A stretch of DNA of 56,152 nucleotides from Gemmatimonadales bacterium. Lineage in GTDB: Bacteria > Gemmatimonadota > Gemmatimonadetes > Gemmatimonadales > GWC2-71-9. Below, piece by piece: positions 1-56,152 of the stretch; positions within the stretch are counted from its first letter, which is position 1; the number at the start of each line of letters is the position of its first letter. The stretch spans positions 1 to 56,152 of the forward strand of contig DATAOR010000019.1 in assembly GCA_036265635.1 (NCBI GenBank). Reading direction: 5' to 3'. The position numbers were made by a program, and so were the translations under genes. The notes under the pieces were generated by a model. That model was given only the letters and a program-made list of their open reading frames with translations. It searched no databases and had not been told where the DNA came from.

Positions 1-390
1 ATCGGCCAGGATGACGAACTCGCGCGGGGCCATCTGGCGGCCGTGATAGAACCGGACGGGGCCGGACACCAGCAGGGTCTGACCGACGACGATGCTGCGG
101 TCGAGGAACGCCTGGCCCGGCCAGACGCACTCGAGCACGCCGCTGTCGTCGCGCAGCACGGCGTGGAAGATCCGAAGGCCCCGGCGGGTGGGCAGCACAC
201 CCTTGGCGATCACCCGCCCCACGCAGGCGACTTCCTGGCCGACCTCCGCCTTGACCAGCGGCGTCACGGTCGAAGCGTCGATGTAGCGATGGGGAAGGTG
301 CCACAGGAGGTCGCGGGCGGTGTGAATGCCCAGACGGGCCAACTGCTCGGCCCGGCGCTCGCCGATGCCCTTGAGGAACTTGACCGGCAT
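1..390 (-). CDS. recG: ATP-dependent DNA helicase RecG, N-terminal fragment (gene runs off the left edge)
   Basis: Not in the ORF track because there is no stop in the window. Hand translation of the minus strand from ATG at 390..388 gives MPVKFLKGIGERRAEQLARLGIHTARDLLWHLPHRYIDASTVTPL...GQTLLVSGPVRFYHGRQMAPREF. This is the usual RecG start (helix-hairpin-like GIGxxxAxxL, LPxRYxD, OB/wedge region). Confidence 0.7.
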   Translation of the reverse strand, partial: MPVKFLKGIGERRAEQLARLGIHTARDLLWHLPHRYIDASTVTPLVKAEVGQEVACVGRVIAKGVLPTRRGLRIFHAVLRDDSGVLECVWPGQAFLDRSIVVGQTLLVSGPVRFYHGRQMAPREFVILAD

Positions 391-483
391 GTCCAGCCGG
401 AGGGGCGCGGGCGGCCGGCGTGAGGACGGGCGGGGCGGCGTCATCGACCCGCGGCCGCGCCCGGGACGATCATCGTGGGCGGA

Positions 484-1428
484 TCAGGCCGGAGTATCGG
501 CCAGGAGGTGAGCCGCGAACCGCTGCGCATCGAACGGCTGGAGATCGTCCAAGCCCTCGCCGACGCCGAGAAACCGGATGGGAAGATCGAGCTCCCGTCG
601 GAGCGCGGCCACCGCGCCCCCGCGCGCGCTGCCGTCCAGCTTGGTCACGATGATGCCCGTGGGGCTCACCGCCTGGGCGAAGAGCTTGCCCTGCTGGACC
701 GCATTCTGGCCCACGGTTCCGTCCAGCACCAGCAACGTTTCGTGCGGGGCGCCCGGCAGCCGGCGGCCGACCACCCGCACGACCTTCCGCAGCTCGTCCA
801 TCAATCCTTCCTGGGTGTGCAACCGGCCGGCCGTGTCCACGATGATGGTATCGAGCCCGCGGGAGGTGGCCGCATCGACCGCGTTGAACGCCACCGAGGC
901 CGGGTCGCCACCCGGCTGGCCCGCGACGCAGGGAATGCCTAGCCGGTCGGCCCACACCTGGAGCTGGGTAATGGCACCAGCGCGGTAGGTATCGGCCGCC
1001 GCCAGGAGCACCTTCCGGCCCTCGCGCTGGAGCCGGCGGGCCAGCTTGGCGGCGCTGGTGGTCTTGCCGGTGCCGTTGACCCCCACCATGACGATGACGG
1101 TGGCCCCGGACGCGGCTCGAGCGATGCTGCCGGGGTCGGCCCGTCCGTTGAGCAGGGCGGCGAGCCGGCCCTCGAGCGCGCGTCGCAGATCGCCCTCGGT
1201 CTTGAGCTTGCCTTTGCGGACCTCGTCCTCGAGGGCCTGGGTGAGCTCCACCGTGGCCGGTACGCCGAAGTCGGCCTCGATCAGGACCCGCTCCATGCGC
1301 TCGAGGTCGTCCGCGTTGAGGCCCCGCATCAGCGCGCCGACGTCCGTCATGGCGATGCGCTTGATCCGGCCCCAGAGGCTGTCCTTCCGATCCGTCAGTC
1401 TGCCGTTGGCCATGCCGGAATCTACCAC
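484..1428 (-). CDS. ftsY: Signal recognition particle receptor FtsY (short form, NG domain only)
   Basis: 314-aa ORF with SRP-GTPase motifs GVNGTGKTTSAAKLA, DTAGRLH and TKLDGSARGG. Confidence 0.9.
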   Translation of the reverse strand: MVDSGMANGRLTDRKDSLWGRIKRIAMTDVGALMRGLNADDLERMERVLIEADFGVPATVELTQALEDEVRKGKLKTEGDLRRALEGRLAALLNGRADPGSIARAASGATVIVMVGVNGTGKTTSAAKLARRLQREGRKVLLAAADTYRAGAITQLQVWADRLGIPCVAGQPGGDPASVAFNAVDAATSRGLDTIIVDTAGRLHTQEGLMDELRKVVRVVGRRLPGAPHETLLVLDGTVGQNAVQQGKLFAQAVSPTGIIVTKLDGSARGGAVAALRRELDLPIRFLGVGEGLDDLQPFDAQRFAAHLLADTPA

Positions 1429-1452
1429 GATCCCAACGCGGTCCGATCCGCC

Positions 1453-3252
1453 CTAACGCAGACCCATCCTCCGGCGCGCCAGCCACTCACCCGCCAGCGC
1501 CGCGACGCAGAGGCCGAACAGCCAGAGCCGGTCGCGGGCAGCCCGCCGCTCCGCTGGTGGCGGGGTGACGGCCTCGTGAGGATGCAGGGTCGGTGCCCTG
1601 GGCGGCAGCTCGTCCGAGAAGGTCTCGACCGCGACCGTCCCACCGCCCCCACCGGCCAGCCGGTAGCGGTACACTCCCGGATGAAGGAAGACCGGGGCGT
1701 GGCCGCTGCCGTCGAACCGGAGGGTGTCGGCCGCGGGCGCCCCGTCGCCCGACCAGGCGATGCCCACGCCTGCCGGCGGCCCGGCGCCCGCCCACTCGAA
1801 GACCACCGGCCGTCCGTTCTCGACCACCGGACGCACGACCCGGGCAGCCCCCGAAGCCGAATCCGCACCCCCCAGCAGCCAGCTCGCCGTGGCGGCCACC
1901 CAGGTACGGTAGGCCTGTTCGCTCGATCCCCCGCGGAAGGCCCAACGCCACAAGCCGGCCACCGCGACCGTGCTTCGCCGGACGCGTCCGGTCTCTCCTC
2001 CGACCACGGCTGGGCGAGGCGCACCGCGCCGGCCGAGCTGTGCCGTGAGTCCGGTCCAGTCACCCGGGCCGAGGGTCACCGGCGCCAGCAGCATGGCCGG
2101 AGGAAAGGAATCGACCGGCTGGCCCAGGAACGCACCGGCCACGGGCGTGGCGCCGCCGGGCGCGAGATACCAGTCGCCCGGCAGCGCCCCTGAATCGGCT
2201 GCGGTCGGCCAGGTCCAGATCCCGCGGGCCGTGGTGCCGGCGGTGAGCGACCGGACGCGGCCCATCGCGATCAGCAGATCGGCCCGGCGGGCGGCCTGAC
2301 GGACCGTCGCGTCGGAGACGATCGTGAGGTCGGCCATGGCCCGCCAATGGGCAGGATCGAGTCGAGCGTAGCCCCGGACCGGCAGTTGGGCCACCTCGCG
2401 CAAGGTGCGATACAGGAAACGGCTGTCCCAGTCGGCCGGATCCGCCAGCAGCACCACCCCAGGCGTCGGCGCTACCGTCACCAGGCGGAGCCGCACGTCG
2501 GTGCGCGGCTCGTCATCCGGGCTGCCGACCAGCCCGACCTGGATCACATGGGATCCGGGCCCGATGGCGGCCGACGGCAGTGCGAGGCGGCCGCGCCCGT
2601 TTCCGTTGGAGAGCCGGATCCGTCGCGCCGCGAGACGCTTGCCGCTCAGTCTGGCCTCGACCGTGGCACTGTCCGCCCCCGCGCCTCCGGTGGCCTCGAC
2701 AGTCACCTCGAGCGGGATCGTGTCTCCCGCGGTCACCCGAGTGGGCGCCTCCACCTGACGAAGCACCAGATCGGGCCGGGGCGCCCGGGGAAACAGGCGG
2801 ACCGATATACGTTGCAGCAGGTCTGCCGGCAGGTCGTTGGCGTCGTCGATCTCCCCGTCGGTCACCACGATCACGGGCCGGTCCGACGCCGCCGCGGCCG
2901 TGAGCGCCGGCGCCAGGAGCGAGCGTCCCCGGTCGGCCAGGGTATCCATCCCACCGCGCTCGTCGCCGAACCGCCGTACCTCGCCCCAGCGTGCCGCCGA
3001 GTCGCGCGCCCCTGATCCGCGGCTCCCCGCGCTGGTCATGCTGAGCGAGGCGTCCAGCAGCACGATCGGCCGGCGAGGCGCGCCGGGTACCGGACAGCTG
3101 ACGTTGAGCAGGAGCAAGCCGAGCGCGGCCCAGGCAACCGTGCGGCAGGCGAGCGGAATCCAGGCCCGGGGACCGGCCCGCTCGAGCACCAGATAGGTGA
3201 AGGCTGCCAGGGCCATCGCCCCCAGCAGCACCAGCACGGCGCTGAGCATCAT
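1453..3252 (-). CDS. Membrane protein with BatA-like N-terminal double-TM and vWA-like domain
   Basis: 599-aa ORF. It has N-terminal hydrophobic helices, the MIDAS-like motif VLLDASLSMTS (DxSxS), VIVVTDGE and a C-terminal TM (LWLFGLCVAALAGEWL). It overlaps the hisA stop by 4 nt. Confidence 0.55.
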   Translation of the reverse strand: MMLSAVLVLLGAMALAAFTYLVLERAGPRAWIPLACRTVAWAALGLLLLNVSCPVPGAPRRPIVLLDASLSMTSAGSRGSGARDSAARWGEVRRFGDERGGMDTLADRGRSLLAPALTAAAASDRPVIVVTDGEIDDANDLPADLLQRISVRLFPRAPRPDLVLRQVEAPTRVTAGDTIPLEVTVEATGGAGADSATVEARLSGKRLAARRIRLSNGNGRGRLALPSAAIGPGSHVIQVGLVGSPDDEPRTDVRLRLVTVAPTPGVVLLADPADWDSRFLYRTLREVAQLPVRGYARLDPAHWRAMADLTIVSDATVRQAARRADLLIAMGRVRSLTAGTTARGIWTWPTAADSGALPGDWYLAPGGATPVAGAFLGQPVDSFPPAMLLAPVTLGPGDWTGLTAQLGRRGAPRPAVVGGETGRVRRSTVAVAGLWRWAFRGGSSEQAYRTWVAATASWLLGGADSASGAARVVRPVVENGRPVVFEWAGAGPPAGVGIAWSGDGAPAADTLRFDGSGHAPVFLHPGVYRYRLAGGGGGTVAVETFSDELPPRAPTLHPHEAVTPPPAERRAARDRLWLFGLCVAALAGEWLARRRMGLR

Positions 3253-3983
3253 GCCGAGGGCGTCGCCCCCGCCGCCGCGGCCAGGGCGTCAGCCAGGGTG
3301 AACCGGCCCTCGTACAGCGCCCGTCCCACGATCGCGCCGGCCAGGCCGGCTTCACGTGCGGCCGTGAGATCGGCCAGGGCCGCCACACCGCCACTGGCGA
3401 TAACGGCCGGCCCGAGCGCCTGCAGCCGCCCGGCGCCCGTCAGATCGGGCCCGCCCAGCATGCCGTCACGGGCCACGTCGGTATAGATGACCGTGCGCAC
3501 GCCCTCGGCGGCCACCCGAGCCGCCAGGCCCTCGGTCGTGAAGGGGGTGACTTCGGTCCAGCCCCGGATGGCGACCCGGCCGTCGCGGGCATCGATGCCG
3601 ACTGCGACCCGGTCGGGCCCGGCGGCCACGACGGCGGCCGGCACCACCGCCGGGTCGATCGCCGCCGCGGTCCCGATGACCACCCGCGTGACCCCCTGGT
3701 CGAGCCCCTGGCGAACCCCGTCCACGCTACGCATCCCCCCGCCAAGCTGGACTCGGACGCGCCGACCCACCCGCGCGACGACCCGCCGAACCAGCGCCAG
3801 GTTGTCCCCGTCGCCGAAGGCCCGATCCAGGTCGACCACGTGGATCCACTCCGCGCCCTGCTCGGCGAACCGCTCCGCCACCGCGACCGGATCGTCCCCG
3901 TAAACGGTTTGCCGCGTCGCCTCGCCCTGGCTCAGGCGGACGACGCGGCCGTGTCGGATGTCGATGGCGGGGTAGAGGTCCAC
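3249..3983 (-). CDS. hisA: ProFAR isomerase HisA (or PriA-like)
   Basis: 244 aa with YPAIDIRHGRVVRL, HVVDLDRAFG and (beta/alpha)8 phosphate-binding GG motifs (IASGGV). Confidence 0.85.
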   Translation of the reverse strand: MDLYPAIDIRHGRVVRLSQGEATRQTVYGDDPVAVAERFAEQGAEWIHVVDLDRAFGDGDNLALVRRVVARVGRRVRVQLGGGMRSVDGVRQGLDQGVTRVVIGTAAAIDPAVVPAAVVAAGPDRVAVGIDARDGRVAIRGWTEVTPFTTEGLAARVAAEGVRTVIYTDVARDGMLGGPDLTGAGRLQALGPAVIASGGVAALADLTAAREAGLAGAIVGRALYEGRFTLADALAAAAGATPSA

Positions 3984-3993
3984 TCCAGAATCG

Positions 3994-5295
3994 CTACGGC
4001 AGCCACCGGGCCTGGGTTTCCGCCGACTTGGCGGCCGGCGGGGCCTGGGCCACGGCGTCGACGGAGCCGGGGTGCAGCAGGGCCAGGAGCCGGCCGCGCT
4101 CGCGATCGAAGTCGCCCCGGAGGGCGTCGCGGATCGGCGCCCCGTTGCCCAGCTCCACCCGGCGGGAATCCTTGGCCACGCCGTTGACCCGGAACTCGTA
4201 GTGCAGGTGCGGGCCGCTGGCCAGCCCGGTCATGCCGACGAAGCCGATGGTCTGGCCCTGTTCCACCCGCACGCCGGCGCGAACGCCCCGGGCAAAGGCG
4301 CGGAGATGGCCGTATCTGGTGGTGATGCCGTTGCGGTGTCGCAGCTCGATCAGGTTGCCGTACCCGCCGGCGCGGCCGGCCCGAAGCACCACGCCGTCGC
4401 CTGCGGCCATGACTGGGGTTCCCGGCGCCGCGGCGTAATCGGTGCCCTCGTGCCGCCTGGTGATGCCCAGCACCGGATGAAATCGCGCCCGGTTAAAGGT
4501 GGAGGAGATCCGGCGGAACTGCACCGGGGCCCGGAGGAAGGCCCGTCGCAGCGAGTTGCCGCTGGTATCGAAGAAGGCGGCCCGACCATCGGCCTCGAAC
4601 CGGAGGGCGGTCAGGCTCCGGCCGGACATGGTGAGGTCAGCCGCCAGCACCCGGCCGAAGCGGATTTCCCCATCCTCCGAGACCAGCCGCTCGAACACCA
4701 CCTGGAATTGGTCGCCCGGCTGGATGTCGCGGGTGAAGTCCACCTGCCAGGCGTAGACATCGGCCAGGTCCCAGGCGAGCCGCTGGCGGTCGGACCCGTC
4801 GAGCTGCTCGTCGGGGACCTGCGCGTCGAGCGCCTCGTACAGCGAGTTGTCAATGCCGCCTTCCGCCCGCATCGTCTCGGCCCGCCAGGCGATGGTCTCG
4901 ACCTGGCTGCGCCAGCCGTCGGCGCCGTGGGTAAAGACGACCCGCCGCTCGGGCCCGGTGCGGACACTCACCTGGGTCGGAGCGGCGGCGGTGTCGGGTT
5001 GGCGGAAGCTGAAGACGAGGCCGGAAGGGAGTCGCCTGGGGTCGAGCGCGCGGCTGGTGTCGGTCCGGTTGAGGTCGAGATCGCCCACCCCGTGGCGGAC
5101 GAACAGGTCGGAGACCGTCTCGCCCCGCCGGAGCGTGTCCACCACCTCACGGATGGTCGAGGCGACGACCGGTCGGGGCACTACCGCCGCCGGCGCCGCG
5201 GGCGGCAGCCGGCGCCACGGCCACCAGCCCGTCAGCGCGAAGGCGGCCGCCGCCCCGACCACGGCGGCGGCCGCGGCGATCCGGCCGACCCGCAT
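3994..5295 (-). CDS. Membrane-anchored M23 (LytM-type) metallopeptidase
   Basis: 433 aa with an N-terminal TM (AAAAAVVGAAAAFALTGWW). M23 motifs are HEGTDYAA, GYGNLIELRH and GPHLHYEFRVNG. Its start overlaps the ftsZ stop in a TGATG junction. Confidence 0.85.
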   Translation of the reverse strand: MRVGRIAAAAAVVGAAAAFALTGWWPWRRLPPAAPAAVVPRPVVASTIREVVDTLRRGETVSDLFVRHGVGDLDLNRTDTSRALDPRRLPSGLVFSFRQPDTAAAPTQVSVRTGPERRVVFTHGADGWRSQVETIAWRAETMRAEGGIDNSLYEALDAQVPDEQLDGSDRQRLAWDLADVYAWQVDFTRDIQPGDQFQVVFERLVSEDGEIRFGRVLAADLTMSGRSLTALRFEADGRAAFFDTSGNSLRRAFLRAPVQFRRISSTFNRARFHPVLGITRRHEGTDYAAAPGTPVMAAGDGVVLRAGRAGGYGNLIELRHRNGITTRYGHLRAFARGVRAGVRVEQGQTIGFVGMTGLASGPHLHYEFRVNGVAKDSRRVELGNGAPIRDALRGDFDRERGRLLALLHPGSVDAVAQAPPAAKSAETQARWLP

Positions 5296-6491
5296 CAGTC
5301 CATCTGCCGGCGGATGAAGGTCGGGATCTCCATCTCGGGCACCTCGCTCGAGCCGGCCGCAGGCGCTTGCGGCAGCCGGGGCGGCACACGCGGGGCGGGG
5401 GCCGGCTGGGCCGGTGTGGCGGCGGGCTGGCTCGGCATCCCCGGTGAGGAGGGCCGGCCCTGGCGCTGCGGGAAGGTCAGCACGCCGGCCGCGCCCGAGG
5501 TCCGGACCTGGGAGGGCTGGTCGCCGGTGACCGCCCGGTCGAACCCGGTGGCGATCACGGTCACCCGCACTTCCCCGTGCATGGCGGGGTCGTTGCCGGC
5601 GCCGAAGATGATCTCCGCGTCGTCGCCCACGGCGTCGTGGATGATGTCGTTGATCTGGGTGGTCTCACCCAGGGTCAGGTCGTCGCCGCCGATGATGTTG
5701 ATCAGCACGCCGGTGGCGCCGGCGATCGAGACGTTGTCCAGCAGCGGGCTGGCGATGGCCTGCTGGGCCGCCTCGAGGGCCCGGTTGTCCCCCCGGCCGA
5801 TCCCGGTGCCCATCAGGGCCGCCCCGCCGTTCTGCATGACGGTGCGGACGTCGGCGAAGTCGACGTTGATGATCCCGGTGCTGGTGATCAGGCTGGCGAT
5901 GCCTTGGGTGGCGTGGAGCAGCACTTCGTCGGCCTTCTTGAGGGCCTCCTGGAACGGAATCCCCTTGCCGACCACGGCGAGGAGCCGCTCGTTGGGCACC
6001 ACGATCATGGTGTCCACGTTCTTCCGCAGCTCGGCGATTCCCTGCTCCGCCTGCTTCATCCGCCGCCGTCCCTCGAACAGGAACGGCTTGGTGACGATGC
6101 CCACGGTGAGCGCCCCGGTCTCGCGGGCCATCTGGGCGACGACGGGCGCCGCGCCGGTGCCGGTGCCGCCCCCCATGCCGCAGGTGACGAAGACCATGTC
6201 GGCGCCCTGAACCGACTGGGCCACCTCGTCCCGGTTCTCCTCGATCGCCTGCCGCCCGATCTCGGGCCGGGCCCCGGCGCCGAGTCCCCGGGTCAGCTTG
6301 CGCCCGATCTGGATCTTGATGTCCGACTTGGAGATCGCCAGCGACTGGGCGTCGGTGTTGACCGAGATGAACTCGACCCCACCGAGCTGGTCCTCGATCA
6401 TCCGATTCACCGCGTTGCCGCCACCCCCGCCGACGCCCACCACCTTCATCCGCGCCGTCTGGATGCCGCTCTCTTCCAGCTCAAATCTCAT
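5295..6491 (-). CDS. ftsZ: Cell division GTPase FtsZ
   Basis: 398 aa with [13 protein letters not shown], the tubulin signature [11 protein letters not shown] and the C-terminal peptide IPTFIRRQ. Confidence 0.97.
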
Positions 6492-6498
6492 GGTGTGT

Positions 6499-6504
6499 TC
6501 CCTC
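6499..6504 (-). promoter_or_regulatory. Shine-Dalgarno (GAGGGA) for ftsZ
   Basis: The minus strand reads GAGGGAACACACC-ATG, a purine-rich SD 7 nt upstream of the ftsZ ATG. Confidence 0.5.
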
Positions 6505-6512
6505 GGCCCGAC

Positions 6513-7763
6513 TCAGAAGAAGTCCTGGAGCCACCGTTTCACCGGAGCGAGCACCTTCTCGACCGCGGGCGACTTGCGCCCCCCAGTGCCGAACCCGCTG
6601 GTGGCGACCTGGCGCGCCCCATAGAGCACGAGACCGGCCGAGACCGCCATGCGCGGGCTTTCCACGCTGTCGGCGAGACCGCGCAGCCGCTGTCCCGGGA
6701 TCCCGCAGCGGGCCGGCATCGCGAACACCTCGCGGGCCAGCTCCACGATGCCGGGGGTCAGCGCGCCGCCACCCGTCAGGATGACGCCGGCCGGCAATCG
6801 CTGAGAATAGCCGGCCCGGGTGATCTCGTCGAGCGCGTACTCGAGCACCTCCTGCAACCGCATATGCATGATGTGCGCGAGGACGCGCCGCTGGGCGTTC
6901 CGAGCACCCTGCCCTGGCGTGCTCGGCAGTTCGAAGACGTCGCTTTCGGGCACCAGCGGCTCGAATCCGCCGCCATACCGCTCCTTCAACCGTTCGGCGT
7001 CGAGCTGCGTCACCTGCAGCCCGTGGACGATGTCCGCCGTCACGTGGCCGCCGGCGCAGAGCAGCGATCCGGTGTGGCGGATCTTCCCGTTGTGGAAGAT
7101 CGACACGTTGGTGGACCCTCCGCCCAGCTCCACGATGGCGCAGCCCAGCTCAATCTCGTCGGGGGTCAGGACGGCCAGCGAGGCCGCCAGCGGCTCCAGC
7201 ACGAACTCCTGCACGTGGTAGCCGGCCCGCTCGACGCACTTCTTGAGGTTCTGCAGGACGCTCGTCAGCACCGTGACCAGGTAGACCTCGGCCTCCAGCC
7301 GGGAGCCCGTCATCCCGATCGGCTCGTTGATGCCGCCCTGCTGATCGATCAGATAGTCCTGGGGGATGGCGTGCAGCAGCTCGTGATCCCGCCCGAAGCT
7401 GATGTTGCTCGCCATGTCGTTGACCCGGGCCACGTCGCTGGTCCGGATCTCGTCGCCGGTGACGCTCACCATCCCGTGGGAGCTCCGGCCGGCGACGTGC
7501 TCGCCGGCAATGCCGCAATAGGCCGAGCCGACCTCGACCCCCGCCATACGTTGCGCGCTCTTCATGGCCCGGTCGATGGCCCGGGTGGTCTCCTCGATGT
7601 CACGGACCACCCCGCGGCGGATGCCGCTGGTCTTTTCCGAAGCCACGCCCAGGATCTTGGCGCCCACGTCTCGCGCGTCACCCGTCACCTCGGCGATGGC
7701 GGCGACCACCCGGGTCGAGCCCAGGTCGAGCGCGGCGACCAGGCGTTGCGGCTGGCTGCTCAT
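6513..7763 (-). CDS. ftsA: Cell division protein FtsA (actin-like ATPase)
   Basis: 416 aa with the phosphate-1 motif VAALDLGSTRV. It sits between ftsQ and ftsZ. Confidence 0.95.
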   Translation of the reverse strand: MSSQPQRLVAALDLGSTRVVAAIAEVTGDARDVGAKILGVASEKTSGIRRGVVRDIEETTRAIDRAMKSAQRMAGVEVGSAYCGIAGEHVAGRSSHGMVSVTGDEIRTSDVARVNDMASNISFGRDHELLHAIPQDYLIDQQGGINEPIGMTGSRLEAEVYLVTVLTSVLQNLKKCVERAGYHVQEFVLEPLAASLAVLTPDEIELGCAIVELGGGSTNVSIFHNGKIRHTGSLLCAGGHVTADIVHGLQVTQLDAERLKERYGGGFEPLVPESDVFELPSTPGQGARNAQRRVLAHIMHMRLQEVLEYALDEITRAGYSQRLPAGVILTGGGALTPGIVELAREVFAMPARCGIPGQRLRGLADSVESPRMAVSAGLVLYGARQVATSGFGTGGRKSPAVEKVLAPVKRWLQDFF

Positions 7764-8449
7764 GCGCGCGTCCGGCGGACGATCACCTGGCCGGCGAAGC
7801 GTCCATCGAGTTCCTGGTAGGCTCGCCCGCTTCGGGCCAGGGCCTGCGCCACCGCCATCACCGCTCGAATGTCCTCCGCGGAAACCTGCGCGCCGAACAG
7901 CAGGCGCCGCCCACCGACCTCCAGCACCACGTCGGGCCCTACCCGCCAGGCCGCCCCGATCCGGGCGAACAGGTCGGGATCGTAGTCCCGCACCCGGCCC
8001 AGCACGCCGGCCACCTGGGCGTCGCCGTTGGCGGCGAACGGCAGATCCGGGGCCGACCGCAGGGGATCGAACGGGAGCACCCGTCCCCGCCGATCGAGCG
8101 GCACCAGCCCTCCCCCGCGCCTGGCCAGCGCCACCGGAGTCGTCTCCTGCAGCGCTACGATCAGCGTGCCCGGCAGCCGCCGGCCCAGTTCGGCCGTGGC
8201 CACGCCCGGCAGGGCGCTCACCCGGCGGGCCAGCGGGGCCGCGTCGTCGAACACGCTCGCGGTGGCGGGCAGGTTGAGGGCGTCGATCACCTTCGCCGGA
8301 TCAAGATACTGCAATCCGACGATCTCCACCCGCCTCACCCGAAAGAACTCGAGCCCGCGCAGCAGCCGTGGCGATCCGAACCAGAGTGCCAGCCCCAGCA
8401 GCGCGGCGCCGAGCACCCGCCAGCCGGGTTTCAGGCGGCCCCGAGCCAC
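7760..8449 (-). CDS. ftsQ: Cell division protein FtsQ (POTRA)
   Basis: 229 aa with an N-terminal TM (VLGAALLGLALWF) followed by a POTRA-like segment (FRVRRVEIVGLQYLD). Conserved position upstream of ftsA, with a 4-nt overlap. Confidence 0.75.
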   Translation of the reverse strand: MARGRLKPGWRVLGAALLGLALWFGSPRLLRGLEFFRVRRVEIVGLQYLDPAKVIDALNLPATASVFDDAAPLARRVSALPGVATAELGRRLPGTLIVALQETTPVALARRGGGLVPLDRRGRVLPFDPLRSAPDLPFAANGDAQVAGVLGRVRDYDPDLFARIGAAWRVGPDVVLEVGGRRLLFGAQVSAEDIRAVMAVAQALARSGRAYQELDGRFAGQVIVRRTRA

Positions 8450-9804
8450 CCGACCAGTTCGGGCCCTACCCGGGTGATGTCGCCGGCGCCGAGGGTAAGC
8501 ACCACGTCACCCGGCTCGAGCGCCTCGTAGACCCGGCGGCCCACCGCGGCCCGGGTCGGCTCGAACCGCGCGTCGGCGCCGGCTTCCTGGGCGGCGTCGG
8601 CGACCTGCCGCCCGCTCACGCCCGGAATCGGCTGTTCCCGGGCGGCGTACACCTCGGTCACCACTACCATGTCGGCCGCGGCCAGCGCCTCGCCCATGGC
8701 GCGACCGTGTGCCGCGGTGCGGGAGTAGAGATGGGGTTGAAACACCGCCACCAGCCGGCGGCCCGGGAATGCCTGCCGGGCGGCGGCCAGCGTGGCGGTC
8801 AGCTCGGACGGATGGTGGGCATAGTCGTCGACCACGGCCACACCGCCATGCTCTCCCAGCCGCTCGAACCGGCGGCCGACCCCGGTGAACTCCGCCAGCG
8901 CGCCGGCTGCCCGGTCGAGGTCGGCGCCCAGGGCGTCGCAGGCCGCCAGCGCCCCGACCGCGTTCCGGAGGTTGTGCACCCCGGGAACGCGGAGCCGAAG
9001 CCGGAGGGAGCGCCCGTCGCGCCACCGGACCTCCGCCTCGGTTCGGTCGGCCAGCTGCATGGTGTCGCAAATTCTGACGTCGGCCTCCTCCGCGAACCCG
9101 AACCGGCTGACCCGGCCCGCCAATCGGGCTGCCACCCGGCCGGCCCCTGGATCATCCGCGCTGATGACGGCGGTGGCCGCGCGGCCGGCAAACTCGACGA
9201 AGGCATCCTCCAGCGCTTCGACCGAGCCGTAGCACTCGAGATGGTCGGGCTCGACGTTATTCACCACCGCCACGGTGGGGTGCAGGGTCAGAAACGCCTT
9301 GTCGTACTCGTCGGCCTCGACCACGAACAGATCGTCACCCGCCAGCCGGGCGTTCCCGCCCCAGGCGGTGACCCGCCCGCCCGCCAGGCCGGTGGGTGCC
9401 AGCCCCGCCTCGGCCAGGGCCTCGGTGGCCATCACTGTGGTCGTCGTCTTGCCGTGGGTCCCGGAAACGCAGACCGACCGCGCGCTTCCCACCAGGGCCG
9501 CCAGCGCTTCCTTGCGGGGGACGACAGGGATCCCGAGGGCGCGGGCTCGCGCCAGCTCAGGATGCTGTTCCGGGACCGCGGCACTGACGACCACGGCCCG
9601 GGCGCCGTCGAGGTGCGCGGGGTCGTGGCCGGCCCAGATCCGAGCGCCCATGGCGGCGACATCGGCGGCGCCCGCCGGGTCGGTGTCGCAGCCGCTCACG
9701 ACCACCCCGCGCCGGCAGGCGATCATGGCGAGCGCGCTCATCCCGGCGCCGCCGACACCAACGAAGTGAACCGGGCGACGATCTGTGGGGGTGAACAGGT
9801 TCAT
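8431..9804 (-). CDS. murC: UDP-N-acetylmuramate--L-alanine ligase
   Basis: 457 aa with VHFVGVGGAGMSALA and the Mur ligase P-loop GTHGKTTTT. Confidence 0.93.
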   Translation of the reverse strand: MNLFTPTDRRPVHFVGVGGAGMSALAMIACRRGVVVSGCDTDPAGAADVAAMGARIWAGHDPAHLDGARAVVVSAAVPEQHPELARARALGIPVVPRKEALAALVGSARSVCVSGTHGKTTTTVMATEALAEAGLAPTGLAGGRVTAWGGNARLAGDDLFVVEADEYDKAFLTLHPTVAVVNNVEPDHLECYGSVEALEDAFVEFAGRAATAVISADDPGAGRVAARLAGRVSRFGFAEEADVRICDTMQLADRTEAEVRWRDGRSLRLRLRVPGVHNLRNAVGALAACDALGADLDRAAGALAEFTGVGRRFERLGEHGGVAVVDDYAHHPSELTATLAAARQAFPGRRLVAVFQPHLYSRTAAHGRAMGEALAAADMVVVTEVYAAREQPIPGVSGRQVADAAQEAGADARFEPTRAAVGRRVYEALEPGDVVLTLGAGDITRVGPELVGWLGAA

Positions 9805-9854
9805 GATGGATGCGCAAATGTAAGAGGGGGCCGCTTGATCTGAAAGTCCGGGGA

Positions 9855-10952
9855 CTATTCGGCCAGCGTCAATAAATTAGACACTATGTCCGCGGCCGCC
9901 TGGGGGCGGCCCCGACCGAGGGCCCGACTCGCCATGGCCCGGCGGAAAGGCTCGTCCCGGAGGAGACGGTCCACCCGATCGGCCAGGGTGCCCCCGGTCA
10001 GCGCCGACTGGGCAAGGAGCGTCGTCGCTCCGGCCTCGGCCAGTACCCTGGCATTGTGGGTCTGGTGGTCGGCGGCTGCGGTCGGCAACGGCACCAGGAC
10101 GCTCGGGAGCCCCCACGCGCACAGCTCGGCCACGGTGATCATGCCGGCCCGCGAGACGACGACGTCCGCGACCGCGTAGCCGTCGGCCATCGGATCGAGG
10201 AAGTCCACCACCCGAACCGCCGGCGGCCGGTGGTACCGTTTGAATTCGCCGTAGGTACCTCGACCGGTCACCCAGATCAGGTCGGCGTCGGACGGTCCCC
10301 CCGCATCGAGCCATTCCGCCACCGCGCGATTGATCGCCAGCGCGCCCTGGCTGCCGCCGGTCACCAGCACCACCGGCCGGCGGCCCGAGAGCTCGAACTG
10401 CGCCAGCGCCCCCGCCCGGCGCGCCGGATCCGGCGGGACGATCGGGTTCCCGGTGTCCACCACCTTCGTGTGAGGGCCGAAGCGGAGCAGGCGGCGGGCC
10501 TCGGGCAAACCGAGATAGACGTGACGGACCCTCCGGCTCAGCAGGCGCGAGGCCAGTCCCGGGTAGGCATTCTGCTCCTGAATCGCAGTCGGAATTCCCC
10601 GCCGGGCCGCCCACCAGACCACGGGAGCGGAGGCGTAGCCGCCGGTACCAAGTACTGCCAGCGGTCGCTCGGCGGCGAACACCCGGGACACCTCGCGCAG
10701 CAATCGACCGGCGATCAGGGGCCAGCGCAGGTTTCGCCACCAGGTGCGGCGATAGATCGGCTCCGAAGGGAGCAGGTGGTACCGGAAGTCGCGGGTGGGC
10801 AGCAGCCGAGCCTCGACGCCGCGGACCGCTCCGATCAACACCGGCTCGACGTCGGTGGTGCGGCGGAGGGTGTCGGCGATGGCCAAGGCTGGCATGAGGT
10901 GCCCGCCCGTCCCGCCGCCGGCGATCAGGATCCGCCTGGGCCCGCCGGTCAC
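9855..10952 (-). CDS. murG: Lipid II synthase MurG (GT28)
   Basis: 365 aa with IAGGGTGGHLMPALA and a C-terminal GT-B region (SRAGMITVAEL). Confidence 0.93.
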   Translation of the reverse strand: MTGGPRRILIAGGGTGGHLMPALAIADTLRRTTDVEPVLIGAVRGVEARLLPTRDFRYHLLPSEPIYRRTWWRNLRWPLIAGRLLREVSRVFAAERPLAVLGTGGYASAPVVWWAARRGIPTAIQEQNAYPGLASRLLSRRVRHVYLGLPEARRLLRFGPHTKVVDTGNPIVPPDPARRAGALAQFELSGRRPVVLVTGGSQGALAINRAVAEWLDAGGPSDADLIWVTGRGTYGEFKRYHRPPAVRVVDFLDPMADGYAVADVVVSRAGMITVAELCAWGLPSVLVPLPTAAADHQTHNARVLAEAGATTLLAQSALTGGTLADRVDRLLRDEPFRRAMASRALGRGRPQAAADIVSNLLTLAE

Positions 10953-12133
10953 GTCAGGCCAGCCGCGGCCGACTCCTCGCGGCGGCGGGCCGGAGCACGC
11001 GGCTTGCCCCGAAGCCGGCCGATGTTGATCAGAATGCCAGTCCCCAGCAGCGAGATCACCTGACTCGACCGGCCGTAGGACATGAACGGCAGGGTGAGGC
11101 CGGTGGTCGGCATCAGTCCGAGCGACACGGCCATGTGCATGAAGGCGGTCAGCCCGATGGTGGCGGTGAGGCCCACCGCCAGGTACTGGCCGAACGGGTC
11201 AGCCGCGGTGCGGGCGATCCGAAACCCGAGCCAAACGAACAGGGCGAACAGGAGCACCACGACCAGGACGCCGACGAATCCCCACTCCTCGCCGATCGTG
11301 CTGAACAGGAAATCCGAGTAGGCATACGGTAAGTAGCCCAGCTTCTGCTGCCCCTGCCCGAAGCCGGTGCCGAACAGCCCGCCCGACCCGATGCCGACCA
11401 GCGACTGATAGATCTGGAAGCCGCCCCCGGTCGTGGCCTCGCCGGGATTCAGAAACGTCAGCACCCGGGCCAGGCGGTACTGAGCATCCCGGATCTGATG
11501 AAAGACCAGGATGATGGACACCCCGCCCAGCAGGATGAAGTGCCCGATCCGGGCGCCGGAGGTGAACAGCACCAAGCCGCCCAGCATGACCACCAGCGTG
11601 GCCATCGAGAGGTTCGGCTCGAGCAGAATCAGCAGGGAGACGGCGCCGAGCACCAGGATGAACGGCAGCACCCCCTTCCGGAACTCGCGGACCTGGACCC
11701 CCTTCTTGGAGGCCAGCATGGCGCACCAGATCACCACCGCCAGCCGGGCCAGCTCGGACGGCTGGAAGTTGAGCGGGCCGAGGTCGACCCAGCGGCGGGC
11801 GCCGTTCAGCGATGGCGCGATACCGTGAGTGAACGGCAGCAGCGGGATCGTCAGCAACGCCATCGTGACCAGCAGGAGCGGCCACGCCCATCTGCGCCAG
11901 CGATAGTAGTCCTGTCGCGACGCCCACAGCAGCAGCAGTCCGCCCAGGATCGCTCCGATCAGCTGGCGGACGGCGAAGCCGAAGCCGACGCTCTGCCCTT
12001 TGACCGTCACCAGGCTGGCGGCGCCGTAGGTGGCCGCCACCCCGAAGGCGAGCAGGACCAGCGTCACCGCGCCAAGCAGACGGGTCTCCCAGCGGAGCTC
12101 GCCCGGGTGGCGGACCGGCCGTGGTCCCGTCAC
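10949..12133 (-). CDS. ftsW: SEDS-family peptidoglycan polymerase FtsW
   Basis: 394 aa polytopic membrane protein with the SEDS motif SDFLFSTIGEEWGFVG. dcw position between murD and murG. Confidence 0.9.
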   Translation of the reverse strand: MTGPRPVRHPGELRWETRLLGAVTLVLLAFGVAATYGAASLVTVKGQSVGFGFAVRQLIGAILGGLLLLWASRQDYYRWRRWAWPLLLVTMALLTIPLLPFTHGIAPSLNGARRWVDLGPLNFQPSELARLAVVIWCAMLASKKGVQVREFRKGVLPFILVLGAVSLLILLEPNLSMATLVVMLGGLVLFTSGARIGHFILLGGVSIILVFHQIRDAQYRLARVLTFLNPGEATTGGGFQIYQSLVGIGSGGLFGTGFGQGQQKLGYLPYAYSDFLFSTIGEEWGFVGVLVVVLLFALFVWLGFRIARTAADPFGQYLAVGLTATIGLTAFMHMAVSLGLMPTTGLTLPFMSYGRSSQVISLLGTGILINIGRLRGKPRAPARRREESAAAGLT

Positions 12134-13491
12134 ATCGCTTCGACGGCCGCCCGGAAGCGGGCGCCGCGCTCCTCGTAGTTCTTGAACATGTCGTAACTCG
12201 AGCAGGCCGGGGACAGCAGGACCGCATCACCCGGGCGGGCCAGTTCGCGGGCCGTGCGGAGGACGTCCGCAAAGTCGCCGGCGGAAACCACCGGGACCCC
12301 GTTGGCCAGGTCGGCCACCACGATGGCGGCTGCCTCGCCATAAGCCACCACCCCCCGGCAGCGCTCCCCGAGCAGGGGGACCAGCCGGGTATACGGCTCG
12401 CCCTTGTGGCGGCCACCGAGCAGCAGCACGAACGGGCGGTCGAGCGCGGCGATGGCGACCTCGGTCGACGTGATGTTGGTGGATTTGGAGTCGTTGATCC
12501 ACAGCACACCGTCCACCTCCCGGATCGGCTCGACCCGGTGAGGAATGGCCCGGAACGCCCTGAGCCCGTCGGCCACCCCCGCCGCACCGGCTCCCGCTGC
12601 GGTGGCGGCCAGCGCGGCCGCCAGTGCATTGGCCACGTTGTGGTCGCCCAGCAGCGGCAACTCGCTCCGGGCAAGCAGCGGCTGGTCGCCCAGCATCAGC
12701 CGTTCGCCGGCCCGGTCATACCACCCGTCCGCCCGGCCCTGAAGCGAGAATCGGAGGTGCCGCCCGGCCACCGGAGCCACCATCTCCCGCACCGCGGGAT
12801 CGTCGGCGTTACTGACCCAGATCGATTCATGGCCGGCGTTCCGGAACAGCAGGGCCTTGTCGCCGTAGTACTCCTCCAGCGAGTGGTACCGGTCGAGGTG
12901 GTTGGGGGCCAGGTTGGTGAGCACCCCGACGGCCGGTCGGAGGTGCGGCGTATCGTGGAGCTGGAAGGAGCTCAGCTCGAGCGCCAGCCACTCGGGGGGC
13001 GACTCAGCCAGGGCCACCTCGCTCAGCGGGCGGCCGATGTTGCCCGCCGTCTCGGCCCGCAGGCCGGCCGCCACCATCGCCTGGGCGATGAGCGAGGTCG
13101 TGGTGGTCTTGCCGTTGGTGCCGGTGATCCCGATGCATCGGGTGCCGCGGAGGGCCAGAAATCCGATGTCGGTCTCGGCGTAGATCTCGAGGCCGGCCGC
13201 CCTCGCCGCTACCAGGGGCGGGACCTCGGGCGGCACGCCGGGCGCCACCACCACGGCGGCCGCCCGTCGGATCCGTTCGAGATCATGACCGCCCAGCTGC
13301 ACCTCGGCGCCGATGCCGCGGAGCTCGGTGGCCCACCGCTCGTAGGCGGGCCCGGTCCCGGTGTCTGAGGCATACACCGGCAACCCCTCATGCCGCAGCA
13401 GCCGCGTTGCGGCTACGCCGCTCTTGCCCAGGCCCACCACGGCCAGCTCGCGACCGGCGGCCCGCCATCCTTCGAACAGATCGGTCGCCAC
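12130..13491 (-). CDS. murD: UDP-N-acetylmuramoylalanine--D-glutamate ligase
   Basis: The track ORF (12130..14229) is over-extended into mraY. I trimmed it to the GTG at 13491, 3 nt after the mraY stop. The product starts VATDLFEGW...VVGLGKSGVAATRLL and contains ITGTNGKTTT. Confidence 0.9.
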   Translation of the reverse strand: MATDLFEGWRAAGRELAVVGLGKSGVAATRLLRHEGLPVYASDTGTGPAYERWATELRGIGAEVQLGGHDLERIRRAAAVVVAPGVPPEVPPLVAARAAGLEIYAETDIGFLALRGTRCIGITGTNGKTTTTSLIAQAMVAAGLRAETAGNIGRPLSEVALAESPPEWLALELSSFQLHDTPHLRPAVGVLTNLAPNHLDRYHSLEEYYGDKALLFRNAGHESIWVSNADDPAVREMVAPVAGRHLRFSLQGRADGWYDRAGERLMLGDQPLLARSELPLLGDHNVANALAAALAATAAGAGAAGVADGLRAFRAIPHRVEPIREVDGVLWINDSKSTNITSTEVAIAALDRPFVLLLGGRHKGEPYTRLVPLLGERCRGVVAYGEAAAIVVADLANGVPVVSAGDFADVLRTARELARPGDAVLLSPACSSYDMFKNYEERGARFRAAVEAM

Positions 13492-13493
13492 GA

Positions 13494-14621
13494 TCAGCGG
13501 ACCTTGAGCGTGGACAGCGCCACCAGGGCGCAGAGCAGGCCGAGGATGTAAAACCGGGTCACGACCGTGGTCTCGGCCCAGCCCAGCTTCTCGAAGTGGT
13601 GGTGCAGCGGGGCCATGCGGAACACCCGGTGACTGTCGGCGTACTCGCGCCCCCGGCTCCGCTTGAACCACTTGTAGACACTGGTCTGCAGGATGACGCT
13701 CACCGCCTCCGCCGCGAACACCCCGCCGATCAGCAGGAGCAGGAACTCGGCCTTGAGCAGGATGGCGACCGTGCCCAGCGCACCGCCGATGGCCAGGCTG
13801 CCGGTGTCTCCCATGAAGACCTGGGCCGGGTGGGCATTGAACCAGAGAAAGCCGATGGCGGCGCCCATCAGTGCTCCACAGAATACGGCCAGCTCGCCCG
13901 CGCCGGGAAGGTAGAACAGGTTCAGATACGAGGTGATGTCCACCCGGCCGAACAGGTAGGCGAAGGTGGCGAAGGCCGCGGCCGCGATGCCCGCCAGCCC
14001 GGTGGCCAGTCCGTCGAGCCCGTCGGTCAGGTTGACGGCGTTGCTGCTGCCGGTGATCACCAGCGTGACGAAGACCACGTAAAGCAGCGGGGCGAAGTGG
14101 ACCACCAGATACTTGAAGAACGGCAGGGTCGTGGCCGTGGCCGGAATGGTGGCGTCGGGCACGACCGGGAAGTAGACCAGAAACAGGCCCAGCAACAGCC
14201 CGAAGCTGACCTGCCCCACCAGCTTCCACTTGGCCACCAGCCCTCGTGACTTTCCCTGGACGATCTTCAGATAGTCGTCGAGGAAGCCGATGCAGCCCAT
14301 CCAGAGAATGGACAGCATCGCCACCACCACGAACCGGTTGGTGAGCGGCGCCCAGAGGAGCGTGGGCACCACGGTAGCGAGGATGATGATCAGCCCGCCC
14401 ATGGTGGGCGTTCCCCGCTTGCTCTGATGACTGGCCGGGCCTTCGGCCCGGATGATCTGGCCCACCTTGCGCGCGCGGAGCCGCGCGATGACCGGCGGGC
14501 CCACCAGGAAGGCGAGGAGGAGCGCCGTCACGGTGGCGCCGGCAGCGCGAAAGCTGATGTAGTTGAAGAGATTGAAGATGATGTACGTCTTACCGAGCGG
14601 CGCGAGCCAGTGATAGAACAT
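13494..14621 (-). CDS. mraY: Phospho-MurNAc-pentapeptide translocase
   Basis: 375 aa polytopic protein with NAVNLTDGLDGLA and the DDxxK motif region. Confidence 0.95.
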   Translation of the reverse strand: MFYHWLAPLGKTYIIFNLFNYISFRAAGATVTALLLAFLVGPPVIARLRARKVGQIIRAEGPASHQSKRGTPTMGGLIIILATVVPTLLWAPLTNRFVVVAMLSILWMGCIGFLDDYLKIVQGKSRGLVAKWKLVGQVSFGLLLGLFLVYFPVVPDATIPATATTLPFFKYLVVHFAPLLYVVFVTLVITGSSNAVNLTDGLDGLATGLAGIAAAAFATFAYLFGRVDITSYLNLFYLPGAGELAVFCGALMGAAIGFLWFNAHPAQVFMGDTGSLAIGGALGTVAILLKAEFLLLLIGGVFAAEAVSVILQTSVYKWFKRSRGREYADSHRVFRMAPLHHHFEKLGWAETTVVTRFYILGLLCALVALSTLKVR

Positions 14622-14627
14622 CGAGCC

Positions 14628-15983
14628 TCAGCGTGGAGGGGTCGCGCGGACCGTGAGCGCCGGAAGTATACGTTCGAGGGCTACCCCGCGGGATGCCTTG
14701 AGCACGATGACTTCCCCGCCCTCGAGCCGCGCGGCAACCAGCGGCCCGAGGGCGACCGGATCGGGCGCGGTGATCAGCCGGTCTCCCAGCCGCGTCGCGT
14801 GCGGCGCCAGCGCCGGGACGAACTCACCGACCGCGCCGAGCACGTCCGGGTCCAGCTCCACCAGTGCCTGGGCGATCTCGGCATGCAGGGCCGGCGCGGT
14901 GGCGCCCAGCTCGCGCATGGTGCCCGCCAGGAAGACCAGCCGGCGCCCGCGCCGAAGCGCCCGCGCGGTGGCGATGACCGCCCGGAAGCTCTGCGGATTG
15001 GCGTTGTAACTGTCGTTGAGGATGGTGAGCCCGTCGCGTTCGACCAGCTCGCCCCGGCCGCCGGGCAGGGCAAAGCGCTCCAGCGCGGCTGCTGCCTGGC
15101 GACGGTCGAGGTCGAGTGCCTCCACGACGGCCCAGACCCGGACCGCGTTGTCGGCCTGGTGCAGCCCGCGGGCGGCGAGGGTGAAGCGGACATCGCCGAA
15201 CGTCAGCACCGGCCTGGCATCGCCGTCGAGCTCGACGCGATCCGGTGTCAGCTCGGCGCCCTCGAGGCCGGCGGTCCGGACCGCCTGCGCCAGCGCCCGG
15301 GCCCCGGTGACGAGGTCCGCCGGCTGAGTCCCCACGATGGCGAGCGGCACCCCTGCCGTGAGCGACAGCTTCTCCGCCACCACGCCCGCCAGTGAGCCGA
15401 ACCCTTCCAGGTGGCCTTCGACCGCGTTGGTGACGATCACCAGGCTCGGCTCGATGATCTCGCGGTAGCGGGCGATCTCGCCGGGCAGGTTGGCACCCGC
15501 CTCGACCACCAGCGCCTCGGTTTCGGCGGGCGCTTCGAGGATGGTGGTCGGTACTCCCACCAGGTTGTTCAGATTGGCTCGGGTCGCGTGCACCCTGAAG
15601 CGGGTCGCCAGCACCGCGGCGAGCATTTCCTTGGTGCTGGTCTTGCCGTTGGTCCCGGTCACCGCCACCACCGGGCCGGTGAGCGCGCGCCGCCGGGTCT
15701 GCGCCAGCCGTCCGAGCGCCCGCAACGTGTCCTCGACCGGAAAGGCAAGCAGCCCGGGCGGCACTCGGGCGCCGGCCCGCACGACCGCGCCCGTAGCCCC
15801 GGCCGCTGCGGCCGCCTCGAGATAGTCGTGACCATCGAACCGGTCGCCCTTCAGGGCCACGAACAGCGTGCCGGGCTCGAGGGCACGGCTGTCGGTCACC
15901 ACGCGAACGAACTGGGTCGCGTCGCCCGGGCCCCCGGGGAGTCCGAGCGCCTCCCGCACACGCGCCGCGCTCCAGAAGGTCAT
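14628..15983 (-). CDS. murF: UDP-MurNAc-tripeptide--D-Ala-D-Ala ligase
   Basis: The track ORF is over-extended. I trimmed it to the ATG at 15983, which forms an ATGA overlap with the murE stop. The product starts MTFWSAARVREALG...VTDSRALEPGTLFVALKGDRFDGH and contains VTGTNGKTSTKEM. Confidence 0.9.
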   Translation of the reverse strand: MTFWSAARVREALGLPGGPGDATQFVRVVTDSRALEPGTLFVALKGDRFDGHDYLEAAAAAGATGAVVRAGARVPPGLLAFPVEDTLRALGRLAQTRRRALTGPVVAVTGTNGKTSTKEMLAAVLATRFRVHATRANLNNLVGVPTTILEAPAETEALVVEAGANLPGEIARYREIIEPSLVIVTNAVEGHLEGFGSLAGVVAEKLSLTAGVPLAIVGTQPADLVTGARALAQAVRTAGLEGAELTPDRVELDGDARPVLTFGDVRFTLAARGLHQADNAVRVWAVVEALDLDRRQAAAALERFALPGGRGELVERDGLTILNDSYNANPQSFRAVIATARALRRGRRLVFLAGTMRELGATAPALHAEIAQALVELDPDVLGAVGEFVPALAPHATRLGDRLITAPDPVALGPLVAARLEGGEVIVLKASRGVALERILPALTVRATPPR

Positions 15984-17440
15984 GCCGGTTCGCCCGTCGC
16001 GGCCCGGACGATCTCGCGCTCGTCGAACGGCACCTTTTCGGTGCCGAGGACCTGGTAGGTCTCGTGTCCCTTCCCCGCCAAGAGAATGGTGTCGCCGGGC
16101 CGGCCTTCGGCCAGGGCCAGGTGAATCGCCTCCAGCCGGTCCACCATTCGCCGGTGCGGCACGGCGTCCATGCCGCGCTCGATGTCGTCGATGATGGCCC
16201 CGGGATCCTCGGTCCGTGGATTGTCGGACGTCGCGATCGCCAGGTCCGATCCCAGCGCGGCGATCCGGCCCATGAGGGGCCGCTTGCCCTTGTCGCGATC
16301 GCCGCCGCAGCCGAACACCACGATGAGCCGCCCACCGGTCAGCGGCCGGAGGGTGGCCAGGGCCCGCTCCAAGGCGTCGGGGGTGTGGGCGTAGTCCCGT
16401 AGCACGGTGCACGGCCGGGTAGCGATGCGCTCCATCCGGCCGGGCACCTGGGGCGAGACGGCCAGCCGCTGGACCACCTCGGCCAGCGGGCGACCCAGCC
16501 CGACGGCGCACGCGGCGGCGGCGAGCGCGTTGCTGACATTGAAGTCACCCAGGAGCGGGAGCGAGGCCTCCACCGTGCCGAAGCGCCCCTCCAGGCGGAA
16601 CCGGCTCCCGCCGGCGTCGAGGAAGAGCCCGGTCGCCCGCAGGTCGGCGGCCGGATGCAGCCCGAAGGTGACCCGGGGCGACCGGATCGGCAGGGCCGAC
16701 CAGGCCTCGTCGTCCAGGTTGACGACCTCCACGCCGTGCGGGCTGAGCAACGCGCTCAGCTTGAGCTTCGAGGCCAGATACGCCTCCATGGTGCCGTGAT
16801 AGTCGAGGTGATCGCGGGTCAGGTTGGTGTAGACCGCCGCCGCAAAGCTCAGCCCGTCGAGCCGCCCCTGGTCGAGGCTGTGGGACGACGCTTCCATCGC
16901 CACGTAACGGGAGCCACGGGTCACCAGCTCGGCCAGCGTCGCCTGAAGGTCGATCGGCCCGGGCGTCGTCAGCGACCCCGCCGTCGACGAGACCGCCCCG
17001 TCCCGGCCATCGAAGGCGCCCAGCGTCCCGATGCTGCCGGCCTGCGCCTCCTGGTTGAACAGGTGGCGGATCAGGCCGGTCGTGGTCGTCTTCCCGTTGG
17101 TCCCGGTAATGCCCACCAGGGTGAGCCGGCGGCCTGGATAGCCATGCCAGGCCTGGCCCAGCGCGAGTGCCGCCCGGCGGCCGTCCCGCACCACGATCTC
17201 GGGCAAGCCGCCCGCTTGCGGACTCTCGACTACGGCGGCGGCGGCACCGCGGCGGCCGGCGTCGCCCACGAACCGATGCCCGTCCAGCTGCGACCCCCGT
17301 ACCGCGACGTACAGCCAGCCCGGCGCCACCGTGCGGCTGTCCATGCCGATCCCTTCGAGCGCGGGACCATCGGGAGGAGCGGACAGCAGCAGGTCGTGGC
17401 GACGGAGCTCGTCGAGCACTTCGCGCCAGCTCAAGGGCAT
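15980..17440 (-). CDS. murE: UDP-MurNAc-L-Ala-D-Glu--2,6-diaminopimelate ligase
   Basis: Trimmed to the ATG at 17440 (MPLSWREVLDEL...). It contains GITGTNGKTTTTGL and a DNPR-type motif (TSDNPRTEDP) consistent with meso-DAP specificity. Confidence 0.9.
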   Translation of the reverse strand: MPLSWREVLDELRRHDLLLSAPPDGPALEGIGMDSRTVAPGWLYVAVRGSQLDGHRFVGDAGRRGAAAAVVESPQAGGLPEIVVRDGRRAALALGQAWHGYPGRRLTLVGITGTNGKTTTTGLIRHLFNQEAQAGSIGTLGAFDGRDGAVSSTAGSLTTPGPIDLQATLAELVTRGSRYVAMEASSHSLDQGRLDGLSFAAAVYTNLTRDHLDYHGTMEAYLASKLKLSALLSPHGVEVVNLDDEAWSALPIRSPRVTFGLHPAADLRATGLFLDAGGSRFRLEGRFGTVEASLPLLGDFNVSNALAAAACAVGLGRPLAEVVQRLAVSPQVPGRMERIATRPCTVLRDYAHTPDALERALATLRPLTGGRLIVVFGCGGDRDKGKRPLMGRIAALGSDLAIATSDNPRTEDPGAIIDDIERGMDAVPHRRMVDRLEAIHLALAEGRPGDTILLAGKGHETYQVLGTEKVPFDEREIVRAATGEPA

Positions 17441-17474
17441 CGGGTGGAATCTCCCGGGGTGGGGGCGGCGCCGG

Positions 17475-19451
17475 TCACTGGGCGATGACCACGACCGACG
17501 ATCCCGGAGCCGCGTCCTGTCCGGCGGCCGGCTGGGTACTGATGACCCGGCCGAGCCCGCGGAGGTCGACCCGAAACCCCCGGCGATGGAGTGCCAGCGC
17601 GGCTTCCCGGATCGATCGGCCGGCGACGTCCGGCACCGGTCTCGGCGTGGAATCCGGCTTGGCCGGGCGGTAGGGGAGCGAGACGACCACGGGCACCAGC
17701 GCCGGAGCAGGCGTTTCCGCTGCCGGCTCTTCGGCGCGGATGGAGGCCGGCGCCGCGGTATCCCGGGATGCCAGCCGGCCACGGTCGATGGCCACCCGGT
17801 GGGAGGCCAGCGCCTGCTCCAGCATGGTGCGGGTCACCGGCGCCGCCGTGAGGCCGCCGTAGTACTGGCCGCGAGGGTTGTCGATCCTCACGATCACCAC
17901 CAGCTGCGGGTGGTCGGCCGGAAAGATGGCGGCGAACGAGGCGTTGAACTGGCTGTGGTCGTAGCGTCCGTTGACCAGCTTGACCGCCGTGCCGGTCTTG
18001 CCCAGGACCGCATAGTTGGTGAGCTGCGCCTGCTCCCCGGTCCCGCCTTCGCCGGCCGCCTCGCGGAGAAACTCGCGCAGCTGCGCCGCCACCGCCGGGG
18101 TCACGACCCGGCGGACCGGCTCGGGCCGATGCTGGTAAAGGATGCGGCCCGCCGGATCGCGAATCTGGCGGACCAGCGTCGGGGCCATCAGGACGCCTCC
18201 GGTGGCGATGGCCCCGTAGGCGGCGGCCAGCTGGACCGGGGTGACCGAGAACTCGTATCCCATCGCAACGCTGGCCCGGGTGTAGTTCGGCTGCCACCGG
18301 TCCGGCATGGCCAGAATCCCCCGCGACTCGCCAGGAAACTCCGCCCCGGTCGGCGTACCGAACCCGAAATCGCGAAGCGTCTCGAACTGCTCTTCCGGCC
18401 TGAGCCGGAGCGAGAACTTGGCCATGGCCACGTTGCTCGAGACCTGGATGGCGCGCGCCAGCGTCACCGGTCCCGCCACCCGGTGGGCATCGGTGACCAG
18501 CCGGGTCCGGCCCTTGGTGGTGACGGGCATCAGCCAGTGGCCGTTCTCGCCGGAAACCGCGTCGCTGGGGCGGACCCGGTCCCTCATCAACAGCGCGGCG
18601 GCAGTGAACAGCTTGGCGGTCGAGCCCGGCTCGAACGGGTCGGTGAAGGTCGAGGCGCTCGGCGCGCCTCCCGTGGTGGCCTTGCGGGAGGCGAGCGCCA
18701 GCAGCTCCCCCGTGTTGGGCTCGAGGAACACCACGTCCCCGCCCTCGGCGCGCATCTGGGCGATGGCATCGTCCAGCCCTCGCTCGGCGATCTCCTGCAG
18801 CTCGGAATCGAGCGTGAGGGTCACATCGTTTCCCGGCACCGGGTCGCGGGTCCGCCGGTTGGGCGAGTCGTAGCGCCGGCCCTGAAGGTCCTTGAGGAGG
18901 ACCGCCTCACCGGGCCGGCCGGTGAGCAGCGAATCGAGCGACGCTTCCAGCCCGGCCCCACCGAAGGGCCGGTCGGGCGACAGTGACCCGATGATGGGCC
19001 GGGCCAGCTCACGCGACGGGTAGAAGCGCTGGAAGTCACCCTCGAGGTGAATTCCCCTCACCGTGCGGAGGGCCTGCACCTGCGTGGCGTTGAACGGGCC
19101 GTGGAGATAGATCCAGCGCTTCCTCGCCTGGAATTCGCGGTCGAGCGCCGCGGCCGGGACCCCCAGGTTGCGGACCAGCAGCAGGAAGGCCGAGCGGATA
19201 TCCTCCAGCTCGTTGGGAGCGACCCCGACGTGATAGAACTCCTGGGTGATGGCCAGCGGCACGCCGTTGCGGTCGTACAGCGCGCCGCGCCGCGCCGGCA
19301 GCACCACGCGCTCGGTCCGCTGCCGCGAGGCTTCCCGCTGCCACCGTTCGGTGTCGACCACCTGCAGCTGGGCCGCCCGGGTCAGCACCGCGAGGATGCC
19401 GAGACCGAAGGCGAATTCGATCGCGACGATCCGCGCCGAGGGTTTGGCCAT
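17475..19451 (-). CDS. ftsI: Class B penicillin-binding protein FtsI/PBP3 with C-terminal PASTA-like domain
   Basis: 658 aa with an N-terminal TM. Transpeptidase motifs are STAK (PGSTAKLF), SSN (QVSSNVAM) and KTG (GKTGTA). The last approx. 53 aa (VPDVAGRSIREAALALHRRGFRVDLRG...VVVIAQ) look like a PASTA repeat. Confidence 0.9.
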   Translation of the reverse strand: MAKPSARIVAIEFAFGLGILAVLTRAAQLQVVDTERWQREASRQRTERVVLPARRGALYDRNGVPLAITQEFYHVGVAPNELEDIRSAFLLLVRNLGVPAAALDREFQARKRWIYLHGPFNATQVQALRTVRGIHLEGDFQRFYPSRELARPIIGSLSPDRPFGGAGLEASLDSLLTGRPGEAVLLKDLQGRRYDSPNRRTRDPVPGNDVTLTLDSELQEIAERGLDDAIAQMRAEGGDVVFLEPNTGELLALASRKATTGGAPSASTFTDPFEPGSTAKLFTAAALLMRDRVRPSDAVSGENGHWLMPVTTKGRTRLVTDAHRVAGPVTLARAIQVSSNVAMAKFSLRLRPEEQFETLRDFGFGTPTGAEFPGESRGILAMPDRWQPNYTRASVAMGYEFSVTPVQLAAAYGAIATGGVLMAPTLVRQIRDPAGRILYQHRPEPVRRVVTPAVAAQLREFLREAAGEGGTGEQAQLTNYAVLGKTGTAVKLVNGRYDHSQFNASFAAIFPADHPQLVVIVRIDNPRGQYYGGLTAAPVTRTMLEQALASHRVAIDRGRLASRDTAAPASIRAEEPAAETPAPALVPVVVSLPYRPAKPDSTPRPVPDVAGRSIREAALALHRRGFRVDLRGLGRVISTQPAAGQDAAPGSSVVVIAQ

Positions 19452-19756
19452 CAGGGCCGGTCGGTCGCCGGCGGGCCCGCCGGCGGCACCACGAAGAGGA
19501 CGAACTCCGAGTCGGCCGGCTCGTGCAGCCCGAGTGCCCGCTCAACGATCGGCACGAGCACCTGTCGGCTGGAGGCCACCCGGATCCGCCGCTCCAGCTC
19601 GCCTCGGCGCGCCTCCAGCGCCATCCGCTCCTCCCGCAGATCGTGCAGCCGGCCGGCGGCCCGAAAGCCGGCGGTCTGCCGCGTGGTGATGCCCACCAGC
19701 ACGCCAAGAAAGAGGACCAGCCACAGTATCAGCCAATGCCGTCCCTTAAGACGCAT
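19451..19756 (-). CDS. ftsL: Cell division protein FtsL-like
   Basis: 101 aa with a single TM (WLILWLVLFLGVLVGI) plus a coiled-coil segment. It sits between rsmH and ftsI and shares a TGATG junction with ftsI. Confidence 0.65.
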   Translation of the reverse strand: MRLKGRHWLILWLVLFLGVLVGITTRQTAGFRAAGRLHDLREERMALEARRGELERRIRVASSRQVLVPIVERALGLHEPADSEFVLFVVPPAGPPATDRP

Positions 19757-20666
19757 CGCCCGCCTGGAAGATCCGGAGGTGCGCGCTCCGCGCGCGGGGA
19801 TTCGCGGCCACTTCGCCGGGCGCCGCCACGATCGGCTTCCGGGTCACCAGCCGGCCGAGCGGCCGGCCGCGGCAGGTGCAGACCGGCTGCCCCGGGGGGC
19901 AGACGCAGGCGCTGGCCCAGTCCCGGAACGCCTGCTTGACCAGCCGGTCCTCGCCCGAATGGTAGGTGATGACGGCCAGGCGCCCACCCGGCACGAGCGC
20001 ATCCCGCAGGGCCGGGAGCGCCGCCTCCAGCCCGGCCAGCTCGTCGTTAACGGCAATCCGTACCGCCTGAAACAACCGGGCGAAATCACCGGGCCCGGCC
20101 CGGGGCCCGAGGGTGGCTCGAATGGCGTTGACCAAGTCATCGCTGATGGCGAACGGGGCCCGACCTCGCCGGCGGACGATCTCGCGGGCGAGCCGCCGGC
20201 CTTGCCGCTCGTCGCCGTACTGGTAGAAGATATGGCCCAGCTCGGTCTCGTCCGCCTGGTTCAGCAAGTCGGCCGCTGACCGCTCGCCCGCGCCCATCCG
20301 CATGTCCAGCGGCGCGCCCGGTCGGAAAGTAAATCCCCGGTCGGTCTCATCCAATTGGCGTGACGATACGCCCAGATCGAGCAGGATGAAGTCGGGCTGC
20401 CAGGCCGCGACGGCTGCGAGCGCCTCGGGCGAGGCATACACGGCGTTGAGGTAGTGGATGCGTTCGGCGCCCAGCCGGGCCCGACTCACTGCCAGCGCCG
20501 CCGGGTCGCGGTCGATGCCAAGCACCTCGGCCCCGGCCTGACGAAGGCCCTCCGCGTGGCCGCCGTCCCCCAGGGTCGCGTCCACGGCGCGCCGGGCGCC
20601 CGCGGCGGCCGCCAGGACGGCGTCGAGCAAGACCGGGACGTGCACGGGCGTGGCGGGATCGGTCAT
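19746..20666 (-). CDS. rsmH: 16S rRNA m4C1402 methyltransferase RsmH (MraW)
   Basis: The track ORF (to 20795, TTG start) runs through tRNA-Asp, giving the GFEPR translation artefact. I trimmed it to the ATG at 20666. The product starts MTDPATPVHVPVLLDAVL and contains DATLGDGGHAE and LLDLGVSSRQLD. Confidence 0.9.
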   Translation of the reverse strand: MTDPATPVHVPVLLDAVLAAAAGARRAVDATLGDGGHAEGLRQAGAEVLGIDRDPAALAVSRARLGAERIHYLNAVYASPEALAAVAAWQPDFILLDLGVSSRQLDETDRGFTFRPGAPLDMRMGAGERSAADLLNQADETELGHIFYQYGDERQGRRLAREIVRRRGRAPFAISDDLVNAIRATLGPRAGPGDFARLFQAVRIAVNDELAGLEAALPALRDALVPGGRLAVITYHSGEDRLVKQAFRDWASACVCPPGQPVCTCRGRPLGRLVTRKPIVAAPGEVAANPRARSAHLRIFQAGDAS

Positions 20667-20684
20667 CGATTCCGAGGCATGGGC

Positions 20685-20716
20685 GGAAACGAAACACCCC
20701 GTCCGCAGGGACGGGG
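20685..20716 (-). terminator. Intrinsic terminator-like hairpin downstream of tRNA-Asp
   Basis: The minus strand reads CCCCGTCC-ctgc-GGACGGGG (perfect 8-bp GC stem, 4-nt loop), followed at once by TGTTTCGTTTCC. Confidence 0.5.
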
Positions 20717-20736
20717 TGGCACGTTGACAGAGGGAA

Positions 20737-20811
20737 CGGGGCTGACGGGGCTCGAACCCGCGACCTCCGCAGTGACAGTGCGGCACTCTAACCAAGCTGA
20801 GCTACAGCCCC
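20737..20811 (-). tRNA. tRNA-Asp (anticodon GTC)
   Basis: The minus strand reads GGGGCTGTAGCTCAGCTTGGTTAGAGTGCCGCACTGTCACTGCGGAGGTCGCGGGTTCGAGCCCCGTCAGCCCCG. It folds as a cloverleaf with 7-bp acceptor stem, anticodon arm CCGCA/CTGTCAC/TGCGG, T-loop GGTTCGAGCC and discriminator G. CCA is not encoded. Confidence 0.9.
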
Positions 20812-20827
20812 TAGGAACGGCGGGGTG

Positions 20828-20833
20828 AATATA
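20828..20833 (-). promoter_or_regulatory. Candidate -10 box (TATATT) for tRNA-Asp
   Basis: This is the only AT-rich hexamer in the 49-nt gap between the TPR gene stop and the tRNA 5' end, 17 nt upstream of the mature 5' end. The -35 region is weak (TTCCAT at 17-nt spacing). Confidence 0.3.
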
Positions 20834-20860
20834 GGCATCCCCTCCGCCCCATGGAACCCC

Positions 20861-22666
20861 CTACTTGCAGTAGGCCTTAGTCATTGCCGCGACCCGCGGC
20901 TTGTACTGCTTGATGATGCCGAGGTTCTTGGTGACCGCCTCGGGATTGGCCGACTGCCCGGCGGTCAGCGCCGTCTCGGCCTCGCCCAGCAGCGCTTCCT
21001 CCTGCTTGGCCAGATCGCACGACTTCCCCTTCTCGGCCTGGGGGTCGATCTGGGGCACCTGGAACAGGGTCGCCAAGCCCAGCAGGTAGTTGGACGCCGG
21101 GCCGACCTTGCCCGTCGGGCTCGCCGCCGATACGGCCATCCGCAGGAGCTCGGCCGCGCCCTGGAGGTCCTGCGGCGGCTGCAGCAGCGATGCCCCGCCC
21201 TGGTACAGCAGGGCCGCGGCATTCTCCTTCGCCTGCGCATCGCCGTGCTTGATCGCGAAATCGAGGAACGGCACCGCCTCCTTGGGACGCCGGACCACGC
21301 CGGCGGTGTCGCCGGCTGTCGGGGTACCGGCCGAGCGCGAGGTATCGCCGGGTGCTTTCGCGGGGGACCCGCCCTTGGTCCCGTCGATCAGGGCCTTGGC
21401 CGCCGCCAGCGCGGGGCCGACCGCAGTGGTGTCCTTGGCCATGATCCGGTTAGTGACGGCTACGACGCTGTCGGTCTGACCCGTCATGGCGTAGGCCCGA
21501 TTCAGGTACCCGAGCAGGGTCGGATTGTCGGGGTACTTCCGCACTCCGGCCTGCGACCACTTCAGCAGCCGAACGGTATCGGGCTTCTCGCCCTCGGCCG
21601 CGGCCGCGGAGATCTTGGTGAAGAACAGGGTATCGGCCTTGGTGCTGTCGGTGGCGTAGAGCGTCTCGAGCGCGTCCACCGCGCACTTGAAGTCGCTCAG
21701 GAAGAGACAGGCGTTGCTCTTCAGGTCGTACAGGTCGGCGTTGTACGGATCCAGCTTGAGGCCTTCATCGGCCACCTGGAGCGCGGTCTCGGGATGCCCC
21801 GACTGGAGGAAGTACTTGAACAGCTCCTCGCGCAGCTTCTGGTTGGTCGGCGCCACCCTCAGCATCTGCTTGAACGCCACCAGCGTGTTGGCGGTGTCGT
21901 TGGCCGTCTGGTACTGGCTGGCGAGCGCGGTCCACACCGGCAGACTCAGCGGATCGCCCTTGGTCGACGCCTGGAGGTGCTGAACCACCTCGCCTCGCGG
22001 CGCCTTCTTGTCCTGGGCCAGCAGGGCCAGGCAATACTCCGCGAGCCCGTTGTTGGGCAGGGTCTTGAGCGCCTTCTTGGCGGCTTCAGCGGCCTTGTCC
22101 GCCTTGGCGGTCCGCTGCTCGATGCAGCTCTTGGCGTCGCCCAGCGATTTGACCGCGGGTCCGAGCGCCGCGGCCAGACGCTTGCCGAACGCCTCTGGCG
22201 TCTCATTGGGATTCTGGGTCAGGCTGATGACATTGCCCGCATCATCGTTGACCCCGGTGAGGCGAGCGGTCACCGTGTAGCGGCCGCCGTCGCCCTTGTT
22301 GAGGGTCGAGCTGACCAGAAACCGGGCCTGGATATTCTTGGCCAGGGTGGTGGCGAGCGTGGGGCTCAGGATGGCATCGACCGGGTAGCCGTACTGCTGC
22401 AGCGCATCGTTCATCTGCTTCTGCTCGACCACCTGATAGTCCCGACCTACCAGATCCTTGAATTCCTCCCGCAGTCCCGTGCCGATCTTTACCGCCGGGG
22501 CAGAATCGGCGGCGGCGAAGGCAAACGGATTCGCCACCATGAAGCGGGGGGCGGAGCTCACCGCCTCCTGGGAGGCGCGGGCGCGTCGTGGGATGCCCTG
22601 GCCAGCCAGCGGGGAGAGCGTCCCACTCGCAACGACGGCCAGCGCCACTAGACGGAACAGGAACAT
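20861..22666 (-). CDS. Secreted/periplasmic TPR-repeat protein
   Basis: 601 aa with a signal peptide (MFLFRLVALAVVASGTLSPLAGQG), an N-terminal alpha/beta domain and then TPR-like repeats. GGAGG lies 8 nt upstream of the ATG. The protein is unusually Lys-rich compared with its neighbours. Confidence 0.7.
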   Translation of the reverse strand: MFLFRLVALAVVASGTLSPLAGQGIPRRARASQEAVSSAPRFMVANPFAFAAADSAPAVKIGTGLREEFKDLVGRDYQVVEQKQMNDALQQYGYPVDAILSPTLATTLAKNIQARFLVSSTLNKGDGGRYTVTARLTGVNDDAGNVISLTQNPNETPEAFGKRLAAALGPAVKSLGDAKSCIEQRTAKADKAAEAAKKALKTLPNNGLAEYCLALLAQDKKAPRGEVVQHLQASTKGDPLSLPVWTALASQYQTANDTANTLVAFKQMLRVAPTNQKLREELFKYFLQSGHPETALQVADEGLKLDPYNADLYDLKSNACLFLSDFKCAVDALETLYATDSTKADTLFFTKISAAAAEGEKPDTVRLLKWSQAGVRKYPDNPTLLGYLNRAYAMTGQTDSVVAVTNRIMAKDTTAVGPALAAAKALIDGTKGGSPAKAPGDTSRSAGTPTAGDTAGVVRRPKEAVPFLDFAIKHGDAQAKENAAALLYQGGASLLQPPQDLQGAAELLRMAVSAASPTGKVGPASNYLLGLATLFQVPQIDPQAEKGKSCDLAKQEEALLGEAETALTAGQSANPEAVTKNLGIIKQYKPRVAAMTKAYCK

Positions 22667-22710
22667 GCCTCAGCCTCCACAAGGTGTCGGCCCCGGAGGG
22701 CCCGCAACGT

Positions 22711-22727
22711 CCGCGCGTCCGGCGCGG
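22711..22727 (-). other. GC stem-loop just downstream of tRNA-Val (processing or weak terminator hairpin)
   Basis: The minus strand reads CCGCGC-cggac-GCGCGG, 7 nt after the tRNA-Val 3' end. There is no clear U-tract. Confidence 0.3.
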
Positions 22728-22734
22728 ATACGGA

Positions 22735-22809
22735 TGGGCGAAGAGGGATTCGAACCCCCGACATCCTGCGTGTAAGGCAGGCGCTCTGAACCAGCTGAGC
22801 TATTCGCCC
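22735..22809 (-). tRNA. tRNA-Val (anticodon TAC)
   Basis: The minus strand reads GGGCGAATAGCTCAGCTGGTTCAGAGCGCCTGCCTTACACGCAGGATGTCGGGGGTTCGAATCCCTCTTCGCCCA. It has acceptor GGGCGAA/TTCGCCC, anticodon arm CCTGC/CTTACAC/GCAGG and T-loop GGTTCGAATCC. Confidence 0.9.
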
Positions 22810-22886
22810 CGGATGGGACCTACCCGCCCGCCGAACGTCGGGAAATAGCCCCTACGCAGCAAGCGTGCCGTGACGGGCAACACGCC

Positions 22887-23099
22887 CTAGAGTGCGATCC
22901 CGAGCGGAAACAGGATGCAATACCCGACTACGAGGAGCACCGCGGCGGCACTCGCGTGTCCGGCTGCCAAAGTGAGGTAGCCCGCCACCAGCACCAGAAG
23001 TGCGGCCGCCAGAAGCACGAGATTCCGGCGAGCGAGCAGGAAGCGGCGCGGCGCGTCCGCGCTCGAGGGCGCGCCGACTCGGGTGCGGGGAGTAGGCAT
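22887..23099 (-). CDS. Small two-TM membrane protein (hypothetical)
   Basis: 70 aa with a basic N-terminus followed by two hydrophobic helices (LVLLAAALLVLVAGYLTLAA, AAAVLLVVGYCILFPLGIAL). There is no obvious SD. The overlapping 94-aa ORF in another frame looks non-protein-like. Confidence 0.4.
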   Translation of the reverse strand: MPTPRTRVGAPSSADAPRRFLLARRNLVLLAAALLVLVAGYLTLAAGHASAAAVLLVVGYCILFPLGIAL

Positions 23100-23113
23100 A
23101 AGGCTTGAGGCTA

Positions 23114-23902
23114 CTACGGTTTTGGAGGCGGGTCAAGTTCAGGCGGGTCCTCGGCTTCCGGCTCCACGACCCAACCGATGTCCAGGGCAGCCCGGCGGGC
23201 GCGGTCGGCCCAACGACGGCGCCGGACCGCCCAGAGGACGATCAGCCCCGCCACGGCCCACCCCCCGCCCGCCACCAGCCACTGGCCCAGGGTGTACCGC
23301 TTCCGCAGCGTCCGGCGCCACTCGTCATCGAACCGGTCCACCGTGAGCCCGGTAGTAGCCAGAACGGCCGCATCGAAGTCCTCGCCACCTTCCAGCCGGG
23401 TCATCAGCGGGGTGAGAGTGCCGGTCGGATTACGGCGGGCCAGCTCCACTACGGCCGAGGCGGCGAGGGCGTAGGCCGCGTCGGCGGTCGACGCCGAACC
23501 GCGCAGCGCACCATCGAGTGCCGCCAAGGTCGGAACCGCCCCGCGCACGACCGACAGGTTGAGCTCCAGCCCGCCGAACCGCTCCCACTCGCCCGCGGCC
23601 CAGGCGGCATACCCCTCGTCGAACCAGAGCGGCACCCGGCCGGCCACCGCCTCGTGCAGGGCCAAGTGAGCCAGCTCGTGGCGGAGCGTGCGGGCCAGAT
23701 CGTTCTGGTCGGCGCGAAGCACGATGGTGCGGGCGCCGGGGAGCGCGGCCGCAGCACCCCAGGCGGGTATCCGCCCGTTGGTCAGGGAATCGAGCAGCCG
23801 GCCGTCAGGGACCACGATGAGGCGGAGAGCACCCGGCGTCCGCACCCCGAGGCCGGGCCAGCGGGCGGGCCGGTCCGCCAGCCTGGCCAGATCGGTGGCC
23901 AC
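23114..23902 (-). CDS. Peptidase-MA-like zinc metalloprotease with C-terminal TM
   Basis: 262 aa with HELAHLALHE (HExxH) and a downstream WFDEGYA glutamate, the gluzincin pattern. C-terminal TM is WLVAGGGWAVAGLIVLWAV. The GTG start is uncertain (see findings). Confidence 0.6.
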   Translation of the reverse strand: MATDLARLADRPARWPGLGVRTPGALRLIVVPDGRLLDSLTNGRIPAWGAAAALPGARTIVLRADQNDLARTLRHELAHLALHEAVAGRVPLWFDEGYAAWAAGEWERFGGLELNLSVVRGAVPTLAALDGALRGSASTADAAYALAASAVVELARRNPTGTLTPLMTRLEGGEDFDAAVLATTGLTVDRFDDEWRRTLRKRYTLGQWLVAGGGWAVAGLIVLWAVRRRRWADRARRAALDIGWVVEPEAEDPPELDPPPKP

Positions 23903-23985
23903 GGCGTGCTGGGGCGGCCAGAAGACGGCCGTGACCCGGCCGATCTGGCGGGCGACCGGCTGGACCTGCAGCAGGAAGGCGAGCG

Positions 23986-24855
23986 CTAGGAGAGCAGGCT
24001 GCGCGGGACCTCACCCCCGGCCGCGGCCACATCCAGCATCTCTTTGCACCGCTTGGCCCACGGGTTGAACTTGTTGGCCTTGTGACCTTCGGCCCAGGTC
24101 TGCATCGCCTCGTCCCGGCGCCCGGCGAACCAGAGGGCGCGACCCAGCTCGAAGTGGGCCTCGATCAGGTTGGGCCCCAGTTTGAGGGTATTCCGGAAGA
24201 AAGTCTGGGCATCCTCGTACATCTCGCGCTCCAGGTATACCAGTCCCAGATAATAGTGGGCATAGAGCGTGGCCTTGCGGTCGTTGTCCAGCCGGATGGC
24301 CTTGGAGAGATGCTCTATGGCCTCCCCGAAGATCCGCTTCTTCAGGCAGATATAGCCCACGTTGATCCGGGCTAGGGCGTTGGCCGGCTCCTTCATGAGC
24401 ACCCGCGAGAAGGTGCCGAGGGCGTCATCGTAATCCTCGTGAAGCATCTGGGCCCAACCCAGGAGTGACTGCGCCTGGACGTCCCCCGGAGAGAGCCCCA
24501 GCGCCTTGTCCAGGGCCTGGATCGCCCCGTCGTAATCGCCCAGCGAGATCAGGCTCCAGCCCTTCTCGATGTAGGTGGAGGCACCGAGGTGATCGGCGTG
24601 GATGGCGGGCCGCGCCCCGGTGAACTGCGGCGCCGTGGCCGGCCCCGCCGCGTGGGCTTGCTTGTAGCGCTCGACCAGTCCCCGGATCTCCTCCTTCATC
24701 TGCCCCAGGTCGGTCAGTGCGCCATCTACCCGCTTGAAGAGAGCGATGATGTCGCGCTTGACCGCTTCCCGGTCGCCGGGCTGCGACGCCGCGGTCAGCC
24801 GCGACTCGATCTCCTGAAACTGCCCCCGGAGGGTGCCGATCAGCGGCTCGCTCAT
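23986..24855 (-). CDS. Coiled-coil + TPR protein, last gene of the che/mgl cluster
   Basis: The track ORF is over-extended across cheW. I trimmed it to the ATG at 24855, which forms an ATGA overlap with the cheW stop. The product is 289 aa with an N-terminal coiled coil and then TPR repeats (YDGAIQALDKALGLSPGD, YDDALGTFSRVLMKEPAN, and others). Confidence 0.75.
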   Translation of the reverse strand: MSEPLIGTLRGQFQEIESRLTAASQPGDREAVKRDIIALFKRVDGALTDLGQMKEEIRGLVERYKQAHAAGPATAPQFTGARPAIHADHLGASTYIEKGWSLISLGDYDGAIQALDKALGLSPGDVQAQSLLGWAQMLHEDYDDALGTFSRVLMKEPANALARINVGYICLKKRIFGEAIEHLSKAIRLDNDRKATLYAHYYLGLVYLEREMYEDAQTFFRNTLKLGPNLIEAHFELGRALWFAGRRDEAMQTWAEGHKANKFNPWAKRCKEMLDVAAAGGEVPRSLLS

Positions 24856-25334
24856 GCCGGCCCTCCCAGCTGGGCGAGCGCAAGGCGTTCGGTCGAGGTC
24901 AGGAGCTTCCTCGCGTTGAGAATGATGATGGTCCGCTCGGGCCGGGTGACAATCCCGGCGATGTAGCCCGCCGCCAGCCCGCTCACCATGGGTCCCGGGG
25001 CGGTGATGGTCGTACTGGCCACCCGGAGGACCTCGCGCACCTGATCCACCAGGACGCCTATCCGCTGGTCGTCCAGATCCACGATCATCAGCCGGGTCTC
25101 CTCCCGCAGCCCCGCCGGCAGCTCGAAGCGCTTGCGCAAGTCCACCACTGGCACGACCCCGCCCTCGTAGGGGACGACCCCCTCGAGAAACGGCGGGGCC
25201 TGCGGCAACGGCGCGGGGGCGATGTGGCGCAGGATCCGCTCCACCTGCAGGATGTCCAGGGCGAATTCCTGGGGCCCGACCCGGAAGCACACCAGCTGGA
25301 CCTGATCCGCCATGTCTGTGGCCGCGCCGGTCAT
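24852..25334 (-). CDS. cheW: Chemotaxis coupling protein CheW
   Basis: 160 aa with a typical CheW fold signature (LVCFRVGPQEFALDILQVERI...VVPVVDLRKRF...IGVLVDQVREV...IILNARKLL). Confidence 0.88.
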   Translation of the reverse strand: MTGAATDMADQVQLVCFRVGPQEFALDILQVERILRHIAPAPLPQAPPFLEGVVPYEGGVVPVVDLRKRFELPAGLREETRLMIVDLDDQRIGVLVDQVREVLRVASTTITAPGPMVSGLAAGYIAGIVTRPERTIIILNARKLLTSTERLALAQLGGPA

Positions 25335-25756
25335 CGCGTCTCCTCTCCGATCCGTGCGCCGAGGGCGGTGAAATCGAGCAGCGGGACCAGTCCCGCCTCG
25401 GTGCGGGCGACCGCGTCGGCGCAGGGGAGCCCGGTGCCGGGGGCCAGCCGAAGACCGGTCCGGTAGAGAATGGTGTCCGCCGACTCAACCTCGAGGCACA
25501 CTCGCCGGCCGGCCAGCTCGACCAGGATACCCACCTCGCTGGGCCGGGCCGGACAGCTCCCGCCGTCGAGCAGCGCCCCGAGATGCACCAGCGGGGTGAT
25601 CCGCTCCCGGACCAGCGCCACCCCCCGCACCGCCGCGTCCCGAGCGGGCACCGGGTACGCCAGGCCCGGGTCGAGTACCTCGACCACCCGGGTGAGCGGC
25701 AGGCCGACCAGGTGCTCCCCGGCCCGGACCACCAGGTAGCCGGCCTCGGCCGTCAC
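25331..25756 (-). CDS. Divergent CheW-like protein
   Basis: 141 aa with a CheW-like pattern ([21 protein letters not shown]...[19 protein letters not shown]...[11 protein letters not shown]...LVPLLDF). It has 4-nt overlaps on both sides. Confidence 0.65.
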
Positions 25757-26826
25757 GCGGCCGCCATCCGGGACAGTTCCTGCGAGACCCGCGCGGCCAC
25801 CTCGCCGATGGGGAGCACATGGCGGACTCCACCCGACTGCAGCGCGGCGCCGGGCATGCCGTAAATAGTGGCGGTCTCCCGATCCTGCGCGATGCCGATG
25901 CCGCCGGCGTCGTGCATCGCGCGGAGCCCTTCGGCACCGTCGCGGCCCAGGCCGGTGAGCACTACCCCGACGGCGCGGGCGCCGAAGACGCGGGCGACGC
26001 TGCGAAACAGCGGATCAGCGGCCGGCCGCACTCCCCACACGGTCGGCGTCTGGTCCAGCTCGAGCCGAGGCCCGTCGGCCGCGAGCGCCACCCGCATGTG
26101 AAAATCGCCGGGAGCGACATAGGCCGTATCGGCCACGATCGGGACGCCGTGCTCGGCCTCGACCACCTGGAACCGACTCTGCGACGCCAGCCGCTCGGCC
26201 AGGCTACGGGTGAATTTGGGCGGCATGTGCTGCACGATCAGCACCGCGGCCTGGTGGCCGGTGGTGAGCTGCGGCACCACTTCCGCCAGCGCCCGCGGCC
26301 CCCCGGTCGAGGCCGCGATGGCGACGACTTGCCGGGCCCGTCCTGGCAGCGCGAACAACGCCGGCGCGGCGGTCGGCCGGGCGGGTCGCGCCAGCACCGG
26401 CATCCGGAGAATCGCCGCGCTGCGCACCGTGCGCAGCGTGCCCAGCACCCGGTGACGGAAGCGGACCATCGACTGGGTGCTCCGGTCCTCTTCCTTGGGC
26501 ACCAGGTCCACGGCCCCGAGCTCGAGCGCCCGGATGGCGGCCCCCGTCCCGGGGCCGGCGTACGAGCTGACCACGACGATGGGCCGGGGCGCCTCGGACA
26601 TGATGTAGCCGATCGCGCCCAGCCCATCGAGCTCGGGCATCTCCAGGTCCATCAACACCACGTCGGGCTCGAGCTCGTGGACTTTCTGCAGCGCATCGAG
26701 CCCGTTCCGGGCGGTCCCCACCGCGCGGAACTCGCCGCTCCCGTCCACCACGTCGGACAACAGCCGCCGGAAGAAGGCGCTGTCGTCCACGATGAGGACC
26801 GTCTGCGTCTCAGAGGGTCGCGACAC
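25753..26826 (-). CDS. cheB: Protein-glutamate methylesterase/response regulator CheB
   Basis: 357 aa. The REC domain has [11 protein letters not shown]...[13 protein letters not shown]. The methylesterase domain has the triad context [14 protein letters not shown] and GLGRDGAEG. Confidence 0.93.
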
Positions 26827-27295
26827 CGTGCGCTACCGACGAGATCTCGACGCGACCATCGGCGGCCCACAGCCGGACGGTCCGGCCGTAGTCGCCTCCG
26901 GTAGCCTCCCCGACCAGCGGCAAGCCGGCGGCATGCAGCATCTGGCGGCAGGCGACCACGTTGCGCTCGCCCATCTGGATGGTCCCCGGCGCGGCCAGGC
27001 TGGCGAACATGCTGGCGCCGCCGACCAGCCGGGCCGTCATCCGGCGCGCGCTCCCGCCGCGCTCGGCCATCAGCTCGAGCAGCTTCGGCACCGCCGTCTG
27101 GGGAAACTTGGCCGGATTGTTGTCCTTCCGGCTCAACGCCGGGGACGGCAGCAGCACGTGGGCCAGCCCCACCACCTTGCTCGCCGGATCGTGCAGCAGG
27201 ATGGCCACGCAGCTCCCCAGGCCCACGGTCATCAGCACGTCGTCGCCGCAGCCGGCCCGCATGTCGGCCACCCGGACCACGATCTCGCCCGTCAC
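26810..27295 (-). CDS. cheD: Chemoreceptor glutamine deamidase CheD
   Basis: 161 aa with [10 protein letters not shown] (catalytic Cys context), GLAHVLLP and ERNV. Confidence 0.9.
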
Positions 27296-28110
27296 GGCGC
27301 CCTCCGGTAGATCCGCTCTCGCGGGTCGACCATGGCGAGTCGCTCGCGGGCCGCACCCAACAGGGTCTCCACCTTGCCCAGGACGAGGAACCCCCCGGGC
27401 GCCAACGCATCGGCGAACCGGGTGAACAGCCGCTCCTGCATCGGCCGATCGAAGTAGATCACCACGTTGCGGCAGAGGATGAGGTCGTAGTCGGTCCGCG
27501 GCGGCGGCTCCGCGTTCAGGTCGTGGAACCGTACCCCGACGCGTCGACGGACCGGCTCGGTCACCCGGCGCAGCTCGCCCGCGTCCTCGAAGTAGCCGGC
27601 AGCCAGCTCGGCCGGCATCTCGGTCAGTCCCTCGCGCCGGTAGCTGGCCGCCCGGGCCCGCTCGAGGCTCACCCGATCGATGTCGGTCGCGTCGACCGAC
27701 AAGCGGGCCAGCTCACCCCCGCGCCCCAGCCCGTCGAGATAGGCGGCCACCAGGATGGCCAGGGTATAGGGCTCCTCACCCGACGCACAGCCGGCGCTCC
27801 AGGCCCTGACCTCGGTCCGGGGCCGGTCGAGCAGCGCGGGCAGGACCGTCTGTCGCACCGCCTGCCAGGTTTCGGCGTTGCGGTAGAACCGGGTCACGTT
27901 GATGGTGAGGGCGTCACGAAGCCGCTCGCACTCGAGCGGTGAACGGGTCAGCACCGCCCGGTAGTCATCGTAGCTGTGTACCCCGCAAGCCCGCATGCGC
28001 ACCGCGATCCGCCGGCGGATGCACTTGTCCTTGTAGGCCTGGACGGTGAACCCGCCGGACCGGGCGATCTCCTGCGCCAGGGCCGCGAAGGCCGGATCGT
28101 CGGAGCTCAC
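27292..28110 (-). CDS. cheR: Chemotaxis protein methyltransferase CheR
   Basis: 272 aa with FYRN, the SAM-binding motif AWSAGCASGEEPYTLA and LILCRNVVIYF. Confidence 0.9.
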   Translation of the reverse strand: MSSDDPAFAALAQEIARSGGFTVQAYKDKCIRRRIAVRMRACGVHSYDDYRAVLTRSPLECERLRDALTINVTRFYRNAETWQAVRQTVLPALLDRPRTEVRAWSAGCASGEEPYTLAILVAAYLDGLGRGGELARLSVDATDIDRVSLERARAASYRREGLTEMPAELAAGYFEDAGELRRVTEPVRRRVGVRFHDLNAEPPPRTDYDLILCRNVVIYFDRPMQERLFTRFADALAPGGFLVLGKVETLLGAARERLAMVDPRERIYRRAP

Positions 28111-29732
28111 GGGGTCATGTCCAGCATCTCGAGGTTGGCCTGGGCCAGCTGATGACCCGGATTGAGCTCGATGGCACGGCTCCAGCTCTCCCGTGCCGCC
28201 GCCTTGTCGCGTCGCTTGTAGGCAATGTTGCCGAGCTTGAAGTAGAGGTCGTCGCCCAGATCGGGCGCCAGCTTGGCGGCCCGGTCGTACGCCTCGCGCG
28301 CGTCGTCGTACCGGCCGTGCCGATAGAGTATGTCCGCCAGGTTCTTCGAGATCTGGGGCAGGCCGGGATCCTCGGCCAGGGCCACGCGGAGGGAGGCCTC
28401 GGCGCCCTGGGCATCACCCTTGAGCTCCAGCAGCACGGCCAGGTTGTTCTGGAGGACGGCGTGGCCGGGATAGGATTCGGCGCCGGTCCGGGCCGCCCGA
28501 AGGGCCCCGGCCCCGTCGTCCATCCCGACGCTGACCAGGGTGGCCGCCCAGTACCACAAGGCCGGGACCGGCCGGTCTCCCAGCAGCTCCATGGTGCGGG
28601 CCAGCCGGCCCTGAGCGACCGCAAACTCCCCGCGCTTGAGCGCGATGACGCTCCAGCCCAGCATGATCCTGGCATCGTCGCGGGCCCGGGCCGCGGCCTC
28701 GCCGTAGGCGGCTTCCGCTTCGTCCAGCCGGCCCAGCCGCTCGAGGGCGTACCCCAGGTTGTGGAGTGCCGCGGGCTTGCCGCCGGCGCCTCCGCCGGCC
28801 TGGGTCAGGGCCGAGACCGCCTCGTCCCATCGCCCCTGGCGGATGGCGATCAGCCCGAGATAGAAGGGTGCGCTGGCGTCGGCCGGGCGGAGATCGGTCA
28901 CCCGGCGGAACTCCCGCAGGCCCTCATCGAGCATGCCCGCCTTGTAGAAGGCGATGCCGAGGTTCCGGTGCTCGTCCACCCGGCTGTCGTTCACCCTGGG
29001 GGCCGCTGCCGCCGAGGTACCGACCCGGTGGGCGAATCCGGCCGTGATGAGACCGTACAGCGCCTTGCCGACCTCGAACTCGATCAGCCCGGACGCGTCG
29101 ATCACCGCCTGCACATCGCGGCTCCCATCCAGCAGCGGGACCAGCCGCTGCTGCTCGGCGGACAGCTCCGGCGCGGACTCCCCGATGTGGGCGGGATCGA
29201 CCGCGAAGATCAGGTCGAACGAGGGGATCTTCTTCTCGATCAGGCTCCACTCGTCGACCCGCCGGGCGCCTTCCAGCAGGAGGAACTCGGGATTGATCCG
29301 GACCAGGAAATCTTCCTGTTCCGGCCGGACGCCGGCCTCGAAATTGAACGTGCCCGAGGTCCAGGTGAACAGGTAATAGACGGCCTCCTCGATCTGGAGC
29401 CGCATGTAGCTCTCCAGCTCCTCCCGACTCAGGTGACCCAGCTCGACCAGGATCTCGCCCAGCTTGGACTCCCGTTCCCCGCCCTGCCGCGCGATGGCCT
29501 GCTCGAGCTGCTCGGCCGAGATCCGGCCGTTCCGCACCAGGATATCGCCCAGGCGGTCGCGACGGTTGACGATGGCGGAGTAGACGATGTGGCCTTCGTC
29601 CAGGTAGATCGTCCCGAAGTTGTGCCGGTCGGCCAGCGCCAGACACCCCGTCCGCCGGCCCAGGAACAGCAGCTGGATGACGTCCGGCAGGCTGGCCTCC
29701 TTGAGGCTGCCCTTGATGGCCATCAGCGCCAT
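28107..29732 (-). CDS. PATAN (DUF4388) domain protein with MshEN-like helical insert and C-terminal TPR repeats
   Basis: The track ORF (to 30542) is over-extended. I trimmed it to the ATG at 29732; an alternative ATG at 29723 forms TGATG with the upstream stop. The product starts MALMAIKGSLKEASLPDVIQLLFLGRRTGCLAL (DUF4388 signature), then tandem RLGDILV.../KLGEILV... helices, then more than 8 TPRs. Confidence 0.75.
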   Translation of the reverse strand: MALMAIKGSLKEASLPDVIQLLFLGRRTGCLALADRHNFGTIYLDEGHIVYSAIVNRRDRLGDILVRNGRISAEQLEQAIARQGGERESKLGEILVELGHLSREELESYMRLQIEEAVYYLFTWTSGTFNFEAGVRPEQEDFLVRINPEFLLLEGARRVDEWSLIEKKIPSFDLIFAVDPAHIGESAPELSAEQQRLVPLLDGSRDVQAVIDASGLIEFEVGKALYGLITAGFAHRVGTSAAAAPRVNDSRVDEHRNLGIAFYKAGMLDEGLREFRRVTDLRPADASAPFYLGLIAIRQGRWDEAVSALTQAGGGAGGKPAALHNLGYALERLGRLDEAEAAYGEAAARARDDARIMLGWSVIALKRGEFAVAQGRLARTMELLGDRPVPALWYWAATLVSVGMDDGAGALRAARTGAESYPGHAVLQNNLAVLLELKGDAQGAEASLRVALAEDPGLPQISKNLADILYRHGRYDDAREAYDRAAKLAPDLGDDLYFKLGNIAYKRRDKAAARESWSRAIELNPGHQLAQANLEMLDMTP

Positions 29733-32017
29733 TCCTCCAGCAGCCGGTCGCCGACTTCGGGCCATTCCCAGACCATCTTCTCGCGACTCCGGGCCGCAGC
29801 GGGCCCGGCACCGAGCACGCCGCTGCTGCGGGCCTCCCGCTTGGGCGCGACCGGCGTCGGGTCCAGCACTTCGCGGGCGAGGGCCGCGTCCGGCGTCCTC
29901 CCCCGGAGGGCGGATTCGTCGATGACCCGCTGGAGCAACGCCTGAGCGGCCCGGAGCGAGTCGGCCGGCCGTGCGGCGATGTAGCCGACCAGCTCGGGGT
30001 CGGTGATCGCCAGCTTGGCCTCGAGGTCCCGCGCCAGGACGCAGGCCCGCACCGCAGGATCCGCCGGTGGCAGCTCGACCACCAGGCCGCCCTCCAGCCG
30101 CGAGCGCAGCCTCGGCTCGACCCCGCGCAGCTCTGCTGGCGGCACCGCCGAAGCGAACACCAGCTGGTGGCCGGCGTCGATCAGGGCGTTGAACAGGACA
30201 AACAGCTCGTCCTGCGTCCGATCGGTGGCCGCGATCAGGTGGACGTCGTCCAGCAGGAACGTCGTCGCGCGGCGGTAGCGGGCCCGCCACCGGGCCACCG
30301 CGTCCCGATCGATGGCCGCGATCAGCTCGCCGGTGAATTCCGGAGCGCTCAGACAGGCGACCGTCTGACCCTCCCGCACCAGTGCGTTGCCGATGGCGTG
30401 GAGCAGGTGGGTCTTCCCCACCGCCGCGCCGCCGATCAGCACCAGCGGGTTGTACCGGTCTCCGGGACTGGCGATGACGGCCCTGGCCGCCTCCAGCACC
30501 ACCCGGTTGCCCGGGGTCTCCAGCAGCGTGTCGAGCTGCCACAGGGGCGACGGCGCCGGCAGCGGGTGACCGTCCTCGCGTGCCTGTCGGACGACCTCCA
30601 CGGCGGCGGCCACGTCGCCGGGATCACGGAACACGGCCAGCCCGGGAAGGTCGGGCGACAGCGCCGCGGCCTCGGCCTGGAGCGCCTGCAGCCGCTCGAC
30701 CTCCTCCTCGAACTCGCGCAGGGCGCGCTCGGGGTCATTCACCATGTCCTGCTGCAGCAAGGCCTCGAGCGTCGCGGTGCGGTAGCCCTCGCCCTGCCAG
30801 CGGAGCACGGCGGCATTCACCCGCGCCCGCCAGGTATCGACCTGCTGGGCCACGGTGGCGGCGATCTCGGACAGGAAATCGGCGAACTCGTCGGGCGCGC
30901 GGCTGAGCACCTCGGCTGGCGCAGCGGCCAGGGCACCCTCCCGCCGGCCGGTGACGTGCTCGGACGCGTTCTGCCGGCTGCCCGGTTCCTCCGCCCCAGC
31001 CGGCTGGGGCCGAACTGCGGGCTCAGCCCTCGCCGACTGGGCCGCGGGGACGGCGGGCGGTGCGGCGCGCGAAGCGCCCACCGGGGTGACGCCTTCGACC
31101 GCTCTCGCCGCCGGCCGGGCCGAGACGGTCTGCCGTTCAGCCGGGGGACCTTCCGCCACCCGCCCAGGCGTCGCTCCAGCCGCCGGTGTCGCCTCACCCG
31201 CTCGATCCTCGCCCGCCGGGCCGGGCGGGCGGGGGCGACCGTTGGCCTCGGCCGACCCGCCACTCTCGGCCGACGTCGCCGGGGGGTCATCCCCGTCCGG
31301 CTCGCCGCCGACCAGCATCCGTGCCTGGCCCGGCACGAGGGGAGCGTCGCTCACCGCCTGAAAGGCGATCAGGCGATTGAGCGCGCCGAGCAGCTCCCGG
31401 ACGTTGTCGATGTCGAGCGCCGCCACCGCCTCCAGCACGCCCGCGCCGAAGCTGGCCCGCCGTTCCTCCGCCTTCCGCCGCAGGATGGCGACCCGGGTCT
31501 CGTAGTCCGGCGCCCCGACGTCGATGATCAGCCCGCCCGCGAAGCGGCGGATCAGGCGCTCGTCCAGCGCCTCGATCTCGGCGGGCGGACGGTCACTGGT
31601 CAGCACGATCTGCCGGCTCGCGGTCTGCAGCGCATCGGTCAGCCGGAGCAGCTCGGCCTGCATCTCACGTCGGTGGGTCAGGAACTGGACGTCGTCCACC
31701 AGCAGGAGGTCCACGTCGAGGAACCGCTTGCGGTAGGCCTCGCCCTGGCCGGCGGCGATGGCGGCGTGGAAGGCCTCGACGAACTCGTCGAGGGTGAGGT
31801 ACTCCACCACCAGCCGCGGGTTGATCGCCCGGGCGGCGTGCCCGATGGCCATGAGCAGATGGGTCTTGCCCAGGCCGGGGCGGGCATCCACGAACAACGG
31901 GTTGTAGACCGTGCCGGGCGACTCGGCGACGGCCTTGGCCGCGGTGACGGCCAGCCGGTTCGAGGCCCCCACGACCAGGGTATCGAACCGGTGGAGCGGA
32001 TTCAGGCTGACGGTCAC
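29723..32017 (-). CDS. Tandem DnaA-domain-III (Hda-like) AAA+ ATPase, no DnaA domains I or IV
   Basis: 764 aa with a GTG start that forms a GTGA overlap with the mglA stop. Module 1 (aa 1-225) is collinear with DnaA domain III: NPLHRFDTLVVGASNRLA, PGLGKTHLL, LLLVDDVQF, IVLTSDRPP, RLIRRFAGGL, NVRELLGALNRL. Module 2 (aa approx. 488-705) has PLWQLDTLLETPGNRVV, GGAAVGKTHLLHAIGN, FLLDDVHLI, LVFASAVPP, RLRSRLEGGL. The two are joined by a Pro/Ala-rich linker and a helical region. Confidence 0.85.
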   Translation of the reverse strand: MTVSLNPLHRFDTLVVGASNRLAVTAAKAVAESPGTVYNPLFVDARPGLGKTHLLMAIGHAARAINPRLVVEYLTLDEFVEAFHAAIAAGQGEAYRKRFLDVDLLLVDDVQFLTHRREMQAELLRLTDALQTASRQIVLTSDRPPAEIEALDERLIRRFAGGLIIDVGAPDYETRVAILRRKAEERRASFGAGVLEAVAALDIDNVRELLGALNRLIAFQAVSDAPLVPGQARMLVGGEPDGDDPPATSAESGGSAEANGRPRPPGPAGEDRAGEATPAAGATPGRVAEGPPAERQTVSARPAARAVEGVTPVGASRAAPPAVPAAQSARAEPAVRPQPAGAEEPGSRQNASEHVTGRREGALAAAPAEVLSRAPDEFADFLSEIAATVAQQVDTWRARVNAAVLRWQGEGYRTATLEALLQQDMVNDPERALREFEEEVERLQALQAEAAALSPDLPGLAVFRDPGDVAAAVEVVRQAREDGHPLPAPSPLWQLDTLLETPGNRVVLEAARAVIASPGDRYNPLVLIGGAAVGKTHLLHAIGNALVREGQTVACLSAPEFTGELIAAIDRDAVARWRARYRRATTFLLDDVHLIAATDRTQDELFVLFNALIDAGHQLVFASAVPPAELRGVEPRLRSRLEGGLVVELPPADPAVRACVLARDLEAKLAITDPELVGYIAARPADSLRAAQALLQRVIDESALRGRTPDAALAREVLDPTPVAPKREARSSGVLGAGPAAARSREKMVWEWPEVGDRLLEEWR

Positions 32018-32616
32018 GCGACCGGCGCTCCAACCGCGAGCCGCCTGAGCACCAGCTCGGAGATGCCGCGGAGGGTCTCGAACACCCCGGTGCCATGGAG
32101 CGCGTCGGCGGCATAGCTGGGCACGGCTCGAAAGTTCAGCGCGTCGTCCATCTCGTCCTGCGACAGGATCAGATCGGCCGGGAGATCCTGCTTGTTGTAC
32201 TGGAACACCACCGGCAGCTGGCGGACGTCCACGCCCTGGGACAGCAGGTTGTCCTGCAGGTTCTGCAGGCTCTCCAGATTGTCGTCGTACCGCCGGGCCT
32301 GACTGTCACCGACGAAGACGACGCCATCGGCGCCCTGCAGCACCAGCTTGCGGGTGGCGTTGTAGTAGCTCTGGCCGGGTACGGTATAGAGCTGGAACTT
32401 GGTGGTGAACCCCGAGATGCTGCCCAGCTCGAGGGGGAGGAAATCGAAGAACAGGGTCCGATCCGTTTGGGTCGCCAGCGAGACCATGCGGCCGCGGCGG
32501 CTCTCGGGCACCCGGCCGTAGACATACTGCAGGTTGGTCGTCTTGCCGGACCGGCCCGGCCCGTAGTAGACGATCTTGCAGGTGATCTCGCGCGACGTGA
32601 AGTTGACCAGGGACAT
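32014..32616 (-). CDS. mglA: Ras-like polarity GTPase MglA
   Basis: 200 aa starting MSLVNFTSREITCKIVYYGPGRSGKTTNLQYVY. It has the MglA-specific TVPGQ in place of DxxG, the intrinsic Arg context TDRTLFFDFLP, and NKQD. Confidence 0.92.
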   Translation of the reverse strand: MSLVNFTSREITCKIVYYGPGRSGKTTNLQYVYGRVPESRRGRMVSLATQTDRTLFFDFLPLELGSISGFTTKFQLYTVPGQSYYNATRKLVLQGADGVVFVGDSQARRYDDNLESLQNLQDNLLSQGVDVRQLPVVFQYNKQDLPADLILSQDEMDDALNFRAVPSYAADALHGTGVFETLRGISELVLRRLAVGAPVA

Positions 32617-32621
32617 GCCGG

Positions 32622-33083
32622 TTACCGTCCGAAGAGCGCTTTAAGGCTCGCGTTGAGCTCGGTCTCGAAGTGTTCCGCCAGCGGCGGAGCCGTGGCCGGC
32701 TCTCGCGGCGCGGCGACCGCCAGCTGGCCCACCATCTGATCGAAGAAGAGCCGGACCAGGCCGACCGACGTCTCCGGGCCGAACACCACCAGACCGATCC
32801 AGCGACCGCGCGGAGTGGTGAAACCCGCCAGCAGGCAACTCTGCCGTTGCCCGTTGTGGACCAGGGCCTCGAACCGGGCGGCGCCCATCAGGCGGGCCAG
32901 CTCCTCGGTCGAGGCCACGATGCCCGCCCCCAGCGCCGCCGCCGTCATCACGTCGAGCGACCGGCCGAAGCCGTGCTGGGCCACCACCTGGCCGGAGGAC
33001 GTCATGATCAGAGCCAGCCGGGCCGCGCTCTCGGCCAGAAAGGTCTCGAGCGGCGCCGCTACCCAGGGCTCGAGCGCCTTCAT
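32622..33083 (-). CDS. mglB: Roadblock/LC7 protein MglB (MglA GAP)
   Basis: 153 aa with a Roadblock pattern (ARLALIMTSSGQVVAQHG...AAALGAGIVAS...GLVVFGPETSVGLVRL). It lies immediately upstream of mglA, as in the mglBA operon. Confidence 0.8.
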   Translation of the reverse strand: MKALEPWVAAPLETFLAESAARLALIMTSSGQVVAQHGFGRSLDVMTAAALGAGIVASTEELARLMGAARFEALVHNGQRQSCLLAGFTTPRGRWIGLVVFGPETSVGLVRLFFDQMVGQLAVAAPREPATAPPLAEHFETELNASLKALFGR

Positions 33084-33448
33084 CAGGCCAGCCGCCCGGC
33101 AGCCCCGATCATCTCCAGGCGGGCCAGCCCGAGATTGGCCTCGGGGCCTACCACCGCGACCAGCACCAGATCGTCGGGGCCCGGGGCGGCCAGGACGCTG
33201 CCGGACGCGCCGCGAAGCTGGATGAAGGCCGGCGGGCGGAGGCCGGCGCTCTCGGCGGTGCGGGCCAGCCTTCCCACCAGGCTGCCCGCCAGAGCGGCCG
33301 CAGCCTGCCCGTCCACGCCGTCCATCAGCTGGTCGGCCACCACCAGGCCGTCCGCCGCCGCGACCACGAGGGCGCCGCGCACGCCGGGGACCCGGGTCAC
33401 CCGGTCGAGCGCTGTCTGGGTCGCGGTCACGTCTGGCGCTCCAGCCAT
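33083..33448 (-). CDS. Second Roadblock/LC7 protein (MglB paralogue / MglC-like)
   Basis: The track ORF is over-extended. I trimmed it to the ATG at 33448; an alternative GTG at 33430 forms GTGA with the upstream stop. The product is 121 aa: RVPGVRGALVVAAADGLVVAD...LVLVAVVGPEANLGLARLEM. It shares a TGATG junction with mglB. Confidence 0.65.
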   Translation of the reverse strand: MAGAPDVTATQTALDRVTRVPGVRGALVVAAADGLVVADQLMDGVDGQAAAALAGSLVGRLARTAESAGLRPPAFIQLRGASGSVLAAPGPDDLVLVAVVGPEANLGLARLEMIGAAGRLA

Positions 33449-34329
33449 TCCGCCGCCGCGCGCGCGGCCCGCTCGGCCAGCAGCATCACCCGACCGACCG
33501 GCAGCGTCGTGGGCCGGGCCGCCAGCACCACGGTGTCGGCGGTGGCCGGGGCCAGCGCCAGGTGACCATCGGGCGACTCCACCGCGATGACCTCCCAGGT
33601 CCCCAGTCCGAGCAGCCGCGTGGCCCGGGCCGCCTCGCGTGACACGCCGGCGAGCTGCGCCGCTACCCGATCCCCCGCCGCGGTCTCGTCCCCCTCGAGC
33701 CGCCCGCCGAGGCGCATTCCACCGGTGTCCACCAGCAGCAGACCTGCCTCCGCCCCGACGGCACCGAAAGGGCCAGCGGGACCGGCCGGGGGGGGGGCCG
33801 CAGCGGCCGCCGCTGTGTCCTCCCGCCGAGACGTGCCGCGGCCCGGGTCGCGGCCCCAATCTGCCGGACCGTCCGGCGGAGCCGCCGCCGCCGCCTCGCC
33901 CGTACCGGGCGCATCGCGGTGGGCCCGGCGAGCCTCCGGGCCCAGCCGTACGAGGGCCTGGCGAATCGAGGCATCGTCCGGTTCGACCTCGAGCGCACGC
34001 TCGAGGTGGGCCACGGCCGCCCCGGCGTCCCCGGCCCGGTAGTAGAGGAACGCGATCCCCTTGAGCGCACTCGTCCGCATCGGGTCCAGCTGCAGCGCGG
34101 AGGTCCAGGCCTCGAACGCGCCGGCCAGGTCGCCCTGGTCGCTCAGCACCCGCGCCATCAGATCGTGGGCATCCGCCAGCGAGGGATACCGGGTCAGGCC
34201 ACCCCGGGCCACCTTGTAGGCCGGCTCCAGCTGGCCCCGGCGGCGCAACGCCTCGGCCAGCTCCAGGAACGCCAGGCTCCCCGGCTCCTCGGCCAGGCGG
34301 GCGGTGAGGGCCCGGATGTCTTCAGTCAC
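33427..34329 (-). CDS. TPR + disordered linker + Roadblock/LC7-like fusion protein
   Basis: 300 aa with N-terminal TPRs (LELAEALRRRGQLEPAYKVARGGL..., AGAFEAWTSALQLDP) and an Ala/Pro linker. The C-terminal Roadblock-like domain reads AGLLLVDTGGMRLGG...WEVIAVESPDGHLALAPATADTVVLAARPTTLPVGRV. Confidence 0.65.
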   Translation of the reverse strand: MTEDIRALTARLAEEPGSLAFLELAEALRRRGQLEPAYKVARGGLTRYPSLADAHDLMARVLSDQGDLAGAFEAWTSALQLDPMRTSALKGIAFLYYRAGDAGAAVAHLERALEVEPDDASIRQALVRLGPEARRAHRDAPGTGEAAAAAPPDGPADWGRDPGRGTSRREDTAAAAAAPPPAGPAGPFGAVGAEAGLLLVDTGGMRLGGRLEGDETAAGDRVAAQLAGVSREAARATRLLGLGTWEVIAVESPDGHLALAPATADTVVLAARPTTLPVGRVMLLAERAARAAAEWLERQT

Positions 34330-35371
34330 GGTAACGCTCCAGCTCCTTCTCGATCGTTTCTACCGCATGCTGCAGCCGAGCCACCGCGGCGGCCTCGGCA
34401 TCCTCGCCCGGAGTGCGATCGGCCAGCCGGGTCCACGAGGACCACAGGTCGAGCGCCTCGGCAAACCGTCCCAGGCCGGCGTAGCACAGGCCAAGCAGCC
34501 GGCGGGCCTCCGGCATCAGCGGATCCGCTCGCAGGACCTCCTCGAGCGCGCCGGCCGCCAAGTCGTACTGGCCACCGGCCAGCGCTTCGCGGGCGGGCAC
34601 GAGCAGCGCGGCATAGTCGCGGCCGGGCTCCAGCTCCTCGCCAGGATGGGCCGGGTCGTCCAGCACGACGATGCCGGCATTGGTGAGCCCGTAGACGGTG
34701 CGCGCCACCTCGAATTCCGACCGACCCAGGATCTCGGCGAGGGAATGCAGGTCGCGGCTTCCGTCCACCGCCGCCAGCACCTCCCACTCGAACGGCACCA
34801 AATCCAGGATCTCGGACCCCTGGGCTTCCGGCGGCGGCAGCCGGGGCACCAGCCGGAGATGCGAGACCTTGGAGCCGATCCGGGACCATTCGTCGATCCG
34901 CCGGGCGGCCTCCATCAGCAGCGCCTCGGTGGGCACCCGCACCGGTGCCGCGACCGCGGCGTGGTACGCCCCGCCCTCCTCGAACCGGAAATACCCCTCC
35001 GACCAGCGCAGCAGATCGAACACCGTTTCCTCGATCTGGGCCTTGAGCTGCCGATCGAGCTCGCGCCGGGAGATCACGCCGAGCTCCACCAGGATGTCGC
35101 CCAGCCGCCGTCCATCGCCGCCGGCCTGCAGTCCCAGGGCGCGATCGAGGTCGGTCCCGGTGATCTTGCCGACCCGCACCAGGCGGGTACCCAGGGGCTG
35201 GGGGTCGTCGCCCATCGCCGCCGCGACCACGCCGCCCCGATCGAAGCACACGGTGCCCGCGGTTTGCCGCAGCTCCGACGTCACCCGGAGCACCCCGCTC
35301 TTCCGGCCCAGGTCGAGCAGCTGGAAGACGTCCTGGATGTGCAGGTCCTTGAGCGGTCCCTCGAGCGCCAT
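34322..35371 (-). CDS. PATAN (DUF4388) domain protein with MshEN-like helical insert and C-terminal TPR
   Basis: 349 aa starting MALEGPLKDLHIQDVFQLLDLGRKSGVLRV (DUF4388 signature), then tandem PLGTRLV.../RLGDILV... helices and C-terminal TPR-like repeats. Confidence 0.75.
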   Translation of the reverse strand: MALEGPLKDLHIQDVFQLLDLGRKSGVLRVTSELRQTAGTVCFDRGGVVAAAMGDDPQPLGTRLVRVGKITGTDLDRALGLQAGGDGRRLGDILVELGVISRRELDRQLKAQIEETVFDLLRWSEGYFRFEEGGAYHAAVAAPVRVPTEALLMEAARRIDEWSRIGSKVSHLRLVPRLPPPEAQGSEILDLVPFEWEVLAAVDGSRDLHSLAEILGRSEFEVARTVYGLTNAGIVVLDDPAHPGEELEPGRDYAALLVPAREALAGGQYDLAAGALEEVLRADPLMPEARRLLGLCYAGLGRFAEALDLWSSWTRLADRTPGEDAEAAAVARLQHAVETIEKELERYRD

Positions 35372-35373
35372 CG

Positions 35374-38049
35374 TCAGGCCACCGAGGCCGCGAAGATGTG
35401 CTGCAGGTCTCGGGCGGACCGTGCCCGGGTGCGGGCCTGGCTGGCGTACGGTCCGCCGGGATCCAGCTGCACCACCCGCTCCCAGGCCTGCACCGCCTGG
35501 TCGAACTGCCGCTGGCGTGCCAGGGCGGCCCCCTCGTAGTACAGCGCGCCGGCGTGCTCGGGATCGAACCGGAGCACCCGCTCGAACGCCTCCAGCGCCT
35601 GGGTGGTGCGCCCGTCCTCGAGCAGGGCCCGGCCCAGCGCGGTCAGCGCCTCGAGCTCATAGGGATCGACCTCGAGCAGCCGGACCAGCACCGCCACGGC
35701 GCCGCGTGGCGATTCGGTCCGGCACAAAAGGTCGGCCAGCGCGATGGCCGCCCCGCTGTAGGTCGGCAGCAGGTCCAGCGCCCGCTCGTATGCCGCCCGG
35801 GCGGCGGCGCTGTTGCCCCGCTCATCCTCGAGGCCGCCGAGCTCGAACCAGACCCGGACCAGCGACGGGTCGAGCTGGAGGGCGGCGTTGAACGCGGCCA
35901 GGGCGGCGGCGCGATCGCCCAGCCGGGCTGAGACCTGGGCCTGAAGATGGAGCAGGTCGGGCCGCCCGGGCGCCAGCGCCTGGGCTTCCCGAATGCAGTC
36001 GAGCGCCCCGAGGGCATCGCTGACCGCCAGCCGGACGCGGGCCCGTGCCACCAGGACTTCCACGTCGCCCCGGACGCGACGGGCCAGCTCGTCCGCCAGC
36101 GGTGCCGCGTCACCCGCCCAGCCCAGCGCGAGCAGGGCCCGGATCTCGCCCAGGGTGGCGTCGGGGTCGTCGGGGGTCGCCTGCCGGGCGGCCCGGTAGC
36201 GCTCCAGCGCTTCACCGTAGAGCCCTCGCTTGGCGAAGATGTCACCCAGCAGTACCGCGGTGGCCCCAGCGGCGGCCCCCCGCGCGGCCGCCCGGCTCAG
36301 CTCGGCCGACGCGAGGTCCAGCAGCCCCTTGGCGATGTAGTCGCGCGCCAGGTCGAGGGCATCGCCCGCCGCTCCCGGGCTGGGCGACGCGGGCGGGGCC
36401 AGCTCCGCGAACAGCTGATCGAGCGCCGGTGCCTCGAAGGCGAACTCCCCGGCCAGCTGGTCGCCAGTGGTCTCGGCGGCCAGCTCCGGGGCGATCGCGA
36501 TGGTGGGGTCCTCGTACTGCAGGTCAATGGTGAGGGAGAACTTCTGCGGCACGTAGAGCGGCTCGAGCTCCAGCGCCTGGCGGGTCTCCCGGAGGGCACC
36601 GTCGAAATCGCCCAGCTGGCTCAGCACGAAGCTGAGGTTGTAGCGGGCCGCCGCCATCGTCGGGTCGGCATCCACCGCCCGGGCGAAGGCGTTGCGGGCG
36701 TCGTCGAACCTGCGGAGCTCCATCAGCACCAGGCCGACCCCGTTCCAGGCCACGGCGCTGCCGCTCTGCTCGCTCAGCGCCGCCTGGTATTCCTCGAGCG
36801 CCTGGCGCGGCTGTCGCCGCTGCAGCAAGAGCAGACCGAGGTTGAGTCGGGCGGCGAACAGGGGCCGGTCGCCCGCCAGCGCGCGGCGGAACGCGGCCAC
36901 GGCCTCCTCCCCGGCCTCGCTCGCCCGCACGACGCCCAGATTGTTCCAGGCCAGTTGGTATCCCGGGTCCACCGCGACGGCCTGCTGGTACGATGCCATC
37001 GCCTCGTTCCGCCGCCCCGCCTGGTGGAGGCAGACCCCGCGCTCGTTCCACAGCTTGGGCGAGTCGGCGTGCTCCCGGATCAGCGCGTCGTACAGCTCGA
37101 GCGCGTCCGGCAGCTCGCGACGGAGCAGCCGGACCTCGGCCATCGCCTGAACGGTGAGCCGGCGGTCTTCGCCGCCGTCGAGCGCCAGGCCATATTCGCG
37201 CAGGGCCTCATCGTAGAGACCCTTCTGCCGGAAGGCGAGGCCCAGGTTGTAGTGGGCCAGGGCGCCGCCCTCGACCACCTGGGGCCGCCGTCCGGGCCGC
37301 GTGGCGCCGTGGTCGCCGCCCGGCGCATAGCGCTCGAGGGCGAGGTTGGCCTGGGCTCGCGCCAGCGTCGGATTGAGCTTGATCGCCCGCTTGGTCGCCT
37401 CGCGGGCCTCCTCGTGGCGGCCCATGTCGCCGTAGACGAACGCCAGCAGGTAGTGCGCTTCGGCGTAGTCCGGGTTCCGGGCGATGGCCTCGCGCAGGGC
37501 CTCAAGCGCCGGCTCGTTCAACCCCCGGTTGTACAGCACCTCCCCATGGTAGAACCGGGCGACGGCGCTGGTGGGGTCGTGAGCGCAGGCCCGGTCCAGC
37601 CAGTCGGTGGCCGTGTCGAGATTGCCCCGCGCCTTCTCGGCCAGTCCGAGCTGGAGCATCGCCGGCACGTCGCCCGGGGCCCACGCCAGCAGGGCCTGGA
37701 ACTCGGCAATGGCCTCGGCATGACGGCCCAGGGCGGCGTGGGCCCGGGCCAGCTCCCAACGGGCGTCCCGGTCCTCGGGGTGCCGGCGGACGCGTTCCCG
37801 GAGGGCAGTGATCCGGCGATCGTAGTGCCCGCTCTCCCGGTAGGCGATGTCGAGGTTGCTCTGGGCCACCTGCATGCGGGGATCCAGCTCGAGCGCCCGG
37901 ACGAACTCCGCGATGGCGTCCTCGATCAGCCCCTTCTGGTAGTACAGCACGCCCAGGTTGTTGTGGGCGCCCGCGTCGGAAGGATCGATCCGACGGGCAA
38001 ACGAGCGGAGGACGGCGAGATCGCGGTCCGACAGCACGGGACCGGGCAT
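35374..38049 (-). CDS. Large multi-TPR scaffold protein
   Basis: 891 aa that is almost entirely TPR repeats (AHNNLGVLYYQKGLIEDAIAEFVRALELDP and about 20 similar units). There is no signal peptide or TM. Confidence 0.85.
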   Translation of the reverse strand: MPGPVLSDRDLAVLRSFARRIDPSDAGAHNNLGVLYYQKGLIEDAIAEFVRALELDPRMQVAQSNLDIAYRESGHYDRRITALRERVRRHPEDRDARWELARAHAALGRHAEAIAEFQALLAWAPGDVPAMLQLGLAEKARGNLDTATDWLDRACAHDPTSAVARFYHGEVLYNRGLNEPALEALREAIARNPDYAEAHYLLAFVYGDMGRHEEAREATKRAIKLNPTLARAQANLALERYAPGGDHGATRPGRRPQVVEGGALAHYNLGLAFRQKGLYDEALREYGLALDGGEDRRLTVQAMAEVRLLRRELPDALELYDALIREHADSPKLWNERGVCLHQAGRRNEAMASYQQAVAVDPGYQLAWNNLGVVRASEAGEEAVAAFRRALAGDRPLFAARLNLGLLLLQRRQPRQALEEYQAALSEQSGSAVAWNGVGLVLMELRRFDDARNAFARAVDADPTMAAARYNLSFVLSQLGDFDGALRETRQALELEPLYVPQKFSLTIDLQYEDPTIAIAPELAAETTGDQLAGEFAFEAPALDQLFAELAPPASPSPGAAGDALDLARDYIAKGLLDLASAELSRAAARGAAAGATAVLLGDIFAKRGLYGEALERYRAARQATPDDPDATLGEIRALLALGWAGDAAPLADELARRVRGDVEVLVARARVRLAVSDALGALDCIREAQALAPGRPDLLHLQAQVSARLGDRAAALAAFNAALQLDPSLVRVWFELGGLEDERGNSAAARAAYERALDLLPTYSGAAIALADLLCRTESPRGAVAVLVRLLEVDPYELEALTALGRALLEDGRTTQALEAFERVLRFDPEHAGALYYEGAALARQRQFDQAVQAWERVVQLDPGGPYASQARTRARSARDLQHIFAASVA

Positions 38050-38053
38050 GGGA

Positions 38054-38674
38054 TCAGGTCAGGCGGATGGCGTCGAAGATGGCGCGCAACGAGGGCGTGT
38101 CCGGCAGCAGCAGGAAATGGCCGCTCAGCGGCTCGGAGGCACCCTCCACCCGGAAGGAGGTCTCGACGCAGAACACGAAGTCCCGATCGTGACCGAAATT
38201 GAGGTACGTCGTGGTCAGCACCGCCCCGCTCAGGTCGACCACCAGGCTCGGGACCGACGGGACCAGCATCATCCCCATGAAGTCGCTCAGGGCGTTCATG
38301 TAGGCGCTGGCCAGGATGTTGCCCGCCTCCTTGAGACCCGACTGCTCCATCTCGGTGAACGGGCCGGTGGTGCCGGGCTTGCGCCTGAGCAGGATATCGC
38401 AGAGCGCTCGGGCCGATCGCTCGGGAAACATCACCAGCGTCCGTCCCGTGAGGTCGCCCATCATGTGCATCAGTACTGCCGCCACCACCTCGTCGGGCGA
38501 GCCGACCAGGTCGGTGACTTCCTCCAGCGGCCGGACGTTGACCTCGGGCACGGCGATCATGATGGTGCGGTTGGTCATCTGCGACAGTGCCGTCGCCGCG
38601 TGGCCGGCGCCGATGTTGGCGACCTCACGCAGCGCGTCGAGCTGCAGCTCCTTCAGGCCCCGCGCGTCGTCCAT
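38054..38674 (-). CDS. cheC: CheY-P phosphatase CheC
   Basis: 206 aa with two CheC active-site repeats, LDALREVANIGAGHAATALS and QSGLKEAGNILASAYMNALS (ExxN). Confidence 0.85.
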   Translation of the reverse strand: MDDARGLKELQLDALREVANIGAGHAATALSQMTNRTIMIAVPEVNVRPLEEVTDLVGSPDEVVAAVLMHMMGDLTGRTLVMFPERSARALCDILLRRKPGTTGPFTEMEQSGLKEAGNILASAYMNALSDFMGMMLVPSVPSLVVDLSGAVLTTTYLNFGHDRDFVFCVETSFRVEGASEPLSGHFLLLPDTPSLRAIFDAIRLT

Positions 38675-38686
38675 GGGTTCCCTCTC

Positions 38687-40552
38687 TTACAGCAAGGCGG
38701 CGGCGTCGAGTACCAGCGCCGGAGCGCCATCCGCCAGAATCGTCGCTCCACCGACGAACGGCGGCATGCCGCGCGGCGCGTCGAACGGAGCGACCACGAT
38801 GTCCTGCTGGCCCAGCAGGCCGTCCACCACCAGCGCCGCCCGGCGCTGCCCCACTTCCAGAATCACGGTGGGCCTTCGAGCCGGCGCCGGGCGGCTGCCG
38901 CTGGCCACCAGTTCCCGCAGGTAGACCGTGGGAATGGCCTGGTCCCGGAGGACCAGCGCCTCGCGGTTCCGCAGGGCCGTCACCGAGCGGGGGTCGAACT
39001 CCACGGTCTCGGCGACGTAGGCCAGGGGCAGGGCGTAGCACTCACCGTTGGCCTCGGCCAGCAGAGCCCGCACGATCGCCAGGGTAAGTGGCACTCGGAT
39101 GAGGAAGGTGGTGCCCTTGCCCACCTCGGACCTCACCTCGAGCGTCCCGCCCAGCTGCCGAACCCGGGTCATCGCCACATCCACGCCGACGCCGCGGCCG
39201 GAGACATCGCTCACGCTGCTGGCGGTGCTGAACCCCGGCCGGGCAATCACCCGAAGCAGGGCCTCGTCGGTCAGGCTCTCACCCTCGGGCCGGTCGTTCG
39301 CCGTATCGCGCCGAGCCCTGGCCACGATGGCCGCCCGATCGATCCCCCGCCCATCGTCGCTCACCCGGAGCAGGACGCTGTTGCGTTCCCGCTCCGCTGC
39401 CAGCAGGATCCGGCCCTCGGCCGGCTTTCCCGCCTGGGCGCGGGCCTCGGCCGATTCGATGCCGTGGTCGGCCGCGTTCCGGATCAGGTGGAGGAGCGGG
39501 TCGCCGATCTCGTCGAGGATCGAGCGGTCAAGCTCGATCTCGTCGCCCTCCACATCGAACCGGATCTGCTTGCCGAGGTCGCGCGCCAGGTCCCGCACCA
39601 GCCGGGGGAAGCGCTCGAATACCTCGCCGACCGGCGTCATCCTGGCCGCGATCACCTCGGTCTGCACCGCCGACACCAACTTCGCGATCCGGTCGCTCAC
39701 CTCGCCCAGGGTCGGTTCGCCGGCCCGGGCCGCCATCACCGTCAGCCGGTTCTTGGCCACCACCAACTCGCCCACCTGTTTCATCAGCCGGTCGAGCCGG
39801 GCCAGGTCGATCCGGATCTGCCGGTGCCGGCCCGGGTCGGCGCGGGGCGCGGCGGGCTCCTCGAACCGGACCGTCTCGACGTCGCCAGCGGTGCGGATGA
39901 GCCGCACCAGCTCATCGTCACTCGCGCTCGACTCGATCCGGAAGCTGAAACGACCGTCGAACTCCTCGCGCTCGAGCTGGGCCGGAGCCGGCCGGACCGC
40001 GCTCACCACGCCGAGACTCTCGGCCCGCCGGAGGGCCAGAGCCGCCCGGGCGCCCCGCATGGCGGCGTCCGGCCGGATCGCCACCTGGATCGTCCGGAAG
40101 CCCGGACCGTCGGTCGAGCGGCGGCGCGGTGCGGCCGAGGCCGCCGGGACGGCGCCCTGCTTGGCGGAGCGAGCACCGCCAGCGGTGGCGGCGTCCAGCG
40201 CCGCGACCAGAGCGGGATCGATCCCGGCCTCAGCCCCGGCCGCCGCCCCCTCGACCGCTTCTCCCAGCGCGTCCACCGCCCGGAACAGCAGCTGGAAGGC
40301 GTCGCCCTCCACCGTGATCCGGCGCTGCCGCGCGGCGTCGAGCAGGCTCTCCAGCCGGTGCGCCAGCTCGGCCACCCCGGTGAAGCCCATGGTGGCCGCC
40401 ATGCCCTTCACGGTGTGGATCGACCGGAACAGTGCGTCCACCGGCTCGGTCGAGGCCGGCTGTCGTTCCCACTGCAGCAGCAGCTGGTTGCAGCCGCCGA
40501 GGTGCTCCCGGCTCTCGGCCAGAAAGAGGGCGACGTACTTTCCGAGGTCCAC
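38687..40552 (-). CDS. cheA: Chemotaxis histidine kinase CheA
   Basis: Trimmed to the GTG at 40552, 2 nt after the cheY stop. Hpt domain has LFRSIHTVKGMAATMGF. The kinase has N box HLIRNAADHGIE, G1 DDGRGID and G2 GRGVGVDV. A C-terminal CheW-like P5 domain is present, and there is no fused REC. Confidence 0.93.
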   Translation of the reverse strand: MDLGKYVALFLAESREHLGGCNQLLLQWERQPASTEPVDALFRSIHTVKGMAATMGFTGVAELAHRLESLLDAARQRRITVEGDAFQLLFRAVDALGEAVEGAAAGAEAGIDPALVAALDAATAGGARSAKQGAVPAASAAPRRRSTDGPGFRTIQVAIRPDAAMRGARAALALRRAESLGVVSAVRPAPAQLEREEFDGRFSFRIESSASDDELVRLIRTAGDVETVRFEEPAAPRADPGRHRQIRIDLARLDRLMKQVGELVVAKNRLTVMAARAGEPTLGEVSDRIAKLVSAVQTEVIAARMTPVGEVFERFPRLVRDLARDLGKQIRFDVEGDEIELDRSILDEIGDPLLHLIRNAADHGIESAEARAQAGKPAEGRILLAAERERNSVLLRVSDDGRGIDRAAIVARARRDTANDRPEGESLTDEALLRVIARPGFSTASSVSDVSGRGVGVDVAMTRVRQLGGTLEVRSEVGKGTTFLIRVPLTLAIVRALLAEANGECYALPLAYVAETVEFDPRSVTALRNREALVLRDQAIPTVYLRELVASGSRPAPARRPTVILEVGQRRAALVVDGLLGQQDIVVAPFDAPRGMPPFVGGATILADGAPALVLDAAALL

Positions 40553-40554
40553 CG

Positions 40555-40917
40555 TCAGCCGAGGACGCGCTGGACGGCCTCTAGCACCCGGGAGGGCTGA
40601 AAGGGCTTCACCACGAAGTCCTTGGCGCCCGCCTGGATCGCCTCCACCACCAGGGCCTGCTGGCCCATGGCGCTGCACATCAGGATCTTGGCCTCGGGAT
40701 CCGTCTTGCAGATCTCCCGCACCGCCTCGATGCCGCCCATGTCGGGCATGACGATATCCATGGTGACCAGATCGGGCTTTAGCGCCTGGTATTTCTGCAC
40801 CGCCTGCGATCCGGACTCGGCTTCCCCCACAATCTCGAACCCGGCCTGGGTCAGGATGTCGCTGATCATGGTGCGCATGAAGATGGCGTCATCGCAGACC
40901 AGTACTGTGTGGCTCAC
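40555..40917 (-). CDS. cheY: Chemotaxis response regulator CheY
   Basis: 120 aa with a GTG start. Contains VLVCDDAIFMR, LVTMDIVMPDMGG and VVKPF. Confidence 0.93.
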   Translation of the reverse strand: MSHTVLVCDDAIFMRTMISDILTQAGFEIVGEAESGSQAVQKYQALKPDLVTMDIVMPDMGGIEAVREICKTDPEAKILMCSAMGQQALVVEAIQAGAKDFVVKPFQPSRVLEAVQRVLG

Positions 40918-40920
40918 AGA

Positions 40921-40928
40921 CTTCCTCC
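40921..40928 (-). promoter_or_regulatory. Shine-Dalgarno (GGAGGAAG) for cheY
   Basis: The minus strand reads ACGGAGGAAGTCT-GTG, a strong SD 3 nt from the start codon at the end of the only sizeable gap in the cluster. Confidence 0.55.
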
Positions 40929-41038
40929 GTCCGGTTCCGGGTGTTCAGGGTCGGAGACCTGGCCGGCAGTCGGGCCGGCCGAAGCAGCTCGGCTCGCCCG
41001 CGCGGTCCCCATCGCAGTGTCGGTACGTCGCGGCGAAC

Positions 41039-41476
41039 TCAGCTGCCGATGATCGGTGCCACCAGCGCGTCGATGTCGAGCAGGACGAAGTGCTGCCCGT
41101 CGCGGAGGCCGACCGCCTTGACCAGCCGCGGGTCTACCCCTGGCAGGTCACTCCGCTCGGCGACCGCCTGGGCCGGCAGCTCCAGGAAGTCGATCACCTG
41201 ACCGACCCCGAGACCGCACCTCCGCCGGCCCACATCGAGCACGATGATGGCGCCTTCGTCGTCGGGCCGGCGGGGTTGCTGGAGCAGGGTGTGGCCGTCG
41301 ACCACAGTGAGCAGGGTGCCCCGGACGTTGACCAGTCCTTCGATGGCCTGGGCGACACCGGGAATTCGGGTGGCCGCCAGGCGCGGGAGGATCTCCCGCA
41401 CGATCCCTGCCGGGGCCGCGCAAATAAGCGCACCGATACGGAAAATGACGGCGTGGATCGTGGGTGAGTTAGCCAT
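41039..41476 (-). CDS. cheW: Chemotaxis coupling protein CheW (third copy)
   Basis: Trimmed from the TTG at 41521 to the ATG at 41476. The product (145 aa) starts MANSPTIHAVIFRIGALICAAPAGIVREI and contains NVRGTLLTVVD...GLGVGQVIDF...HFVLLDIDALV. It overlaps the rluD stop by 8 nt. Confidence 0.8.
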   Translation of the reverse strand: MANSPTIHAVIFRIGALICAAPAGIVREILPRLAATRIPGVAQAIEGLVNVRGTLLTVVDGHTLLQQPRRPDDEGAIIVLDVGRRRCGLGVGQVIDFLELPAQAVAERSDLPGVDPRLVKAVGLRDGQHFVLLDIDALVAPIIGS

Positions 41477-42506
41477 CTGTATCAAAGAAAAGAAGATAGC
41501 CCAGGGGATCAGGGCGAGCAATCAACTCTTGGCCACCCACTGCAAGAATTGTATCGCGGAGATCCGGGGGCCATTCGGAGCGGAACTCAAGTGCCTGGCC
41601 GGTGGCGGGATGGCGGAATGCCAGAGCAGCCGCGTGCAATGCCTGCCTCGGCGTCACCGCTTCGAGCCGCTCCGCCTGGCGGCGGGCAGCGCCCGAGACC
41701 CGCCGGCTCCCACCACCGCCGTAGACCGGGTCGCCCACGATCGGATGGCCGGCGTGCTCCAGGTGAAGCCGGATCTGGTGGGTGCGGCCGGTGTGAAGCT
41801 CCAGCCTCAACAGGTCGGCGAGCTCGAACCGGGCCACCACAAACACATCGGTCCGGGCGGTCCGGCCCGCTGCCGACACCGCCATCCGCTTGCGATCCTG
41901 GCTGTGTCGCGCTATGGGCGCATCCAGCACCGTGGGGCTTGCAGCCAGGTGGCCCCAGGCCAGCGCCGCGTAGGTCCGGCGGACCCGGCGAGCGGCGATG
42001 GCCGCCCCCAGACGGCGGTGGGCCAGGTCGGTCTTGGCCACCACCATCAAGCCCGAAGTGTCGCGGTCGAGGCGGTGCACAATGCCCGGCCTGCCTTCGG
42101 CGCCACCGGACAGGGTCGTGCCCCGGGCCACCAGGGCGTTGACCAGGGTGTCGTCCCAATGGCCCGGGGCCGGATGGACCACCAGCCCCGCCGGCTTGTC
42201 GATGACGGCAAGGTGATCGTCCTCGTAGACGACCGTGAGTGGAATGGGGGCGGGCTGGAGGGTGCGGGGCGGCTGATGGTCGGGAAATCGGACGGTGACC
42301 TGCTCGCCCCGGCTGAGAAGGCGCGAGGCCCGGGCGGGTCTGCCGCCGACGTCGACGGCCCGGTCGGCCACCAGGCGAGCCGCCTGGGTGCGGGACAGCC
42401 CCAACTGATCGGCCAGGAAGCGGTCGAGACGCTCGGTGGCCTCGGCCCAGACCGTGAAGGTCAGTTCAGGCAGCCGAGGCCGACTCCTGCTCGGGACGCC
42501 TGGCAT
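41469..42506 (-). CDS. rluD: 23S rRNA pseudouridine synthase, RluD/RluA family
   Basis: 345 aa with an S4 domain (RLDRFLADQLGLSRTQAARLV) and the catalytic motif HRLDRDTSGLMVVAKT. Confidence 0.88.
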   Translation of the reverse strand: MPGVPSRSRPRLPELTFTVWAEATERLDRFLADQLGLSRTQAARLVADRAVDVGGRPARASRLLSRGEQVTVRFPDHQPPRTLQPAPIPLTVVYEDDHLAVIDKPAGLVVHPAPGHWDDTLVNALVARGTTLSGGAEGRPGIVHRLDRDTSGLMVVAKTDLAHRRLGAAIAARRVRRTYAALAWGHLAASPTVLDAPIARHSQDRKRMAVSAAGRTARTDVFVVARFELADLLRLELHTGRTHQIRLHLEHAGHPIVGDPVYGGGGSRRVSGAARRQAERLEAVTPRQALHAAALAFRHPATGQALEFRSEWPPDLRDTILAVGGQELIARPDPLGYLLFFDTDG

Positions 42507-42996
42507 CCTCCCGCCAGAGGGAGATGGCCAGGGCGATGGCGCCGCAGCTCACCGCGATGTCCGCCACGTTGAAGGTAGGCCAGCGCAGCGCGCCGATCCC
42601 CACATCGAGGAAGTCCACCACCCCGCGGGCGCTCCGGATCCGGTCCACCAGGTTGCCGGCCGCACCCCCGGCCACCAGGCCCAGGGCGAGCTGACGGAAG
42701 CGATCTCCCGCCGGCGCGGCGCGGGACATCCGGGCCAGCACGAACACCGCGGCCAGGGCGACCGTGAAGAAGATCCAGCGGGAATAGGGCCCGACATGCA
42801 GTCCGAAGGCCGCGCCCTGGTTGTAGACCAGCCGCAGCTGGAACCAGTCGCCGAGGACCGAGATGCCCGGGGTCCGCAACAGGGTCGCCTCGGCCACCAG
42901 CTTGGTGATCAGGTCGAGGACCACCGTCACCACCGCCGCCATCCAGAACACCCGGCGCTCGGGCCCGGGCGCCGAGACGTCAGCGGCGCTTGCCAT
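42466..42996 (-). CDS. lspA: Lipoprotein signal peptidase II
   Basis: Trimmed to the ATG at 42996, giving 176 aa. Contains NQGAAFG, GGAAGNLVDR and FNVADIAVSCG. Confidence 0.88.
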   Translation of the reverse strand: MASAADVSAPGPERRVFWMAAVVTVVLDLITKLVAEATLLRTPGISVLGDWFQLRLVYNQGAAFGLHVGPYSRWIFFTVALAAVFVLARMSRAAPAGDRFRQLALGLVAGGAAGNLVDRIRSARGVVDFLDVGIGALRWPTFNVADIAVSCGAIALAISLWREDARRPEQESASAA

Positions 42997-43363
42997 CTTC
43001 CTCTTTCTCCTTGCAGGTGATGCACAGCCGGGCGTGCGGCAGGGCATCGAGCCGCTCGAAGTTGATCTCCTGACCGCACTGGTGGCAGTGGCCGAACTTG
43101 TCGGGCGTGCCGTACAGCCGCCGGAGCGCTTCATTCACGTGCCAGAGGTAGCGGCCCTCCTGCGACGCGAACAGGAACTGTTTCTCCCGCTCCATGGCGT
43201 CGGTACCCTGGTCCGCCATGTGGAACGAGTACGACGACAGGTCGCCATCCGACGACTGCAGCGTGGCGTTGAACGACTCGTCGTAGTAGCCCAGCTCCTT
43301 CATGACGCGGGCCCGTTCTTCCAGGAGACGCTTCTCGAGATGTGTGAGCTGTTTCTTGTTCAT
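42980..43363 (-). CDS. DksA/TraR-family C4 zinc-finger protein
   Basis: 127 aa with an N-terminal coiled coil and CHQCGQEINFERLDALPHARLCITC. It forms an ATGA overlap with the ileS stop. Confidence 0.8.
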   Translation of the reverse strand: MNKKQLTHLEKRLLEERARVMKELGYYDESFNATLQSSDGDLSSYSFHMADQGTDAMEREKQFLFASQEGRYLWHVNEALRRLYGTPDKFGHCHQCGQEINFERLDALPHARLCITCKEKEEDGKRR

Positions 43364-46300
43364 GCCCTGTCCGTGGGTTGAGGGCCCTTGGCGGCCCGGA
43401 CGTCCCTATCGCGTTGCACTCCCACCACCACCGTGTGGCCGTCGACATCCACCTGCTGCTCGAGGTCGGGGGCCGGGGCGCGGGCGCCCAGTTCCAGGCG
43501 GCGCGCCAGGGTTTCGCCGCGGATGAAATCGGCATAAGCCCGCACCGCCGCCAGGACCGGCTCCCCACCTTCCATCCACACTCCGATACGGTCGGTGTAG
43601 ACGTAACCGGCCTCCTTCCGGAGCCGTTGGATCCGGTTGACCACCTCGCGGGCGGTGCCCTCGTGGCGGAGCGCTTCGTCCAGCCGCGGGTCGAGCGCGA
43701 CGACGTACGGGCCGTCCGCCGCCACGATCCAGTCGCTGGCCACTTCCCGGTCGACCACCACATCCTCGGGCAGGTAGGTGATCGCTTCCCCATCGAGGTC
43801 CAGCCCCGCCTCCCCGCCCTGCTCCAGATGGCGGAGCTGGTCGGCCGTCAACCGTGCCGCCGCGGCCGCCACCTGCGGAGTGCGCTTGCCGTACCGCTTG
43901 CCCAGCGAGCGAAAGTTGGGGCGCGGCTTGAGCCGCACCAGCTCGGCGTCGGAGCTCACGGTCTCGACCGACTTGACGTTGACCTCGGCCCGGAGCAGCT
44001 CGAGCAGCTCCTCGAAGGCGGCCCCCCGCACCGCTCCGGGCACCGCCACCTGCATCCGGCCGAGCGGCTGACGCACTGGGAGCCGGCGCTCCTGCCGGGC
44101 CCCGTGGGCCAGGGACGCCAGCCGGCGCACGGCGTCCATGCCCTGCTCGAGCTCGGGCTGCCGACGACGGCCAACCTGGGGGAACCGGGCAAGGTGGACC
44201 GAGGTTCCCGTGAGCGCGCGGTGGAGCCAGTCGCTGGCGAACGGCGCCGCCGGCGCCAGCAGCCGGCTGACGGTGGCCAGCGCCTCGTGCAGCGTGGCCA
44301 CCGCGGCCGGATCGGCCACGCTATCCACCGCCCAGAAGCGGGCCCGATTGGCCCGCACGTACCATTGGCTCACGTCGTCGACCACGAACTCCATCAGGGC
44401 GCGGACACCGGCGGTCGGATCGTACCCGCTCCAGGCCAGGTGGACCGCTTCGACCGTGGCGTCGAGCCGGCTGAGCAGCCATCGATCGACCAGGGGCCGC
44501 TGGTCCACCGACGGCGCCGTCTCGGGCGACCACTCGCCGGCGTACCCGGCGAAGAACGCGTAGCTGTTCTTCAGCGCGTTGATGAACTTGCCCGCCACGT
44601 CCTTGATGGTAGCGCGATCGAACCGCTTGGGCAGCCACACCTGGCTCGACGCCACCAGGTACAGCCGGACCGCGTCGGCCCCGAACTCCTCGATCATCTC
44701 CCACGGGTTGACCACGTTGCCGCGGCTCTTGGACATCTTCTGGCCGTCGGCGTCGAGCAGCAGCTCGTTGACGATGACGTGGCGATAGGCGGTGCTGTCG
44801 AAGGCCGTGGTGGCGATGGCGAGCAGCGAGTAGAACCAGCCGCGGGTCTGATCCACCCCTTCGCAGATGTAATCCGCCGGGAAGTGGGTCCGGAACTCCG
44901 CCTCGTGCTCGAACGGGTAGTGCCACTGGGCGTACGGCATCGAGCCGGAGTCGAACCAGGTGTCGATCACCTCGGGGGTTCGGTGCTTGATGCCACCGCA
45001 CTCGCAGGGCCAGGTGTACTGGTCGATGTGCGGCTTGTGGGGATCGAAGTCGGCCGGCAGGGGACGACCCCACCGCTCGGCCAGCGCGGCGTAGCTGCCG
45101 ACCACGTCCACATGGGTGGGGTCGTGGTCGCAGACCCAGACCGGCAGCGGAGTCCCCCAGTAGCGATCACGGGAGAGCGCCCAATCCACGTTGTTCTCCA
45201 GCCACTCGCCGAACCGGCCCGCGCCGACCTCGGGCGGATGCCAGTCCACCTGCGCGTTGAGCTCCAGCATCCGTTGCTTGACGGCGGAGGTGCGAACGAA
45301 CCAGCTGTCCCGGGCGTAGTAGATCAGCGGGCTGGAGCAGCGCCAGCAGTGCGGATAGGTGTGACTGTGAGGCTGGGTCAGATGCCAGCGGCCGTCATGC
45401 TTGAGCCGCTGGATGATGAGATCGTTGGTCTCGCGTGCGGTGACCAGCCGGCCTTCGATCTCGGGCCACTGAGTTCCGACGAAAGTCCCGTCGCCCGCGA
45501 CCGGGCGTACCAGCGCTAGGCCGTGCTCCACCCCGGCCTGGAAGTCATCGGCGCCGAACGCCGGCGCCAGATGGACCAGGCCGGAGCCGTCCTCGGCGGT
45601 GACGAAGTCGCCCAGCACCACCAGGCGGCTGGCCCGGTCCTCGGGGAGGGGGACCAGCTCCAGCGGGCGCCGGTAGCGGAGCCCGGCCAGCGCGCGGCCG
45701 GGGAAGGTGCGCACCGCCCCCAGCTCGGCAAAGGTCGGCGCGCCCTTGGCCGAGCTCGAGGCCAGCGCGCCGGCCCGGGCGGTGGCCAGGATCAGGCGCC
45801 GGTCACCCACCTGGTACTCACCGTACTCGAGGTCGGGGTGAGCCGCCACCGCCACGTTGGAGAGCAGCGTCCACGGGGTGGTAGTCCAGACCAGCAGCTC
45901 GCGCGAAGGGTCGTCCGCCAGCGGAAAGGTGAGGTAGACCGAGTTGGTGGTGACCTCGTCGTACCCCTGGGCCAGCTCGTGACTCGACAGCACGGTGCCG
46001 CACCGGGGGCAATAGGGCAGCACCCGGTGGCCCCGATAGAGCAGGTCACGCTCGTGCAGCCGGCGGAGCAGCCACCAGACCGTCTCGATGTACTCGTTGC
46101 TGCAGGTGACGTAGGGGTGCTCGTAATCGAGCCAGTAGCCGATGCGATCCGACAGAGACTCCCAGTCCGACTGGTACTTGAACACGCTCTTCCGGGCCCG
46201 GGCATTGAACTCGGCCACGCCGAAGGTTTCGATGTCGCGCTTGCCGCTGAGCTTGAGCTCCTTTTCGACCTCGATCTCGACCGGCAGGCCGTGGGTATCC

Positions 46301-46554
46301 CAACCCGCGATCCGGGTGACCGCCTTGCCCTGCATCGCCTGGTAGCGGCAGATGAGGTCCTTGATGGTGCGGGCGAACACGTGGTGGATGCCGGGACGCC
46401 CGTTGGCAGTCGGCGGCCCCTCGTAGAACACGAACGCAGGTCCGCCGCGACCGGCCTCGAGAGTCAGCTGGAACAGGCCTTCGGCCTTCCATTGCTCGAG
46501 CAGCTGCTGCTCGAGCCCGTCGGCGCTCAGGTCGGGCCAGGCCGGGTAGGCCAT
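43360..46554 (-). CDS. ileS: Isoleucyl-tRNA synthetase
   Basis: Trimmed to the ATG at 46554, which forms TGATG with the upstream stop. The product is 1064 aa with HIGH-type PTANGRPGIHHV and KMSKS (GQKMSKSRGN). Confidence 0.95.
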   Translation of the reverse strand: MAYPAWPDLSADGLEQQLLEQWKAEGLFQLTLEAGRGGPAFVFYEGPPTANGRPGIHHVFARTIKDLICRYQAMQGKAVTRIAGWDTHGLPVEIEVEKELKLSGKRDIETFGVAEFNARARKSVFKYQSDWESLSDRIGYWLDYEHPYVTCSNEYIETVWWLLRRLHERDLLYRGHRVLPYCPRCGTVLSSHELAQGYDEVTTNSVYLTFPLADDPSRELLVWTTTPWTLLSNVAVAAHPDLEYGEYQVGDRRLILATARAGALASSSAKGAPTFAELGAVRTFPGRALAGLRYRRPLELVPLPEDRASRLVVLGDFVTAEDGSGLVHLAPAFGADDFQAGVEHGLALVRPVAGDGTFVGTQWPEIEGRLVTARETNDLIIQRLKHDGRWHLTQPHSHTYPHCWRCSSPLIYYARDSWFVRTSAVKQRMLELNAQVDWHPPEVGAGRFGEWLENNVDWALSRDRYWGTPLPVWVCDHDPTHVDVVGSYAALAERWGRPLPADFDPHKPHIDQYTWPCECGGIKHRTPEVIDTWFDSGSMPYAQWHYPFEHEAEFRTHFPADYICEGVDQTRGWFYSLLAIATTAFDSTAYRHVIVNELLLDADGQKMSKSRGNVVNPWEMIEEFGADAVRLYLVASSQVWLPKRFDRATIKDVAGKFINALKNSYAFFAGYAGEWSPETAPSVDQRPLVDRWLLSRLDATVEAVHLAWSGYDPTAGVRALMEFVVDDVSQWYVRANRARFWAVDSVADPAAVATLHEALATVSRLLAPAAPFASDWLHRALTGTSVHLARFPQVGRRRQPELEQGMDAVRRLASLAHGARQERRLPVRQPLGRMQVAVPGAVRGAAFEELLELLRAEVNVKSVETVSSDAELVRLKPRPNFRSLGKRYGKRTPQVAAAAARLTADQLRHLEQGGEAGLDLDGEAITYLPEDVVVDREVASDWIVAADGPYVVALDPRLDEALRHEGTAREVVNRIQRLRKEAGYVYTDRIGVWMEGGEPVLAAVRAYADFIRGETLARRLELGARAPAPDLEQQVDVDGHTVVVGVQRDRDVRAAKGPQPTDRA

Positions 46555-47387
46555 CAGGCCAGCCGCTCCACCAGGGTAGTGACCAGCCGGGTCAGCTCCG
46601 GCTCCGCCCGGCCGGCCGTGGCCAGGATGCGGCTGATGTCGGCCGGCTCGAGTGCGTCGGGCAGGCACTGGTCGGTAATGATGGACAGGCCCAGCACCCG
46701 CATCCCCTGGTGATTGGCCACGATGACCTCGGGCACCGTCGACATCCCCACCACGTCGGCCCCGAGCGCCCGGAGCATTCGATACTCGGCCCGGGTCTCC
46801 AGGTTGGGGCCAGCGACCGCGACATAGACCCCCTCGCGCAGCACGATGCCCAGCTCCAGGGCGAGACTTCGGGCCAGCGCGCGGAGCCCGGGATCGTACG
46901 GGGCCGACATGTCGGGAAAGCGGGAACCCAACCGCTCGTCGTTGGGACCGACCAGCGGATTGTCGCCCAGCAGGTTAATGTGGTCGCTGATCAGCATCAG
47001 CTCGCCCGGGGCCCAGAGCGGGTTCATCCCACCGCAGGCATTGGACACGATCAGGGTACGCACGCCGAGGGCGTGCATCACTCGCACCGGAAAGGTGACC
47101 TGCCGGAGGTCGTACCCCTCGTACCGGTGAAACCGGCCCTGCATGGCCACCACCGGTCGGCCGCCCAGACGGCCGAGCAGCAGCTGCCCGGCATGGGACT
47201 CCACGGTGGAGAGGGGAAACCCTGGAATATCCCCGTAGGGCACACGCGTTTCGACCTCGATCTCACGGCCCAGGCCGCCCAGGCCGGTCCCCAGGATGAT
47301 GCCGATTTCGGCCGCGCCGGCATGACGCCGGCGGACGGCTTCGGCCGACGCCTGGACCTGTTCGAACAAGCCGGCCGTCGCCGTCAC
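46554..47387 (-). CDS. punA: Purine nucleoside phosphorylase (trimeric PNP family)
   Basis: 277 aa with [36 protein letters not shown] and [12 protein letters not shown]. Confidence 0.85.
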
Positions 47388-48067
47388 CCGCGCGCCCCGA
47401 ACAGCACGGTGCCAATCCGGATCATCGTGGCCCCTTCCTCCACCGCGGTCGGAAAATCGCCCGACATACCCATGGACAGCTCCGGCAGCCGAGCCCCTCG
47501 GCGTTCGGCCGTGTCCCGCAGCTCTCGCAGCCGGCGGAAGGCCCGCCGCTGCTCCGTCACATCATCGGTGAGCGCGCTCATGGTCATCAGCCCCCGAAGC
47601 TCGAGCCGCTCCAGCCGAGCCACCGTCTCCAGCAGGGCCGGCAATCCGGCCGGCTCGACGCCGCCCTTCTGCGGCTCCTCGCTGCAGTTGACCTGGAGCA
47701 GGATAGGCTGGCGCCCTCCGGCGGCAGCGCGCCGGTCCAGCTCCACGGCCAGGTCCTCCCGATCCACCGAATGGATCAAGGCGAACCGGCCGGCCGCGTG
47801 CCGCGCCTTGTTCTTCTGCAGGCTGCCGATCAGGTGCCAGGCCACCGCGAGCTCGCCCAGCTGATCCTGTTTCTGGAGCGCTTCCTGGACCCGGTTCTCG
47901 CCCACGTCTCCCAGCCCGGCCGACACGGCCGCCCGGACTGCTTCGGGGCCGTGCGTCTTGGTGACCGCCACGATCGTTACCGGATGGGTCCAGCCCGCCG
48001 ACGCCTGATGCCGCGCCACGGTTTCACGGACCCGGGCCAGGCGCTCGGGCAAGGCCGGGAAGTCCAT
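47384..48067 (-). CDS. yggS: YggS-family PLP homeostasis protein
   Basis: 227 aa with VAVTKTHG (PLP lysine context), GENRVQE and MGMSGDF. Confidence 0.85.
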
Positions 48068-48096
48068 AGCCTTCTAATTTACTTCGACTTGAGCGG

Positions 48097-50466
48097 TTAT
48101 TGCAGTGCCGGGGCTGCCGGCGCGGACCCATCCCCGCCGGCGGCATCCGCGACCGAATCCACCATCGCCTGAAGGCCGGCGGCGACCGTGGGATTGGGGG
48201 TCAGCCGGCCGGCCAGGTCGGCCGCTCGCCGAGCCGGTCCGATGGCGTCCCGGTCGAGGTAGGCCGCCACCAGGAAGGCGGGTGGCAGACTGAGTCCGGC
48301 GGCGACACTCTCGCTGGTGGACTCGAGACCTTCGGCGCCGTGCTCCACCAGGCCGGCATAGCGGTAGGTCTCGAACACCAGCCGCCCGGTTGTGGGCACG
48401 TCGAGCGGGGCCCCGGCCAGACGGTGGAGGTCGAGGTCAGGACTGGTGGTGTCAGGCCGCTGAGCCTGCAGCTCAAACCCCAACCCCCGCTGGACCACGA
48501 ACTGGCCCAGTCCGGCGAAGGCTCGTCCGGTGGTCGAGGCCCATACGATGGGCCGCCGCCCGACATTGCGCTGGATCAGCGCCAGGGCCAGCAGTTCGTT
48601 GGGGTACAGAAAGCTGCCACGAGCCAGGGTGCGAGTGAGGGGTCCGAGCCGGACATCCTGCCGGTCGGCGACCAGGTAGCCCCGCATGGCGGCCGCAATC
48701 ATCGGGTCGGTCATCGCGTGGGCCGGGCCAGTCGGTCGAGCAATCACCCGCGACCGCCACACCGCCGGCAGCGCCGGGAGGTCGAGCGAGCCCGGCGGGG
48801 TGTCCCGCAGCTGGCGCATGTACCAGTCGGTGTTGGCCAGGGCGAGGCATACCACGGTCACGTCCCGCCGGATACCGGCCACCTCCTGCGCCCACCACAG
48901 CGGGAAGGTGTCGTTGTCGCCGTAGGTGAAGAGAATGCCGTACGGCGGCGTACTGTTGAGCAGGTCGTAGGCGAAATCCGCGGCCAGACGGGCGTCCGCG
49001 CCCTGGCGGCGCGAGGCTGCCGACCAGTTGAGGCCCACCGGCATCAGGGCCGCCAGCAGAGCCACGGGTGCCAGCCAGAGGGCCAGGCCACCCCGCGCTG
49101 CCAGCGTTCGGGCCACCTCCCCCAATCCGACCCCTGCCCAAAGGCCCCACACAATGAAGCTCACCACGAAGAAGTAGTCCCGCTCGCGCACCTCGTGGCT
49201 CGCCGGGTTGCTCCACACGTCGTACCAGCGCCCGTATCCCGGCTTGAAATTCATGTAGCCGACCAGGCCCAGGCCGGTCACCAGGAACAGCAGCAGCAGG
49301 AGCAGCCACACCGCCCGATCCTGCCGTCGCTGCGCCGCCATGCCTCGAAGTCCGAGGGAGGCGAAGGCAAGCGTCACCAGCGTCCGCGCGGGGAGCGGAC
49401 CGAGCCGCCCGGACATTGACCGGGCCCACTGCCAGTCGAACCACACAGCGTAGTCGAGCAGCTGAACACCGAGCAGCCGGAACGACCGGCCTGGATTGGC
49501 GCCACCCGAGGCGACCGTCGGGTCGTCCCACGGGGTCCGCGGCGGATACTGCGCCCGGCGGATCACGGCCAGCAGCGCATCCATTGTGCTGGGCGCAGCC
49601 TCGTTGAGCGCCGGGTGCTGGGCCGCCCTGAGAAAGAGGAAGAGATAGGGCGTAACCCCGACGACCGCGAGCCCCAGGCTCGCCGCGGCAAAGGTCCCCG
49701 CCCCACCCCGCGCCGCGTAGAGCGCGGCCACGATGAAGCAGCCCGCGCCCACGGTCGCGAGGGTGGTGCTGCCGAGACCGGTTCCGACCAGGAGCGCCCA
49801 GACGCCGGCCACGACGGCGATCTGCCCCCACTCGAGCCGGCGAACCGCCGGCTCCGCCGCGGGCGTGGAGCGCACCACCGCCACCAGGAATGCCACCATG
49901 GCCGGTCCGGCGAGGAGCGCCAGTAGATGGGTACCGATCGACACGCCGGCCAGGTAGACCAGGAGCAGCAGCAGCCGGCCCGAACCGGGCTCCGACCGCT
50001 TGCGGCGCCACAGGACCACGGTCCACGCCATCGCCGCGATGGTGAACGTGGCGACGGCGTAGACTTCGGTCTCGTTGGAGTTCTGCCAGTTGGTGAAGGT
50101 GAACGCGCCGACGATGGCGGAGGCGGCCGCGACCCAGACCCGCAGGCGAGGCTCCGCCTCCACCAGCGAGGCATGGACCACCAGAAAGAAGCCGGCCGCC
50201 CCTGCCGCGCTGAACAGGGCGCTCAGCAGATTGGTCCGAAGGGCGTACTCGCCGATCGGCACCGCCAACCCCCAGACGTGGGCCAGGAGCACGAACAGGG
50301 GGGTGCCCGGGGGGTGGGGGATGCCCAGCACCTTGGCGGCGGCGATGAACTCGCCGGCGTCCCAGAACGTCACCGTGGGCGCCAGCGTCAGGACATAGCC
50401 CCCGAGCACCGCCAGCCCGACCGCGACCGCGGCCCGATAGGGCGGCGCGGAGGCTGGGCGGCTCAT
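48097..50466 (-). CDS. DUF2723-family polytopic membrane protein (GT-C-like putative glycosyltransferase)
   Basis: 789 aa. The N-terminus reads APTVTFWDAGEFIAAAKVLGIPHPPGTPLF. It has more than 10 TM helices followed by a large soluble C-terminal domain. Confidence 0.7.
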   Translation of the reverse strand: MSRPASAPPYRAAVAVGLAVLGGYVLTLAPTVTFWDAGEFIAAAKVLGIPHPPGTPLFVLLAHVWGLAVPIGEYALRTNLLSALFSAAGAAGFFLVVHASLVEAEPRLRVWVAAASAIVGAFTFTNWQNSNETEVYAVATFTIAAMAWTVVLWRRKRSEPGSGRLLLLLVYLAGVSIGTHLLALLAGPAMVAFLVAVVRSTPAAEPAVRRLEWGQIAVVAGVWALLVGTGLGSTTLATVGAGCFIVAALYAARGGAGTFAAASLGLAVVGVTPYLFLFLRAAQHPALNEAAPSTMDALLAVIRRAQYPPRTPWDDPTVASGGANPGRSFRLLGVQLLDYAVWFDWQWARSMSGRLGPLPARTLVTLAFASLGLRGMAAQRRQDRAVWLLLLLLFLVTGLGLVGYMNFKPGYGRWYDVWSNPASHEVRERDYFFVVSFIVWGLWAGVGLGEVARTLAARGGLALWLAPVALLAALMPVGLNWSAASRRQGADARLAADFAYDLLNSTPPYGILFTYGDNDTFPLWWAQEVAGIRRDVTVVCLALANTDWYMRQLRDTPPGSLDLPALPAVWRSRVIARPTGPAHAMTDPMIAAAMRGYLVADRQDVRLGPLTRTLARGSFLYPNELLALALIQRNVGRRPIVWASTTGRAFAGLGQFVVQRGLGFELQAQRPDTTSPDLDLHRLAGAPLDVPTTGRLVFETYRYAGLVEHGAEGLESTSESVAAGLSLPPAFLVAAYLDRDAIGPARRAADLAGRLTPNPTVAAGLQAMVDSVADAAGGDGSAPAAPALQ

Positions 50467-51260
50467 CGGGCCGGGGGGGTCAGTCCCGGGGCGCTCGAGG
50501 CCGCCGCCGTCCGGCCGGCGAGCAGCGCCGCCACCTGCTCGGCCGTAAGGTGGCGCTGGAGTGCTCCTCCCTGCGCCACCGACACGGTCGCGGTCTCCTC
50601 CGACACGACCAGCACCAAGGCGTCGGTTTCCTCCGACAACCCGAGAGCGGCTCGATGCCGGGTGCCGAGCGAGCGATCGGCGATCACGTGCTGGGTGAGC
50701 GGAAGAATGCAGCCGGCGCCGACGATCTCGTCCCCCCGGATGAGGACCGCCCCGTCGTGCAGCGGGGAATACGGGCTGAAGATGGTGGCGAGCAGATCAG
50801 CCGAGACGGTGGCCCGCATGGCCGTGCCGGTCTCGAGGTATTCATCCAACCGAACCCCCCGCTCGACCACGATGATGGCACCTGTGGCGCTCCGGCTCAG
50901 CCGCTCGGCCGCTTCGGCGAGCTCACTGGCCAGGGCCGGCGCGGATCCCCCGCCGAACACCCGGAACACCCGGCTCTGGCCCAACCGGGCCAGCGCCTGC
51001 CGCAGCTCGGGCTGGAACACCACCAACGCTGCGAACACGCCGTAGGTGAAGACGACGCCGAGCAGGTAGGTGATCATGGTGAGCTTGAGGAGGAAGGCGC
51101 CCAGGTAGATCACCACCAGGACCAGGAGCCCGAAGACGATCTGCAGCGCCCGGGTGCCGACCAGGAACCGCAGCAGCGCGTAGAGCACATAGGCCACGAT
51201 CAGGACCTCGAGCAGGTCCCGCCAGCCGGGCGTGGGAAAAGGCAGCTGGCCGATCGGCAT
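50463..51260 (-). CDS. cdaA: Diadenylate cyclase CdaA (DacA)
   Basis: Trimmed to the ATG at 51260, which forms TGATG with the folP stop. The product is 265 aa with three N-terminal TM helices and a DAC domain containing HDGAVLIRG (DGA) and GTRHRAALG (RHR). Confidence 0.88.
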   Translation of the reverse strand: MPIGQLPFPTPGWRDLLEVLIVAYVLYALLRFLVGTRALQIVFGLLVLVVIYLGAFLLKLTMITYLLGVVFTYGVFAALVVFQPELRQALARLGQSRVFRVFGGGSAPALASELAEAAERLSRSATGAIIVVERGVRLDEYLETGTAMRATVSADLLATIFSPYSPLHDGAVLIRGDEIVGAGCILPLTQHVIADRSLGTRHRAALGLSEETDALVLVVSEETATVSVAQGGALQRHLTAEQVAALLAGRTAAASSAPGLTPPAR

Positions 51261-52425
51261 CAGGCGCCGGTCACCGCCTGCGCGACCGCCAGCGCCTGCC
51301 GTGCGGCGGCGACGTCGTGGACCCGGAAGATCCGGGCCCCCCGTTCCCACGCCAGGACACAGGCCGCGGCCGTGGCCTGATCCCGATCCGCCACGTCGCC
51401 GCCCGTTGCGGTTCCCAGGAACCGCTTCCGCGACGGCCCCACCAGCAGCGGCCGGCCCAAGGCCTGCAGCGCCTCGAGCTGATCGAACAGGGTCAGCGTC
51501 TGCTCCGGTGTCTTGGAGAAGCCGAGCCCGGGATCCAACGCGACCGCATCCGGCGCGATGCCGGCCGCCGTGGCCGCCTGCAGCGCGATGCGGAGCTCAG
51601 CCACGACCTCGGCGACGACATCGGCATACACGGCATGGGTGTACGACGCGAGCTCGAGAATACCGCCCCGCGAGTGCATCAGCACCGCACCGGCCCCATA
51701 CCGGGCCACGACCCGGGCCAGCCCGGGTTCGAGCCGGAAGCCGGTGACGTCGTTGACCGCGGCCGCGCCGGCCTCGAGCGCGGCCTGACCGACCTCGGCT
51801 TTCACGGTATCGATGGTGAGGATGGCCTGGGGAAACCGGCGGGCCAGCTCATCGATCACCGGCAGGACCCGGGCCAGCTCGACTTCGGTCGGGACCGCCT
51901 CCACCCGCCCCGGCCGGGTCGACTCCCCGCCGATGTCGAGCAGGCCGGCGCCCGCCTCCAGCAGCGCCTCCGCCTGCGCCACCGCCGCCTCGAGCCCGAG
52001 ATAGCGCCCGCCATCGCTGAAGCTGTCGGGCGTGACGTTGAGGATGCCCATGATGGCCGGCCGGTCGAGGCGGACGGGGCCGCGGGCAGTCCGCCACTCC
52101 TGCACCGGCTCGGCCGGCAGGGCGAGGCCGATCTCGGTGGCGAGCGGCGCGAGCACGGGGGGAACCGTCCAGGGGCGAGCCAGTGCGCCGAGGCGCGAGC
52201 GGCTGCCGGCGAGCACGGCCCAGCCGTCGCCGGTCAGGATGTCGAGCCCGAGCGAGCCGGTCAGCCGCACCAGGGCTTCGACCGTCTCGGGGTCCAGTTC
52301 GGTGAGGTGAAAGGCGAGGGGGCGAAGGCCGCCGGCCGCGGCGGCCGCGACGCCGGCGTCCCACCCGTGGGCGCCCAGCGTGGCCTGCAGGGCGCGCGGC
52401 GAGTGGAGCGCCAGCGGCGTGACGG

Positions 52426-52429
<4 letters not shown>
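51260..52429 (-). CDS. folP: Dihydropteroate synthase with approx. 120-aa N-terminal extension
   Basis: 389 aa. The DHPS core starts at [16 protein letters not shown] and contains [10 protein letters not shown]. The first approx. 120 aa have no motif I recognise. Confidence 0.88.
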
Positions 52430-54414
<1,985 letters not shown>

Positions 54415-54969
54415 TTATGCCAAGTCCGCGATGAACGGGAGGTGCCGGTAGTTTTCGGCGTGGTCGAGTCCATACCCGACCAGGAAGGCCGGCGGCGCCC
54501 GGAACCCGATGAACTTCGGCTCCGGACGGGTTTCGACCGCGATCTGCTTGTCGAGCAGGGCGCAGATCGCGAGGCTCCTGGGCCGGCGAGTACCCAGCAG
54601 CGTCATCAGGCGCTGGAGGGTCTTCCCTGTATCAATAATATCCTCAACCAGGAGAATGTGTTTCCCTTCGAGCCGGGTCTCCGGGTCGTACACCAGGCGG
54701 ACGGTCCCGCTGGACACCTTGCTGTCGGCATACGAGCTGGCCACCAGGAAGTCCACCTGGATGGGTCGCTCGATGGTGCGGACCAGGTCGCTGAGAAAGA
54801 TGAAGCTCCCCTTCAGCAGTCCCAGCACCAGCAGGTCGCCGTCGGGGTAGGCCTCGGTGATCTCCGCGCCCAGCTCCTCGACCCGGGCGGCGATGGTGGG
54901 CTGGTCGAAGACGATCGACTTGACCGGCCGCCCCCCCGTCCGGCGCAGGATATCAGGCGTACTCAGCAT
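54415..54969 (-). CDS. hpt: Hypoxanthine-guanine phosphoribosyltransferase
   Basis: The track ORF is over-extended across tilS. I trimmed it to the ATG at 54969, giving 184 aa. Contains the PRPP motif ILLVEDIIDTGKTL and VGYGLD. Confidence 0.9.
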   Translation of the reverse strand: MLSTPDILRRTGGRPVKSIVFDQPTIAARVEELGAEITEAYPDGDLLVLGLLKGSFIFLSDLVRTIERPIQVDFLVASSYADSKVSSGTVRLVYDPETRLEGKHILLVEDIIDTGKTLQRLMTLLGTRRPRSLAICALLDKQIAVETRPEPKFIGFRAPPAFLVGYGLDHAENYRHLPFIADLA

Positions 54970-56152
54970 CGACCCGTACAGCCTCCATTCCCGGCGCAGG
55001 CAGGGCGGTCTCACTTCGGCTGACGCCTGGCACCCAGACCAGGCCGTCCGGGCCGGCGACGACGGGCCACCCGCCGCGCCGGCTCCGCGGGATACGGGCA
55101 TCCTGGAAACAGCGGACCAGCCGGCGCCGACCGTTCCCGCCGAGCGGACGGATTCGCTCGCCGGCGGCCCAGCCTCGCACCACCAGCGGCACAGGGGCGA
55201 ACCACGCCACCAGGCCGGCCCGGCTTTGCCGGGGCGGCGCCGCCTGGCTCGACCAGCGAAGCCGCCAGCGTCCCCAGCGTCCCTCACCTGCCGCACCCAG
55301 CAGCGGCCAGGCAGCCGTTGTTCCGGCACTTTCGTCACGCGAGACGACGAGACGACCGAACGCGATCTCGGCACTCCAGGCTTCCCCGAGCGGCACCGAG
55401 GTCCCGCTGACCGCACGCGAAGCGAGGGCCAAGGCCCGCGCGGCTCGGCGGGGGCCCAAGCGGCAGCCGGCCCGGCGCGCCGCCGCCAGAAGCACGGTCT
55501 CGGCCAGGGCTGAATCATATCCGCTGAGCACACCCGCAGCAACGGAAAAGCCGTCGTGCTCGAGCCGGAAGTCGAGTCCCGGCAACAGCTCGACGGCCTC
55601 CTGCCAGGCCCGGCGGTCGCGGGCCGCCTGGCGACCGAGCCGGAGGAGCGCACCATCCACCCCGGTTAAGCGGCGGCGGAGTGCGGGCAGGACCTCGCCC
55701 CTGACCCAGGCGCGAAGATGCCGAGGATCGGTGTTGGCGGGATCGGTCCACGCTTCCAGCCCCTCCGATCGGAGGTACGCCAGGATCTCGCTCCGGTGAA
55801 AAGAGAGCAGCGGCCGGATCATCACTCCGCGGCGGTTGCTGATGGCGGCCAAGCCGGCCGGGCCCGAGCCTGCCAGGGCCCGCATGAGCACTGTCTCGGC
55901 CTGGTCATCCGCCTGGTGTGCGGTGAAGATCAGCTCGGCGCCGAGGCTCAGCCGGGTCCGCTCCAGCCAGGCGTAGCGAGCGGCCCGGGCCGCCGTCTCG
56001 CCGGCGGCCCGACCCAGCAGGCCTCGACCCACCTCGCAGCCGAGACGATAGCGGGCCGCCAGGGCTTGGACGCCCGCCGCCACCCCCTCACTGTCCGGAT
56101 GAATCCCGTGGTCGAAATGGGCGACGACCAGGTCCAACCCGTGGGTCTCGCG
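54953..56152 (-). CDS. tilS: tRNA(Ile)-lysidine synthase TilS, C-terminal part (N-terminus beyond right edge)
   Basis: The ORF is open to the window edge. It contains VAHFDHGIHPDS and AHQADDQAETVLMRALAGSG, and it sits in the conserved tilS-hpt-ftsH order. Confidence 0.8.
   Translation of the reverse strand, partial: RETHGLDLVVAHFDHGIHPDSEGVAAGVQALAARYRLGCEVGRGLLGRAAGETAARAARYAWLERTRLSLGAELIFTAHQADDQAETVLMRALAGSGPAGLAAISNRRGVMIRPLLSFHRSEILAYLRSEGLEAWTDPANTDPRHLRAWVRGEVLPALRRRLTGVDGALLRLGRQAARDRRAWQEAVELLPGLDFRLEHDGFSVAAGVLSGYDSALAETVLLAAARRAGCRLGPRRAARALALASRAVSGTSVPLGEAWSAEIAFGRLVVSRDESAGTTAAWPLLGAAGEGRWGRWRLRWSSQAAPPRQSRAGLVAWFAPVPLVVRGWAAGERIRPLGGNGRRRLVRCFQDARIPRSRRGGWPVVAGPDGLVWVPGVSRSETALPAPGMEAVRVDAEYA

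Follow-up and report, generated by a model that had tools for sequence, protein, structure and literature searches.

The 56,152-nt stretch of DNA analyzed here (the window), from a Gemmatimonadales bacterium, encodes a tandem DnaA-domain-III ATPase, DnaA2. The tandem DnaA-III family to which it belongs is large and undescribed. We conclude that DnaA2 probably derives from the AAA+ core of DnaA, acts outside replication, and serves as a subunit, an ATP-dependent switch or scaffold, in a PATAN/TPR signaling complex. The motor of DnaA seems here to have been put to new use as a signaling switch, and a coupling of polarity to replication is less favored than such a non-replicative role. DnaA2 and its parts are encoded as follows.

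29723..32017, minus strand: DnaA2, 764 aa, GTG start (ORF list, Pfam, orthologues)
31313..32005, minus strand: module 1, complete DnaA-type AAA+, aa 5-235
30896..31294, minus strand: disordered A/P/G/R-rich linker, aa 242-374, 133 aa (AF2 pLDDT <50)
30572..30889, minus strand: family-specific four-helix domain, aa 377-482 (AF2 pLDDT 77-92)
29864..30553, minus strand: module 2, DnaA-type AAA+, aa 489-718
29726..29791, minus strand: C-terminal peptide RSREKMVWEWPEVGDRLLEEWR, disordered tether (alignment and AF2)

Pfam matched PF00308 (Bac_DnaA) to two stretches of DnaA2 (E=9.4e-88) and, at E<=0.01, neither PF08299 (domain IV, for origin binding) nor PF11638 (domain I, for helicase and self-interaction). 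No conserved clamp-binding motif was found by Pfam or in the orthologue alignment; QLDTLL (aa 494-499) was considered as a clamp motif and rejected, since this stretch corresponds by homology to the N-linker and orthologues do not conserve its Q. The order of parts is DnaA-III, variable disordered linker, four-helix domain, DnaA-III, and C-terminal peptide, and the N-terminus, MTVxLNPLxRFD, is conserved in orthologues. The linker is hypervariable in length: it consists mostly of gaps in the orthologues and exceeds that of relatives by ~110 aa. The four-helix domain carries the motifs DEFxxFL, W..G(F/Y).T..LE, and RDP...AE and is kept in nearly all of the family, including relatives of 34-40% identity, with P0161 as a representative that has lost it. 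It has no significant Pfam match, and a relationship to MshEN was rejected (hhalign probability, 2%). The C-terminal peptide (consensus EK.V.WP....R..EE) is kept in nearly all tandem members, down to 34% identity; in the AF2 model, aa 724-754 are disordered and a helix follows at 753-763. The pTM was only 0.41 for DnaA2 and 0.47 for a Longimicrobiales member, and the relative placement of modules 1 and 2 is therefore not predicted. The preliminary description of this DNA had reported the 764-aa GTG-start ORF, two copies of the DnaA AAA+ module, the lack of domain I, domain IV, and an obvious Hda-type clamp-binding motif, and a linker of ~140 aa followed by a helical segment. These points were borne out, the linker as 133 disordered residues and the segment as the four-helix domain.

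Both modules resemble DnaA domain III far more than Hda or IstB. Module 1 is 44.5% identical to domain III of Bacillus subtilis DnaA (PDB sequence search, E=1.4e-53) and module 2 is 35.9% identical (E=7.9e-40), whereas Hda reaches merely ~4e-6 in the same kind of search. Foldseek on the AF2 model ranked DnaA above Hda as well, and the Hda model TIGR03420 scored 153, below its cut-off of 194.8. The tandem DnaA-domain-III architecture proposed earlier is thus supported by Pfam, the PDB search, and Foldseek, and all of the motifs quoted for it are present; the accompanying label "double Hda-like" is wrong, because both modules fit DnaA domain III far better. The key residues of module 1 are K51/T52, D108/D109, sensor-I D142, R154, Arg finger R158, and sensor-II R207. 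Module 2 retains Walker A K535, Walker B D590/D591, R636, Arg finger R640, and sensor-II R689, and its sensor-I Asp is replaced by A624.

A motif census of orthologues shows the predicted ATP site of module 1 to be fully intact and under very strong constraint. In Gemmatimonadales, all eight catalytic positions of module 1 are present in 120/120 orthologues. Module 2 keeps every site but the sensor-I Asp (9/120; Ala in 106/120), and its Arg finger is found in 120/120. The earlier reading of one catalytic and one altered module therefore holds; its degraded sensor I was correct, but its altered sensor II was not, as R689 is kept in 120/120. In Longimicrobiales, module 1 retains the Walker A Lys in 117/118, the Arg finger in 115/118, and the ATP-site residues in at least 115/118. 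Module 2 there has the Walker A Lys in 0/118 and the Walker B DD in ~20/118, and its lid is deleted; the AF2 model of one member is a lid-less AAA+ core. This module still holds the R281 equivalent (118/118) and the Arg finger (116/118). The pattern suggests one ATP site, in module 1, served by module 2 as donor. Since module 2 of Longimicrobiales has no ATP pocket, the Arg finger of module 1 must have another target there. Arg fingers are lost from both modules in some fast-evolving members, such as P0168 in L080. The module 1 sequences group in one clade and the module 2 sequences in another; the duplication is therefore ancient.

At least 120 orthologous clusters score >990 bits against DnaA2, and its locus is represented by 79 syntenic loci at the species level, so the ORF is not a chance one. 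Although called an orphan, DnaA2 belongs to a family of hundreds of members, almost confined to Gemmatimonadota. Full-text literature searches found no description of this family, its context, or its fusions, and, as the preliminary description had supposed, no link of DnaA/Hda-type ATPases to MglA or chemosensory systems.

DnaA2 lies within a 17-gene operon that is syntenic, with conserved start/stop overlaps, across the 79 loci. The neighboring genes in the window, assigned by Pfam unless stated otherwise, are listed below.

40555-40917, minus strand: CheY (Pfam, ORF list)
41039-41521, minus strand: CheW (upstream)
38687-40678, minus strand: CheA, start uncertain
38054-38674, minus strand: CheC
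35374-38049, minus strand: large TPR protein, 891 aa
34322-35371, minus strand: second PATAN-TPR protein
33427-34329, minus strand: TPR+Robl gene (TPR, Robl_LC7)
~33083-33448, minus strand: Robl gene (Robl_LC7)
32622..33083, minus strand: mglB, Roadblock/LC7 GAP (PF03259; E~1e-8 to Myxococcus xanthus and Thermus thermophilus MglB)
32014..32616, minus strand: mglA, group-1 MglA GTPase (249 bits, E=2.6e-73 to M. xanthus MglA)
28107..29723, minus strand: PATAN(DUF4388)-TPR partner (DUF4388, TPR)
27292-28110, minus strand: CheR, downstream of DnaA2
26810-27295, minus strand: CheD, downstream of DnaA2
25753-26826, minus strand: CheB, downstream of DnaA2
25331-25756, minus strand: CheW (downstream)
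23986-25488, minus strand: TPR gene, downstream of DnaA2
23114-23902, minus strand: membrane-anchored Peptidase_MA_2 (HELAH motif, C-terminal TM helix)

The two extra Roadblock genes (33083..34329) are syntenic in all loci. The mglA stop and DnaA2 start overlap as GTGA (32014-32017), and TGATG joins the DnaA2 stop to the PATAN-TPR start, so that the true PATAN-TPR ATG lies at 29723 and the two genes share 1 nt. Both junctions had been noted before, and the proposed translational coupling within an mglBA/che operon was upheld. Coupling to mglA in particular proved to depend on lineage. The 4-nt mglA/DnaA2 overlap is found in 67/73 Gemmatimonadales loci and again in L080, at 34% protein identity, and mglA also adjoins DnaA2 in L083, like L080 a more distant relative; this adjacency is absent from the Longimicrobiales contexts L082, L089, and L090 and from L084, L085, and L091. 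A PATAN and/or TPR gene adjoins DnaA2 in every context examined. In 63/64 loci the PATAN-TPR gene directly follows DnaA2, and a large TPR protein (820-906 aa) is again encoded upstream in L080, L083, L084, L085, and L091. The near-constant neighbor is therefore a PATAN protein, a large TPR protein, or both, rather than mglA.

Residues 56-108 of the PATAN-TPR partner form a predicted tandem MshEN-type motif for c-di-GMP binding, conserved in 76 sequences. The partner scores 49 bits with NF053729 (cut-off, 38) and can be aligned with the c-di-GMP sites of PilF GSPII (6f8l, 3.7e-10) and MshE (MshEN; 5htl, 2e-6). PATAN domains bind PilB1 and PilC and have been linked to GspE_N/MshEN domains and MglA/B neighborhoods (10.1101/2021.06.11.447907), and mglA/mglB genes neighbor PATAN genes (PMC4316618). 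In other lineages, MshEN+DnaA-III fusion proteins lie between pilD and pilB on two independent contigs, and a TPR+DnaA-III fusion occurs in Sumerlaeota. The signaling-complex reading is drawn from the PATAN/TPR neighbor found throughout, the syntenic operon with its conserved overlaps, the Rosetta-stone evidence of these fusions, and the partner's similarity to PilF/MshE together with PATAN binding of PilB1 and PilC.

Under this model, the Arg finger of module 2 would act on ATP bound by module 1, either of the same chain or of another protomer, as the flexible linker would permit, and ATP binding and hydrolysis would toggle the conformational or oligomeric state of DnaA2. The acidic/Trp C-terminal peptide and the four-helix domain may dock onto TPR/PATAN partners. 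Inputs could be c-di-GMP via PATAN, MglA-GTP, and Che phosphorylation, and the complex would in turn control the activity or polar positioning of a motility apparatus, most likely type IV pili. The low pTM values and the absence of any type IV pilus gene from the window count against this model, as do the P0168-type loss of Arg fingers, the conserved module 1 finger beside a pocketless module 2, and the cell-division neighborhood described below.

DnaA2 might instead be a replication or cell-cycle regulator that co-oligomerizes with genuine DnaA via domain III surfaces and ties initiation to polarity or division signals, either by inserting an Arg finger into DnaA-ATP (Hda/RIDA-like, clamp-free) or by capping or sequestering DnaA filaments. 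We regard this as unlikely. In its favor, no other AAA+ protein is as close to either module as DnaA is; module 1 resembles DnaA as much as a bona fide orthologue would and has every DnaA box invariant, and its Arg finger, which persists even beside a module 2 unable to bind ATP, may target a different protein. The locus also lies between ileS-rluD/divIVA and the dcw cluster in two orders, a cell-division neighborhood that fits a cell-cycle role as well. However, the protein lacks the domains and clamp motif named above, never adjoins dnaN, dnaA, or oriC-type genes (90 loci), and keeps PATAN/TPR, che, and mgl genes as its constant partners, while the MshEN and TPR fusions of DnaA-III are found in pilus clusters rather than replication loci. 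Less probable still is an ATP-dependent single-stranded-DNA binder that uses the initiator-specific domain III surface and serves type IV pili, for instance in DNA uptake. The initiator-specific helices of the fold are retained, the MshEN fusions fall within pilus clusters, and basic residues after Walker B are kept; the module 2 consensus there is K-D-R, which we take to match K243/R245 of Escherichia coli DnaA. Yet Longimicrobiales module 1 has Q-S-E at that position, the competence genes comEC and dprA are absent near the locus, and a che/mglA/PATAN context points to regulation, not DNA processing.

The operon could also be a historical assembly, in which DnaA2, PATAN-TPR, and Peptidase_MA make up an independent unit with an unrelated task, such as quality control of membrane proteins or regulation of a protease, and mgl and che genes were inserted around it in Gemmatimonadales. 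Longimicrobiales do have this minimal trio, with Peptidase_MA_2 likewise after DnaA2/PATAN, at the same chromosomal position without mglA or che, and L080 has mglBA but no che genes. This explanation is nonetheless doubtful, given that the mglA overlap is so widely kept and extends to L080, that the independent lineage L084/L091 joins DnaA2 to che, TPR, and PATAN genes without the peptidase, and that PATAN and MglA/B are known co-players.

Compared with known systems, the signaling subunit proposed here shares the fold of DnaA domain III (B. subtilis 8BV3/8BTG, Thermotoga maritima 2Z4R, Aquifex aeolicus 1L8Q/3R8F) in both modules, with its N-linker, Walker A/B, box VII arginines, and sensor II; sensor I is found in module 1 only. 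Unlike DnaA, it has two copies per chain, lacks domain I, a II-type linker, and domain IV, adds the four-helix domain and C-terminal peptide, and has its gene in a che/mgl/PATAN operon instead of at dnaA-dnaN. Hda/HdaA (RIDA; Shewanella 3BOS, E. coli 5X06) is likewise a DnaA-derived AAA+ protein without a DNA-binding domain that uses an arginine finger in trans, but DnaA2 shares neither its single-module build nor its N-terminal clamp-binding motif. In ORC/Cdc6 and the clamp-loader delta', ATP-site-dead subunits donate arginine fingers. By analogy, Longimicrobiales DnaA2 may pair a competent site with a degenerate, Arg-finger-only neighbor, although ORC/Cdc6 and clamp loaders are multi-subunit DNA-loading machines, whereas the units of DnaA2 are fused and have no DNA-recognition domain. 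The MglA/MglB and Frz systems of M. xanthus (SgmX, RomR/RomX, MglC) resemble this locus, where one operon holds them, in group-1 MglA, MglB, MglC-like Roadblock paralogues, a large TPR protein, and che genes. Myxococcus mglBA, however, lies outside the che operon, and the described Myxococcus polarity module has no AAA+ ATPase. The DnaA2 link is restricted to part of Gemmatimonadota. Finally, the type IV pilus regulators PixG, PixE, and LsiR of Synechocystis, which bind PilB1 and PilC, share PATAN domains with the partners of DnaA2. In those regulators PATAN is fused to REC; here it is fused to TPR, carries the MshEN-type c-di-GMP motif, and is coupled with a DnaA-type ATPase, a kind of partner not described before.

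The open reading frame (ORF) at 29723-32017 (minus strand, 764 codons) is real. Its product, here termed DnaA2, had been taken in a preliminary description for an orphan, "double Hda-like" protein with two DnaA AAA+ modules, lacking domains I and IV and any obvious clamp-binding motif of the Hda type. The domain makeup was borne out by Pfam, in which PF00308 (Bac_DnaA) matched DnaA2 in two stretches (E=9.4e-88) and no match was obtained to the domain IV helix-turn-helix, the reader of DnaA boxes (PF08299; E<=0.01), or to the DnaB/self-interaction domain I (PF11638). The protein begins directly at the domain III N-linker, LNPLHRFD. Its N terminus holds no beta-clamp-binding motif of the QL[SP]LPL type, and an internal QLDTLL (aa 494-499) is the N-linker homologue of module 2, the C-terminal module; it is not conserved, the orthologue consensus being RLDDLV.

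When the modules were searched separately against PDB sequences, module 1 (N-terminal) and module 2 each retrieved DnaA domain III (DnaA-III) of B. subtilis first (8BV3/8BTG; E=1.4e-53 and E=7.9e-40, respectively), followed by DnaA of T. maritima and A. aeolicus; Hda was retrieved with module 2 only (E ~4e-6). Module 1 shared 44.5% identity with B. subtilis DnaA-III and module 2 shared 35.9%; the two modules were 34.9% identical to each other. Therefore, the modules are derived from DnaA, without likeness to Hda, and the duplication is old. DnaA2 scored 420 against the cut-off of 343.9 of the DnaA equivalog TIGR00362, a level reached only by summing two copies, and covered profile positions 103-324 of 437 rather than the full length. 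In a Foldseek search with the AF2 model, DnaA domain III ranked first and Hda next among single-module matches. The Hda/HdaA clade was ruled out by these PDB and Foldseek rankings, by the NCBIfam cut-offs (TIGR03420, 153 versus 194.8; NF006571, 49.5 versus 297; NF005982, 42.6 versus 268), and by the presence of two modules where Hda has one, so that the "Hda-like" label gives way to DnaA-type. Assignment to the IstB/DnaC helper ATPases, the other clade that had been considered, was likewise rejected (NF038214, 92 versus 200; DnaC NF005931, 36 versus 357), DnaA-III being the best match; no transposase lies near the DnaA2 locus of the window, which is syntenic in 79 genomes. A role in antiphage defense was also discarded, PADLOC giving just a weak P-loop match to DrmD.

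By ORF coordinates and Pfam, the minus-strand gene order in the window is CheW, CheY, CheA, CheC, TPR (891 aa), PATAN-TPR (PATAN being the DUF4388 domain), TPR+Roadblock, Roadblock, MglB, MglA, DnaA2, PATAN-TPR, CheR, CheD, CheB, CheW, TPR, Peptidase_MA_2, and TPR. The placement of DnaA2 in an MglA/MglB module inside a che operon thus stands as first described, and so do the overlaps at both its ends, GTGA between the mglA stop and the DnaA2 GTG start and TGATG between the DnaA2 stop and the PATAN-TPR ATG. From CheA through the 500-aa TPR gene, neighboring genes overlap or are separated by <=12 nt. The MglA of the window genuinely belongs to group 1 (249 bits to M. xanthus MglA), and MglB can be recognized as well. 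The block is flanked by yggS-pnp-ileS-lspA-rluD and by the dcw cluster (rsmH, ftsI, murE ... ftsA, ftsZ). Neither pilus genes nor a chemoreceptor (MCP) gene was found anywhere in the 56-kb window. The features of the window are as follows.

5295-20795 and 41469-48067: flanks of the DnaA2 module
20861-41521: stretch containing the che genes CheW, CheY, CheA, CheC, CheR, CheD, CheB, and a second CheW
23114-23902, minus strand: Peptidase_MA_2, carrying an HELAH zinc motif and, at its C terminus, a transmembrane helix
28107-29723, minus strand: PATAN-TPR partner of DnaA2
30896-31294, minus strand: A/P/G/R-rich disordered linker of DnaA2, ~110 residues longer than in orthologues (whole protein, 764 aa versus 650-710 aa)
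34322-35371, minus strand: second PATAN-TPR gene

Far from being an orphan, DnaA2 has at least 120 related clusters scoring >990 bits (650-710 aa) in the protein database. NCBI names them "DnaA/Hda family protein [Gemmatimonadales]" and JGI names them "chromosomal replication initiator protein DnaA"; public annotation of these proteins is generic or wrong. When a single genome was scanned for each species, 205 relatives were confirmed and 79 loci were kept. All are from Gemmatimonadales except three short contigs with the labels Solirubrobacterales, Bacillota, and Verrucomicrobiia, for which misbinning is the probable explanation. When 17 window proteins were used in tblastn, gene order and orientation were conserved in every locus up to the contig ends, with identities of 49-87% for DnaA2 and 83-96% for MglA. 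Of 73 loci that could be assessed, 67 had the 4-nt overlap of mglA and DnaA2; the DnaA2 and PATAN genes overlapped in 63 of 64.

When representatives clustered at 50% identity were searched exhaustively, many further tandem proteins of 580-700 aa emerged, with identities down to 34%, nearly all of which share a four-helix domain and the C-terminal motif EK.V..WP....R..EE. By their attached names, the distant members belong to Longimicrobiales or Gemmatimonadota (the latter including P0180), and one, P0393, carries the MAG label "Candidatus Cloacimonetes bacterium 4572_55." Of the other proteins, P0399 is named as Gemmatimonadota and P0266 as Sumerlaeota. DnaA2 fits the family as defined here, namely, DnaA-III, four-helix domain, DnaA-III, and C-terminal peptide, encoded next to a gene for a PATAN and/or TPR protein. 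A 673-aa protein from an ENA metagenome (P0199) carries two Bac_DnaA modules and then a genuine Bac_DnaA_C domain IV, making it a protein of the replication-initiator type whose AAA+ core is duplicated.

The gene contexts of distant members were compared in loci L080, L082 to L085, and L089 to L091. The order in L080 (34% identity to the window) is rluD, CheY, CheC, TPR, PATAN, TPR, Roadblock, MglB, MglA, DnaA2, PATAN-TPR, TPR, PeptidaseMA, TPR, and dcw, and CheA, CheW, CheR, CheD, and CheB are absent. L083 (44%) contains che genes, TPR, PATAN, MglA, DnaA2, PATAN-TPR, CheD, CheB ... PeptidaseMA, without MglB. The Longimicrobiales loci L082 (37%), L089, and L090 read yggS, divIVA, pnp, ileS, (rluD), DnaA2, PATAN(-TPR), and PeptidaseMA and have no mgl or che genes. 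L084 (34%) and L091 read CheW, CheY, CheA, AAA, CheW, CheC, TPR (~825 aa), PATAN, and DnaA2 and lack MglA, and L085 (36%) runs from bactofilins ... to TPR (867 aa) and DnaA2. Linkage to mglA/mglB, the setting given in the preliminary description, therefore holds for Gemmatimonadales, L080, and L083 and fails in L082, L089, L090, L084, L085, and L091; given its absence from several distant contexts, linkage to mglA is a trait of one large branch. The common denominator is a PATAN and/or large TPR neighbor.

Other features of these loci were also recorded. The conserved Peptidase_MA_2 accompanies DnaA2/PATAN also where mgl and che genes are missing from the lineage. The chromosomal position of DnaA2 is the same across orders, downstream of yggS-(divIVA)-pnp-ileS-(lspA)-rluD (L080, L082, L083, L089, and L090), and in Gemmatimonadales the DnaA2 module lies directly upstream of the dcw cluster (rsmH ... 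ftsA, ftsZ). At L089:11948-14460, a DDE transposase (IS) occupies the place of PATAN-TPR after DnaA2 and splits the PATAN gene, of which a remnant of 55 aa survives, along with a separate TPR ORF of 250 aa. In L085, from a divergent Gemmatimonadota member, two bactofilin genes (3765-4667) precede the TPR-DnaA2 pair by a few genes; in other bacteria, bactofilins serve as polar landmarks.

The PATAN-TPR partner passes NCBIfam NF053729 ("c-di-GMP-binding domain, MshE-related"), and alignments of its residues 53-113 were obtained with the GSPII region through which T. thermophilus PilF binds c-di-GMP (6F8L, E=3.7e-10) and with MshEN of V. cholerae (5HTL, E=2e-6). By this profile score and these site alignments, the PATAN-TPR proteins of the window are probable c-di-GMP receptors. 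Two 24-residue motifs are conserved in 76 PATAN-TPR orthologues, Longimicrobiales included. In both PATANs of the window, the alpha-helical insertion is a tandem MshEN-type c-di-GMP-binding motif. DnaA-III modules were also found fused to MshEN domains or to TPR. Two independent contigs (L086:4309-15923 and L087:2681-13179) have a type IV pilus cluster in which pilD and pilB are separated by three paralogous genes, whose products (398 to 1990 aa) combine MshEN domains with one or two DnaA-III modules. A Candidatus Sumerlaeota protein (L088:1-3222; HBF34406.1; 1073 aa, partial according to NCBI, the gene starting at the contig end) joins ~800 aa of TPR to a C-terminal DnaA-III module. PATAN domains bind PilC and the N-terminal (GspE_N/MshEN) region of PilB1 (10.1101/2021.06.11.447907), and PATAN genes neighbor mglA/mglB (10.1101/2021.06.11.447907; PMC4316618). 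Taken together, the partner motif, the fusions, and the PATAN literature argue, in the manner of a Rosetta stone, that DnaA-III modules act in physical association with MshEN-motif and TPR proteins to regulate pili or polarity.

Catalytic positions were counted in 120 Gemmatimonadales and 118 Longimicrobiales-type sequences. In Gemmatimonadales, all eight positions of module 1 were present in 120/120, as were those of module 2 except the sensor-I Asp (9/120; Ala in 106). Module 1 of the Longimicrobiales type retained the Walker A Lys (117), the first Walker B Asp (118), the second Asp/Glu (117), sensor I (118), and the arginine finger (115). Module 2 of this type had the Walker A Lys in 0/118 and the Walker B DD in ~20/118, and its lid and sensor II were deleted (108 gaps); the R281 equivalent was kept in 118/118 and the arginine finger in 116/118. 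In the AF2 model obtained for a Longimicrobiales member, module 2 is indeed a lid-less AAA+ core (pLDDT 81). The simplest reading of this motif pattern is one conserved ATP site, probably in module 1, and one conserved arginine-finger donor, probably module 2. The arginine finger of module 1 is kept even where module 2 has no pocket, and it may act on another protomer or another protein. In a neighbor-joining tree, a crude method, the module 1s of both orders grouped together and the module 2s did likewise, indicating that the tandem arrangement is older than the split of the orders.

The AF2 model of DnaA2 (mean pLDDT 70.7) places AAA+ modules at aa 10-235 and 495-718, separated by a disordered stretch (aa 242-374) and a confident four-helix segment (aa 377-482); toward the C terminus, a disordered tail gives way to a short helix. 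The pTM values, 0.41 for the window protein and 0.47 for the Longimicrobiales member, are too low to read module packing. Pfam gave just a sub-threshold DUF3322 for the mid domain and tail, and the four-helix domain was rejected as a cryptic MshEN/GspE_N domain (hhalign probability, 2%).

Architecture, motif pattern, gene coupling, and fusions were established here directly. Beyond them, we propose that ATP in module 1 would be sensed or hydrolyzed with the arginine finger of module 2, the long flexible linker permitting side-by-side pairing of the modules. The four-helix domain and the acidic/Trp C-terminal peptide, which we liken by our own analogy to EEVD-type TPR ligands, would tether TPR/PATAN partners, and c-di-GMP, MglA-GTP, and Che signaling would converge on the complex and so determine where a polar machine is placed or how active it is. 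As a whole, this mechanism of an ATP switch in a TPR/PATAN complex is somewhat favored. Control of DnaA by DnaA2 could account for the unexplained arginine finger of module 1 and would suit both the extreme DnaA-likeness of that module and the divIVA/dcw neighborhood; however, DnaA2 lacks domains I and IV and the clamp motif, and its signaling gene context is consistent, so we judge such control unlikely. We give similarly little weight to a merely historical linkage of DnaA2 to mgl and che, and binding of single-stranded DNA in pilus-mediated DNA uptake appears quite improbable.

We tentatively propose that DnaA-type AAA+ modules, with c-di-GMP-sensing MshEN/PATAN and TPR adaptors, could form an unrecognized class of ATP-driven switches in polarity and type IV pilus signaling; those of Gemmatimonadales would have a direct connection to the MglA GTPase and a Che pathway. 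If so, evolution co-opted the replication-initiator motor for spatial regulation on at least one occasion and perhaps repeatedly, the candidates being the Gemmatimonadota tandem family, the MshEN fusions in pilus clusters, and the TPR fusion in Sumerlaeota. The DnaA2 family would then be a new player in bacterial polarity systems. The Longimicrobiales module 2, cut down to an arginine-finger donor, offers a clean natural test of how a two-module initiator-type ATPase works. The family passes TIGR00362 because the scores of its two modules add up, and this pass, along with the JGI name, is an annotation trap through which dnaA/oriC can be wrongly assigned in genomes and MAGs of Gemmatimonadota.

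Full-text searching of the literature brought up no account in which a DnaA-like ATPase is linked with MglA, PATAN, or MshEN, in agreement with the earlier remark that no link of DnaA/Hda ATPases to MglA or chemosensory systems had been described. To our knowledge, the functions described for DnaA-clade ATPases are limited to initiation of replication (DnaA), control of that step (Hda/HdaB), loading of the helicase (DnaC/DnaI), and transposition (IstB). Both the architecture and the context of DnaA2 are new for this well-known clade, and a conserved, phylum-wide DnaA-core family associated with PATAN/TPR, c-di-GMP, MglA, and Che would open new functional territory for it. The type II double-ring AAA+ proteins p97, NSF, and ClpB were rejected as counterparts (Foldseek TM-scores of ~0.24; rmsd of >20 A). 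Their modules belong to the classic clade, are stacked and joined by a short rigid linker, and assemble into hexamers, whereas those of DnaA2 belong to the initiator clade and are spaced ~250 aa apart by a disordered linker and a helical domain.

Follow-up and report, generated by a model that had tools for sequence, protein, structure and literature searches.

A candidate c-di-GMP-binding module of the MshEN_N type within the PATAN domain of a Gemmatimonadota TPR protein

In a stretch of 56,152 nucleotides from a Gemmatimonadales bacterium (the window, i.e. the whole of the DNA that was analysed), the minus-strand gene at 28107..29732 encodes a protein of 541 aa with Pfam DUF4388 and TPR matches, as deduced from the ORF and its translation. 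Our analysis of this PATAN-MshEN_N-TPR gene suggests that residues 60-113 of its product, the PATAN-TPR protein, are an alpha-clip of the type named MshEN_N, which in Vibrio cholerae MshE is a unit of 53 residues that binds c-di-GMP (Wang et al. 2016, PMC5013675), and that they probably bind one c-di-GMP monomer in the same way as MshE and Thermus thermophilus PilF.

Domain organization of the PATAN-TPR protein

The Pfam DUF4388 profile (PF14332) matches as a whole domain at residues 7-163 (E=9e-37, 126 bits). The PATAN core itself is in two parts. The N-terminal part (29556..29720, minus strand, residues 5-59), delimited by Pfam and AlphaFold secondary structure, comprises strands 6-9, 29-35, 38-45, and 48-54 and helix 15-24, with a block pLDDT of mostly 82-97. 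The C-terminal part (29229..29393, minus strand, residues 114-168), delimited by Pfam, the family alignment, and AlphaFold, comprises strand 128-133 and helix 148-168 in the model. Foldseek against the PDB returned nothing matching the PATAN core at E<=0.001, and the PDB appears to contain no structure of it. Next comes a small alpha/beta, winged-helix-like domain (29016..29213, minus strand, residues 174-239) seen in the AlphaFold model, for which Foldseek matched the winged-helix domain 2yu3 (prob 0.99, 75 columns) and which is conserved in the paralog PATAN protein 2. The remainder is a TPR repeat region (28113..28994, minus strand, residues 247-540) with matches to Pfam TPR_2, TPR_16, TPR_1, and related families. 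By Pfam and AlphaFold, the architecture is therefore PATAN, insert, winged-helix-like domain, and TPR. Pfam shows no Response_reg match in the protein, which has TPR repeats instead, and neither Pfam nor AlphaFold shows an MshEN_C subdomain or a C-terminal T2SSE ATPase; it is not an MshE-type ATPase.

The real start of the gene is probably the ATG of M4 at 29723, which would give a protein of 538 aa with all numbering reduced by 3. This ATG overlaps the stop of the upstream gene (TGATG), it is preceded at 9 nt by GGAGGA, and most database orthologs have 538 aa, which together favor M4. We keep the 541-aa numbering here.

A tandem 24-residue motif lies within the PATAN domain

The minus strand of 29394-29555 translates precisely to RLGDILVRNGRISAEQLEQAIARQ-GGERES-KLGEILVELGHLSREELESYMRLQ, which corresponds to residues 60-113 and bears out the two 24-residue motifs with a 6-residue spacer read there in the first-pass annotation. 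Motif I, RLGDILVRNGRISAEQLEQAIARQ, spans 29484..29555 (minus strand, residues 60-83) with helices 61-67 and 73-85; the spacer, GGERES, spans 29466..29483 (minus strand, residues 84-89); motif II, KLGEILVELGHLSREELESYMRLQ, spans 29394..29465 (minus strand, residues 90-113) with helix 91-97 and the start of helix 103-122. Contact positions 1, 2, 3, 17, 21, and 24 are occupied by R, L, G, L, I, and Q in motif I and by K, L, G, L, M, and Q in motif II. Nine of the 12 contact residues defined by Wang et al. are thus identical in the insert, the other three (I80, K90, and M110) are conservative, and both turn glycines are present. The four departures from the published motif that had been listed are all correct, namely R70 and H100 at position 11, I80 and M110 at position 21, K90 at position 1 of motif II, and a spacer of 6 residues rather than the 5 of V. 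cholerae MshE. In the PATAN family alignment, the spacer is a variable region of low information and, as assessed by phmmer alignments, Geobacter PilB and PilF GSPII-C also have spacers longer than that of MshE.

Although Leu/Glu/Arg-rich helices are commonplace in a 71% GC genome, so that such a resemblance might arise by chance or from the composition of an amphipathic helix, the six-frame translation of the window is expected to contain only 1.7e-5 matches to the half-motif pattern, and 200 shuffles yielded none. The pattern occurs three times, each time within one of the two PATAN genes.

Profile and fold evidence for an MshEN_N-type insert

NF053729, the NCBIfam model for the MshE-related c-di-GMP motif (cutoff 38 bits), scored the full-length protein at 49.3 bits and the insert fragment at 54.3 bits, slightly above the 52.5 bits of PilF GSPII-C, which is a proven binder. 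Among c-di-GMP binders of solved structure, phmmer matched PilF (2e-10), MshE (5HTL, 1.8e-6), and Geobacter PilB (1e-4). In the AlphaFold model of the whole protein (pLDDT 91.6, pTM 0.85), the insert forms four helices (61-67, 73-85, 91-97, and 103-122; block pLDDT 88-95) between beta-strands 48-54 and 128-133, i.e. within the span of the DUF4388 match, which agrees with its earlier placement inside the PATAN/DUF4388 domain. This four-helix arrangement, which a structure prediction had been expected to show, superposes on c-di-GMP-bound MshE. Indeed, the best Foldseek match in the PDB was that structure (5htl_B; 56 columns, rmsd 0.9 Å, 43% identity, prob 1.00), and the predicted insert also matched PilF GSPII-B (8pfa_A) over 50 columns at 0.7 Å. 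The MshEN-like reading of the insert is hence supported by NF053729, phmmer, and Foldseek alike.

One proposed check gave the opposite outcome, because PF05157 (T2SSE_N) failed to match the PATAN-TPR protein even at E<=10. However, MshEN_N fragments of 57-59 residues from MshE, PilF GSPII-C, and Geobacter PilB were equally unmatched, which makes this negative uninformative, and we rejected PF05157 as a membership test; the model evidently needs the remainder of the N1 domain. The Pfam DUF4388 model, for its part, has a single hairpin at positions 49-75, which is matched by both halves of the insert and also, with 25.0 bits, by genuine MshE. Taken together, the sequence comparisons, profile scores, and predicted fold support the assignment of the insert as an MshEN_N-type module. 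A fortuitous origin is contradicted by the NF053729 E-value (3e-13), the closeness of the MshE superposition, and the matching of NF053729 by 58 of 60 diverse family members. The Foldseek E-value of the insert is only 0.02, since the match is short. We therefore regard a chance or compositional resemblance, refuted by the profile, Foldseek, family, and shuffle results, as having practically no likelihood.

Predicted contacts with c-di-GMP and their conservation

By homology with MshE and PilF, the two alpha-hairpins of residues 60-113 would form a four-helix bundle, the PATAN alpha-clip insertion, in which R60 and K90 would stack on the two guanines. Two hydrophobic triangles (L61 with L106 and M110, and L91 with L76 and I80) are predicted, the backbone amides of G62/D63 and G92/E93 would read guanine O6/N7, and Q83 and Q113 would hold the ribose-phosphate. 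In MshE, the residues equivalent to R60, G62, D63, Q83, G92, and Q113 are those that contact guanine and ribose-phosphate specifically (Wang et al. 2016, PMC5013675), and the G11L and G40I substitutions abolish c-di-GMP binding.

A profile search of contigs with a diverse alignment provided the orthologs, all of which are close Gemmatimonadota (one record is labelled Myxococcales); the search yielded synteny and ortholog conservation within this phylum, and 80 loci were kept. R60, G62, D63, L76, Q83, G92, L106, and Q113 are invariant in all 81 orthologs, which are 67-100% identical, and position 90 is Lys in 62 and Arg in 19. Across 171 PATAN domain copies (50%-identity clusters), contact positions carry 2.2-3.7 bits and neighboring exposed positions about 1 bit, the position-3 glycines (G62/G92) are 88% conserved, and position 11 is variable throughout. 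The best 150 representatives from 12,523 hits are biased toward query-like sequences, and the share of PATAN domains that keep an intact motif can therefore not be read from them without bias. In two-domain relatives, the second PATAN copies (e.g. P0216/250-405) keep the hydrophobic pattern and have lost R1, G3, and Q24 of the first half, indicating that the polar contact residues are not needed for the fold.

Two features count against binding, position 21 being Ile or Met instead of Leu and position 11 being Arg or His, and I19R figures in the list of changes in XpsE, a non-binder. A further caveat is that the module is embedded within another domain, PATAN, whose core may contact the binding face. 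On the other hand, PilF GSPII-B has Lys or Leu at position 1 and a KD of 6 nM, and PilF GSPII-C binds despite a Lys at position 11 (PMC11731258). As judged from sequence comparison, the listed deviations are either compatible with binding in proven binders such as these two or common in the PATAN family, throughout which position 11 varies.

Does the insert bind a nucleotide, and which one?

A profile match shows homology rather than binding, as illustrated by PilF GSPII-A (6EJF; PMC12002112), which has the same fold and falls in the same NF053729 score range as the insert (51.6 bits for its fragment, 52.1 for the equally truncated insert) but is a non-binder. We therefore rejected the NF053729 score as a sign of c-di-GMP binding and relied on a residue-level comparison; GSPII-A warns that the motif alone does not suffice. 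The insert might have the MshEN_N fold and yet bind no nucleotide, which we consider rather unlikely. Restoring the consensus in GSPII-A did not restore binding, and even an ideal consensus fails where neighboring structure intrudes (PMC12002112). In addition, PilB1 and PilC are binding partners of PATAN regulators, and discussion of the alpha-clip has been confined to its role as an interaction element. The 2016 census counted 3 MshEN domains in Synechocystis, which leaves little room for six PatA-type regulators. However, GSPII-A lacks Gln at both positions 24, Arg at position 1 of motif II, and Gly at position 3 of motif II, all of which are present in the PATAN-TPR protein as such or as conservative equivalents. 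It has H33, S39, A41, and R62 at key positions that are intact in the insert, A41 obstructing the pocket. Its helix 1 is N-capped, extended, and reaches into the site, whereas helix 1 of the insert is predicted to begin at residue 61, after coil 55-60, and has no N-terminal extension of this blocking kind. The invariance of R60, G62, D63, Q83, G92, and Q113 in the orthologs also speaks against a non-binding insert, considering that the equivalent MshE residues contact the ligand specifically and that degenerate PATAN copies keep the fold without them.

Binding of a different cyclic dinucleotide, such as 3'3'-cGAMP or c-di-AMP from a CdaA encoded in the window, appears highly improbable. A cdaA gene was found at 50463-51350 by the window gene scan, which revealed no GGDEF gene, and MshEN_N does bind cGAMP weakly (KD 0.33 mM), but this affinity is about 600-fold below that for c-di-GMP. 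Moreover, c-di-AMP binding is undetectable for MshEN, owing to a clash of the adenine amino group with the Gly/Asp backbone amides that recognize O6/N7, and the corresponding G62-D63 and G92-E93 are conserved in the insert. For c-di-GMP, the favored ligand, we infer that this genome makes it. The 56-kb window contains no GGDEF, EAL, HD-GYP, PilZ, or PilB gene and no PATAN/MshEN gene beyond those of the PATAN-TPR protein and its paralog, and synthesis is therefore documented only at phylum level, by a GGDEF/HD-GYP hybrid in Gemmatimonas aurantiaca.

Comparison with known MshEN and PATAN proteins

V. cholerae MshE (5HTL; PMC5013675) and PilF GSPII-B/C (8PKZ/8PQU; PMC11731258) have tandem 24-residue RLG...G...L...L..Q motifs like the insert, and share with it the four-helix bundle (0.7-0.9 Å), conserved contact residues, and an NF053729 score above cutoff. 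They differ in that their modules are N-terminal to a T2SS/T4P ATPase, whereas here the module sits in a PATAN domain of a protein with neither MshEN_C nor an ATPase domain, the spacer has 6 residues rather than 5, both halves carry a polar residue at position 11, Ile and Met occupy position 21, and binding is only predicted.

The same domain, with an insert at the same place, is found in PixG, PixE, and LsiR, which are Synechocystis PATAN proteins with an alpha-clip. As relayed in bioRxiv 10.1101/2021.06.11.447907, Makarova et al. linked the alpha-clip to GspE/PilB N termini in 2006, the likeness being two repeated helix-hairpin units that are also N-terminal in GspE/PilB ATPases. Both these proteins and the PATAN-TPR protein are encoded in chemosensory gene clusters. 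However, the PATAN-TPR protein is not a response regulator of the PatA type (PATAN-REC), because a C-terminal winged-helix-like domain and TPR replace the CheY-like receiver. In addition, its host belongs to the Gemmatimonadota, and its cluster adds MglA/MglB-like genes and a DnaA-like ATPase.

Supplementary Table 3 and the alignment of Wang et al. 2016 include two Myxococcus xanthus proteins, MXAN_3211 and MXAN_1145, among the MshEN proteins predicted to bind c-di-GMP. As in the PATAN-TPR protein, their motif begins around residue 50-58, and a PATAN-type segment (...ILDAFHWDGDFLF) comes after it. MXAN_3211, a PATAN-domain protein tied to the MglA/SgmX polarity network (bioRxiv 10.1101/2024.03.11.584430), has F-F-G / F-L-G instead of R-L-G / K-L-G, which places the present insert nearer the consensus. 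It comes from another phylum and has other downstream domains, and c-di-GMP binding of both proteins is only predicted. The insert is thus the long-known PATAN alpha-clip, PATAN-embedded motifs having been catalogued as predicted c-di-GMP binders in 2016, and a tandem motif in a PATAN domain is a recurrent, already catalogued sequence feature. Its value is that of a well-documented candidate for biochemistry, not of a discovery of a new kind. A search of the open literature found a c-di-GMP-binding experiment for no PATAN protein, and if the predicted binding is true, the PATAN-TPR protein would be among the first PATAN-domain c-di-GMP receptors. In cyanobacteria, PATAN regulators steer phototaxis and the polarity of type IV pili, and in myxobacteria they have a link to the MglA network; c-di-GMP affects such behaviors via incompletely identified receptors, and binding by PATAN domains would bear on these.

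Genomic context and possible signal relay

The PATAN-TPR gene belongs to a minus-strand cluster headed by cheW (41039-41521), cheY (40555-40917), cheA (38687-40678), and cheC (38054-38674), i.e. 38054..41521, which occur in the same Pfam-annotated order in an ortholog locus whose protein is 85% identical to the PATAN-TPR protein. The paralog, PATAN protein 2 (34322..35371, minus strand, 349 aa, DUF4388 E=7e-31), is encoded in the same operon. It is 39% identical to the PATAN-TPR protein over 234 residues and has its own tandem motif (35036-35197, minus strand, residues 59-112), the second half of which conforms to the strict Wang-2016 motif, with 45.1 bits for NF053729 over model positions 1-53 of 53. 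Roadblock/MglB-like genes (32622-33083 and 33083-34329; Robl_LC7 matches) lie upstream of a gene for an MglA-like small GTPase (32014..32616, minus strand; Arf/small_GTP matches), in a gene order that is conserved in ortholog loci. Immediately upstream of the PATAN-TPR gene, with the TGATG overlap, is a gene for a tandem DnaA-domain-III AAA+ protein (29723..32017, minus strand; two Bac_DnaA ATPase matches). Downstream is cheR (27292..28110, minus strand; Pfam CheR and CheR_N), translationally coupled through a GTGA overlap, then cheD (26810-27295), cheB (25753-26826), and a further cheW (24852-25334), all on the minus strand. Both the cheR and the tandem DnaA-like gene adjoin the PATAN-TPR gene in 79 of 81 loci, and the operon order is fixed in all ortholog loci long enough to show it. 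Two apparent fusions, P0025 (PATAN-TPR-CheR) and P0071 (DnaA-PATAN-TPR), were discarded as frameshifted gene calls with out-of-frame Arg/Pro-rich stretches.

From this strictly conserved context, we infer that the MglA/Che module may receive c-di-GMP as an input. Helix 4 of the insert is predicted to run unbroken to residue 122 through a conserved QIEEAVY and on toward the next PATAN strand, and ligand binding may consequently be relayed via this helix to the PATAN core and then to the winged-helix-like and TPR parts. Such a relay could change the partners of the scaffold in the Che/MglA operon, CheR (translationally coupled) and the DnaA-like ATPase being the obvious candidates. In a more specific scheme, which is speculative and on balance improbable, c-di-GMP would feed straight into a circuit of chemosensory and Ras-like-GTPase polarity proteins via the two PATAN-MshEN_N paralogs, and its binding to the PATAN-TPR protein would control CheR and/or the tandem DnaA-derived ATPase. 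The TPR arm of the PATAN-TPR protein could in this scheme stand in for the built-in TPR of FrzF/WspC-type CheR proteins, and c-di-GMP level would, if the scheme is true, be tied to adaptation and polarity via PATAN-MshEN_N scaffolds. Binding, if true, would give the conserved and so far unstudied Che/MglA/DnaA-like operon of Gemmatimonadota a specific input. Throughout Gemmatimonadota, this operon adjoins a division and cell-wall cluster.

Tandem MshEN-type motif in PATAN-TPR protein 1

PATAN-TPR protein 1 (28107..29732, minus strand) is a 541-aa ORF product in which Pfam identifies a DUF4388/PATAN domain (residues 7-163, E=9e-37) and, C-terminal to it, TPR repeats (residues 247-540). The first-pass annotation had read residues 60-113 (29394-29555, minus strand) as two 24-residue MshEN-type motifs, and minus-strand translation reproduces RLGDILVRNGRISAEQLEQAIARQ-GGERES-KLGEILVELGHLSREELESYMRLQ exactly. 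The deviations from the MshEN consensus that it listed, i.e. Arg/His at position 11, Ile/Met at position 21, Lys at position 1 of motif II and a six-residue spacer, are all correct. Although only 1.7e-5 occurrences of the half-motif pattern are expected in a six-frame translation of the window, and 200 shuffles yielded none, three were observed, exclusively within its two PATAN genes. Residues are numbered here as in the 541-aa ORF. The true start is probably at 29723, which would place the motif at residues 57-110, since the in-frame ATG (Met4) shares TGATG with the stop codon of the upstream gene, GGAGGA is situated 9 nt ahead of it, and most database orthologs are 538 aa long.

The insert is homologous to MshEN_N

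A match to T2SSE_N (PF05157), the check proposed for this reading, was not found in a Pfam search, even at E<=10. Because PF05157 also misses genuine MshEN_N control fragments of 57-59 residues (MshE 6-64, PilF 300-357 and Geobacter PilB 23-79), this test is uninformative for the 53-residue unit. The NCBIfam model NF053729 (c-di-GMP_motif, MshE-related; 53 positions), on the other hand, matches residues 60-110 with 49.3 bits (cutoff 38, E=3e-13), and weaker matches are to the MshEN region of NfrB, a c-di-GMP-activated glycosyltransferase, and to EpsG. Scored as fragments, MshE reaches 86.5, Geobacter PilB 68.9, the insert 54.3 and the proven binder PilF GSPII-C 52.5 bits; considering that the proven non-binder PilF GSPII-A scores 51.6 bits against 52.1 for an equally truncated insert, NF053729 shows homology, not binding competence. 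In a phmmer search of all PDB sequences, exclusively MshEN-type domains were matched, i.e. Thermus PilF (E=2e-10, best stretch GSPII-C), V. cholerae MshE 5HTL (E=1.8e-6), and Geobacter and Myxococcus PilB. In addition, all three control fragments match positions 49-75 of the DUF4388 model, with 25.0 bits for MshE (equal to the gathering cutoff) and 24.5 for the insert (tested as 29394-29564). PF14332, the PATAN model, itself includes one MshEN-like hairpin, and this directly shows that the two are homologous. Domain databases hide this relationship, because PF14332 matches MshEN_N fragments while PF05157 matches none of them. That the insert is homologous to MshEN_N is essentially certain.

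Predicted structure

An AlphaFold2 model of residues 1-245, built from an alignment of 60 sequences (relatives 33-87% identical), has a mean pLDDT of 91.6 and a pTM of 0.85. Strands are predicted at 6-9, 29-35, 38-45 and 48-54, followed by four helices of the insert (61-67, 73-85, 91-97 and 103-122), a strand (128-133), a helix (148-168) and a small α/β domain (174-239). The model thereby agrees with the proposal of a helical insert within PATAN, the predicted helices lying between strands 48-54 and 128-133. The top Foldseek match in the PDB is c-di-GMP-bound MshE (5htl_B; 56 columns, rmsd 0.9 Å, 43% identity, probability 1.00), on which the predicted insert superposes as suggested, followed by complexes of PilF GSPII-B (8pfa_A; 50 columns, 0.7 Å). 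E-values are modest (0.02) because the match is short. The PATAN core of the same model matched no solved structure in the PDB at E<=0.001, and the PATAN fold appears to be structurally uncharacterized. Other Foldseek matches were winged-helix 2yu3, for residues about 174-239, and low-probability GATOR1 subunits.

Contact residues and their conservation

In MshE, each motif provides six contact residues: Arg1 stacks on guanine, Leu2, Leu17 and Leu21 form hydrophobic triangles, the backbone amides of Gly3 and the next residue read guanine O6/N7, and Gln24 binds ribose-phosphate, whereas central hydrophobic residues including position 11 serve only the bundle core (Wang et al. 2016, PMC5013675). 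The corresponding sets in PATAN-TPR protein 1 are R-L-G-L-I-Q (motif I) and K-L-G-L-M-Q (motif II), and both turn glycines are kept. Comparable deviations occur in proven binders. PilF GSPII-B has Lys and Leu at position 1, yet binds c-di-GMP at 6 nM (PMC11731258), and GSPII-C, which binds at about 0.3-0.46 μM (PMC11731258, PMC12002112), has Lys at position 11 of its first motif and a Pro starting one motif in the phmmer alignment. The non-binder GSPII-A deviates at H33, S39, A41, I55, I59 and R62, and its site is blocked by an N-capped extension of helix 1 (PMC12002112). PATAN-TPR protein 1 shares neither the polar nor the glycine defects of GSPII-A, and in the model helix 1 starts at residue 61, preceded by coil, with no such extension.

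A HMMER scan of 1.84 billion cluster representatives found 12,523 relatives of residues 1-165. Among the best 150 (171 PATAN copies), conservation in motifs I and II, respectively, is Arg 79% and Arg 61%/Lys 12% at position 1, Gly 88% and 88% at position 3, Leu 78% and 80% at position 17, and Gln 68% and 90% at position 24. Given that position 11 is variable in either half, R70 and H100, though polar, are usual for this family; 58 of 60 aligned members match NF053729. Second PATAN copies of two-domain relatives retain the hydrophobic pattern without Arg1, Gly3 and Gln24 in the first motif half, showing that these polar residues are not needed for the fold. R60, G62, D63, L76, Q83, G92, L106 and Q113 are invariant in 81 Gemmatimonadota orthologs (67-100% identity), in which position 90 is Lys or Arg. 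Two apparent fusions, P0025 (PATAN-TPR-CheR) and P0071 (DnaA-PATAN-TPR), were rejected as frameshifted public metagenome gene calls with out-of-frame Arg/Pro-rich stretches; such calls could mislead domain-architecture surveys.

Taken together, NF053729, phmmer, the model with Foldseek and contact-residue conservation support the reading of the insert as a putative MshEN-type c-di-GMP site, and we consider it fairly likely that c-di-GMP is bound there. The structural context within the PATAN domain might block the site, as precedented by GSPII-A (PMC12002112), and the substitution of position 21 in both motifs might weaken the prediction.

The same operon encodes a paralog, PATAN protein 2 (34322-35371, minus strand; 349 aa), 39% identical to PATAN-TPR protein 1 over 234 residues. 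Its tandem motif (35036-35197, minus strand), PLGTRLVRVGKITGTDLDRALGLQ-AGGDGR-RLGDILVELGVISRRELDRQLKAQ, scores 45.1 bits with NF053729, and its second half conforms to the strict consensus of 2016. Because motif I position 21 is Arg rather than Leu in 42 of 55 orthologs, PATAN protein 2 may bind c-di-GMP more weakly, or not at all.

The novelty of the link was over-estimated in the first-pass annotation. Han et al. (bioRxiv 10.1101/2021.06.11.447907), citing Makarova et al. 2006, describe the PATAN insertion as two repeated helix-hairpin units, the "alpha-clip", which also occur N-terminally in GspE/PilB ATPases. Wang et al. 2016 (PMC5013675) listed MshEN_N-only architectures and included MXAN_3211 among predicted M. 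xanthus c-di-GMP binders (supplementary alignment and table); its motif begins around residue 50, with a PATAN-type segment after it. MXAN_3211 is named a PATAN-domain protein in a 2024 preprint that deals with the MglA/SgmX network (bioRxiv 10.1101/2024.03.11.584430). In the searchable literature, we found no paper testing c-di-GMP binding by any PATAN protein or stating the link explicitly.

Genomic context

No GGDEF, EAL or HD-GYP genes are present within the 56-kb window; diguanylate cyclases do occur in the phylum Gemmatimonadota. A gene for a cyclic-dinucleotide synthase is present in the window, but its product makes c-di-AMP: cdaA (DAC and CdaA_N matches) comes after folP (Pterin_bind) and ftsH (50463-54414, minus strand). 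c-di-AMP is not a ligand of MshEN, since its adenine amino group clashes with the conserved Gly/Asp amides.

The chemosensory cluster (23986-41521, minus strand) contains cheA, three copies of cheW, cheY, cheC, cheD, cheR and cheB. The order is cheW, cheY, cheA, cheC, an 891-aa TPR protein, PATAN protein 2, a TPR-Roadblock protein, a Roadblock protein, an MglA-like GTPase, a tandem DnaA-domain-III ATPase, PATAN-TPR protein 1, cheR, cheD, cheB, cheW and a TPR protein, followed by the dcw cluster from mraW (19746-20795) to ftsZ (5295-6491). All cluster genes lie on the minus strand, several being translationally coupled, and gene order from the large TPR protein through cheB is the same in all ortholog loci of sufficient length. 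From operon structure only, we reasonably infer that c-di-GMP may be a physiological input to this Che/MglA module. The window contains no MCP gene, although the cluster encodes both receptor-modifying enzymes.

The tandem DnaA-domain-III AAA+ protein (29723-32017, minus strand; 764 aa) has two Bac_DnaA matches and no family match outside these ATPase modules. Its gene, located between the MglA-like and PATAN-TPR genes and overlapping the latter by TGATG, occupies a conserved place in 79 of 81 loci. A mechanically listed 500-aa ORF (23986-25488, minus strand) overlaps, in another frame, the real cheW (24852-25334, minus strand; CheW E=2e-33). An internal start near 24870 is probable for the true TPR gene, since the TPR protein ortholog of an 85%-identical relative has only 295 aa. 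The chemosensory cluster immediately precedes the dcw cluster, an adjacency shared by the same relative.
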